Assembly (NCBI RefSeq): GCF_964204865.1
Contig: NC_135261.1
Span: forward strand, 16,678,001 to 16,742,000
Source of the DNA: Styela clava
Taxonomy: Eukaryota
Direction of reading: 5' to 3'
Length of the DNA stretch: 64,000 bases
Below are positions 1 to 64,000 of the stretch, piece after piece. The notes under the pieces were generated by a model. It was not told the origin of the DNA. It made no database searches and saw nothing but the letters and a program-made list of their open reading frames with translations. Both the position numbers and the translations under genes were made by a program. Numbering within the stretch: the first letter of the stretch is position 1; every line of letters starts with the position of its first letter.

Positions 1-226
1 TCTTCGTACCATTGATGGCATAAAGGGAATGACTAAGTGGTTTCTTTATAGGTATAAAATCAGCTGGAATAATTGAAAGAAATGACCCAGAATCGACAAG
101 AAATCGACGTCGACTCGATTCATCAATTATGTACATAAGAGAAGTTGGTTGTTGCCATGCTGAGTTTGATGTTGCACAGATTCTTTCGGGTTTTCGACAA
201 CTTTGACCCGATCTTAGTGAAAATTT
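1..226 (-). CDS. pol N-terminus (retropepsin), reached by -1 ribosomal frameshift; partial
   Basis: The -1 frame after A AAT TTT (226-220) is open to the window edge: SLRSGQSCRKPERICATSNSAWQQPTSLMYIIDESSRRRFLVDSGSFLSIIPADFIPIKKPLSHSLYAINGTK. Confidence 0.85.
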
Positions 227-1453
227 TGAGGAGCCATGGCACATCCTACACCTTTGCATTTGTAAGCTTTGTCGCCAAAAGTCGCGTGATAGTAACAAAG
301 ATTGGGGTCCGTGTTTTGTTGAGAAATGTTCATTGGCGGTCCATTATTGTGTCGAAAAGGCGGACCACGATATTGGCGATCGCGTCTAGGCGGTCCTCTC
401 AAATTGTTGTATCTCTGAGGTGGTCTGTCCTGGTAATCATTGCCTCTCTGCTGACGGTTGTAATTTGAGCGGTAGGTTTGCTGTTTTTCCTGTGTAACCT
501 TGTCTAACTGAGTTTTAAGCTGTTTAATCTCTGCCAACAACTCTGAATAAGCTCTTGTGTCAGATTGTGGTGTTGTTTTAGAATTAGTAGCAACGCTTGA
601 TGCGGAATTTGTATCCCAGAATGTTTCTGCCATGTCTACAATTTGACTAATGAAGCGTTTTGTTCCACTTTTTGCAAAAAGTCGCCTTACGAAAATCGCC
701 ACTGGTTCTGGTACAAGTTGAACAAAATAAAACCGTAATATTTGCTCCGGAATCGGGTTTTTTGAAGCGTGAAAATCTAGTGTACGACAAATTAAGCTGT
801 ATATTTGGGTAGGTGTCATATTCTTGCATTTAGGGCCTAACGCCTCGATTTGGTCGATGAAATTCAACTCGAAAATTTGTTTGATAGCGTCAATAAAGTT
901 ATCATAATCATCCTTCGTTATTTTAGTGTCTCGATCTGGCATAAACTCCTCCATTCTAGCATATATACTGGTCTGGCGTGAAACTCTGAATTACATATTT
1001 GAGTTTAAAATCAGGATCGATGATTCCGAAATATGTGAATGAAGCAGTAATATTATCAATCCATTGCCTGACAGCGTGCTCCCAAATAGGCTCGCGTTTG
1101 TTCGAGGTCAAAAATTTTATATAGTTATCAGGCAACATAACCATCTCCGTATTCGAAGAGGTGGAAGAACTGGATGAGCGCGGTGTAGGGTTCTCAGAAC
1201 TGACATTCTCTGTAGTTATTGAAGATGTAGAAGAGCTTGATGATCCAGGTGTAGTGTTCTCAGAAGAGATAAGTTCTGTAGTTGTAGGCGAAGATGTCAT
1301 TGTGCACTGTGTGGTTTTGCGTGAACGAATTTTAATAGTTTGTATGGCTACACTTATCCTTTGTGGTTGAGTTTTAATTGAGGTTGAATCAGAGCGTCTG
1401 CTTTCTGAATCTTGCTTTTGTTTAAGGCGTTGCGACCGTCTGGTACTTGACAT
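214..1453 (-). pseudogene. gag, split into two ORFs (956-1462 and 214-954) by a frameshift near 955-967
   Basis: Gag-like N-terminal domain (PIWEHAVRQWIDNITASF...KLKYVIQSF) continues into MEEFMP... after a +1 shift at CAG TAT ATAT GCT AGA ATG; C-terminal CHCC knuckle; 2x Ser/Thr-rich ~22-aa repeat. Confidence 0.8.
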
Positions 1454-1746
1454 GCGTAACACTAAAATCTAGCGGCGACGGAACGCAACGAACGCATAAA
1501 GTGTGTATCTGGCATTCCTATATAAAAATTACACATTACAGTAAAAAAAACAATATATATATAATGTTCGTTTGAATCCTTTGTCCGTGAAAACGTCTCG
1601 AGAATAAATATGAAAAGGTATTTACTTGGAAAGACTGCGGTCTTCATTGTTGAATTCCTGAATTGCCATCATGAAGTTGATTTCCAGTTGTTGAATTGAT
1701 TTTTCCAACTTGTTGAATTGAATTTCCGAGCGGTTGCGTGTCTTTA

Positions 1747-1763
1747 CACGTCGGAGGTCATCA
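1747..1763 (-). promoter_or_regulatory. primer-binding site, tRNA-Trp-like
   Basis: TGATGACCTCCGACGTG versus the canonical TGGTGACCCCGACGTG, 3 nt after the putative LTR end. Confidence 0.75.
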
Positions 1764-1766
1764 AAA

Positions 1767-2259
1767 TATAGGGATAAAGAGATGAGATGTTGATGTGATA
1801 AAGACTATCACCCTATATGTTTAAGTTCGATTCCCGCGTTATTGTTTTGACACGCGTTATGGAATGTGACTCCAATCTGGACTCCTTCAGACGATAATAA
1901 GCACACAGTGTTGATGCTAATCGTTGTTGTATATTATAGGAAGATGCACAATCCAAATTCCGAAAACAGATAAAATTGAGACACACTTAACTCTTAACAC
2001 AGTAAATCAGGAGTGAATCAAAACACATCACACTTAACGCAGTAAAAACAGAAGTGGATCTAAACACAATATTATGCAGCCCTCTCGGCAAGCCGGGACG
2101 ATACGTCATCAAATTGGTCGATACGAGAAAGGCAGTACATGTAATCAGTAATCAGTGTTGCTACAATAAAATGACCTATTGTGGGAAATGGAACACACTA
2201 TTAAAATGAAAGGGTTAAATACATTATAATTCATAGTTACACAATGCACATTCGCTACA
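1767..2259 (-). repeat. putative 5' LTR of the CsRN1-like element
   Basis: TGTAG...CTATA imperfect terminal inverted repeat abutting the PBS. The second LTR is not in the window, so the outer boundary is uncertain (alternative TGTAG near 2165). Confidence 0.55.
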
Positions 2260-2743
2260 GTATCATTCGTATATTTTTATATCTATGTCATGTATCAAAT
2301 ATTTCAAATGTTTCGAATATTTCATTTTCGAATCGAATTACGAATCAGAATATTCCAAGTCGAATATTTCCGAATCTGAATCGATTCAAAGAAACATAAT
2401 ATTATCGTTAACTTTCTTCGCGTTTGAAATAACTAAAAGATAAATCATGATACTAAGGGACTGAAGAATAAATAAAGTTAATAGAAAAAATAAATTCAGT
2501 TAATGTATCAAATAACCAATATATATATTACGACAGAGTAAATTTTATTAAATGGTATAGTGATAGTTTTATTCTAAAATCGACGTTCAAAATATATGCG
2601 CCATGATTTGGAAAAAAGCAAGGATTACGAAGATGCTTCTCTCGCCGGTGAATTGCGGGTTCAATCAAGATTTTTGTGTACGGTAAGTAGCCTGCCTACT
2701 ATCTCGAAAAGTCGCCATCATTCAACGAACCGAGAGTTTACGA

Positions 2744-4173
2744 CGGTGTTTCCCAACCCGAGTCCGCGGTCACAAAAGAGTCCGCGGAGCGTTTGAGTGA
2801 GTCCGCAACGAGCCAGAAATTCACTGCGGGCCGCAAACGTTTTTGCGAAACTTAACTATCAACCAAGTTACGATTTACGTTGGAATTTACATAAGACAAA
2901 GAAAGTTTATTCACGTAACATTAATCGAGTCAATAATTACTGGTTACTTAGTATGGCTGGGCATATATTCCGATATTCAACTAATAGAATAACAATTTTT
3001 TATTCGAAAATTTGGTAATAGGTGACGCGACAGGTCATTTGTGCGTCGCTTAATCAAACGATTGGATTTCACAACACACTTGCGGATTTCCGGCGAAAAC
3101 ACGAGTCGGCACACGCGTCGATAGATACCTAAGTGGCGTATCTCGCGAGTTCGAACAACGAGGAATTAATTTTTAAAGGCGTCAATGGTGGCAACCCAAA
3201 TTTTCTAAATGAAAAGCGACAATACTTATACTAAAAATAAAACAGAGAACACCATAACACCATGATGATCCGCTTTTATGATGATCCGCGACCGATTGAA
3301 AACGCTTTTTTAGACATTGCAAATCGTAAAATTTCGGGTGCTGCCGTAGTATATGCACCAGCAATGACATGTTTAATGTCATTGGTACCAGGGATTTTTT
3401 TCTTAAAATCCTTTGCCTCCTCCACATTAGTACGTAAAGTACTGGAGCGCAGTAAATGCTGTAAGGACATCTCAGATTTGTCAAATTCACAAAAATACGA
3501 ATCAAAACAAAATATAATCGGGCACTTTACCACGCATTTTTGTGTCCACTGATTGTCATGATATTTTTGCATTTATTTCGTCAACATAACCGAAAATTGA
3601 AATGCGAGGCAGATCCAAATTAAATTAATAATAAAGCAAGGCGATGAATGTGTATTTTTGATTTACTAATATATTTTGAATATATTTTTAATAAGTACTA
3701 AATCAAGTTGTACTGTCTATAAATTTATAGCAGTTAGCAGGCGATAACAAATTCGCAAGATCGCAAAAAATATGTATCAAAACTAAATATAATCGCGCAA
3801 TAAATTCTCAAATTGATATGCTCGTAGATTGCTGTGGCATTTTAAAGAAGTAATGCTTTCATCTTGTCGTAAGTCGACGAAACCGCAAGTTACCATGAAT
3901 ACAATCAAATTAAAATAGACCCATTTTAAATTCTCGTTGTTGTCATGGATTAAATATTGGGCGACAGGCCATTCATTATACACTAAAAAAGTCGGTTCTT
4001 TTCATGAACGCGTAATTGCGGCGAATTTCCGATTTTGATTCAATAAAATTCTGTTGTGTTTGGTTTTATTGTTTCTTCACACAGAGTGCGGTTGCAATAA
4101 ACGCACATTGAGTTCGCAAAGGTTTTCGCCGGTGAGAAAATAGTCCGCGACCAAAAAAGGTTGGGAAACGCTG
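2744..4173. mobile_element. non-autonomous hAT (Charlie-like) element
   Basis: TIRs CGGTGTTTCCCAACC / GGTTGGGAAACGCTG; 8-bp TSD GTTTACGA (2736-2743) / GTTTACTA (4174-4181); subterminal GTCCGCG repeats. Confidence 0.8.
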
Positions 4174-4835
4174 GTTTACTAGTATGATTGGCACAGCATA
4201 GTACAATGTTAGCTGTCATTAGAAAGATATTAAAAATATCTAAACATTTTATTGATTTTGTTATAGGATATTTTAATAACATTTCGGATTTTTTGTATAT
4301 CATAGCTGGCTCCACACTACAATTTTATACGCACATCCATTTTCAAATTTTTTTTCTTCAGGCAATCGTAAGATTTTAAATCAAAATTGACATCATTATT
4401 AGTTACGAATTTGCTTTCATTCAATATGTCATTCCTTATATTGAGGCAATTCACCGATTTAATATTATTTTACTCGACCGGGACTGGTAACCAGGAGAGT
4501 CCACGGTTCTCCATATGATCAATCCTACTTAAGATTGTTCTTTTAGTCACTGGTTACATTCTAAAATTCCACAAGTTTACCTTCTTAAGGTCGACGGTAT
4601 CGAAGTTACGAATTTAAAATCCTGTATCTGTAAATGCTGCACCAATTAGCGTTTGTTTAAAAGCCGGTTCGTAAAAAGTGTTTCAAAAGTTATTCCCCGA
4701 TGTTATATTATATCGTGTTTGTTTATTTTACTCTGTGCTGTCTCTGTTTTGGCAATCGGGGGCGTACTTTTTGTACGTTTTACCCAGGTTTTACCCAAAG
4801 CGTATAAATAATATAAGCGAGGCAACGCTCAGACA

Positions 4836-5604
4836 ATGGACGCCATCTTGTGCCTATTGTTCTCGGCAATTTAACACAGCGCCTTATGAGAAGTTTCAAC
4901 ACAATTATTGAAACATACCTATTATTTTCACTAATATTTTGCGTACAAAAATTTTGAAGGTCGCGTTTTGAAGTAGAATCTTAGCCGTACATGCTTATAT
5001 CCTTTCATGTTGGCCAAATTACATTTATAGTACATTAAATTGTCTTTGAAGACAAGTATACCGGTTCCGAGTTGCTTCCGAAGTAAATTGGCCATTCTAA
5101 TCGTCATAATTAACCATTTGACAATGGCGTTCCTTATGACGTCACAGATGAAAAGTTGTATGTTTTCTTCGAAATTACCGGCCGACCCAACTTTGCTTCA
5201 ATGGCCGTTTCTATTTTCTGGTTGAAATTTTTCGGTCGTCAATCTCCATAATGCTCTACTGCTCAGCTCAAAGCTGCGCTAGAAGAACAAATGACATTGT
5301 AGGATTGTTGCGGAGACATTTTACAGCCTCAAATTAGCGTATCACTATAAAATCTTTGGAAATATGACCAAAAATGGTTCTACGCTGTGTTTGGGGTCAA
5401 ATTTAGCGCATTGGTTAGTTTTTTTTCCTAAATTGCGTTATATATTAAGATAGCATATATCTTAAAGTTCAAAATCCACCCTTCAGTTTCATTCTAGCAC
5501 TTGTACCAGCGGACTTATTCGATTCGGTACAACAACACGACGAAAATTTCCCATAAGACTCCATTGTTTCGCGTTTCCCAAATATGGCACAAGATGGCGT
5601 CCAT
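4836..5604. repeat. segment bounded by a 19-bp inverted repeat, probable MITE relic
   Basis: ATGGACGCCATCTTGTGCC (4836-4854) / GGCACAAGATGGCGTCCAT (5586-5604); no TSD found. Confidence 0.45.
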
Positions 5605-6269
5605 GAACTTGCTTAACATTAGGCAAGTTGGTTGCCGGCCGTTGGTTTTACCCAAAGTGTTATAGTCACTTTGGTTTTACCTTAATTGCAAGCTTTGCTC
5701 GCCGTCCAAGTAACCCGCATTTTGTTTGTTCGTTTGTTACTGTTGTATTGTTTCGTTTTACGCCAGAGCGACCAAAACAGCATTTTTACTGATTGATATT
5801 CATTCTGACAGTGAAGTATTATTTCGACAAGATACTGAAATCCAGGTGTGTTTTCAATATCCGCCACTGTAGGCGCTATAATTTCGAACTGGAATATGTA
5901 CAAGTTTCGTAATCTTTTGTTTTTAATTTAATCCAGTAAACTTTACTGCTTTATTATGCTGTCGAAGTAAGCGGATTTGCCCGATTTCTTTGTGTTTACT
6001 ACCTCTGTGTGAGTCTGTTTGCAGTATCCAGGTATTGTCGTGTACCGTACCTGTCCTATAGCATAAATCGAAATTATAACTGTTCTTTGTGCCATATATG
6101 TGTCGACCTCTTCATTCAGCTGACTTTGGTTCAGGTCAAAGCTCAAAAACTGCATCAGCATATCTTTTGTTGTTCGCGCGTGACTCGAAACGCTTACGTT
6201 AGCAAACTGATTCAATACTGTGTGCAGATGTCCCATTACCAACCAGTACAAACTACTAAAAGGATCAGC

Positions 6270-7334
6270 ATGGAGAATTGGCTTACCGCTGCAATCGTCA
6301 TAGTGTCCATAATATTTTTGGCAAGATCGGACATAAAACTTCACTTGGAGGACAAACATCTACAGGGCCAAGCCGTTGGTCATTCACAGGGCGTTTATTC
6401 GGAGGATTCCTGCGATGAGTTTTTCTTTGGGATGCCATTTCCTAAAATAAAAAGTGACCAGACTGGGTTAGTTAAGCTTTGCCAAACGCAGCAGCATGAT
6501 GGATACGTGGGTCCTGCAGTTTATGCAACCTTGTTCAGCATAACAGATAGAATACCTGTTTACTCAGCAGATGTTATAACACTGTATCCTAACAGTACAG
6601 GGTACATGCGACCAGATGAAAAATATTGGAACAGAGTGGCTTTGGAACTTTGTAATATAGATCCCTCAAATCTTCCATCATTTCCTATCTCTTCAAGATT
6701 AGGTTCAGCAGGAAGTGACACGGTTGCATGCGGAGCGAATCAAGCTATCAATAGGGATTATAAGGGTAACTGGGAAGCACTTGGTGTTGACAGGGGGCAT
6801 TTAAACCCAAATGCAATCAATTTCCAAGATCAGGAAAGTCAGGTTGGCACATTTACTTTAACGAATGCTGCTCCACAGTTTTCTGCATTCAATCAAATTG
6901 CATGGGAGCAATATGAATGTGTGACTAAATACATTGTCATGAAGTACACCCCACTTCAGCGTGTTTACGTCGTTACTGGGACGATGGGACAAGCAAAGGA
7001 TCCAGCTGGAAATCTTTTATGGATGAATGATGGAACGCTGGATAAGAAAAACAGAGTAAAAGTTCCCGAGTACTATTGGAAGGCAGTTTGCTATCCTGGA
7101 AATCCTTGGGACTCGACAAGTCCATGGGCCTATGCGATCATAGATAAAAACATAAAGGACGCTGGAAATTCTAGTCCAGACAATATCATGCCTGTAGAGA
7201 AATTCTCATCCATGTATTTTGAAGATGACGTATTCGCGGAACCTTGCTTGAGTGCAACGATGGGGCCAATTCAAAATCTCTTCGACGACTGGACAAACCA
7301 CGTAAACAGCATTTGTCACGGCAGAAGAAGATAA
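6270..7334 (+). CDS. secreted DNA/RNA non-specific endonuclease (Endonuclease_NS, ENDOD1-like), intronless CDS
   Basis: Likely start at ATG 6270 with a signal peptide (MENWLTAAIVIVSIIFLA). Motifs YATLF..RIPVYSA, DRGHLNP, TFTLTNAAPQ..FNQIAWEQYE, VVTG, VPEYYWKAVC. Confidence 0.9.
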   Translation: MENWLTAAIVIVSIIFLARSDIKLHLEDKHLQGQAVGHSQGVYSEDSCDEFFFGMPFPKIKSDQTGLVKLCQTQQHDGYVGPAVYATLFSITDRIPVYSADVITLYPNSTGYMRPDEKYWNRVALELCNIDPSNLPSFPISSRLGSAGSDTVACGANQAINRDYKGNWEALGVDRGHLNPNAINFQDQESQVGTFTLTNAAPQFSAFNQIAWEQYECVTKYIVMKYTPLQRVYVVTGTMGQAKDPAGNLLWMNDGTLDKKNRVKVPEYYWKAVCYPGNPWDSTSPWAYAIIDKNIKDAGNSSPDNIMPVEKFSSMYFEDDVFAEPCLSATMGPIQNLFDDWTNHVNSICHGRRR

Positions 7335-8464
7335 ATTTAATACACATATAAACACAAATTGACTACCAATCTCATGTCTTATCAACATATCATAACAGCA
7401 TTGAACACACATTTTATTTTATAGCATTAATTTGCAGAACCCATTAATTAGCATAATTTTAAAATAGTATATAGTGATTATTTGCCAACTTTTTTTTCAT
7501 CTTTAATGTCTTTAATTCAGCTGCTGATATCTCATTAAATTACAAATATATGTTACATAACCTTTCTGTTGTTACTATGCCGTAATATTGACCTTGCTTG
7601 TTTACTGCCTAAACTTTTGTATAGTATTTTTTTTTCTTCCAACATACCACTGTATACAACCTTTCAATTTGATGTACATATGTGATTTTGAGACAATGGT
7701 TCTCTGATTATGTTTCCGTACTTTCTGTTGAATTCAATATGATTGTATAAAACTATGTATTTGATATTGTTTTAAACCAGTTGTGTCCAACCTCCGGCCC
7801 ACAAGAAGTTTGCTGCCGATCCTTGGCCAACTGTTTACAATAACATTATAAGTAAAACTGAGACAAAAAACTTTGTGTATCATACGTTTGTAATGCAATA
7901 TCACACAAAACACACGACCAAAGCATGTGGTATTTGGTATGACTGGAACGGCAAGAGGGGACGTTATCGAACATTTGGTTTTTTGGTCAAGTAGAGGGTT
8001 GTTTGCTCAATATTTCATAAATCTTAATCAAGTTTCAAACCTATAACCTGAAAAAATATACGCAATGAAATTACAGAAAAAAGTATCATCAGGAAATGCT
8101 TTTCTATTTGTTTCAATGATATTTTTTTACGATCAAAAATGTCAAATATAAATGACACACCAATTACGTGGCACAGCATGCGAGTGTGTAAATAACGTTC
8201 AAAATGTGTTTTGCAATAGAAGAAATAGTTTCATGCTGTCTATTTATATCTTATATTCCACCAAAAATTTATGGTTATGACATTTTTTAATGTGTGACCT
8301 GCGGCAAGTATGATTTCCAAGTAGTTATAAAACTGTGCCTCATTTGTAAAATCAAAATTGCCTTAAATTTTGCTTCTTTTCGTATAAATACTACTATATT
8401 GAAGAGCAATTTTTTGTTGTTTTCTCCTTAGTTATCAAAAGCCTATTATTGCACTAGTTTAGCA

Positions 8465-10375
8465 ATGAATTGGTGGTTATTGGCAGTGTCATGTAGCTTA
8501 TTAACGCTATCGGTTGAAAGCAGAGAGTTTACAGTTGATTACAAGAACAATGTGTTTCTGAAAGATGGCGAGCCATTTCAATACATCTCTGGGTGCATGC
8601 ACTATTTTCGCGTTCCTCGATATTACTGGCGTGATAGGCTTCGAAAGATGAGAGCATGTGGATTGGATGCGGTGCAAACATATATTCCGTGGAATTTTCA
8701 TGTAGTAGATGGTTCTTATCGATTTGATGGCGAACATGACATTGCGGCTTTCCTCGAAATGGCACAAGAGGAGGGTCTTCTTGCTATTATAAGAGGTTTT
8801 CCCTTTTCTGACACAGAGTGGGACATGGGAGGCTTACCCAGTTTTCTGTTAAAATCAAAATATAATCCTCGAGAAAATCCAATAGGTCTCCGAACATCTG
8901 ACCCAAGATTTTTGTCTGCTGTAAAGGATTGGCTTGGTGTCATACTCCCAATATTGAAGCAATATTTGTATAACAATGGGGGCCCGATAATAATGATACA
9001 AATAGAAAACGAATACGGGAGCTATTACGCACAAGATACTACGTATTTAAAATCATTATACTATGATATTGATACCATGCTGGATGAGAATGTCGTCCTT
9101 TTTACAACGGATGGTGACGGCGCTAGCTATTTGGAACATGGGCATATTGATGGAGTATTTCAAACAGTAGATTTTGGACCAGGGGCAAATGTCACTTCTT
9201 CTTTTACCCTACTGAGAAAATTTCAGCCTGATGGGCCTCTTGTCAATTCAGAATACTATACGGGATGGTTAGATCATTGGGGTGAAAACCATCACAGGAC
9301 ATCGTCGGAAGCGATTTGTAAAATATTTGATGAAATGCTAGCAGCAGGTGCATCTGTAAACTTTTACATGTTTACCGGAGGAACTAATTTTGGATACTGG
9401 AGTGGATCAAATGGTGGTTCAATCTCACAAGTTACAACCAGCTATGACTATGATTCACCAATAAGTGAAAACGGAGATACAATGGAAAAATACTTCAAAA
9501 TTCAAGAAGTTATTTCAAGATACAAACCACTGCCTCATATATCAGTACCACCGAATATTACAACAATTAGCTATGGATCATTGAAGTTAACTAACCAAGG
9601 CTCTTTTTGGGACCATTTAACATCACTTTGCCCGGATGGGCCTGTTATAGGATCTTCGCCATTGTCATATGAAGATTTAGATGTGGTAGGAGGGTATGTT
9701 CTATACAGGACCACTGTACCACCATTGTTTCAAAGACACGGTGGCCAAAATGTCAATTTAACACTCGAGAATTCAGTTCGTGACCATGCAAAGATATATG
9801 TCAACCAAAATTATGTTGGACAACTGGAAAGAGGTTCACAGACTTTAAATTTAGGAGCATGTTCTGAAGGAGATCAAATTGATATATTAGTTGAAAGCAG
9901 AGGACGATTGTCTGTCGGTACTGGCATCAATGATACCAAAGGGATTGATGGGAAAGCGAAAATTTCAATTGGCACAATATACATAGCCTGGTTAACAAAT
10001 TGGGAAATGTATCCGTTGAATTTGAAAAACATGGCTCTAAATTTAAAAAGCAGTGAACAAACAAACGGAGTGAATATGGAACAGGTACCTGCAATATACA
10101 CAGGAACATTGTTTGCTCAAACAGTCGCAGATACTTTTATAGACTTATCAGGAGGCAGCTGGACAAGTGGTTATGTTTTAGTAAATGGTTTTAATCTAGG
10201 AAAATTCCAACCAAAACAAGGACCTCAAATAACTTTGTATCTCCCAACAAAGACTATTTTAACTGATGAACCAATTCTGCATTTCACACTTTTTGAGATG
10301 AATCCGAGTCCAACATGTGCAGTGGCATCAAGTTCCTGCACAATTAACCTGATTGATCATCCAATGATTGGGTAA
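8465..10375 (+). CDS. GH35 beta-galactosidase (GLB1/GLB1L-like), intronless CDS
   Basis: Signal peptide; FLKDGEPFQYISGCMHYFRVP; QIENEYGSY (acid/base Glu); NSEYYTGWLDHWG (nucleophile Glu); TSYDYDSPI; GPQITLY. Acceptor TTTTCTCCTTAG ends at 8431. Confidence 0.93.
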   Translation: MNWWLLAVSCSLLTLSVESREFTVDYKNNVFLKDGEPFQYISGCMHYFRVPRYYWRDRLRKMRACGLDAVQTYIPWNFHVVDGSYRFDGEHDIAAFLEMAQEEGLLAIIRGFPFSDTEWDMGGLPSFLLKSKYNPRENPIGLRTSDPRFLSAVKDWLGVILPILKQYLYNNGGPIIMIQIENEYGSYYAQDTTYLKSLYYDIDTMLDENVVLFTTDGDGASYLEHGHIDGVFQTVDFGPGANVTSSFTLLRKFQPDGPLVNSEYYTGWLDHWGENHHRTSSEAICKIFDEMLAAGASVNFYMFTGGTNFGYWSGSNGGSISQVTTSYDYDSPISENGDTMEKYFKIQEVISRYKPLPHISVPPNITTISYGSLKLTNQGSFWDHLTSLCPDGPVIGSSPLSYEDLDVVGGYVLYRTTVPPLFQRHGGQNVNLTLENSVRDHAKIYVNQNYVGQLERGSQTLNLGACSEGDQIDILVESRGRLSVGTGINDTKGIDGKAKISIGTIYIAWLTNWEMYPLNLKNMALNLKSSEQTNGVNMEQVPAIYTGTLFAQTVADTFIDLSGGSWTSGYVLVNGFNLGKFQPKQGPQITLYLPTKTILTDEPILHFTLFEMNPSPTCAVASSSCTINLIDHPMIG

Positions 10376-10913
10376 ATTTTCACCAACCATATAACGAAAT
10401 TAATATGGCCGTCTGTAAATACTGCTACAAATGCTATCTGTAAAGATAAGACGGCTATGTGCATAGGATATATCAGGTATCTGTAAAGCTGCAATTGTGA
10501 ACCATGATTAGCATTCTGCAATGATGAAATTTAATATTAATTCCTCCATTCTTCACTGTATAAAGCAGTATATCTTATACTCCCAAATTTTCAAATCTAG
10601 ACTATGCAAAATCTCTAGCAATATTATATTGTTTGATTTTCATCACATATTTCAATAAATATCTTCATCATATTAAAAAAGAATTTTATTTAAAAAAATA
10701 GCACAAGCTGCATAGGCATAGTATAGTGTGAAATAGGTGATTTCAGATGAGAATTAGAAAACAAAATAAGGAAAAGTAGATACGCAAACGCAATTATTGC
10801 TATTCATCACAAATTTAGTCAATGCCACAACCCAACCAATGATAGGTGATTTCTATACAATGATGTAAATAATAAGGTACGATACTTTATTTGAAGTTCA
10901 CAGGCAGACTCTA

Positions 10914-11160
10914 TTGGCCTACTGGTTGGAGCGCAGTGCTAAGAACCTGTAACCCACTTGCCATCGCACCTGTGGATAGCTTACCGCGACTCCGCAGATT
11001 CGGATCGGTTTGGGGATAATTATATGAGAGAAGATTGCTAGACTACCTGCTGTTGTGAGGTGGTTCACGTAACCACTGGTCGGTTATGGTTTCCTCCAAG
11101 CCCATGCATCTGAAATAAATAATTGGCTTACTATTTTCATACCAGACATCAAATGGATGA
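10914..11160 (+). mobile_element. tRNA-derived SINE, decayed copy
   Basis: Shares GGTGGTTCACGTAACC.CTGGTCGGTTA.GG.TTCCTCC with the copy at 18438-18780. Confidence 0.7.
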
Positions 11161-11359
11161 AAGCAATTTAATTCTTCGAGTATGATAATTCTGAAAACTA
11201 ATCAAATTATTGTTTATATCAACTTTTCAACATTCAAATTCAAACTGTTATTTAGAGTATATCTTTTGGCCATCTCTGGCTTTTAGTTTTTTCAGTATTA
11301 TATAAAGTGTGATCAATTTTGTGGTAAATACAACCAACCCAGTGAGTGTGTCCTTTAAA

Positions 11360-13321
11360 TCAGTCAGGAATTGACATAGCCTCGTCGGCTAATCCAGATT
11401 TATTGCTTCCAGAAGAAATATAATCAGAAGTGTTGTAAATATTAGGTGAGGTGTATGGCGCTTTATTTGGTACAACAGGAGGCACCACTTCTTTTTTCTG
11501 AGTGAAAACAGAGCATAAAAATACCAAGAGTGCTGTGTATGAACAAAATGATGTGCTTAACTGAAATTCTTACCTCCCAAAAATTAAACCTAATTCCTTC
11601 AAGGGCTTTCTTGATAGAACCCATAGTCCCAAACTCAGCTTCAGATTCTTTCAAACTTTTTTCAACAGAATCACAATCTGATTTGATAACTTCAATGAAT
11701 TTCTAAAAAAGAAAAATATTATGTTGTGACTTGTGATCCAATTTCCAACAGATCGAAGATTCGGAATTCTTAAATTTACGAATAATTTAAAATCTTTTTA
11801 TTTGGAAATTTGCAAACTGGGCATTTGACATCTGGTGTCTTGACAGGAAATTTGTTTTTATTCCCGTTCCCACAGGGATGCCTAAAACTAATCAAATGTT
11901 CCATTGGGATCACAGCAATCTTTTGTTCAGTAATATCATATTCCTATGAGCATACAAAAGTTGAAGAATACTTCTATGAATATGGCCCAATTTAGAATAC
12001 ATTCCATATTCGAAAGTATTATTTCAGAATGTATTCAGAATAATACATTATTCAGATTTAGCCATCCCAGATTGCACACAATTTTATTACCAAACAGCAT
12101 TGCGTGAATGAATTTGTATTGCATGCAATAATTATCGGTCTGCCATACCTCCAAGTCATCAATTTTTTTATAGATGAGTCTCATCTTTTCTCGTTCAGCT
12201 CGAAAATTTTGCAAAACTTCATCTGTCATTTTTGTTGAATCTGTGCGTATCTGAAGATAGTGAGAACGATTTAAACATTTACAGTTGAACCTAAAATAAA
12301 ACCCAATTACCATACACCTACCATGTCCAGCATTCCATAAAATTTGTCCAAACTTGAAAGCACAGAGTCTATGCTAGCTTCAACATCGATTTCCTGCAAT
12401 TGTTAAATATAAAAGAAATAAGTCAAATATAATTTTACCTCAATTTGCAAAAATTATTGTTGCAAAACTGAATCAATATATTATATTCATGAAATGGTTG
12501 ATTGGTTAGCCATTCTGATCTATAACCTGGATATTGGGTTATTTTCATATTTATCTCGGGTAGAGGGAAGCTGACAAATAGAAAACTCAATTATGTAGTG
12601 AACCACAGGCCTTGTCTGGTTACTATTTGTTTTAGATTAGGGGTGTGCAACCTGTGGCCCACAAGAAAAAATTGTGTGGGCCAGAGATATCAGTAAGTGC
12701 CAATTTTGAATGGTGTTCGGCCCTCAAAACAAAATTTTTAATTCAGTTCAATCTGGTACATGCGAGTGATTCCAATCCCTTTTCGTTGTAAAGCCCCTAC
12801 TTCACCCATGATGTTACAATGCCCCAACAGCTAGCTTGTGTGAAGCGAACAACACGTGCCATCAAATCAATAACCAAAATTTTTGTGCCAGCAACTAATA
12901 GAAAGCCTATGTTAAAGAGAAATGCAACCCGAGGATTCACCCAGTAATTTGTCTCCGGCCCTTATGTATTGGAGGTTAGTGGTTACATACCTCTGTTCTC
13001 AATGCATTGATTGTGGAGAAAGCTGTAAACAAACTTAGGAATCCTCCTGTCACACCCTACAAGATTCAAACCTGCTCAAGGTAATCGGAGGTGAGGTGGC
13101 AAGCGACATGATACACCAATAGTCATATGGAAATAAAAACTCAAATTCATTTTTTTACTCAACTTATATAATATACCGGTAACTAAATTTTCATAACATG
13201 CGAGACAATATTGTACCTTGTTCTTACAAGATGGGTTGGATTCTATATCCATATATGCTGCATAATCTTCTGCACATTTTGCAATGGACTGGTCTTCTGT
13301 ATTTTCTTGTTCACTATCCAT
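11360..13321 (-). CDS. BLOC1S4: BLOC-1 subunit 4 (cappuccino/BCAS4 family); exons 13321-13217, 12393-12322, 12250-12149, 11702-11574, 11497-11360
   Basis: All introns GT-AG, phase 0. Product MDSEQ..AEDYAAYM..EIDVEASIDSVLSSLDKFYGMLDMIRTD..MRLIYKKIDDLEKFIEVIK..ESEAEFG..YTSPNIYNTSDY matches the cappuccino/BCAS4 pattern. Confidence 0.8.
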
Positions 13322-13752
13322 CACTTTTTATTTTTATATACCGGTATATAACTAATAAATACATTAAAACATCATATCATTGAAATACATAATAGTAGTA
13401 GCAGAATAGATTATTCGTTCTGAAATGGGCAAATCATTTGGCATATGATATATCATTGAACGCCGAACGGCATCATAAAATATACATTTTATGGTTGGAG
13501 TTTCATTCATTTGAACAAACTACCCAAGAAACAGTCAATAGATTTCTATCAATGTCAATCAATAGACAAATTGATACAATAGAAATATTAGTCAAATATA
13601 GAGCAAAAAAGTGAAACAGTAACATATACATATATTCAACTAGATCATATAATTATTATTGAAGATGTCCTCCTTTATCAAGTATCCTTTTTTAAATCGA
13701 TAAAATGGTTTGCCCATCAGCGCAGTGGTATATGTTGTTGTCAAGTGCTGGT

Positions 13753-13968
13753 TCACCAGAATAAAATGCTAATTCCCATTGCCACACAAGAAATTGCAAC
13801 ATATGGACTTAGTCTTTCTCCAATCCTCGCAAATTTCCAAAATATTCCAAGTACTCCTTCTTTGTTTCTGTCCAATAAGCTTGGTGCAATTGCTCTTACA
13901 TAAGCACAAGTGCAGATTAATAACAATACAACAGTCAGCATACTCTGGAAGTTGAAAATTGCTACCAT
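13753..13968 (-). CDS. TMEM167A: protein kish-A (TMEM167), intronless
   Basis: [49 protein letters not shown] is the diagnostic kish sequence. Confidence 0.95.
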
Positions 13969-14701
13969 GTTGGTTCCAGGATTTGAACTAAGTATGGAAA
14001 TAAAGGTTATTTCCTATGCTGAAAAATATGAAATTAAGAAAAAAATATATAAACACTAAAAAATGCACAAAAAAAGTTTAGCATGTTTGTATGAATACAC
14101 TTGATTCAATTATAAGTCAATTTATAGTAAAGTTCAATGAGATTATGTCTCTGTTACATGCTCTCCCTCATTGTCTGGAGTATAACAAATACGTATGATT
14201 GGTACATTCCAAATCCCATTATGTTCAAACAATCCAAGCTCAACAATATGAAAACACTCTGTGAAATAACCTTATCGAGTAATGAAATTAGGAAGAACAG
14301 GGGGTTTTCCTGTAAAGGAAAATGTAAAATCAGTGTTGCCCCCCTCGAACCGTTCTGTGGCCCATTGGGTAGCTACGGCCTCTGGTTGGGAACTACAGTT
14401 TTAAACTCTCCGCCCCATAAAGTGGTCCAGATAGTTACTTACAGCATCCTCCAAGCTCATGCATATGGATTGATTGAACAGTTAGCTATCTCCACTCCCG
14501 ACCTGGACTTTAACATGACGAGGGCTGTGGTCCACCATGTAAAAACCCTAATAGGAAAAAGCCAATTCAAGCATCATGAAACTATAGAAAACGCTACAAG
14601 GTCTTAACAGTTTTAATAACACAATCTATCAATCCATGTGAAATTCGCTTACGTTAACAAAAACAAATTCAGTACACATAAACAATTTGCGCAAGGTATA
14701 A

Positions 14702-16666
14702 TTAAATATCAATGTCCATTGGTTCTAGAATTTCCTGGGAAGTTTGAGACTGCAGACAATTTAATATTGAGTCTTGTTCTTTGATTAAAAATTCTTTCAA
14801 CAAAGTTTCCATGCAGTCATCACTTTTTCTAACTTGTCTTTTCATTGCTTTCTTGAAATCCTCACTTGCACCCTTATTGACGCCTCGAGTTATTCTTTGA
14901 TGACTAGAAGGGGCATCAGAAAGAAGAATCATTTCAGGTTCGGAGTTGTTTTTTAAGAAAGCTATTTCCTCTAGTATGTCCAAGCAAATGATATAGTCGA
15001 ATAATAAAGTATAAGTGAATTTCTTTTTTTTAGATATCAGATCCAAAGCTTGTCGACATTCTGTTTGCCATTTCGGCCAGTCATGCTGACATAACACTAA
15101 CATATGCCCCAGTATAGCATCATCCTCGCCAGTTTCCATAACCTTAGCGAAGCTAGAAATGAATATATGAATCCAGAATGGTAAAAGGGTTGAAAAAGAT
15201 AAAGGCACTAGTATCAGATCAGTATTATTTTGTGTTTTTGGAAAAAGAGATATTGATAACAAATCAAAATTTGTTGCGGGTGCCTTTGAAGGATTTTGAT
15301 CAGAAATAAGGCTGAGACATTCCATTATACTTTGACAAGCCATCAGCAAATGTCCATTAGTAAAATATGACGACACTAATTGACAATGGCAGCGTAGGAG
15401 TATAGGATGGCGTAAATGTGATACATCTTGCTCCATAAGATTGTTAATTCTTGTCAAAGAACTTTTATGATCTTTCTCATATGAAAAATGATCTGATAAA
15501 AACAATTGAAACCATGTCCATTTTTCAATTTTCCAACGTCGGTAAAGATGGCTGAAATCTTTTTCAAAGGAATCGTTTGAATGAAGAATGTTCCAAGCAT
15601 CTCGAGCTACTAAGAACTGTTCTCTTATTTCAATGTCTGACCCTCGTAAAGAAGACTTTTCAGATTCTGTGTTCTCCTGTTTCCAATTCATGAGAAGAAC
15701 GTAAGAATGACGTGCATCATTTCGATCATTATATATATGGGATTCTAACATCTCCATATACTTTATAGCTGCTTCAATGAGAATCAAAATAGCTGTATAA
15801 AATATTTGTTTCTTATTTATTTTCCCAGTCAAATCAGTGCGACTTTTTTTATGCAAGTCTTTGATGTGATTTATCCTATCTTGTAGAGTAGAACTTCTTC
15901 CCGGAACTGGTTCCCAATCACACTGGATTGAAATGAGCTTTCTCAATGCTTCCAGTTTTTCCCAACTTTCATCTAGTTTTCCTATTTGTGATGAAGCTAT
16001 TTTGGTATCAGTTGTGAAGTATGTTGCGTAAAATTCTGCTGCCTTTTGTAACCACTTATAAAAGTGTTTATGCGATATTTCAACAGTCATATTTTTGCAA
16101 ATAATGGGTAACACCTCACAAACGAGCAGTCGTCTGTAATAATTGAGGGGAGAACTTCCGCCTTGAACTTTTTCTTCATCTACTAATCTTTCTGCTAATG
16201 GAATTCCATATTTTACAACAGAAGAAGGATATTTTTGTGTGAGTATCAGCGTCATTTTACATTTTAATGATATGTCAGTTTGTCGGTCAGCACAGATTGT
16301 AATCATTCTTTGTTGATTTGCATTAGGAATAAAACCAAATATATCTTGCTTAAATTTATCATTTCCAGAACCTTTATTCTCTAACGCAGTCACTATCATT
16401 TCAATTTCATGCCATAGTGTGGATTCATGTGAAAACTCCTGAAGCATTTCAGATAGAAGAGATGCACATTGTTTTGCGTTCTTTTCTCCATACTCTAATT
16501 TATATGCTTCGTAAAGCACAGTGAAGTTATTGGGGAAAAGTGATTTAGCCGTCAATAACCATGATCTAGCGGCAAAAATATCAGAATTTGCTAAACTTTG
16601 GGCTTGCTGTAGCATCCATTCAGTTGGAGGAACATTGTCACTCAATGTTGGGTCACTAAGCTTCAT
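14702..16666 (-). CDS. INTS10: Integrator complex subunit 10, intronless
   Basis: ATG at 16666. N-terminal DIFAARSWLLTAKSLFPNNF..YEAY; C-terminal LGHMLVLCQHDWP, YIICLDILEEIAFL and TRGVNKGASEDFKKAMKRQV. Confidence 0.92.
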   Translation of the reverse strand: MKLSDPTLSDNVPPTEWMLQQAQSLANSDIFAARSWLLTAKSLFPNNFTVLYEAYKLEYGEKNAKQCASLLSEMLQEFSHESTLWHEIEMIVTALENKGSGNDKFKQDIFGFIPNANQQRMITICADRQTDISLKCKMTLILTQKYPSSVVKYGIPLAERLVDEEKVQGGSSPLNYYRRLLVCEVLPIICKNMTVEISHKHFYKWLQKAAEFYATYFTTDTKIASSQIGKLDESWEKLEALRKLISIQCDWEPVPGRSSTLQDRINHIKDLHKKSRTDLTGKINKKQIFYTAILILIEAAIKYMEMLESHIYNDRNDARHSYVLLMNWKQENTESEKSSLRGSDIEIREQFLVARDAWNILHSNDSFEKDFSHLYRRWKIEKWTWFQLFLSDHFSYEKDHKSSLTRINNLMEQDVSHLRHPILLRCHCQLVSSYFTNGHLLMACQSIMECLSLISDQNPSKAPATNFDLLSISLFPKTQNNTDLILVPLSFSTLLPFWIHIFISSFAKVMETGEDDAILGHMLVLCQHDWPKWQTECRQALDLISKKKKFTYTLLFDYIICLDILEEIAFLKNNSEPEMILLSDAPSSHQRITRGVNKGASEDFKKAMKRQVRKSDDCMETLLKEFLIKEQDSILNCLQSQTSQEILEPMDIDI

Positions 16667-16860
16667 TATATAGAAAATTACACCAAAACTCTGTGAAATC
16701 AAGAATGAAAATTAGTGCAAATGACCAAATGTTTTAATAAAATTAAACTTCATACCCAGTTGAAATTTTTTTATACAAATATAATTGAAATAGATGATTG
16801 CTAGAAATGAATGGGTCATAGAAGGTAACAGAGTATCTATCACTCATCCACTGACAGGAA

Positions 16861-18255
16861 TTACAAATAACAGAAGTGTGATGCCCTTGGAAAAGGAATA
16901 ACATCTCTTATATTATTCACTCCCAATAAAAATCTTATTAGACGATCAAACCCCAGTCCATAACCACCATGAGGAACACCACCAAACTTTCTCAAGTCTG
17001 AATACCATTTGTATTCATTTTCTAGTCCTAAAGAAGAGAGACGTTGGTTTAGCACATCATAGCGATCTTCACGTAGAGTTCCACCAGCCATTTCACCACA
17101 ATGTGGAAAAAGTAAATCAAACGATGCAGATGTACCGTCTGCGTCATCATTATGTAAAGCATAAAACGGCTTTAGTTTAGCAGGAAAATTTGTAACAAAA
17201 ACTGGGCGATGACCGTGATAAGTTGTTATGAATTTTTCATGCTCTATATTCAAATCATCACTCCATTTTATATCTGTGGATAATTTATCACGGTTGGATT
17301 GTAAAAGTTTAACAATATCTTTGTATTCTATATTCAAAAACGACTCATTCGCACATCTTTCAACAATGGTTTGGTAATTCGGTATATCTGCTTTTTGATG
17401 AAACATTGAAAGTTCATTATTGCATTCTTCTAATGATTTCTTAATTATATGACGTAAACTATCTTCGAGTATATTTAATAAATCTTGCATTGACTTTGTG
17501 AAAGCCATTTCAATTTCAAGCATATGAAATTCGCTAACATGCGTTCTTGGTCTACTTTGTTCGGCACGAAATGCTGGACTTAGCGTATAAACATTTCCGA
17601 TTCCCATTGAACAAGCTTCTAAATGCAGTTGACCGGAAACAGTTAAATATGAAGGAATTCCAAAGAAATTCTCTTTTTCTTTCTCATCAGTGTCTAAAGT
17701 TACAGAAAATAAGGCACCTGCTCCTTCACAGTCATTTGAAGTTATTATAGGTGTATGAATATGTGTAAAATCATTCTTCTGAAAATAATCATGTATCAGC
17801 ATTTCTACCCGATTACGAACTCTCAAAATTGAAGCAGTCATATTCTGGCGAGGACGCAAATGAGGAAACTGTCTTGTATAATTAAGAGGGTGATCATATT
17901 CACTTTGAAGGGGATATGACTCTGGATCGCAGGTGCCATATTGTTTAATTGATTTACAAAGTATTTCCATGTTAGGGTTCTTGTGCTGCCTGTGAATTAG
18001 TTCACCAGTGATTTCCAATGCAGAACCATAAAAATACTGATCAGTAGAAAATTCTCCAGTCGATAAAACCACTTGTAAATTTCTTATACATGATCCATCA
18101 TTGATATCCAAAAATGCAACTTTTTTATGATTTCGAACAGATTTTACCCAGCCATTTATGTTCACTTCAGTGTTTGACGGTATTCCTGATAAATTTTTTA
18201 TCCGAACCTTTGTAGCGGATGAGTAAAGTCTCCGAAACACATGGATGAAAGACAT
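16861..18255 (-). CDS. NARS2: mitochondrial asparaginyl-tRNA synthetase, intronless
   Basis: Presequence-like MSFIHVFRRLYSS; GWVKSVR..FLDINDGS OB fold; LTVSGQLHLE; FRAE..HVSEFHMLEIE; WYSDLRKFGGVPHGGYGLGFDR. Confidence 0.95.
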   Translation of the reverse strand: MSFIHVFRRLYSSATKVRIKNLSGIPSNTEVNINGWVKSVRNHKKVAFLDINDGSCIRNLQVVLSTGEFSTDQYFYGSALEITGELIHRQHKNPNMEILCKSIKQYGTCDPESYPLQSEYDHPLNYTRQFPHLRPRQNMTASILRVRNRVEMLIHDYFQKNDFTHIHTPIITSNDCEGAGALFSVTLDTDEKEKENFFGIPSYLTVSGQLHLEACSMGIGNVYTLSPAFRAEQSRPRTHVSEFHMLEIEMAFTKSMQDLLNILEDSLRHIIKKSLEECNNELSMFHQKADIPNYQTIVERCANESFLNIEYKDIVKLLQSNRDKLSTDIKWSDDLNIEHEKFITTYHGHRPVFVTNFPAKLKPFYALHNDDADGTSASFDLLFPHCGEMAGGTLREDRYDVLNQRLSSLGLENEYKWYSDLRKFGGVPHGGYGLGFDRLIRFLLGVNNIRDVIPFPRASHFCYL

Positions 18256-18437
18256 TAATCTACTGACTAACTATGTCTCCATTAAATATAAAATAAAACT
18301 ATTTTAATAGTATTTACATAGGATTTTCATATTTATATTGATGAGATGGCTTTACCGTTATGATATAAGAAAACCTTGATAATAGAATTATGTCAGATTC
18401 CAACATCTACATGGCATTCTGACATCTCCAAAATGAA

Positions 18438-18780
18438 GATAGGATAGGATTTACATATTTATCCCAGGGGAGAGGAAAGCCGATAAGACGGCTTATCCAT
18501 ATGGCGAACCACGGCCTCTCGTCCGGTTACCATTCCGAGTCGGGTATGGGATTAGTTTTACTGTATTGTTTGTTTTCGGAAGCATGGACTTGGTGGTGGA
18601 GGAAGCCGTAACCGACCAGCGGTTACGTGAACCACCCAACGACGGCGAGGAGTCCAGCAATCCTCTCGCACATAACCATCCCTGCATGGGATTCGAACCT
18701 GCGAACCCACGCAGAGTAATTAGAGGTGCGGTGGCGAGCGTATTCCTAACGCTTAGCCTGTTGAGCCACACCGCCGCGCC
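18438..18780 (-). mobile_element. tRNA-derived SINE, near full-length copy
   Basis: Head GGCGCGGCGGTG, A box TGGCTCAACAGG, B box GGTTCGAATCC, (ATCCT)n tail; several related copies in the window. Confidence 0.85.
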
Positions 18781-19117
18781 AACCCTAGTCTGGCCTGATG
18801 TAGCCCTATTGACCAATACGAAATGATTGTAAAGTATACCGTACCATAACACAACAGCATCTTATCAAAAGGTGCACGTGTGGGAACCAAGCTATGTCAA
18901 GCCTATAACCATGCTCTTCTGTTACTAGAGCTGTAGACAGATCTGCAAGTGGAGATGAACCGTTGAGTGTTACGAAAATTTATTTTCCTTCAGTGAATCA
19001 GATTTTTTTTTCTAAGAAGTCCAATCTACTGGTGCACTCAACTGCTGAACTGTTATAATTGATGTCTCTTTAATGTGGGTGCTATTCTTGGAATCGTAGA
19101 ACTGTGCCTTACTGATA

Positions 19118-19779
19118 CGGTCTTACTACTTACTGAATACAGCGCGAAACACCGCAAAGAGCGCAAAACAGAGGGAAACAGCGCAAAACAGTGGGGAAAC
19201 AGCGCGAAATAGCGCAAAACAGAGGGAAACAGTGTGAAACAGAAAAAAATTTTGCAATGAGTTCGGGGCACCTTGTTTTGAGTTGGAGTACCACGGCAGC
19301 AAATTAAAAACACAAATTAAAAACACAAACCAACGTATGTAGCCAGTAATGCTGTAATGGCAGGTCTGCCCCTGCTGGTGACACATTTTGGGTACCATAA
19401 TTTAGAACATTTTCCATATGAATATGGTTGGCTTTAGGGTTAGGTAAAAAGGGACCTCCAGAAGTATGTGCACCAAGATGGCGCACAACCTGAAAATGGT
19501 ATGTGTGTGTGTGTGTAGCGGATTCAGGTTGTGCGACATATTGCTGCACATACTTCTGGAGCACCAAAAAGGTAGATAAAATTTCGCATGATGACCCATA
19601 ATCCAGTACATAACCTTGTGAATATACCGGAAATAGCGCCATAAAACCATGGCGGGAGGCGCAGTGGTTCTTTCGTGGCAGGAGGTGGTAATGACTGCGT
19701 CTCCTGTTTTGCGCTGTTTCCCTCTGTTTTGCGCTGGTTTCCTTCTGTTTCGCGCTGTATTCAGTAAGTAGTAAGACCC
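19118..19779. mobile_element. MITE with 9-bp TSD (Mutator-like), composite interior
   Basis: TIRs GGTCTTACTACTTACTGAATACAGCGCGAAAC / GTTTCGCGCTGTATTCAGTAAGTAGTAAGACC; TSD TTACTGATA (19109-19117, 19780-19788); subterminal AAACAGCGCAAAACAGAGGG arrays. Confidence 0.8.
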
Positions 19780-21073
19780 TTACTGATATGCATAAAATGT
19801 ATATATATCTTTTATGTCCCCCTTTTTTTTTTAATTTATGTAAGTTAAGTTTATTTCGACTCCATAATCCGCATAAAACTGAAAAAGGCGATAAAATGAT
19901 TGATAAAAACTATTATTGAAATCAGGAGAGTAAACAAAACCTTGTATAAGGTTTAAAACATACAGAATGGAAGATGGAAAGTATTGCCAAAAAGAAGTGG
20001 TACATGTTCACTCACCTAAAATTATTAAATCAATTCGTACACACTCGCATGTATTTTTACTTTTCTATTTTAAAAATTAATTAATCGTATGATGATGTCA
20101 GGATTTGGTATCAACACTTTCATATAGCCTCTGCTGGGGTGAATAAGCATACGGAAAATGAATAACAGACCTACTTTATGATAGTTTGTACAATTATGCT
20201 ATTTTGGTTTATATTTTATCAAAAAAAGAAATATTGCGCACAGATTTATATCAGTAGGCAGGCCACAATGTTAATCATTATATCGCTTGTTATCTAGAAC
20301 ATTTTATCTAGAACAACTAACCTCTCCCCCGGGATAAATATGTAAATCCTATCCTATCCTTGTCATATCGTCCGGAAATGTCCGGAATTTAGGGTTAAAT
20401 TTTGCGTCCGGGAAGAATTTAAAAAATGCTCAAATGTCCGGAATCCGGAATTTTACTGCATCTGCAATCGTACTGTGCACACTGCTGATACCGGTATGTT
20501 AGTCGTTGGCTGATACAGAACATTGTTATTTCGTACTGTGCGCATATTTTTTACTACGAGGTCATAAAAATAGTCATGCACTGTCCGGAATTTTGCTTTT
20601 TCAAATATAATGACCCTAGGCCAGACTATATTAATATTACATTACCGGGTTTTAAAATATTTCAATGCGTGTCTACGAATATTCGTAGGTTAGTATCCAC
20701 AAGAAAAGCGTAAGCTTTCGAGGTTGTAAACTTGTAATATTAGAAAGCAAAATAAAAAAAAATATTAGAAAGTTAGTTAGTTTTTTTTAAGCGTTTAAAA
20801 TACGTCAATCTGAATTTATGACATCATAAAAAATTAAGTTCTCGCAGACTGAATTAATTTAATTTATCTATATGACATCATAAGGATAGCCGATGCATAA
20901 TCGCTGGAGCGATTTCAAGAAAAATGCACACGTAGAATTGTTCCGCCTCATTTCATTCGCATTTTGCTGTCGTGGAGTGACGACTCATCGCAGGAAATTT
21001 GCGTGTCGGGAAAGGTGTTATTGCCACGTTTAGTTACATATGGTTCAGTAGTGGCATACATTTCCCAAAAACT

Positions 21074-24000
21074 ATGGAAGGTATGGGAAAGCGGCTAGGC
21101 ATCTTTGCATTTGTGTCCATTTTGGCGTGTATTCATTTAATATTTGCAAACGAGAATGCCGGCGAGGAGCACCGTAGATTCGAATACAAATACAGTTTTA
21201 AAGGCCCCCATCTCATGCAAGCTGACCACACTATTCCATTTTGGACGTTGATGGGTGGTAAGTTTGTTTACTTTAATAATCATTCAGTTTCGCCATTATT
21301 ATTCTGCTTTAATATGATATTTAGGTATTTAGATACTATAAATAAATGAACATCCGTATTAGTTATACTCTAAGTGGTGAAAATATTACAAAAACAAAAA
21401 TGTTAAGGTAGTCCAAAATATCCATATAGTTTAATAATTATAGTTCTACTCTGTTTTAGTCGATAAGATAATTCTATCATGAAATAGCAGATTCAAATCT
21501 GAATATAGTGCTGTCATGAGATAATACAGTAATATAGCAAAAATTTGTCTACAATTACAGAATTAATAGAAATTATGTTTAATATAATTGGATCACAAAA
21601 TAAATTAGATAGGCTACATTTCCTGCCTTTTTATTGAACGAAAAAATAGGCTACATGATAAAATATACAGATTTTTATTGGTACTTTGTCAAGCTCATTA
21701 AATTCATTTATATTTAATTTAGATACTGTTGCTGGAGATAATCAAGTCAGGTTGGTTCCATCTATTAGAGACAAAAAAGGTTTAGTTTGGTCAAATCATC
21801 CATTTCCATATGATTCATGGGAAATTGAAGTTCATATCAGAATTGAAGGCAGAGGAAGAGTTGGTGCTGATGGCCTGGTGAGATTTTTCTCAAACTCACT
21901 CCATTTACTAAGATATATTTGATTTGTGGTTGAAATTTGGATATAGAGGTAAAATTTTTGGTAACCAGAAGAGAAGTAAAAATTGCTTTTGCTCTTGAGT
22001 TTTGAGTCCTGACGTGATGTCTGGTTATGTCTGTCATATCCTGCTCAAATTTACCGTAATACCGTTCCTGCATAAACAGACATTTCAAAAGAGAAACCAC
22101 TATCACAAGAAGTCTTTATCTAGTTAAATGTAAAGCTATAATAATAATTTTTTTTGTTTACTAAATGATGCTCAAGCAGGTTTTTCAAATACATCTATTT
22201 CCAGTGAATGCCCGAAAATACTTATTTATCAAATGACTGGTGACTATGTTCAGTCTCTCTTACTACTTCATTGCTTACGAGTTCTATCATGTTTATATCT
22301 ATAGTATATGGCTATTGGCTACGGACTTCACCTCCTTGTTCGTACTATGCAAACAAGGTACACAGATTCATAGTTTGTATTTTATCTTATTTCAGGCGAT
22401 TTGGTACGTGTCTCATACTCCAGAATTAGGTCCTGTATATGGTTCAAAGGACTATTTTCAAGGTGTAGGAATATTTCTTGACTCCTTTGATAACAACAAC
22501 CAAAATGACAACCCAGTTATCATGATTGTCACTAATGATGGTAGAACAGAATATCACCATGCGAGGTACATCTTTTTCATATACTTATCATTGGTGACGA
22601 AATATATTTAAAAAATGCAAGAAATACTAAAAGAAACTCGTCATTCATTGTTATATTCACGGTCATGCTTTACCCTATTGAGTGATTCAAGGGTCTTGCT
22701 TCCTCTATTCATAAATTTTGCTAATACATATTCTGAACCTATCATCTGAAGAAGCCTGGTTTTGGTCACATCAGTGCACCCAATCTTTTTAATACATTCC
22801 TACCTCTGCCCCCATGTTACAACTCTTCATTCCTCCCTTACTGTGCATAAAAAACTCAGTTTTAAAGTGTGTTGTTAAATCTTCAAGGTATCATTTACTA
22901 GTGGTATGCACAACCCCCACTCTGGTTTGGACAGGTTGAACAGGTGTGCGTAAATATGTATTACAATAAGTCTTGATAAATAAAGAATTTTTATAGTACT
23001 ACTCGGCACTCGCAAATGGAATATCTCACTGGCCAGATGAAGTGTAACAAAATTAAATTTGTAAAAATGTTAGGCAAAAAGTTTGATCCTATTAATATAG
23101 CTGTTGTGAATGTTCATACAGTATCATTGCAAAATACAAGCACAACAGCAGTGAGGAAAGTGCATTAGCTTGATACACGTTACACCAATTGACTTACTTA
23201 TTGACTCCCTTCTATTTTTATTTCAGTGATGGTGTGAATCAAAATTCCGGCAGTTGTTTCCAAGATTTTCGGAATAGACCATACCCTGTCAAACTCAAAA
23301 TTAAATACTCAAATGGTCTGATTACGGTAAGAATATAGAACTAAATTATTTGTTATTATAGAATAACTTTTCATGCATGCATTTGACTTTTTGGGTATTC
23401 TTAGATTATTTCTTGTTAGTTGTAGTAGACTATTTTGATATTTGATTAATATAGGTACAAAATTTATTCTACTTTTTTATACTCTCTCAATTATTCATCA
23501 TGTTATGTTGGCAACAGCCTTTTATATTTTAACTCGAAATCAATTTCCAAAATTAGTCTGAATAAATTTATATCTAACAATAGGCTACTTAAATTTTTAT
23601 CTTGAATAAAAGCAATATATGCAATGCTAATAAATCTGATTTTTCATATATAGGTCAGTTATGATCCTGGCAATTTGGAGGATGGTGATTATGAAGTTTG
23701 TGCTTCAGCTAATATTAATCTACCTCCCAACTATTACTTTGGTGTTTCAGCAGCAACTGGAGGCCTCGCAGGTAAGTTTATACCTACACATTATCTTGTA
23801 TCAAAATTATTTCTAATATCTGTATCAGTCTTTTGCAGTATTTTGAGTTAAATTTAATCATTAAATAAATAACCGATTTTGTTGTTGCATTGTAATTTTC
23901 TTAGTAAGTTTGATGAACATGTATTTTTTATTAATCCACAATGCTCCTATTTATTCTTCAGATGATCATGATGTCATCAAATTTTTAACATGGAGCATAT

Positions 24001-27000
24001 CTGATAAAAAACTAACAGTAAGTATAATTTTATTCAATTTATTGAAACCAATTTATTTGTTGTTACGTAAATACATCATTCATCGTGTATTTTTGATTTG
24101 AACAAAATGATCACATAGCCAGAATATTGGCTCGATTGGACACACATATTTATAGATAATATGATAGGGAAAGGATTTTCTTATTTACCCAAGGGTGGGG
24201 AGAAAAGCCAATAAAACGGCTTAATCATATAATAAACCACAGTCCACAGCCTCTTGTCCTATGGGACTAGTTAGCATTACATTTGCATAAATCTATAATC
24301 AACCAGTGGTTAAGTGAACCCCCATATGACAGCCTAGAGTTCAGCAAGCTTAATTTCTGTGTGACATAATTATCCCAACTCAATTCGAACCAGGGATGCC
24401 ACATAGGGTAATCAGATATGTGAAGGCTAGCATGTTCGTAATGCCAGCACAATGGGCCAACTGTTTAGCCTTTCCTTGTGAGCAAAGTCTTCGGTATTAA
24501 TATAATAATTCTATGTAAGCCTGAGGAAGAACAAATCCAAGAAGAAGAGAGAAAGAAATTGCAAGAGGATTATGATAAGAATGTAGAGGATTTCAATAAA
24601 ATGCAAGAAGAATATAAGAAGCAACATCCAGATGCTGCACAAGATATGAAAAATCCAGAAGAACTGGTAAGAAGAAAACAGATAATATGAGATTTACGAA
24701 TTTTCTATTTTTATACATTCAGACAAAGAACATTAACCAATGCCTAAATGACAAATATTCACATGAAAATATTTTAAATTAATATTTTTGTCTCTTTTAG
24801 GTTGGTTGTACGAACATTGTAGAATGGAAATATAATTTTCAAATTAATTTTCTATTTTAGTATGAAGGGGCGGCATCTACAGAGCTACGATCAATTTTTG
24901 ATGTTCAGAATAGTATCAAAAAAGACATAAGGTAAGATTTAACTTATAATTAATATACTATGTTTCACGGGTCATAAAGACGCAACAGATACTGGTACTG
25001 GTCTTAGGTAGGCAATATAGCACAAAGCACTACCTGATCCATATATTAGGCGCACCGGCACAATTGTTCTCTGAGGAACAAAGGGATTTAAAGTATGCTT
25101 TATGGTACATAAAATATGGTAATTAAATTTTAAGTGGTGAATCTACCACCACACCATTGATCTGAAGACTGTTATTTTGTGTACTCGAAATAGAGATCTT
25201 GCTGTATGCGGGACGACACTGTCTTCTTTATGTATGACGTTTATATATCTTTACTCGAAATAAGACTCCGACAAGCGACCACTAACGACTAAGAAGCTAC
25301 TGTTTCGGAATTCTCATATACTAGGCGAGGTATGGGCATGGCGTTTGAACCTAATATATTTGACCTGCCATAGTTGAAGTTCAACGATCAAACCATGTGA
25401 CCACCGAAAGAGGGATATTTGAAGCTGGAAGCAGATACTTTTATAATTTTTTGCTCTTCATTCCATTAGAAAAAGAAAGAGCTAGTTTTTCAACCCTGTT
25501 CAAGCTTACAACCAGACCATATAAAATTCATCACTATTTTGCAATTTGGGCTTTCACAACTTGTTTTCAATATTTTCAGGCAAATTTCCATCAGTTTGGA
25601 TCAAGTGTTAGAACAACAGAGTTTTATGTTTCGATCGTTGGAAAGTTTGGATACAAAAGTAAAGCAGGGTGGTGGTGATGGGAGTCAACAACCACATATA
25701 CCAGCTGCTGGAGCTGATGACTCTGCTAAAAAATATCATATCGATAATGTTTTAAATATGCAGAGAGAAAGCTATGATTCAATAAAGCAACTGAGGTATG
25801 AAATTTGTTCTCAAAGTTTTGTGATATGTGGAAGCGCAGTTCTTACCACTTCTTGGCGGCTCCTGCCACGAACGAACGTGGCGTCTCCTTTCATGGTTTT
25901 ATGACTCTATTACCGGTATATTCACGAAGTTTTAGTTTATCTTGCGGAATTGTATCTACCTCAACCTAACCCAACTCCATCATAAGGAAAATATTCCAAC
26001 TTACCCAAAGTTTGTCACCATCCGGGACAGTCCTGACATAACAGCCTACTTTCCTTGGTTTGTGGCAGAAAAATTTTACCCACTCACCTAAGTTCCCTCT
26101 AATTTTTTGTAGTATGTGTGCGCAGAAATTTTGTTGGGTGCGCACTTTTTTCGAAATGACCAATATTTGTGCAAAAACCTATGAAGAAATTTTGGCGTTC
26201 TAACCGGGTAATGGGTGGGCCAACAACAAACTTTCTCAACCTGCCAACTGAGAACATTGTTACATTATATCGAAATACGTCTGTGCGCAGTAAATCCATG
26301 CGTGTGCGCAGCCTCTGAAAGCTGTGTGCGCGCGCCCACCTTAGAGGGAACACTGCCACCCACCATGGTGTTCAATTTGCTGCCGTGGTGCCCCGCCTCA
26401 CACCATTGCTTTGTGGCAGCCAAGAGGTCAGCCGCCATGGTTTGACCATCGCAGCCATGGTTTTGGGGCAGCTTCAGACGATACAAAATACTCAAAACTG
26501 CACTTGGATATGTGCCCCTCTTCGCTTTTGACAGGTTTTCATTAGTAATATTATGTGCCAATTTTAGTATTAAAAAACCAACAAATGAAAGCAGAAGAAT
26601 AAATGCAACACAGTCAGAAAATGAAAAATTACATGAATTTACTTGAACTAACTTGAATACAACAATCAGCTATGATTTCAAATCAAATTTATAAATGATA
26701 ATGGAATAAATATCTATTTCTAGAGAAACTCTGATCAATTTGCAACATGTCGTAAATAACATGGATTTGAGAGTTCAGCAAGGGATAGAAAGAAAACCAA
26801 ATCAAGGAGGTGGAACTGATTCATATGAAACTATTCAATATCGGCAAGCAATGAATGAAAAAATGCACGATTTACAAAACGACATCGCATCTCTGTTACG
26901 CCGGCCTGTAGTGAGTTTGAAAAATTCTTTATATGCTTTCAGGAGGCTTTGCAAACTTTTGCTCCAAACTAGACCCTTTACTACAAGTACCTGCTTGGTT

Positions 27001-27970
27001 ATAAAGGAAAAATATTGTATCTGTTAAATTGTCGTTGTTCTGGTTGTTTCTAGTAACTTATGGACTTATCAAATTCTAAATTCAGAACATTATATAGGAA
27101 AAGTCGCTGGAAGGCATGTTGTATTTGACCCCGTGTTTATGAAATTAATAAATTTTTGATCTGATATTAAAAGATTTCAGAATCGCTCTCTTGGTATCGA
27201 CATAGCCGACTTATATTTACATTACCCATGTAGTTTGTTGAGTCGAATACCGACTGATCAGGGAGCGAACCGTAAAGTAGAACTAGTTGAGGAAGTCCAA
27301 CATTTTTATCGAGAATGCTGTGAAACATGCTTTTGTTTTGATAAAATCATGAATTGTTTTTTGTTTCAGGCTAATCCACCAAAGTTACATTGTCCTGAGC
27401 CAGAAATGCCTTCTTGTATTTCATTTGGAGTATTTCTTGCAATAGCGGCTGCTCAAGTTATCATTTTACTTATCTATCATTCCATGAGGTAAGATTGTCA
27501 ATCAAGTGTTTCAAATCTTTGCAGATTTTTTTATGGAATATTATTACAAGATACATATAGCGGGCAACTGGCGCTAGGGCTGCGTGAAATTACATTCAGC
27601 TTCGAAACTATACTCCAGCAAACTTTGACCTATGCAAGCACTCTTTGTTTGTTAAGGATAGTTTTGAAGTGTTATACTAGCAAATTTTGACTTCTAAAAA
27701 TGTGACTCTGGCTTATAGTCCTGATTAGCATGAGAAACCGGTTGAAGGGAATTGTGGTTGACGATTCTGTTTTATCATTTGTGCCTAAATATTGTCCCTG
27801 TATACTCGGAATACAGAAATCATGTCTATTCTAGTTAAATTGCACTCTAAAAGCCTAACACTAAGTCTGAAATAACAACACTGCCTCCAATGCCATTAAA
27901 CATATTTGGATCTTCTTTTGTGTGTTAATACAGGGCTTCAAGGGAAGATGCAGCTAAGAAATTCTTTTAA
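21074..27970 (+). CDS. LMAN1: ERGIC-53 lectin; exons 21074-21257, 21723-21877, 22396-22565, 23227-23326, 23654-23771, 23962-24017, 24520-24666, 24861-24931, 25580-25795, 26724-26910, 27370-27488, 27934-27970
   Basis: Signal peptide; HRRFEYKYSFKGPHL; GRGRVGADGLAIWY; SAATGGLADDHDV; coiled coil; CPE..SC; TM segment; C-terminal AAKKFF sorting motif. Confidence 0.95.
24170..24460 (-). mobile_element. tRNA-derived SINE, decayed copy in a LMAN1 intron
   Basis: GGTTCGAA B-box remnant, GGTTCACTTAACCACTGG and AAGCCGTTTTATTGGCTTTTCTCCC shared with the family. Confidence 0.6.
25840..26420. repeat. interspersed repeat related (inverted) to the interior of the 19118-19779 element
   Basis: Shared blocks CCTGCCACGAA, CATGGTTTTATG and AATTTGCTGCCGTGGT. 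Confidence 0.5.
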
Positions 27971-28862
27971 TGAACAAAAGATCGGAATTAAGGTATTGAA
28001 CTGATTTTCAAGTTGGATTGACGTGATGTGGGATTTTAATACTGTGTGACGAGAAAAGACAAGTGTCCAAAGTGTTGAAAAATTACAATAAATATGGATA
28101 GATTAGGACCAAAAGTCTTTAACATTTTTTTTGCCTATGCTCGTTCTAACCTTTTTTTATCGTTAATTGGAAATGGTAGATTAATTAATTGGTGGTGGGT
28201 GGTACAATTTTTAAAATTATTGCGTGGTCGGAGTGTGTGACATAAGAAATTTATTCAATTTTTTTTTATTCATTGTATGTAGATTTCTTATGATAATATT
28301 TTGACCCATAACATTTGAAGCTGTTGAAACAAAAACCTCCTCTATAGAGCCATTGAAGTTTTTTGTCTGTATACCTAATTGCTAAAAACAGTGTATATTA
28401 CCCTTCTATATTTTGTGCAATTCTATGAAACTGCCTAAAGTGAAGCTCTCTAAACCTGCCAAGAGAAGCAATCGTATGAAGCATCACCATGTCATTTTTA
28501 ATTTAAAATATGATTAATTAAATTCAGTGTCTGCTATTGAATGCAATAATAAATAAATATATATAGAATCTAGCTATTTGTGTTTTTCTTTTAGTGTTTC
28601 TTGACCCATTATAAAATAGAATGAACAATATTGCTGTGCAGGGACTGAGCACTCTTGGGAGTGTAAAAGTCAGGGGTAAGAAGGTAGTTTTGCATTTCTT
28701 TCAGTTTACAGTACCTAAAATAGCGTTTGGAAATTATTTGGTATCTATGGCGATTTTATCGTTCTCCCGGTGTTGTTGACGATTAATATAGCTCGGTTTA
28801 TGCCGGCAGATTCATTTATGAGCGAAGACAAAGGATCACAGCCGACAGGAAAGATTTAGAAT

Positions 28863-30450
28863 TGAGCCAGGAATGTCTTCTTGCATTTGATTTGGCATAT
28901 TCCTTGCAATAACAACTGGTAAAGTTGTCATTTTCCTTATCATTCAATGAGGTAAGACTGGTGGCTATCGGTTTCAAATCTTTAAATATATTGTTGGAAT
29001 ATTATTACAAATTTATAGTGCAAGCAATTGGTACCAGGGCTGCATAAAATTACATACTAGTCCAGGGATAGCTAATTATCGATTTTAATCGGTAAGTATG
29101 TTGATAGGTATTTGTCTGTCTGTCTGTTAGATGCACGCAATATCTCATGAAAGCGAGATTGAATCTGCTCCAGATTTTGCATGTGCATTCATCATGTCGG
29201 ACCAGAAGCCTATTAATTTTGGATGAATTATGTCGTATAATTAGCGAGTTATTAATTAATTAGTGATGGGACACAAGGTGTCACTATGGAGTAAGAGCGC
29301 TGTTTTGGGGATCCCGACTTTCAATCGATAAGTCTTCGGTCTCTGATCGATATTTTCGTTTGAATATTGCGACCTTCGAGTACCGAATATTGCACACACA
29401 TTTTCAGCATAGCGCAGCCGCCCACATTTTGATCAAAAACATTTTCACTGGGCGCATAGGTGTGAATACTGTTCCATCACATCTTTTCACTTAGAAGCAA
29501 GAAAACAACAAATTTACAATCTTATCACACATTTTCTTTGTATTTTTACAATGATAATATTATTAGGTTTGGTAATAACAATGTTCCGGGATATTAGAAA
29601 AGTGAATAAATTTATGTGGGGGATTTTAGAATGTATTCGAAATTCCAGATTCAAATATATTTTTTCAGAATGTTATGGGCTATGGCCATCCCTGCGATAC
29701 TACATCAAACTACGTGATATTTAAAATCTCCAGCAAACTCTCTTTGTTTGTTGAGGATGCATAATCAACTATTCTATGGATTTTAAGTTTTTACGTGAGA
29801 AATTTGTACTTTCAAAAATATGACACTGCTTCACAGCCCTGATTAGTATAAGCAATCGGTTGTAGGGAATTTCGGGTTGGCGATTCTATTTCACCATTTG
29901 TGCACGGCAAGTTCGCACTTTGTCTGTATGCCTATCGCTAAAAACTGTGTATGTTATCTTACTATATCTTGTGCAATTGTATGAAACTGTCTAAAATGAA
30001 GCTCTCCAAACCAGCCAAGAGAAGCAATCATATGAAATGTTCCCATGTCATTTTTAATTTAAAAATTATTAAATAAATTCAGCGTCTGTTGTTGAATGCA
30101 ATAAATATATATAGAATCTAGTTATTTGTGCCTTTTCTTTTTATGTTTCTTGACCTGTAAAAAAAATAGAAAAAAAATTAATTGATGCGCTAGGGTGCGC
30201 GACTTCCCCACGTTGAGGCGAGGGTCATGTCATGTCCTACGGCCACGGGTTTGGAAAACACATATGCCGCGAACACATCGTCACATTTTTTATTATCTGT
30301 TTCAGGAGATATTTTTGCAAATCAGTGTTTAAATATTATTTAGTATTAAGGCGCTTTTATCGTTATCCCGGTGTCGTTGATTCAATTTATGCTGGTGGAA
30401 TAATTTACGAGCAACGATAAAAGCATCACAGCCGTCAAGAAAATTTTAAA
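28863..30450. repeat. diverged tandem duplicate of ~27396-28860 (LMAN1/GPATCH1 3' junction)
   Basis: Colinear copies of LMAN1 exon 11 (TCA>TGA stop), intron 11, the distal 3' UTR (GCCAAGAGAAGCAATC) and the GPATCH1 terminal exon. Confidence 0.85.
29076..29361 (+). mobile_element. Helentron-associated (HINE/DINE-1-like) non-autonomous element
   Basis: subTIR TTATCGATT / AATCGATAA, (TCTG)n microsatellite near the 5' end, 3' hairpin TCGGTCTCTGATCGA followed by a T-rich end. Confidence 0.65.
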
Positions 30451-33400
30451 CCAGCGCAGCCATGATACTTCTCCATTGTGAAAATTAATTATTTTTATAG
30501 TTTTGTTGACGATGATTGCGTAAAAACATACAGTATCACGAGCATATTAATATTAATTGACTTGACGTTGACGATATCATTGGGCTAATAAATGACAGGC
30601 TGATAACAAAAATAAGCCATGTCGAAAAGTTTGTTAACGACTTTAATTTTACTGTCGAGGTTGAAACATTTCAGTATGATAATATTATTAATCACCGTAG
30701 GCCTAATTGCTGTCCTTAGATTTTAGGAAAGTGAATAAAATTCAAGTTTTGTGGGATTTTAAAATGGCCATCCCTGCACTTCACTTCACTGCTAATGTTA
30801 TTTTCAGGATTCTTCACTCTCTTATTATCCTTGAACAAATTTTGAAGCTGGACTACTATATTCACCTTTTTGTGTTTGCTCTTCTTTGATTTCTTTGGCT
30901 TTAACACTTCCGGATCTGAATAGAATAATGAAAGAAAGATTCACAAAACGAAGGCTCACCGCAAAGTTCTACAATAGTGCAAAACAATTGTATTTCACTT
31001 TCTGTAAATCAGAATTCTCCCGTACATGAACAACTTGAATAATACTGAATTACCAAAATATCACAATTGCACTGTGCATGAAATACACTCGAATAATACA
31101 CCAAGCACATATGCTTTAAAAAAGGGCAGGCAGTGCTGGTCTTTCCAATCAATGGTTGGTTGTATAAGGCCTTGTTTGGAGCAAGCAAAATACATGATAA
31201 GTGTTCTATAGGAAAAAATATCGGTCATAGGTAAGGCTGGGTGCTGTTTTGATTTTTGAAACGGACATTATGGCATCATAGCAAATGCCAACTGAAATTC
31301 GTCAAGGTCTAACGTTTTGAATTTTGACAAAATTATTTCAGATTCATATGACACCGCTGATTCAGAACAATCTGTGTCAACAGAAAAAGTGGCAAATGAG
31401 ATTTTTTGATTCCATCATCCTATTTTGTTTTCATATCAAAGACAAAATCTCGTTTCGATTTCGAAACATTGGTATTACCTGTTGAATTCCACAGTTTTGG
31501 AATTTTCACTGGAGGCAATGCTGGACCAAAGGAGCTATCTGTAGTTTCGATCTCAAGAGTCATAGAAGTTTCATTGACTGAAGAATCATTAGCACTTTCA
31601 TGTAGCGGACTCTTTTTTTCGCGAATAGATTTTGAGGAAAATTTATGAAAAGCTGGACGATGAACATCAGCAGATATTTTGGGCGATGTATGCTCTGTCC
31701 GAGACCCCAAAGAATCATTTAAAACTGAATTGTCCACTACCGGCTTTTGAAATTGTCCTAGAAGTGTAGCAGTGTTTGGTTTGTCATTTTTAGTTTGTAA
31801 ATTATCATTTTCTGAGTCACTATCTTCATCTGATGATTCGTCGGAATTTTCAAATATTGCTTTAAACAATTCCATTGAGGGTCTTTCTACTTGTTGTTCA
31901 TTTTCTTTCTTTAATTCTGTAGATAATTCTTTTAAGCTATCTGGTACTTCATTGGGTGCATGTGCTTTTTCAAATTCATTTGAAGATGCTGTATGATAAA
32001 TCAATGTTCAAGTATAAATTACTGTACTCTCGTAGTGTGTGTACCAGGTTAGGGTTAGATCATAATTTTATTCTGATTTTCCTGCTTTTAGTTCTATTAT
32101 GAGTTCGTGAACAGTCTGTGTTAGCAAGTAAATATACCCCCTGGCCATAGGTTTCAGTACCTTTACACAACTTGATGTAAAGTAGGCGAACAAAATTAGT
32201 TACCTCCATTACACACACTTTTGGAGCGCCGAACATGATGCAGCAGTACATCAGCATTCTCATTAGACATAAAACAATTTCAGTGACTGAGCTTAAAAAT
32301 TTTAAATTCAGGAATAGGAAACTTACAATTTTCATGATTTAGTTTCGGGCCTTGTGCTGGAGCTTCTTTGTCCCATCTTGAAACACTTTTCGAAAGTTTA
32401 TTAAACGTAGGTGGATTTTTAGTGTCACTAATAATACCAGTTGCCTTAGCTTGCGATTCAGAAACATCTTTGTAAGCGATAGGCTTCACTTGAGATAAAT
32501 TAGAATTCTTTTTTCTTTTAAAATCATCAGGATGCAGAAACATCTCGAGCGTACGATCAGAATTTGAACCAGGTATACCAACAATGTCAGAGCTATATAG
32601 AAGTAGAATATTGTAGAATTAGGTATACAGAGCGATGTTGAAGTCGAATTAAGATTCACATATTCATTCGAATCAACTTCATATACAAAAGCATATGGAC
32701 AAACACTTATGGTATCTATCATTATTAAGGTAAAGATATGACTAGAAAGTCATTGAGCAAGCAATTCCATCTTTAGGATACATTTAAAAAATAAAATAAA
32801 AATAGAGTCAAAAAGAAGACTAACTTGGGATACGGATTCGGTACATTGAATCTTTTACATAGAAGTGGATCAGGGTGCCATTCCACACATTCCCTAGTTA
32901 TTAATCCGAACATTTTCATTTTTGCAGCTTTCTTTTGAGAATCTTCTTTCTGAAAAAAAAAACATGATACATACATATAAAAAAATTGAACTAAACGAGA
33001 ATTTTTGAATGTGAACAAATAAGATTAATAAATTGTCGCAGACGGTCTTTGTATGGGGAGACGTACCAGACCACTCAGACGTCCTATTATTATTCAGTAT
33101 GATTCATAAACCATCAAGAGAGTAAATAACATTTCGCATTTTTCAATGTATCATCCGAGTTCAACTCAATTATACATTGTTATTTTTTAAAGAAATATTA
33201 CTTTATTTAAAATTTACCAAATACCCTTGTATTTAAGCCAAGTTTAAAACTAAAAAAAAAAACAAGAAATCCAAAACAAGAAATCCGCTTAAAGGAGAAA
33301 GGAGCATAACCTTGATTGTACTGAAAATTTGGCTTATACTCGCATAACTCTGATCTGATCCTACTCAAACTATAAGAGCGTGCATGCACACACGCGAAGC

Positions 33401-36400
33401 AGCTCTTGGTACGCTATGATAGCAATAGCAGTCTGTGATTGGTTGTCATACAGGTGATCGCTTTCGTGCTTACACTATGACAGCAATAACAGAATTTTGA
33501 AACACTTCTTACCGTAATTAATAAAAGTAAAACATAACATTAATGGCTATCCTGTTCATCAATTCTCTTTTGCAACCATACGCTGTGATAGGTGCATACT
33601 GTGTGTTACGATTTGTGAGATCGGCTTATATGCGAGAAAATACGGTAGCCTACTATATCACTATTTATTCATGCCATTTATCATTTTGCTTCAAATTTAT
33701 TTCAAACGAACAACCGACCTCATTTTCATATTTTAATTCTTCAGATTCAGATGTGAATCTTGATGACATTGTTGCAGATAAAGGTTGAAAAAATCTGGAT
33801 GCCTTTGTAAATTCTTCTTTTTCTCGTTCTCGTTCCCATTCTGTCATGTTCGGATCATGCTCGATTTTAGAATAGGGATCTGTAAAGCAACCAAATTTTA
33901 TGATTTGCAGGCAATGATTGTATAACCACCGCAAAAATACCCGAATTCTGTGATTAAATATAGTCTCTCCTTGAATCAGGATTTCCATATGCAATAGAGT
34001 AAAATTCATATTGTCTAGTTTAATCTTACAACTTACAAAGTTAATTTTATGAAGAAAATAAATATTTTCACATATGAATTCTTCATAAACATAATTTGAT
34101 ACTAATAATAATCTTGTATTTTGGGTCAATCGAAATTCTACGAACTATCAGAAAGATTTTGCTAACAGTTGACCTACCAGTTTTTTTATCTTTCAGAAGT
34201 GATAAATATTCTTTATATCTTCCTTGTTTCGCAGGATTGGACGCAAAAGGTTCGTACAAAGCCGATCTTTTTGATCTATCCGGCTCATTTACCTGCTGCT
34301 TTCCCAATTTTGCCCTTTCCAGTCTTTCCCGATCTCTCGAAGAAATAAGAGAAAACACTGATTTCGGGTCCTTATTTTGGTCAGATTTTTCCGTTTGATT
34401 TCCATCTTCTCCAAGCAGTTCTCCACGTTGGTTTGGATCTAGTCTATTAAATTTGTCATCTTGATTCGATAAGTTTTGAATAAAGTTTATATTTGAAGAT
34501 ACAACTGCTCTAATTTTCTGACTTTTTTGTAAAAGTTCTAAACGTTTATGAGGGTTGTAGTCTGGTGGAAGTAAAGGAGGTGGATAAACTTTTCTTTTGA
34601 CAAGTTTCTCAGCTTTTTTAAATCCTTCCAATGCTTTCTTTATGTACATGATTGAATCGTAAGCTTTGGCACCTACAATTTAATATTAATAGTAAGGTGA
34701 GCTGAGCACAATAATTATTTTATCAAAAGAAAATAATAAAAATCTTTTTGTAACATTCGAGTTTAGTTGGTAACTGGTTTTCATAAATTGTTATTTACCT
34801 ATATTAGTAATTTATTTCTTCACCAAACAGAAAATACGAAGCATGCATACACAAATTCGAAAGAATTTAAAAAAAATCGCAATTCAGAGTGAAGGAGACG
34901 CAGAGAAACCAATTATGGTCATCGAGAGCGACACCCTTAGGTCAGTCTAACAGAAAAATAATATTTAGAAAAAAGACGAACAAAAATATGTTATTTAAAA
35001 AACAAGGTACGTCAAGGCGGCCTTGTATATGCCAAGCAGTCGCCTTTTTCAACAACAAAAAAGTCGACTCCAAGCACCACAGTCTAGGTAACCATGGAAA
35101 AAGCAGTGCAAGACAGGCTCACAATGTTTCTAATAAAGAACATTGTCTATGTTCGATTATGCGAGGCTCAAGTTTAAGGTAGAACTGAATTCCAAGAGCG
35201 TAATTTTTCAGTATCTGATTTACCTTCAATTGCTTTAGTTGGCTTGGTCCATCCATAAGAATTGTCTTGTTTCTCTTCTCCCATTTCCATATCATAGTTG
35301 GCCATACTATCTTGTGCATATATATCTTGATCTTCATCTTCATAAGCTCCTACACCAAATGCCTGTCAGGTTTTGTTAGAAGAAAAAAAATGATCGGTAT
35401 TTAATTATTAGAAAACAAAACTAAATTGCTGTGCAATGGCAGAATGGCAATTTCAATCATAACAAGATGGACAAGGCAGATCATTACAAACACACAAAGG
35501 TACTATAGTATGCCAATGTGTAATATACTGGTAATAGAGCCATCAGAAGAAAATGATATTGTACAGTTACAAAGTTTGTGTACAGTTACCAGCAGACTAT
35601 CAAATGCCAAAAAACTTACAATAAGTCTTCGAACTCCGAGAACGTCAAAAGGAAATTTTGACTCAGTCTCCAGCCCCAGCTAAATCTCCAAGAAAAAAAA
35701 AGACTACCCCAACCTTCCCGACCCTGGTTTGTGGGTAAATTGAATCGACAAGAATGTATATATCAATAAACAGAATATAAATAAAAATGAATAGCCTCAT
35801 CAATTTATACCTGACCAGCAAATGATAGCTTTGCTCCAGATTTTGTTCGCAATGAAATGGCGGACGATTTTTTCTTTTTATCATGCAAGGCGAGTTTTGG
35901 ATCCATTCCTGTATATCCCAAACCAAATATATTAGTTTTTGCAATAAAACTCATCGGCACAGTATCTTCAGGTGCAAAAGTTATATTCTCCGGTATAAAA
36001 TCAGTCTGAAAAAGAAAATCATTATTGAATATTATAAGCTTCTTCGCTCGAAGGGTTCGGCAACTAGGCCCTCGAGTTCAAAATAATACAAGGGGAAATG
36101 ACTTCAGTGAGATTGATTTCGAACACATTTCAAAACAAGCCAAAATCTCAAATTCAGAATCCATTCAGTCATTTTATTTTTATAAACTCAGTGATGCTAC
36201 CTCAAATATTATCTATAAATAGGGTAGGCTACAGTAAATAAAAAAAATTGGTCTTATCGAATTCACCCAATGTCTAAGTGACTGGCTGCATACACAAAGC
36301 TTGTTTGACTTTCCAATGCAAAACCCTGGTGTTGTTTAAATTTAACTATAGCATCGTAATACCTTTTTTGGTCTCTTCACTTTTGGTCCAATACCCTGAC

Positions 36401-39400
36401 CTGGTTTCCAACCCATTTTTTGAAGGAGTTTAACACCAATGTTGTTACTGCAATAAAGAAATTGTATACGATAATGAAAGCAGCAACTTTTGAAACATTT
36501 TGAGACAATGGGCATAGAATAGAGTAGCAATACGCAGTCCTGTATGTTCCTCTTATCATAAAATAACATTATAGCAAAAAGTTAATGTGAAACTCAATTT
36601 GGTACTAATTTAAACAGCCTAGTTTGGTGCATTGAAAAGGTAAATCTTTACATATAAATATCTGTTTCATATGATTGTATCATTTTCATAGTTATCCCAA
36701 GAGCAGGAAAGATGATAGGTCAATTTGAAGATTTCAAACCACAGCTTCTTGTACAGTCACCACTCACCAGTCCATGTTGAGGAATAGAAATGGTTGAACA
36801 ATTATTTGATTTAGATGCCTGGCTTTAATGGTAAGAAAAGCCGTAAACATTCAGCTGTTACATAAAACACCCTTTGACATGTCACACAGGGTAATATAGC
36901 CATTGCATATAAGTGTATGAAAGTGACATGACTATAAGAAAATTCAGTGTATAAACTGAAAGAAAGGTACATAAACACATACCTAACGGGGACAATCAAT
37001 GATTCTAGCATATTAAGGCCAAGGAGCATAGTTGCATTATTTGTAAAATTTTCCTTTCGTTTGAGTGATTGCTGATCTTTCTTTGTATCTGAGAAGATAC
37101 TCTGTGGTACAATCTTCTCTGGAGCGATACCATACTCTGATTTGTCCTGAAGATAAATAATGACAAATTTTAAGAATTAAATCATGCCATAGCAACATGT
37201 TTTATTGAGATGGGAGTGGAAGTCAGAGTTGTGTTTTGAAAGTCCACGGAGAAGGAGACAAAATCCCAGGAAGAGTCAAGAAGCAGACTTCCAACGACTT
37301 CCTAGACTTCCAACGATGATAATAAAAGTCAAGTTTCGATATAAACTAGAGAAAGCTAATTTAATTAAGCAATCTAAACAAACAATTGAAAACTAATGCA
37401 TGTACTTGAATTTTTGTGGTAAAAATTTGGTTTTGTCTGACCTAAGAGCTGGAATCATGATGAAAAATTTTTCAACCAGGAGTCTGACCAAATGACTTGG
37501 AGTTTGGTAATTTTTCCTAAGACCCCACAGATCACAACGATGGTCACATACTAGTTTTCTATGCCTACTAGATGAGGATTTTGTAACTCTGATGTTAATC
37601 CCAAATAGGAATATTTGCCTGATATTTCAGGCTCCAAACTTATTTTACACTGATGTGAATCTAATCAGTACAATTGCTAATAATTCCAACCATACCTCAT
37701 CATCCATGAAATCTTCCGGAGCATAATTTTGCTTTTTTGTTCGATCACTTCGGGAAGATTTGAATGTGCTAGGCTTCCATCCTTCTTTAGTATCGACGGT
37801 GTTGTAATATCCTGCTGAAAATCCTCCAGTAAAAGCTCCATGGAAACGACGACGTCCTTGCTCATCAGTAACAACTTGCTCATGAACAGCAATTGGTTTC
37901 TTTGGAATGTCTGAGAAATAAGATTTAATGATAATCTTTCACATCATGACATCAGCAACATTATATGCTCAATTACCTAACATCTGAACATCCCACAATA
38001 TTCTATAACATACAGGATTAAATAAAACAGATCATAAAATAAGAGATGGCACAATACTGCAATATAACAGTATCAAAATACAGGAATATTGATGATACCA
38101 ATTTCCCGGTCTTTCGTACCTGAAGTACTTCTAGTGCAGGGGTCACCAACCTTTTCGAGGCCGAGGGCTACTTTCTGGGTACAGATTAAGCCGCGGGCTA
38201 CCAATTCAATGTATACTTCTAAAAAGTCGCGGCTGTGTGGCCATCGTTAGTGTGCTAAGCGTTAGGTTCGCAGGTAAGAATTCCATGCGAAGATAGTTAT
38301 GTGCGAAAGGATTGCTAGACCCTTGCCGCCGTTGGGATGGCTTCCTTCGCCATCGAGTCCAGGCTTACGAAAACAAATAACTAACTAATTCCATACCCGA
38401 CATGAAATGGTAACCGGACGAGAGGCCTTGGTTCGCCATATGGTTAAGCCGTCTTATCGGCCCCGGGATATCCCGAGTTTATGGCAAAAATGTTGAACAA
38501 TGGTCTCGTAAACTAGAATTGCTGTATGATTTGAATCGCGAGCTTTTTCTGCCCGTACTGCGCTGACCAGTGAATAGTTAGCGCGTTAGATTGCGTGACT
38601 AGCCGTGAAATAACTTTTCGCTTTGTCGTCGCTACAATCGTCCCACAAATGAGACACGCGCAGGCTGTTTTCATGGTGGTAAAAATATATCCACCCCCAT
38701 TCATCGTGAAAATGGTGGGTTTTTCTGCCATTTTTCTTTGGAATCAACAATTATATTATTGCTGCTCCACAAACCAAGGGACAAGAAAAAGCGCGGGTTC
38801 GTGGTAAATTATATCACTGTGATGTCATAATTGCAAGAGTGTTAATTGTCCAGTCACATTACTGAGATCAAATAAAAATCAGATTGATGGCTACGCCATT
38901 CCCGATTCCCATATAAGTATGATTTACACAAGAATAGCAGGACAAAATTTAATTGATGTAGTTTACTTATTTATAAGCGCCGTTATTGAGCTCAGTTTGG
39001 AACAGACCTGCGGGCGACTCATATGGTCTTCACGGGCGACTCGGTGCCCGCGGGCAACGCGTTGGTGACCCCTGTTCTAGTGGGTGTAGAATACTTATTT
39101 TTGCACACGTCAATCCCAACCCCCACCTGACGACACCATCCAAAAATTATGTCACTACGACGTCACAATCACGTCATAGAGCTTGCAAAAGTATACCTAC
39201 AATCGCCCAAAATGGCATTTGCGCGAACGATAAAGAACTTACTACTGTACTAACGGCAGCGACCTCTCTCATATCGGGATCGTTGCAACGAGGATACGAA
39301 AGAAATAGCTTGTTCGATTTTGGGTGATCGTCTTCGCGTCTTGGATGACAGGTTGTTTAGTTTGAAGGGCCTTATTATGTCGTAGTGACGTAATTTTTGG

Positions 39401-39831
39401 ATGACGCAGTCATGTGGGGGTTAGGATTGATATATGCAAAAATTGTTAAGCTACGCCCACAACTGCACAAGAAGAACTTTCAGACTTTGGGTATGAAACT
39501 ACACAAGACCACAATTTCCGACATCTGCAATTGCAGTAGCCTACACCAGTGGGTGAAATTTACAATTTTTCATCAATATCGCAAGTTTGTAGATCTCATT
39601 AAACGTACCGCACCGCTATCGTGTACAATTGCAGAACTGAACGTTCCATATTAACGAGTGGTACCGGTACCGGTACCACGGTAGGTATCGATACGATAAC
39701 GTTCCGCACTACGCACTAAGATACATAGTACTGTGGTAAGGTTAAAAAATAAACTAACCAGTTTCCTCGATTTCTTCCAGGGGTGTTCCATATTTCACCA
39801 ACGGAAATTCATTCTCGTCTGAGCTGGACAT
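30122..39831 (-). CDS. GPATCH1: G-patch domain protein 1; exons 39831-39759, 37910-37696, 37146-36983, 36447-36363, 36005-35811, 35362-35224, 34672-34178, 33879-33719, 32949-32825, 32592-32327, 31988-31479, 30915-30866, 30154-30122
   Basis: [26 protein letters not shown]; PEDFMDDED; G-patch [19 protein letters not shown]; [17 protein letters not shown]; [11 protein letters not shown]; Lys/His-rich end; splice phases consistent. Confidence 0.93.
38137..39074 (-). mobile_element. internally deleted hAT/Charlie element with transposase N-terminal remnant
   Basis: TIRs CAGGGGTCACCAAC / GTTGGTGACCCCTG; exact 8-bp TSD TTCTAGTG; frameshifted HFHDEW..Y.FT..CACLICG.IVA..KR, resembling the GTF2IRD2/ZBED-type N-terminus. 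Confidence 0.88.
38226..38470 (+). mobile_element. tRNA-derived SINE inside the hAT element
   Basis: GCTAAGCGTTAGG, GGTAACCGGACGAGAGGCC.TGGTTCGCCATATGG.TAAGCCGTCTTATCGG as in the 18.5-kb copy. Confidence 0.8.
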
Positions 39832-39974
39832 GGCGCGAAACTGCCTCGAGCAACTGCCAAGTTCATACAATCCAGCTAGCTTGCAGCAAATTCTGAAATT
39901 GCAGAACTTCCATTCAAGATTGGCGACGTTTTGAGCTGTAGGGGCATCTCACGAACTTTTGACCTATCCCCCGC

Positions 39975-40260
39975 TGGGTGGCGTGGCGCATCGTGCTTGG
40001 GTGCTTGCCACTGTACCTCACCTCTGATTACCCTGCCCTGCGCAGGTTCGAAACCCGTAAGGATAATTATGTGCAAAAGTATTGCTGGAATCCTCGTTGC
40101 CTTAGGGTGGTTTACGTAACCGCTGGTCGGTTATGGCTTCCTCTGCCATGCATCTGACAATGGATACAGTAACTGACTAACCGTACCGGTAACCGGACGA
40201 GAGTCCGTTGTTCTCCATGCGATTAGGTCGTCTTTTCACTTTTCCCTTCCCATGGGATGG
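39975..40260 (+). mobile_element. tRNA-derived SINE just upstream of the GPATCH1 start
   Basis: B box GGTTCGAAACC and GTAACCGCTGGTCGGTTATGGCTTCCTC. Confidence 0.75.
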
Positions 40261-40290
40261 AACAACAGCAAAAATAACAACATCAATAAG

Positions 40291-41597
40291 ACAAGAGAGC
40301 TATGCTCAAATATATGGACACGTAGAGTCACATAATTTTGATGACGTCATAGCGAAAAAAGAAGTAATAGCCTTCTGGAGAAAATTTTTATCTTTCACCA
40401 CTAAAAATTTCAGAGCAATTGGTCCAGTATTCGAAGAGAAAAGCGACTTTTTAAAAACGTGTCAAGCGGTACTGAGTTAGCAGTCAGGCAGCATCTTACC
40501 TGTACACTGTAGGCCATATACGGTAATTGATCACAGAACAGTTGTTTCCTTGCAAATTTTATGTTGTTTACACTTTAGGACAGATAATTGATCACAGAAC
40601 AATTCTTCCCTTTCAAATTTTATGTTGTTTCCAGTAGACTCTCATCAAAATAAACAAATATAGTAGGCTACAAGTGCTACAACGCTTGCATTACTGCACT
40701 GGTAGGACCGTGAAAGAATAAGTTACGGTAATTTCATTGTGGTAAGACACCGGTACCAGTATCGTACTTACGTACTGAGCTACCAGTACCGGTTAGCAGT
40801 CAGCCAGCATCTTACCTGTACACTGTAGGCCATATACGGTAATTGATCACAGAACAGTTGTTCCCTTGCAAATTTTATGTTATTTACACTTTAGGACAGA
40901 TAATTGATCACAGAACAATTCTTCCCTTTCAAATTTTATGTTGTTTCCAGTAGACTCTCATCAAAATAAACAAATATAGTAGGCTACTAGTGCTACAACG
41001 CTTGCATTACTGCACTGGTAGGACCGTGAAAGAATAAGTTACGGTAATTTCATTGTGGTAAGACACCGGTACCGGCACCAGTACCAGTATCGTACTTACG
41101 TACTGAGCTACCAGTACCGGTACCGAACCTGTAGGTCTGATATTCCGTTCCGCATACGATAGGCTATAAAACTTGCATTGCAGCATTAGTAATACCGCGG
41201 AAGGAATAAGTCAATTTCACTGCGTTACGGCAACGGTATGGCAACTTACCAGTACCGACCTACAGTAGCTGTAGTACTGAGCAAGACAATCGATCGCGAA
41301 ACCGCTTGAAATAAGTGTAAAACAGTGTTCCCATGAGTAAAAATAAATACCGCGAAATTTTGTATGAAATATCATATCTCATAGGATTCATATAAAATTT
41401 AAGAATAAACAAAAGTAATAGCCTTCTAGCGAAAAAATTATTCTTCAACCACTGAAAATTTCAAAGCAATTGGTCCAGTATTCGAAGAGAAAAGCGACTT
41501 TTTAAAAACGTGTCAAAGAACAAGAACAAGAACAACAACAAGAACAACAACAACATAATATTGAAACGATCGTTATGTCCACTACGTGTCCAAAAAT
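40291..41597 (-). mobile_element. Helentron-associated (HINE-like) element with internal duplications
   Basis: subTIR GGACACGTAG / CTACGTGTCC, AAC/AACAAG microsatellite 41517-41556, terminal hairpin GAGCTATGCTC; ~100-bp block repeated at 40362 and 41412. Confidence 0.65.
40476..41119. repeat. near-identical tandem duplication, unit ~316 bp (40476-40791, 40792-41119)
   Basis: Both units begin GTTAGCAGTCAG.CAGCATCTTACCTG; the second carries a 12-bp insertion; each contains a ~62-bp subrepeat. Confidence 0.9.
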
Positions 41598-42046
41598 ACC
41601 AAAAAGAATATTTCGCATTTGCTTGTTAGTGTTGCCAGATACTGCAAATATGTCTTCATTCTAAACTTAACAACTATGATATTGTGACGAAACAAATTCA
41701 CACATGATTCTTGACAACGCCCGTTGCTAAGTGAAACATCTTTATTTATCAATCTTAACTTCATTCTGGAAGCCGTGGGTTTACTAGTAAATTAGATATT
41801 TAATTGAAATGGAGTTCAAAGGTACAGATAATGGTGTCATAACTTAGCTATTTAAATTAGACAGTCCCCTCATAGTAGCCTAGTAACAAATAAACTGTAA
41901 AGTTAGACTTTTAGGTTTAGTTTAAAAAACTATTTTTATGCAAACTTAACAAGAAGAATGTCATTTGCTTTTATAGGTTAGCTAATATTTGTGTTATCTC
42001 ACAAAACTAGTCTACTATTTTACTAGTACTCTACATTCTGACATCA

Positions 42047-45000
42047 ATGATGAGCAACAAATCATCGTGTGACAATTTTGTCACCAAGACGTCAACTTAT
42101 CCAAAAACTAATACGAGTTCTCGAGCGTTACCATCGTTAACCCATGACAAGCCCAAATTGAAAGTGGGATTTTGTCCAAATGACTATTCAATATGGACAG
42201 TGCAATCACTCATCAACCGCTTCAATACCCCAGAACAAGAGGGAGGCGATAGCAAAGGGGGAACGACAGGCTACCTTCAGCAAAACAAACCCAAACGACA
42301 TGTTTCAACACGGGTGAGATAAAATTCTGTTTCGATACCAAATTTATTGAGGGAATAATCAACACAAAAACAACTTGGGTATATGCAAATATTTTTTGTA
42401 GTACATTCGGCAAAATATTGCTTCTCTAAAAAAAACTTCATTGCAGTGCGTTTGGTATTCGAAACTTGCTTAGATATATTAAAAGCCATTTAAATTTTTA
42501 CTTCTTTTACAGGAAACATTAAAAAACCAGTGTGATCCTCCAGAGGAGACTTTAGAAAAACCTCGATTAAAAAGATCCCTCGAAAATATTGAAGTTAGCG
42601 AGGTTACATGTGTGGAAAGAAGCGTGGAAGAAAATGCCCCGCCGCTCGAAATCGTCGATAAAGGTACGTTGAGTCGGGTGTTAGTTATAATAAAATGTGA
42701 ATACCGTGATAATTATTTTAATTACCCGAATGCAGAAAGTAAATTTTTTTATCCGTCAACTCGAATTTTCTATTTGACTCAACTGCATTATTTTGACCCC
42801 ATTATGTAAATCTAAATAAAACAGGAAAAACTGTGGATAAAATAAGTTAAATAATAAATAAATAGAGAAGTGCAGCAACATTATATCGTGAATAAATCAC
42901 TTTATTTTATAAATAGTCTTGCTTGGTGCAAATGGATCAGTCGATGAGGTGAATTTTATCCCCAGCCAGCAAGAAAAAGCTAATGAATCGTATAGAATTG
43001 ATAGTGATCACGGGAGTATTAACAACATGATAAAGCATCCTAATCCTGAAATATCTGGAAAATGTGATAAAGATGCAGAAGAGTCCGATAAAGAAGTGAA
43101 CGGCAGATTCAACACTTCATCTACTTTCTCAATAGAAATTAAAATATCAGATGAGGTAGAAAAAAATATTTTTATTCAAGCATGAGCAATGTACAATCGA
43201 ACGTAATTTTTTATATACAATCGAAGGATATTTTATGCTTTCGATAAATTTTACACGATACTTTTTCTTGTTAAAGAATTTTATTGCTGTTGAAAAGGCG
43301 GAGGTTGACGGCAATAAAGACTCAAAACAGGTCGATGCTATGACCACACCAGTAAATGCATCATTATCTTCCAAAATATTGCACGAACCAACTGTTTCCG
43401 GCTTCGATAAATCAAATTCAGAATTAAAAGACCTGCTTGAAGAAGATCTGGTAACAATTTTAATTTGCTATTCTACTTTTTTACGCTACAAACTAACATA
43501 TTCTGCATGGACTTTGTTTCAGCTGTTCGACATTGATAAGCATGGCATCTTGTCAACGCCAATGCCGGCATTTATCACGCGTTCGGGGGACGTTTTTTCA
43601 GTTAAGGACGGAATATCGGTGAATTGTAATCATGAAGAGATTTGTCCAATCACGTCGCAATTCACGGATACTTTGGAAGGTAAAGGAGTTACATGTGTAA
43701 ATTTCTTGTGATTTGCGGTTTTAAGAAAATTCGCCTTAGAAAATTTTGCCGCAGAAAATTTCGCCGCATAGGAAAAATCGCCGCATAGGAAAAATCGCCG
43801 CATGAACATTTTGCTGTAAAACAAGTATTTGTGATAAAAACAGTTCTTGAAGTACCTTTTTATTTAAAAAAAATCGTCATTCAATAGCATACCCTAACCC
43901 TATAAACCTGTTTTTATCGCAAATACTTGTTTTACAGCAAAATGCTCTTGCGGAGATTTTTCCTATGCGGCGAAATTTTCTGCGGCGAATTTTCCGAGCA
44001 CGAAATATATATTGTGCTAGAATGAATACATAGCTATAGATTTAGGATATTTAGACTGACTTAAGGGGTTGGGATGTGATTCAAATGCATTTTATTCTTT
44101 AGTCGCAAAATGTTCCCTTTGTTTCTAACAACAGGACTCGAAGCAACAAACACTGCAAAAATACGAAATGGATTTGACGACCAGAAAAATGCGATAGTTT
44201 CAAAATCCGAAAACTGTTTGAATCGGGTAAGTTATACTTCTATATCATAACTCGTACCAAGATATACACGTTAGAAGCTTGGATTGTGTATAGCCTACTT
44301 TGTTACTTGATCTGATCACTTCCTTGTTTTCATTTTTCAGTCTCAACCGCCACCTGACATCGAAGGAAAGTTTGGTTCTTCACTACGAACCCGTGATTCT
44401 TTTGGGAATGATTCGATGTTTACTTCCAACTGGAATGTTGCTTGTAACATAAACAGATCACGCCTGGGATGTAAATCTGCCTCCAGTGCTTCTCTTGTGG
44501 AGGTTGTACCTTTCCAGATGAAAAACACCACGAATAATACATATGATATTATTTGTCAAATGAGTCGACTGGAGCGAACGAAACTTTTCATTAAAATGGA
44601 AATAGAGACTGAAAATGTAAGTTATATATCAAGTATATTGGTGGTTTGGTTTTTAGTCCCAAAATATGTATTTGGCACACAATTACATCATTTCATCGCC
44701 ATTATATATTACATTACGGAAAGTAATGAATTCATAACAAATAATTGATTTGATTTAGATAATATATATATATTGTTTCGCCCTTTATTTGCTTGGATGG
44801 AAAGATATTTTTTAAATTTATTTTTTTATTTCTATCGTCCAGGCTTTGCGTGATAAAGAGCAAGAAAAAGAAAATTTGCTTCAAAAAATTAGGGAAAAAG
44901 AATCAAAAAAGTATAATTTGCTTCAAAAAATCAGAAAATTCTTTGTTCCAAAATGCTGTCGTTTCGGTAAATCTAACAACTTACATCGACTTGAGGGGAC

Positions 45001-45151
45001 ACTTATGGATATCCAAGAAAAACTTGAATGTTTGCATGAATTGTTACCATTATATAGGATCTGCCTCAACAAACTTGAAGAGGAAATATGCGAAAAACAA
45101 AATAAGCATTACAGTGGCGATTATTTTCCTATATCACTCTGTGGTTTTTAG
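42047..45151 (+). CDS. uncharacterised ~554-aa protein; exons 42047-42313, 42513-42663, 42917-43155, 43277-43450, 43523-43679, 44135-44226, 44341-44616, 44843-45151
   Basis: Eight GT-AG exons join into one open frame of 1665 nt; acidic, low-complexity middle; C-terminal coiled coil. No family recognised. Confidence 0.72.
43715..44003. mobile_element. foldback MITE in an intron
   Basis: Inverted arms of tandem AAAATT(T)CGCCGCA(G/TAG)GA units around a TACCCTAACCCTA spacer. Confidence 0.65.
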
Positions 45152-46006
45152 GATTTAAACTTTCTTAACTGTTCTGAATATACTTATTTATTGGTATAAA
45201 CGCGTCTTGTATTGAAATGATAACAAAAGGCGAAAATCTCAGTTTAAATATATGAAAAGGCCGAATTATTAAATGGGGATCCGAGGATTGAATGTTGACA
45301 TCCACTACTATATTGTTTAACTTGTACATATTAAGAATTATCCAATTGCTTGTACAACCTCAAAAAGACTATCAGTTTCACCAGTATAATCATCCATTGT
45401 TCGAATATCTATCGTCTCGATAATAAACGTTAGGCAAGGATAAAAAAGACAGTTTGTTTGCGACCACCTAATGAATTACGCAAGAAAACACCAGTTAACA
45501 GGCGATTAAATAATTGTTGGGGACTGCTTGTCTGATTTTGGTTAAACGAAACGTTACAGAAATACATTTGTGTTAGTGTGCAGCGAGACTCTTATATTGC
45601 ATAGAAAACACCAGTCTTGAAAAAATCGTGTTGCATATCTATTTATTGACAGACATATTTGTGGACATCTTTCACGGATTACTACTCCAAAGAACTTGGA
45701 ATTGGTACGCACTAAAACGTCACATCCATTGCACTGCACAAAAGTCGAAATTTCATTATAATATATCTGAAAATTCATTTTCCGGTTATCGATTTTAAAA
45801 TAGGCCATTAAACTGTAGACGTTAGTCTATATAAAGACAGCCATCCCCCATTTACTTACATTTAATGAAACTATTGTTCAGTTTTGTTCAAAAAGTAATT
45901 TCGGCAATGAGAGCTTTTATCGCCGTCCCGACTATTAAACCCACAGCGTTATGAATAAGTATATGCATGTTAGGCTGATCTGAAACGTCATAATATACGA
46001 CTTTGG

Positions 46007-46213
46007 GAGTTCCAGAAGTATGTGGACCAAGATGGCACACAACTTGAACATAGTATGTTTAACAGGTTAGGGTTCAGTTTGTGCGCCATCTTGGTGCTCA
46101 CACTTTGGGAGTTCCAGAAGTATGTGGACCAAGATGGCACAGAACCTGAACTAAGTATGTTTAACAGGTTAGGGTTCAGGTTGCGCCATCTTGGTGCTCA
46201 TACTTCGGGAGCG
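46007..46213. repeat. two tandem copies of a ~100-bp palindromic MITE-like unit (another copy at 19458-19563)
   Basis: CCAGAAGTATGTGGACCAAGATGGC..GCCATCTTGGTGCTCA(C/T)ACTT, repeated twice. Confidence 0.75.
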
Positions 46214-46501
46214 CACGACTTTGTTCATTGTACTAGCGAAAGTAAATAAAGTTATAATGTCTGCATGAAAATAAAGACCAGGGTTAGAATGTCAAGCGCA
46301 GTCATATTGAATTGAATTGAAAATGAGATGTGTGTAATTTAAATAGTGTCAGTGATGTCGATTCTTATCCATACACAGTTTGTTTTCATTTTTATTAATC
46401 ATTAATTAAAAGGCGACAAACCGGACAAATTCGGGCCAAACCCCGAACAAATTCGGGCGACAAATAGTTCACAGTGAGATATCTGAACTACACCATTGTC
46501 A

Positions 46502-49182
46502 CTACTTTATGTTTTGTGAATCGATTACAAATCCTGGTGAGCACTCTGAATTTTCTTCGTCTAAAAGCCACTTTTTCAAAGAATATAGATTTCGACTTAG
46601 CATATGTCCCGAGAATAATGGCCGATACATTTTAGAAGGGTCAAATTTGTCTTTGTGAACATCATCGACGTGAATACCATGAATTTCTCTGCAGAGTTGA
46701 CAAAATCCCACTTTTCTAACTCCCATTGGATGATCGTCTTTCACGACTTCTCGCCATCTGAAAAGTTTGAAGAATTTGATAGTAACATTTTACACAAAAA
46801 TAAAATTAAAAAATATCCTTGATTTTGAACAATCTACAAGATGCGATTGGATTTTAGTGCGATTGGCAATTGCAATATCTTCTCTTCAAAATAGAATATT
46901 GTCAAGAATAATTTATTCTAACGATATATATATATATGTAAAGTGGGTATTGTGAAATCTATAATAAGTCTTAAACTTTCATTATAGCATAAAACAATTG
47001 TATTTCAAATCAATAATGACATTGAAATATTAAAATTGAAAAGAATTTCACAATGTCGAAAGTTTTAGCTTAGAAACTTTACTGACAGGTGGGAACTTAC
47101 GACCAAATATATAATAACAATTAAGTGGTTCAGTTTAAGGAGAAATATAAAAATCTGACCTAAAATATTGTGAATAAGCTGTTTCGTTGTGGTCCAGATA
47201 TGTGAGGTAATCCACTAAATCCATTGCGGACTGAAAATCTTCTATGTGAATAAATGAATCAGGCGGAGCAACTTTTTCATAATCCTGTCTTTTCGCTCCC
47301 CAGACTACCGGTACCACGCCAGTTTCCAAGTTTCTATAAAAGTCGCTCGTAATATAATCTTTACAGTGATGTGAATCTTCAAAAGCAAGGTAATATTTAT
47401 ATGATTGGGTAATATCTTCATCATTCAAACTACTCGAATCTTTTTTTGCAGGAAAGCAATCACCATATGCGTCCAATTTTAGACCGTGATCGATCAGTTC
47501 TTCAATTTTTCGCAGTCTTAACTCGGCTCCTTTGGTATTATTACAATTTGAAATGAATACCATCGCCAATCGAGATTTCTTTTCCACTATACTATGGATT
47601 TGATTTCCTTTTCGCCTAAGAACTCCGTAAGGAAAATGAAAATCAGCGTCGCGTCTGAAATAATGAGGGGATAGTTCTGTAAATGTATTTTTAATGTATA
47701 ACGTTAAAGGTATTTTTGCCAGAAAGAACAGAAACACCGCGAATTTCAGTTTTTGAGATGACAATGAATTCATTTAAATCAAAATAATTTAAACGGGATA
47801 AAAATGTTTTGGCGATTTTTACCTGTATCCCATGGTTGCGTTGAAATGATATTTTTCATCAAAATCAAAGTTTTTGCCATGTTTTTCAGCTAATGTCAGT
47901 GGAGATTCTGTGATCCAATATATAAATAGCTTGTTTTGACGTCTAAAAATATTAATATTATTATTTGTGTGCCATGACTATATAACAAAAAAGATATACA
48001 ACATCAAATGTATATTCTTATTTTCCACTAAAAATGTTAAATTTCATTTAAATCTTGGATACATATTATCAAAGTTATCTTACCTTTGTGGTGATGGCGG
48101 CATCGTACTGGGAGAAATCTTTTTAGAATCAAAAACAACAGCTGCTGTGAGAGAGTTGTTGATCTATATATAAAAATAGGTAAATTATTTATTACTTTTC
48201 TGACGGAAACGAAGGCGACTTGATATATTCTGTCAGTACACCGAGGGGGGATTTACGAGTAAAGTCTGCTATTATGACGACAGATTTCCTGATATCGTTA
48301 AGTTTTATTACAGCTTTGAGTTTTCACGATGACGTCATTATACTTTCTATATACTTTTGTATGACATCACAGTACGAAGCAGAAATTATCATATATTTCA
48401 ACGTCACAAATTTTCAATTAATAAATAGCCCCCTCAACGTAATCCACTGTATACAAACCTCTGATCGATTTTGAATTATTTTACAGCTTCCGCAGATATT
48501 AGGATCCAATGAATACTGAACTGTGTTGTTTTCCGGTGGATACCAAAGTAAAATAAACTGTCAAAAACAAGATTATAGTTATCACGATTTTTTAAAATAA
48601 CTTGCAATTCATGTATTTTGACGGTGCAACCTTAATTTATCAAGACGTAAAACATTTTATGCGATACTTTATCATGTTGTTTAAAAAATTCGCACCGAGC
48701 TAAATATCGTGCCATACTATAACTCCTATTGTTATTATTATTATATATTCGTAATACGTTCCTATACCCTCAGGAAATTAAGTCCAACTATAGTTGGATG
48801 ACATACAATATCTATAAATTCTACGCAGCTGACCTACTTGGTATTCTCAACACCTAATATAAAGGAAGCAGTTATTCTTGATTCTGTGAAAATAGTTAAC
48901 TTTAAAGTTATCTAAATATATATATATATATGGTTTCCACTGCATCATATTTTATTATTGTTATGACGTTTTTACCTTTTGTGTGGATGCCTTCTTAAGT
49001 GCATTTGGAAGAAGATGAGCATAGTGCTGGCGGTTTATCTGAAGACTCGAAAAATCAAATCCTCTATATATGTCATCCGTGCTTTTTTTGCTCTTGCGTA
49101 GAAATATGAAATAAATTAAAATAGCGCAAAAGACAACTAGTATAATCACACGTTTACCCCTTTTACATCCTCTACCATTCAT
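46502..49182 (-). CDS. alpha-1,3-fucosyltransferase (GT10); exons 49182-48976, 48557-48459, 48163-48084, 47942-47823, 47654-47160, 46757-46502
   Basis: Type II TM anchor; YWITESP; FNATMGYRRDADFHFPYG; FISNC; YKYYLAFEDS..CKDYIT; VPVVWG; PPDSFIHIEDF; YFRWR; FCQLC. Confidence 0.9.
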
Positions 49183-49663
49183 TTCTAGTTACTACTATCT
49201 CTGTCCAGATATAAAATTGTGGTGTACAGAATTATATACAAAACAAAATAATATTTAATTGCCTGACGGCGAAAACTAGTCGAACAAACAGTGCATATTT
49301 GATTGTCGAGAGTGGATACGAGACAAGCAGATAAGAGTTTATTTATTCAATTCAGTTCGATTGATCAAGACGTCTGATACACAAGTATATCTTGCGCGTC
49401 AAAATTGACCTAATTGTACTTATTAATATAAATACTGTCCATTAATTGCCTGTCGTGCACAATATCGCATCTCTTAACAGGTAGTGTGATATATATATAT
49501 ACAAGAGTATGGAGGAACTGTCGGGGATCATACATTCATTCAATAGAAGTAGGCCATGTGTACTCTGTGAGTGATACATTGGATCTGAAATACCCATACA
49601 TATCTGAGTATGAGGCACCACAGTGCTGCTGTAATGTACTACATTGTCTACTCGATTCTTTCA

Positions 49664-49919
49664 GCGCCAGTTATATAGTAACGGGTGTTTGTCCTTTATT
49701 GTGTGATAATAAGTGTTTGTACTGCCGACGCATCTGAAGCGTCGACTGATTACGATATGCCTCGCTGATTTCGTTTTCCTCGTATTATTTCTCTCGCGCA
49801 ATAGCGCGTGTTATCGCGGATAATAAATTCATTCCTGTTTTGGATTTCATACAAGACGTTGCTTGTTTTTCTGTGTAAGGTCTTTGGCAGTGTAAGATAA
49901 TTACGACCAATTACTGGCG
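49664..49919 (+). repeat. 5' LTR
   Basis: No mismatch to 56345-56600 on visual comparison. Confidence 0.93.
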
Positions 49920-49973
49920 TGGTGGCAGCGAAGACGAATTCTACGCTGTATATCTCCTATACTGAGGTTAACA

Positions 49974-52900
49974 ATGGCAGCTGTTAAAGCACCAAAGCAG
50001 TGGCCTCTGAAGAAATGTGAGACAATCACTTCCTTCGAAACATGGAGACAAAATCTGCTATACCGTAAAAGCGCCTAACTTCGGACAAAATTACTATATT
50101 TTCGTCAATAACTCGGCCATTTATTGTCCAAACGGTGCCAAAATTGCTCGGTAAAACATTCGTGCGGTAATTTACATTCCCTGCAAATTTCGGTTCAATT
50201 GGACTATTTTTACTATTGAAATAATCGATATTTCTTGCCATCTGACCGTTATCCTTCACTGCCCTAACTTCGGACAGTCATTTTCTTCACTGCGTAACCG
50301 CGACGCACAGAGAGAAAGAGGCTTCCGATGCGGATGGCGTAATCACGTCGTTGCGTGAAGACGCTCGATCGTCGTCGTAACGTAACATTGACGTCACGAC
50401 GAAAATGCATTATTTGAAACTTCCGTCGTCCTATGTATACATCTTTCGTTCGTTATTTTCGATACTTCAGATGAGTATAATAACACGTTAGTAATTTTAA
50501 TCAGGAAATGCATACGTAAATATATCTGATGCAAACCGTTTCAATCCACAATGAAGTATTTTAACGGGCTTCTATCGAAGTCTTTGAAGTATTAATATTC
50601 TCGACGGATAGATATTTTTTATTCTGCGCGGTTATCTTTATAAATGATAAATTATATCAAACACACGGTAAATCCGATTGTAAAGTTTAATTTTAAATTC
50701 AACTTAATCTTGTAAACATGTAGGTCCCGTTTATTTGTTGGAGATTAAATTTATTTTTAATTTAGAATGAATAAAATTCACCCAGGCCGTATTCAATAAC
50801 TGTCATTTCGACTACTAATCATAAAATAATGGTCAAGTCCGTGCACTGTGCCATATGTACGTTGGAATTATCAAAGTTTTATATATTCGATTTTTAACGT
50901 CATCGATTAAGTGTGACATGTATTTTCATTAATGTAATTTTGGCATATATTCATACATAACCGAACAAAATACGAAAATATTACATTGGAACGCCGTCTT
51001 TATCTTAACGGAAATTGTCATTTTGGCTCCGTTGTGTCTGGCGTCAAAATTCATTTCCGCGACGCAGTGTGACGTCGTGTCGGAAGTGAGCGAAAAATAA
51101 TCTACGTGAGGTTGACGTAATTTTTGACGCTGCGTGAAATCTTAATATTCTTACGGAATTTATAATTCAGAATTTTAGGTTTTATTTAAATCTCGTACGA
51201 CATCTTGCGATCACTCAAATAAATTATATACATTGTTGTCGCCCTCTACCGAATGATGGTATTTTGACGATGATAGCTTCAGTAGGAGCGACGCTCTACG
51301 CCGTTGAATGCCGGGCAGTCAATTTTCGGCAAAATTTCCGTTTTTTCACCAAAAAAATAATTATGCAACATTAAAAAAGATGAGAATAGATGTAGATATA
51401 ACAGCGCAACCTATAATAAATAAAATTAGCAATATACGGCGCGTTTTAGCCAAGATATGACCGTTCAAAAATTTTGTCCGAAGTTAGGAACTGTCCGAAG
51501 TTAGGCGCTTTTACGGTACACTTTAGCCCTGGACAATAACTTTACGCCTTTTCTTGCCCCTGACGTCCAATGGGAGAAACAAACCAAAGCTAACCCACTG
51601 AGAGGTCTGACCGATGATGGAGAGGCAGTAGCTGAAGACCGCAGAAAGTCGGCAATTCAAAAAAACGCCACTTTAGAGTTGATGCTCGGACAAATAGCAA
51701 ATTATTGTCCGATTATGTCTCGCAACACCATCGTCAAGAATTCCACATCTTTGAACTGTATTTGGCAAGCGCTCCGCATGCATTTTGGGTTCCATACTAC
51801 CGGCGCCCATCTCCTGGAGTTAGCCAATATCAAACTTGAAGATGGGGAAAGAGCAGAAGACCTTTACCAACGCCTAATGTCTTTTTTTGAAGACAACCTC
51901 GCTACCACAAATAGCTCAATTACTCATCACGGATATGTGCCAACGGAAGACGAAGACTTAACTCCTACCTTGGAAAATACAATCGTTTATTTCTGGTTGT
52001 CTTTGTTGCACCAGGATTTACCAATGCTCGTTAAGCAACGTTATGGAACTGAGCTGCGTTCTCGCACACTAGCTTCTATCAAACCTGAAATTTCAGGAGC
52101 GCTCGAGTCGCTATTAGACGAGCTGGCCTCCATGGAATATGCCAAAGTGTGTAGATCTCTTCACTCTCAAAAGTTGAATCCAAAGAAGGATAGTTCCAGC
52201 CGCCGCAACATTAACATACGTCAATCATGCCCTCTGTGCAAGGAAGGGGGTCGACCATTCAAGCATTACCTGAGCCGCTGCCCTTTCCTTCCTGACATCG
52301 ATAAGCAATTCATGGCTAAAGCACGTATGATCAGTACGGATCACGATGACATGGATCCTTTGGTGGACATAAGTTCAGCATCTTCTGACTGTCCTGAGGT
52401 AAATTCTAACTCTAATCATTATATTTACCGCTCACGACGTGTTAACATATGCCATTGCCCTCACCTGGTCTTGTACTGTAAAGGAAAACCCATCCGTGTC
52501 GTGCTTGACACTGGTGCTGAGTGTAATATGATATCTCTATCCCTTGCTAGTCTTTTGGGCGCCAAAATATCAAAGTGCTCTCAAAAAGCTCTACAGGCTG
52601 ACGGATCATCATTTTTAAATGTACTTGGCGAAACAGCTATTACCCTATCACTTGATGCTGTTTCTATGCCTTTCAAAGCACTGGTAGTTCAGCATTTAGA
52701 TTCCGACATTTTGGCTGGCACCCCGTTTATGGTCGAGAACGATATCATTTTGCGACCTGCAAAGCATACCATCAGTATTCGCAACCTTCCTCCACTGCCA
52801 TATGATGATAAACGTCTCAATAGTGAGGCTAGTCACCCGCCTCATATTATTAGACACTCCAGCAAGTCACGCGTCCTTTGGCCTGGCGAAACTATGACAG

Positions 52901-55900
52901 TTCCCTTACCAAATCATTTGCTTGATGTTGACGAGGTGGCTGTCGAGCCTCGCATCGATTGTCAGTCCGTTACCACTGAAAAATGGTTAACGCCTTGCAT
53001 TGCTCCCCGCCATAACGATTACATCCTTATTCAAAATTCATCATGCGAACCTGCACGTATTGACAAGCATCAACAATTCGCCCAACTTTTACCTGTTATA
53101 TCTCAACAATCCATTACCCAGTCTACCAACCATAATTCCTTCGTTCGACCATCCCCTCCGTTTGCAACCAACATAAAAGTCGATCCTGAACATATCCTGC
53201 CCTCAGACGTTGTCGCAAAATTTCAACACTTACACCAAAAGTTTGATAGCGTGTTTAACCCGAGCCCTCCCGGTTACAATGGAGCTGTTGGTCCCTTCAA
53301 AGCTGTGGTTAATATGGGACCTACCCAGCCCCCTCAACGGAAAGGTAGAATACCTCAATATTCACGTGATAAATTAGTTGAGTTACAGCAAAAGTTTGAT
53401 GAACTTGAGGCATTGGGTGTTTTCCAAAAACCAGAATGCGTTGGGGTCACTGTAGAATATTTAAACCCCTCCTTCTTAGTCAAGAAAGCCTCGGGGGGTT
53501 ATCGTCTAGTCACTGCATTCGCAGACGTTGGGAGATACTCAAAACCACAACCTTCTCTTTTACCTGATGTTGACTCTACTCTGCGCAAAATTGCATGTTG
53601 GAAATACATAGTCGTGTCGGATCTCACAAGTGCCTTCTATCAAATCCCACTTGAAAAGAAGTCTATGAAATATTGTGGTGTGGTAACACCATTTCGTGGT
53701 ACCCGGGTATATACCAGATCTGCTATGGGAATGCCTGGATCTGAAACTGCATTGGAAGAGCTTATGTGCCGGGTTTTAGGTGACCTATTACAGGCTGGTA
53801 TCGTAACTAAAATAGCAGACGATTTATACTGTGGGGGAAATACTCCTGAGGAATTGCTCCGTAACTGGAGTAGTGTGCTTTCTGCCTTATCAAAATGTGG
53901 TTTATGTTTATCTGCTTCCAAAACTATTATAGCCCCCAAGTCAACCACCATCCTTGGTTGGATATGGTCAGAAGGCATAATTAAAGCATCCCCACATCGT
54001 ATTGCCACATTATCCACATGCGACCCACCTAAAACTGTAGCAGCTATGCGGTCCTTTTTAGGAGCTTACCGTGTTCTTGCTAGAGTCATACCCAAATGTG
54101 CAAATTTTTTGTGTGACCTACAAAAAGTCACTGATAACCGTGCTTCCCAAGAAAGTATTTTGTGGAATGATGAGCTACGTCAAAGTTTTCACTCTGCTCA
54201 ATCTCATTTATCTAGCAACAAGTCTATAACATTACCAAGACCCAGTGATTTATTGTGGCTAGTTACTGATGGTTCAGTTTCACATCCGGGTTTAGGAGCC
54301 ACACTGTATATTACACGTGAGGGCGAGACACACCTTGCTGGTTTTTTTAGCGCTAAGCTTAAGTCTCGCTTCACTTCCTGGATTCCATGCGAAATCGAGG
54401 CCCTCAGTATTGCATCTGCTATCAAGCACTTTGCTCCCTATATCATCCAATCTGCGAATACTACACGGGTTTTAACAGACAGTAAGCCTTGCGTTCAGGC
54501 CTTTCAAAAGCTATGCCGAGGAGAGTTTTCAGCTAGCCCAAGACTCTCAACATTTTTATCAGTCACAAGTCAATATCAAGTCACCCTGGAGCACTTAGCG
54601 GGTTCTAAAAATCTCCCCTCAGATTTTGCTAGTCGTAATGCACCGGAGTGTTGTACTAATAACTGTCAAATTTGTGCTTTTATTGATGATATCAAGCAAC
54701 AACCTGTCATGCGTGAGGTTTCTGTTCGCGACATTTTATCAGGCCACACTAAAATGCCGTTTACTTCTAGGTCTGCCTGGCTTACGATTCAAAAAGAATG
54801 TGCGGATCTTCGGCGGGTCCACGCTCACCTACAACAAGGCACCAGACCATCAAAAAAATTGACTAAGATCATTGACGTGAAACGTTACCTCATGCATGCC
54901 ATTATTGCTAGTGATGGATTACTTGTTTATCATACATCTCGCCCTTTTTCCTCTCGCCAAGATCGTATTATTATTCCACGTCATTTCGTTGATGCTATTT
55001 TAACTGCTTTACATATTCAATTAGAGCACCCCTCCGCTCACCAATTGGCATCTGTATTTAATCGTTATTTTTTTGCTCTTGATTCTGATGCTATGATTAA
55101 ACATGTTTCTAATGCCTGCCATCAATGTGCCTCCCTAAAAAAGTTTGTGTCCCGCCCCATACCACAAACTACCAGTGATAACTTACCATCCGTCGGATCA
55201 ATGTTTGCTGCAGACGTTATTAAACAAAGAAAACAATTGATATTAGTCATACGAGAATGTGTTACCTCTTTCACACGAGCCTGCTTAATTGAAAATGAAA
55301 GAGAAGAGACTTTACGTAATGGTCTTGTGTGTTTAACTTTGGATATGACCCCTCTTGATGGCCCACCAGCATTAATACGCACAGACTCTGCTCCTGCCTT
55401 CGCCTCAATGGCAAAAAATAACAGACTAGCCAAGCATCGACTTACACTCGAACTTGGCCATTCGAAGAACATCAATAAAAATCCCATTGCTGAAAAAGCC
55501 GTACAAGAAGTGCAGGAAGAATTACTAAGACTTGCACCGGACAATCAGCCTGTTTCTCATGTCACATTATCAGTGGCCCTTGCTAATCTCAATTCACGAC
55601 TACGCAAGAGGGGATTATCATCACGGGAAATGTGGACCCAAAGAGACCAATTCACTAATCAACAAATTCCTATGGAAGACAGACACATGATTGAAAAACA
55701 ATATGCTAGTCGACTCCAGAACCATAAGCCCAGCCAAAAGTCAAAATGCCGTAACCCTATTCCTATATCTCCCATGATTCGTGTAGGTGATCTTGTATAT
55801 TTATATGCTGACCGCAAAAAAACTAAAGCCCGGGACAGGTACTTGGTTGTGTCTGTCAATGGTGACTGGTGTAATATAAAAAAATTCATTGGTAATCAGC

Positions 55901-56196
55901 TTCGAGCCAATTCGTACAAAGTTCGAAAGTCTGATTGTTTTTTAGTTTCACCCACATTACCTTCCCCTTCCCAAGTTATACCAGATACCACAATCAATGA
56001 CGAGAACTCTGAGGATTTCTATCCTCCGCTACTACCAAGCTCATTTGTAGATTTACTCCCCCAATTACCTACTGCGAATGTTCCCCCTCCTGGACCACCA
56101 GAATTATTTTTGCAAGATGGCCCAGCACCACAATCTCGCTACCCCCGTCGTGAGCATCGTAAGCCTTCATATTTGAGTGATTACATTTTAGAATAA
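49974..56196 (+). CDS. gag-pol polyprotein (~1588 aa once the MITE is removed), interrupted at codon 30
   Basis: [30 protein letters not shown]|TLALDNNF.. joins the 1505-aa ORF in frame. Zn knuckle CPLC..H..C; protease LDTGA; [12 protein letters not shown] and KIADDLY; RNase H VTDGS/EIEAL/TDSK; integrase HHCC plus D-D-E (AADV, RTDS, AEK). Confidence 0.92.
50063..51516. mobile_element. Tc1/mariner (pogo/Tigger-like) non-autonomous element inserted in gag
   Basis: Perfect 25-bp TIRs CCGTAAAAGCGCCTAACTTCGGACA / TGTCCGAAGTTAGGCGCTTTTACGG; TA TSD (50061-62, 51517-18); internal CCTAACTTCGGACA repeats. Confidence 0.93.
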
Positions 56197-56344
56197 GCCC
56201 GGTTTTGCATTTGTTTTGATTACAATTTCGTTTACTATGGCATTCGGTTTTTAAGTGACCTATACTTTCTCGTCATTTTACTAAGTTTTAGTAATGTTTT
56301 TCATAGTAATACCCATTATGGGAGCGAAGGAGAGAAGAAGGGAT

Positions 56345-56600
56345 GCGCCAGTTATATAGTAACGGGTGTTTGTCCTTTATTGTGTGATAATAAGTGTTTG
56401 TACTGCCGACGCATCTGAAGCGTCGACTGATTACGATATGCCTCGCTGATTTCGTTTTCCTCGTATTATTTCTCTCGCGCAATAGCGCGTGTTATCGCGG
56501 ATAATAAATTCATTCCTGTTTTGGATTTCATACAAGACGTTGCTTGTTTTTCTGTGTAAGGTCTTTGGCAGTGTAAGATAATTACGACCAATTACTGGCG
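56345..56600 (+). repeat. 3' LTR
   Basis: Identical to 49664-49919 and preceded by the PPT. Confidence 0.93.
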
Positions 56601-58263
56601 CAGTGCAAAATGGCCTGCACAAATGCCAACATTTCCTTTGTTTTTACTAAGCTTTTCGCATAAAATGCTTGGTCATGTCATCAAACCAGTTACGTCAAAT
56701 TACACCCCCATAATCATCTCACATTGCCGTGAAACATTAAAACAACTAGAACCAAAATTCTGACTTCATATTACGGTAAGCTTAAAACCTCATCCTACCT
56801 AATATATTGCCCAATACCCATACCCGGCGGCTACGTTTATAAAATAACTTGTTACAGACATAACAACGCAAAACATTTCTTAAGATCAATTCAAGGTTCT
56901 GTTGCAGCACGTAGACTTCCGCAAGCCGTATCCACAAAACAAGCAGCGTTGACTCATTCGGTCGAGAGTTCAGCATAAATAGGTATTGCTATTTCCTGGT
57001 GTCCATTTACCAATAAGCGTGTATCGTACATGCTTAGAAACGTATTCTGAAATTTATCTAAACAAATACTACGTGCCGGCATGATGCGGCAACCATTTAT
57101 ATAACATGGAATATCGATTATTTGTCCAGATCAAATTTGGTCCACCTCACACGCGCTTGAATTGCCAAAGACAATATTTTCTCTGTATAGTCCAGTTCTA
57201 GTGTAAAGTCCTCCACGCGCCTGCGACTTACTAGTCACAACTAAAAGTTTATTACCTACGTCGATGGCCGAAGTTGAACTTAGTGCAATATAGAATGGAA
57301 AATGCTTTACTAAATGTATATCACTCTTGTGGAAACAATTTTGTATCTTTATTCTTTCGTACATTAGACTTGGATTTTGAAACTAACCTTAAAATATCAG
57401 GATCACACCCAGACCAATAATACTTGACCTTTATTCGGGATTAATTCAAATCATTCAAATGTTCTATGCATGTATAAAAAAAATATAAATTTAGTAACTG
57501 ATCTGATCAACCTCTCAAAATTACTTAAAATCAATATGTAAGTATATCAACACTACAACAACACTGATATAAGATATTTGATAACATGCAATATGAGTTT
57601 ATTTTTTCGAAGGACTGCTTAAAAAATGTTTGTAAGCAAATATAAATCGAAGCTCCTTTTTTTTTCATAAATCCCTTTCCAAAATTCCAAATCCTATGTA
57701 ATATGTGCTTTTGAGAACAGACAAAACTAAAAAATATTTTTATATGAAATACAGTGGCTCATGACGCCCTTATATGATATAAAAATTACAAACAACCTGA
57801 ATTATCACAAAAAAGAAGAATGATTATCAAGTCTTGATTATTATCACTTTTGAGTGTTATTAAATAGTAGAAATAAAAACAGTATCATGATTTTAACAGT
57901 AGGGTTCGTCAAAACGAAAATTTTTATTATTCTGAGTACATTTCAAAATAATATTTTAATTAGTATTAATATATTCTTGAATAAGACATGTTTAACCGAG
58001 AATTTAGCATAAACCATTGTATATTAAATAAATGAATTAATTAAAAACCTAAGGACAGAGGGTATATATTCACTTAGCTAACACAGACAGTTCGACAACT
58101 CGCAATAGAACTAAAATAAAGAAAATGAAAATTATGCCCCAGCCTGGTACACATACTACGGGAGTACCCGATAAATGTAATGTGTAAAATTTTTAGTATG
58201 AGTAATGAAATTACTAACATCATAGTGCATCCAAAGAATAAATTATTTTTCATTTATATGTTT

Positions 58264-60098
<1,835 letters not shown>

Positions 60099-62946
60099 AC
60101 TGTTTGCAACTCTGGATTTTGTTTGCACTTTAATTAATGATAGATGTTTTTACAATGCACGTTGTATGCTGTATTCAATACCATAAAATACAATGATTTA
60201 GATCAGGGGTGTTCAACTTTTTTCTATAGACGGCCACATTATGTTTTTGTAAAATGACTACAGCCGCTAGTGAGTTCTAAGTCTTTTATGAGTTATATTT
60301 CATTAAAGAATTGGGTTTGGGAATCGAATAATTCTAATGAATTCCATATATTTAAATAGTTAATAGTTTTAAATCTACAGTTTGAAGTGAGGCAAGGGCA
60401 CAAGGGTCGATATTCCCTTCCGCCAGTAAATACTTAAAATGAAAAAAGTTGTTAATAACATAGAGACATATTTTTATGTCAATTGCTGTTATTTTTATGC
60501 CAGCTTGATCATTTCTGTGCAGGCATTTGAACTGATTTCATTTTTAGTAAACATTGTGTCATATAAAAAATCCATCTCCCATTTAGGATTAAAGAACCAT
60601 TTCTCTTCTGATGATGTTCACAACTATTACTTATGAGGGCGGTAACGGTAATCCCTTTTTTCATTCGCAATTATTAAAGACGCAACCACTGCTATGATTT
60701 TCCGTAACAGACAAACTGAACGCTTGCGCTCATTTTGTAGCTAAAACACACTCTGATATGGAAATAAAAGTTTTAAGGGATGATCAAATATTATTATCGG
60801 ATCTATAATTCTGCTATGAAAATCACAATCAAAGGAGTACTAAGAATAGGTTTTTGCAATTAATATGAAACAAAAGTTCTTTAAATTAAAACTCAACACA
60901 TTAGAATTATAACTATTAAATGAATTGGTCAATAGCACCATGTACGAAGATCAAAAATCAAAAAAACTTCTTAGAAATAAATTAACCAGAATACAAATTC
61001 TAGTATCTCTTGTCTTGAAACATTTTTCTCTTTTCATTATCAACATTTCCTATCTCACATAGTTTGAATTGGGAATTTTGTAATTTTATTTTATTTAATA
61101 TTTATTATTAGTGCAATTATTTTCAATAAAATTACTATTTATTAACTAATAGCTTAGTACAAACCCACAGGGTTAGTATGTCAGACAGCCATGAACTAAT
61201 TATGGTGACTTCATCAAACAGAAAACACCTAGCCATATATTTAATTTTTGCACTTGTAATGTATTACCCTAATTCAAATATTAAATTTGTATTTATATGT
61301 CTTATTAAAACTGGCTAAAATTCCACTTATGAGATATTTGCCTCTAAAATTTCAAACACCATCACCTAACTTAACAATGCAAAGCTGACAAGTATTACCA
61401 AAGGACTACTAATGCATAGAGGCTACATAAGAATATATTTATATTGTATGCTGTCACAACAGTTGAATCACTTCCTTCTGAATCACATGACAGAGTTATT
61501 AGATATGACAACATCTTGTGTGAACAACTGAACACGCATTATTCTTACCATTCATAGCCAAACAGCTCTGGTTGAAACGAAATGCAGAAGTTTTTTTCAA
61601 GTTTTAGAACTACATAAAATATGATTGAGAAAATTGAAACCATATATTATATATATTTGTAAAACCTCAATTTCATCTATGCGCATAATTCAAATTTTCA
61701 GTTGACCTACGTATTTTGTGGGAGTCGTAATTGCAATAACAAAAACATATGAACAAGGTTTAATGAAAGATCACTGGACCAGCTTCTTTGACATCTGATT
61801 CATTGAATGATTTTGTTACGTCACTGTCAAATTACTTTTATAGATAGGTATAAAAGCACCTAGATAGCTATTGATGACTACATTGTATAATTTTGTCAGT
61901 TGTGGATTACAGCATCATATAATATAGCAAGGGTATGGAATCACAAAGTGACCTGTCAAGTCATTTTTGCTAAAAAAGGCACAACCTAAATTTTGAGGGA
62001 TAAAAATATCTGTAATAAGGGGGCCACTAACAAAACAATTGATTTGTTCATATATAGCAATGTTAGCAACTAGTTGAGGCAATTCTGTTCGCAGCTCTCC
62101 TGCCTGGAGAAGTTCAATTCAATTATCAAAGTTCGAATTACCTCTTTTTCGCAATTGTAATTGGAGGGAATTCAAAAGCAACTTCTGGAAAAAAATATTC
62201 AGGTTTCAAATTATTACCTTTAGTATTCTGAAATAGGATAAACAAAAACCCGAAAATATAGTTCTCTAACAGTAGAATCCCCCTCAAACTCATTTGAAAT
62301 CATGGAAATATGAATTCACGATCTAATGCGTTTCTCAACCTTTAGGAATTTTGCCGTTTTGGGAAAGGAATTTTGCTTTGCATTCACTGTAGTATTTCTG
62401 ATATTTTTTAGTTTTTTATTATTACTATAAATACTTATACATGAATACATAACAACTACGGTACCTAATTGTACAAATACGGGAGTCCCACTTGCACATA
62501 GGATTAGCTTTGAATCCATTCAAAATTAAACAAAGTAGTTTTACATATACGATTAGCAACCGATTCATTAAGTAGTTTTATGAATAATGAAGGGAGGAAA
62601 GAAGAGTTCCAAAATAGAAAATTTTCATTTTTTCGCATAAATTTCTGGGATGGCTTGGCGTATTTTTATTTTTCTGGGGTCAACTTTTTATCAGCTTTGG
62701 ACCAGAAAATACAGGAAAATGGTTACAATACTGTGCCTTCCAAATTACTATCAGTCCTCACTCCAATATGCACTAGTCCGCAGATTGGAACCAGCAGAGA
62801 ATGAAAAAGTGCAAATAGGAATTTCAATACAAAATATCAAGGAAAGAAAGCAAAGACTGATTGAAGGAAATATTGAAGTGAATGATAAGGCAGGAAAGTG
62901 TTAAGAATACACATTAAATTACAGCCGAGATTAAGGTACCTAAATG

Positions 62947-63401
62947 GGGTCTCGTGTAGTTTCTTACTTAACATACTTCTAATGGGCGTAGCATCACGAT
63001 TTTTTGACATATCAATCCTAACCCCCACCTGACTATGCCATCCAAAAATTACGTCACTACGACATCACAATCACGTCATAGAGCTTGTCAAATATACGTA
63101 CTATCGTCCGAAATGGCATCGGCGCCGACGATGAAGAACTTACTAACGTCAGCGATCTCTCTCATATTGAGATTGTCGCGACGTTAAAAACGAGAGAAAT
63201 AGCCGTTCGATTTCGGGTGCGCAGACGTGCGCGCCTTGGATGACAGTTCGTATAGTTTGAAGGTCTCTATTACGTCACTGTGACGTCGTAGAGACGTAAT
63301 TTTTGGGTGGCATAGTCAGGTGGGGGTTAGGATTGACACATGAAAAAATTGTTGTGCTACGCCCGCTAGAAGTATGTTAGGTAGGAAACTACATGAGACC
63401 C
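62947..63401. mobile_element. long-TIR MITE with 8-bp TSD
   Basis: ~110-bp imperfect TIRs GGGTCTCGTGTAGTTTC.. / ..GAAACTACATGAGACCC; TSD CCTAAATG (62939-62946, 63402-63409). Confidence 0.85.
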
Positions 63402-64000
63402 CCTAAATGAACATAAAAAAATAAAATACTTACATAATATTATTGAACTTTGAGGGAACACATTTCAATGATGCATCCGGTAAAATTTTTTATTACTAGA
63501 TTAACGGAGCATCTGATCAATCTGAATTTCTATTGCGACATTGTGGTCCACTTCTAGACTTTTCTTGAATTTGACTGAGAGAGAGAGAGAGATTTATTTC
63601 CACAAACAATGAAAAAACAATATTAAATAATATCGATAATTTTTAGAGAGTTAGACTATAATGAAAACAATGAAAAACCGTATAAAACAATATCGATGAT
63701 GTTTATAGAAGTAGTCCAATTTACACATTGTTTTGTGTTGGCCAGTATGCAAGACCGTTGAAGGTTATCAAGGCTGCTGACCAATTTAACACTGTTATTG
63801 ATTAAGAAGTCGGAATTAATTGTCACAATATAAATATAAAAAAGACGGAGAATGAGTCGGCAAATATTTTAGTTCCACGATTCAACACTAAAAGCACATT
63901 GTGATAGAGTTTAGAGGACATGTGTAAAATATATATAATACCAGTGCTACATTGTGATTTAGTACATTACAGATCGCCATAACCGAGTCGGGCTCAGTAT

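Follow-up and report, generated by a model that had tools for sequence, protein, structure and literature searches.

In the ascidian Styela clava, the genes NARS2, INTS10, TMEM167, and BLOC1S4 are likely to form an operon of the type found in Ciona. In our model, one promoter upstream of NARS2 would give rise to a single transcript over the four genes, and addition of a spliced leader (SL) at positions 16690, 14018, and 13351 would free the three downstream mRNAs. The first three genes lack introns and are probably cDNA-derived copies that replaced intron-bearing parents. Taken as a whole, the combination of operon, resolution by SL, and retrocopy history is on balance the probable explanation of the locus. 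The window is the entire stretch of 64,000 nucleotides that was analyzed (G000:C16:16678001-16742000), and all positions are counted from its first letter (Table 1).

In the list of open reading frames, NARS2, INTS10, and TMEM167 are represented by unbroken, consecutive frames on the minus strand. The stop-to-ATG gaps measure 194 nt (NARS2-INTS10), 733 nt (INTS10-TMEM167), and 431 nt (TMEM167-BLOC1S4). Thus, both the succession of four same-strand genes with short gaps and the absence of introns from the three upstream coding sequences, as described in the initial annotation, were confirmed. The fourth gene is split into five coding exons (13321-13217, 12393-12322, 12250-12149, 11702-11574, and 11497-11360), and all four of its introns are in phase 0. 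The names NARS2 and INTS10 come from S. clava RefSeq proteins that share 90% clusters (a mitochondrial asparagine-tRNA ligase and an integrator subunit 10). For the fourth gene, the match is a RefSeq BLOC-1 subunit 4-like protein of 181 aa, the same name being returned by the atlas at 0.94; searches of the PDB with the BLOC1S4 exons gave no significant match. On the plus strand of the window, a second candidate pair is found, an endonuclease gene followed by GLB1.

Table 1. Features of the NARS2-BLOC1S4 locus and of two similar chains elsewhere in the genome
Feature	Position	Strand	Remarks
NARS2 (mitochondrial Asn-tRNA ligase)	16861..18255	-	intronless CDS, 464 aa, 5'-most gene; tRNA-synt_2 (Pfam, class II tRNA synthetase)
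INTS10	14702..16666	-	intronless CDS, 654 aa; INT10 (Pfam)
TMEM167 / kish-like	13753..13968	-	intronless CDS, 71 aa; DUF1242 (Pfam)
BLOC1S4-like gene	11360..13321	-	181 aa, 5 coding exons
AG upstream of NARS2	18277..18278	-	21 nt 5' of ATG; 2.8 bits, weak; start site or acceptor
Predicted INTS10 acceptor	16691..16715	-	24 nt 5' of ATG; 4.5 bits
Predicted TMEM167 acceptor	14019..14037	-	50 nt 5' of ATG; strong, 10.4 bits
Predicted BLOC1S4 acceptor	13352..13364	-	30 nt 5' of ATG; weak, -2.4 bits
Dispersed repeat within INTS10-TMEM167 gap	14194..14443 (approximate limits)	.	marked in 4/4 runs by a spike in depth, loose ends, and broken contigs
DARS2-like > TBC-domain > WD/EF-hand gene	C17		all intronless
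UPF0172 > Pop5 > PARS2-like	C4		all intronless

The stretch from 5600 to 18450 was compared with four sequencing runs, as assembled contigs and not as raw reads. Three runs (X1, X2, and X9) were treated as RNA because their contigs skip the four introns of BLOC1S4, which are retained in the remaining, DNA-like run. In X1, a single contig of 6853 nt leads from 17280 through INTS10 and TMEM167 to spliced BLOC1S4 and bridges all three gaps; the same contig extends into the convergent GLB1 gene. The first gap is also bridged in X9, by a contig (14628-18278) that starts on the A of the AG upstream of NARS2, and the second in X2 (contig 13431-15036), the third being bridged in X1; all of these contigs are graph paths, and a contig over two genes is not proof of one transcript molecule. 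RNA cover stops at 18233 in X1, at about 18233 in X2, and at 18278 in X9, with the DNA-like run continuing past these positions.

Contig ends also fall at predicted acceptors. In X2, the NARS2 contig stops at 16693 and the INTS10 contig begins at 16688, which by bin arithmetic leaves 4 nt between them uncovered; the chance of such a break is, roughly, 1% at this acceptor and 3% at any of the three. In an operon of the Ciona type, the corresponding mRNA ends are expected less than 100 nt apart, usually at 0. In X9, the upstream contig's 3' end at 13404 stands against an inferred 5' end at 13353 for the downstream one, a BLOC1S4 contig of 619 nt with a 7-nt deletion. According to depth arithmetic, this contig reaches 13352-13353 at most and at least 20 of its letters are left unplaced; the method gives upper bounds for the reach, since four of five validation bins closed and the fifth would require a contig outside those listed. 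A leader ending in AG would produce this pattern and is a possible source of the unplaced letters; they could also stem from an indel near the contig end. The match of the BLOC1S4 contig in X2 ends at or before 13325-13328, away from the acceptor at 13352. No SL sequence was seen among the 24 loose ends listed out of 476, a table crowded by repeats, and the contigs of INTS10 (X2) and NARS2 (X9) were placed in full, without a leader. Hence, of the trans-spliced operon predicted initially, the linkage of the genes is supported by RNA that bridges all gaps and by contig ends at acceptors, whereas an SL on the mRNAs was not seen among the listed loose ends.

The acceptors were scored with a matrix made from 27 introns of the window, 4 of them evident from the RNA contigs and 23 identified by eye. 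The AG at 16691 ranks first of the seven in its gap, scores near the median of true acceptors, and is equalled within 60 nt by 4.5% of the 2501 ATGs in the window. In its own gap, the AG at 14019 ranks highest among 39, and an equally good AG lies within 60 nt of 0.2% of these ATGs. The AG at 13352 holds rank 4 of 10 and is equalled near 40% of the ATGs, which by sequence alone is chance level. The end positions of the three acceptor-like signals, as annotated initially, are correct. Two of the signals are top-ranked in their gaps, but by sequence the one at 13352 does not rise above chance. Upstream of NARS2, the AG at 18277 is the best of 23 AGs in the 500 nt 5' of the ATG. The three gaps contain 3, 16, and 17 ATGs, none of which lies between acceptor and start codon. 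Translation initiation is well established to proceed by scanning, and an uncut RNA would therefore translate the downstream genes poorly. Much as in Ciona operons, whose cistrons abut according to passages of PMC1488885, the gaps may be read as mostly the 3' untranslated region (UTR) of the preceding gene. The INTS10-TMEM167 gap, with its repeat and early ATTAAA, differs from the Ciona arrangement in that it may hold true intercistronic RNA.

A promoter shared with the LMAN1-like gene, as envisaged in the initial annotation, was not supported. The RNA contigs end at 18278 or earlier, and the LMAN1-like ATG (21074) is 2.8 kb away, with at least eight repeat blocks in between. Compared to the median of 458 nt given in the accessible part of PMC11155486 for the 5' transcribed region of trans-spliced Ciona genes, this distance makes a shared promoter conceivable but unsupported. 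A bacterial promoter scan of the window, a method not suited to this genome, gave matches at chance level.

The search for the SL itself was based on Ciona. With two mismatches allowed, the Ciona SL pattern gave 160 matches compared to 63 in the control, but the excess came from tandem copies on C3, which are spacer within a tRNA array and lack a GT donor, and the flanks of ten other matches had no SL-like features. A second pattern, consisting of donor and Sm motif, gave 275 matches compared to 200, and the 11 candidates inspected were mostly dispersed repeat families. In sum, an SL RNA gene was not found among the matches listed from these two Ciona-based patterns; Styela may have a different SL, and arrays of this kind often go unassembled. 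An Rfam scan of the window gave 0 matches. Scored against the Ciona SL, from which that of Styela may differ, a relict leader was not significant at the acceptors (P = 0.09), with mean values of 8.5/16 matches at 12 putative trans-acceptors and 7.9/16 at 27 cis-acceptors.

The main rival to the operon is an arrangement of four independent, compact genes with small promoters in or under the 3' end of the preceding gene, in which the bridging RNA would be harmless read-through. ATTAAA motifs at 16738 and 14617, the former (16738-16733) being 42 to 47 nt before 16691, and TATA-like hexamers in all three gaps are consistent with such an arrangement, as are the weak BLOC1S4 acceptor and the lack of an SL among the listed loose ends. 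Furthermore, there is a precedent in Botryllus, which belongs to the same ascidian family as Styela. In this styelid, for which trans-splicing has been described, the genes fuhc-sec and fuhc-tm of Botryllus schlosseri are separated by 227 nt and linked by read-through RNA, no SL is reported on the downstream gene, and read-through is the preferred explanation, as far as the relevant passages of PMC3691228 go. The pair resembles our locus in its short gap and linked transcripts and differs in that no SL was found on its downstream gene and both of its genes are multi-exon. However, the contigs of S. clava end at acceptors and not about 30 nt past the TATA-like hexamers, top-ranked acceptors are positioned 24 to 50 nt before the ATG in five of the eight gaps scored, and the 50 nt that precede 14019 and 13352 contain neither AATAAA nor ATTAAA. 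Within about 40 nt of where the upstream mRNA ends, an operon of the Ciona type is expected to lack both signals. We therefore regard independent promoters as improbable. It is even less probable, and indeed quite doubtful, that the acceptors belong to ordinary cis-spliced introns in the 5' UTR, with short noncoding first exons upstream. Donor-like sites at 14652 and 14442 do precede the strong acceptor at 14019, BLOC1S4 has two RefSeq records with a single protein sequence, and the unplaced 20-nt end in X9 could be a short exon. Yet, no joint into 16690, 14018, or 13351 was present among the 15 listed out of 41, and position 14019 is crossed unspliced by contigs in X1 and X2. In addition, the TMEM167-BLOC1S4 gap has no donor-like site, and the NARS2-INTS10 gap has only one, which is non-consensus.

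How did three intronless genes come to lie in front of a multi-exon gene? In the genome, NARS2 has one full match, and three others, at 31 to 47%, correspond to an intron-bearing enzyme of the cytosolic type and to Asp-tRNA ligase. INTS10 has a single match, TMEM167 one match and a distant paralogue exon at 42%, and BLOC1S4 is matched at its own locus only. The intron-containing parental copies that had been suggested were thus not found, and the genes are single-copy; this search for parents of NARS2, INTS10, and TMEM167 was done exon by exon on the best candidates, and small exons could escape it. TMEM167 is multi-exon in vertebrates. INTS10 is multi-exon at three loci from a metagenome scan, where it is divided into six separate segments (L021) or eight (L022, with L023 as a near copy). 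These INTS10 sequences are closest to the proteins of Ciona and Clavelina, as from an ascidian-like genome, and no credible match to NARS2, TMEM167, or BLOC1S4 was found within the L021 and L022 loci. In Clavelina, INTS10 is on a contig of 25.07 Mb and NARS2 on a different one of 28.79 Mb, and an internal stretch of 16 aa distinguishes the isoforms of NARS2, which points to an intron in this gene. Multi-exon INTS10 and the separate Clavelina contigs make both the intronless state and the adjacency in S. clava look lineage-specific. The comparison of synteny found no adjacency in Clavelina or at L021/L022, but it does not fix the direction of movement; tunicate genomes are scrambled, and therefore, the Clavelina arrangement is compatible with a move in either lineage.

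Consistent with the processed copies postulated in the initial annotation, the genes are single-copy, INTS10 is multi-exon elsewhere, and NARS2 and INTS10 are on separate contigs in Clavelina; a stepwise order of insertion is conjectural. Any poly(A) remnants and target-site duplications would be expected to have decayed in old copies. We lean toward replacement by retrogenes combined with relocation, which is somewhat probable. DNA landing between the promoter and a trans-splice acceptor would be transcribed at once and would leave the downstream mRNA unaltered, and retrocopies probably persisted for this reason. That the capture took place specifically in the discarded 5' region is a tentative proposal. 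As an alternative, the operon may be real but its introns may have been lost in place, by gene conversion with cDNA, and the genes joined by ordinary rearrangement. Intronless housekeeping genes are common in this genome, some of them standing alone, and there is no significant relict leader at the acceptors, which would both fit. On the other hand, three adjacent genes would have lost every intron while the neighboring BLOC1S4, LMAN1-like, and GPATCH1-like genes kept theirs, and, according to passages of PMC5803294, replacement by retrogenes occurs relatively often in Ciona. Loss in place is therefore unlikely in our view, and retrogene replacement remains the preferred reading.

The layout of the four-gene cluster is not special to the NARS2-BLOC1S4 locus. 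Full-length open frames are present at no fewer than five synthetase loci of the genome (NARS2, DARS2-like, ThrRS, PARS2-like, and a class I enzyme of 924 aa), and about eight synthetases are in exons, both counts being lower bounds. Beyond the window, two of the four intronless synthetases are members of comparable chains (Table 1). The gaps measure 256 nt (DARS2-like to TBC), 577 nt (UPF0172 to Pop5), and 257 nt (Pop5 to PARS2-like), with the top AG 29, 34, and 33 nt before the ATG, respectively. Hence, the top AG is 29 to 34 nt before the ATG in three of four gaps, two of these with an intervening ATG; the fourth gap (TBC to WD, 1307 nt) has no acceptor near the ATG. No close same-strand open reading frame was found downstream of the ThrRS, PARS2-like, or 924-aa class I synthetase genes, and the latter has no acceptor nearby. 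The names EMC8, TBC1D19, LARS2, and FARSB, as well as LMAN1 and GPATCH1 for the neighbors of the locus, are presumptive, being based on similarity in sequence or on the Pfam family and not on a named match.

In itself, the locus is probably an ordinary tunicate feature that functions in the manner of a Ciona operon. In Ciona, operons contain about 20% of the genes, and the 5'-most operon gene has a single exon in 60% of cases, a bias whose significance is called unclear in the passages available from PMC2760879; four-gene operons account for 36 of 1,310, according to excerpts of PMC1488885 and PMC2760879. The operons of Ciona intestinalis (robusta), with their single SL, have in common with our locus unrelated genes on the same strand, RNA across the gene boundary, single-exon upstream genes, and, as far as the contig ends suggest, mRNA ends that meet at the acceptor. 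Styela differs in being a stolidobranch and in having three successive intronless genes. Replacement of parents by orphan retrogenes is described for Ciona in PMC5803294, which cites Kim et al. 2014, and the passages seen of that source do not link replacement to the building of operons. The Ciona orphan retrogenes and amphioxus SYCP1 are similar to the genes described here, being intronless and single-copy, with intron-bearing orthologues elsewhere and a parent that was not found; in Styela, however, they follow one another upstream of a host gene. Also known is the Hydra RFC140-flp operon, which gained a newcomer gene by way of leader trans-splicing and which differs in that the gene was acquired horizontally, the host is a cnidarian, and two genes are involved, as far as described in parts of PMC3273482.

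In the literature searched, with subscription journals mostly outside its coverage, neither operons nor trans-splicing were described for Styela, and no paper was found that links retrocopies to operons. The importance of the locus is modest: it joins the single-exon 5' operon genes with the retrogene replacement known from Ciona, and its value is that of a test case for intronless upstream operon genes. With three intronless single-copy genes in front of a multi-exon gene and a multi-exon INTS10 elsewhere, capture of retrocopies becomes testable in existing genomes. It is possible, though this goes further than we would firmly claim, that ascidian operons grow by capture of retrocopies in the discarded 5' region of trans-spliced genes, where the copies are expressed immediately and the parent then becomes dispensable. 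If this is true, repeated events would lead, separately in every lineage, to chains such as NARS2 > INTS10 > TMEM167 > BLOC1S4, and they would account for the high share of single-exon genes at the 5' end of Ciona operons.

A second candidate operon lies in the window, formed by an endonuclease gene and the beta-galactosidase gene GLB1, and is convergent with the probable NARS2-BLOC1S4 operon. The two genes are separated by a gap of 1130 nt on the plus strand, which is spanned by assembled contigs of the RNA-like runs X1 and X9, and an acceptor of modest strength precedes GLB1 at window position 8431. Contig C1 of the same genome carries a paralogue of beta-galactosidase (42-43%) that is split into exons. 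Since RNA contigs fill the whole interval between the convergent stops of GLB1 and BLOC1S4 (window 10375-11360), our data suggest that the 3' UTRs of these two genes overlap.

Intronless genes are also chained on one strand elsewhere in the Styela clava genome, in two groups of three; upstream of the chain on contig C4, a divergent and likewise intronless zinc-knuckle ORF was seen. Two intronless synthetase-type ORFs on C8 are convergent; we take the shorter to be Phe-tRNA ligase beta-like. On C14, a kish-like (DUF1242) exon and an O-fucosyltransferase ORF share a strand, with the exon located 245 nt upstream of the ORF. Furthermore, C3 (24.86-24.96 Mb; loci L018 and L019) contains a tandem array of tRNA genes, in which two types alternate over dozens of units.

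Features in the window and at other loci (L, local coordinates) of the genome
Feature	Location	Strand	Remarks
Non-specific endonuclease	window 6228-7334	+	intronless, first of pair
Beta-galactosidase (GLB1)	window 8465-10375	+	intronless, second of pair
Apparent degenerate exon copies	window 28460-28960		
Alpha-1,3-fucosyltransferase-like exon(s)	window 47135-47773	-	
Open frame	window 51505-56196	+	1563 aa
Rac GTPase-like exon(s)	window 58264-58710	-	
DARS2-like, TBC-domain, WD40/EF-hand (1175 aa)	L030 1170-9740 (C17)	one strand	intronless
UPF0172, Pop5/Rpp14, PARS2-like	L033 6805-8488 and L034 1746-3053 (C4)	one strand	intronless
O-fucosyltransferase ORF with kish-like exon	L035 7092-5585 (C14)	-	
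Phe-tRNA ligase beta-like ORF	L047 3269-5044 (C8)		intronless
Class I synthetase	L047 9677-6903 (C8)		intronless, 924 aa

Within the window, what by eye appear to be degenerate copies of the last exons and 3' ends of the LMAN1-like and GPATCH1-like genes sit between these two convergent genes. The long open frame resembles an intact LTR retrotransposon polyprotein, and it is a possible source of reverse transcriptase.
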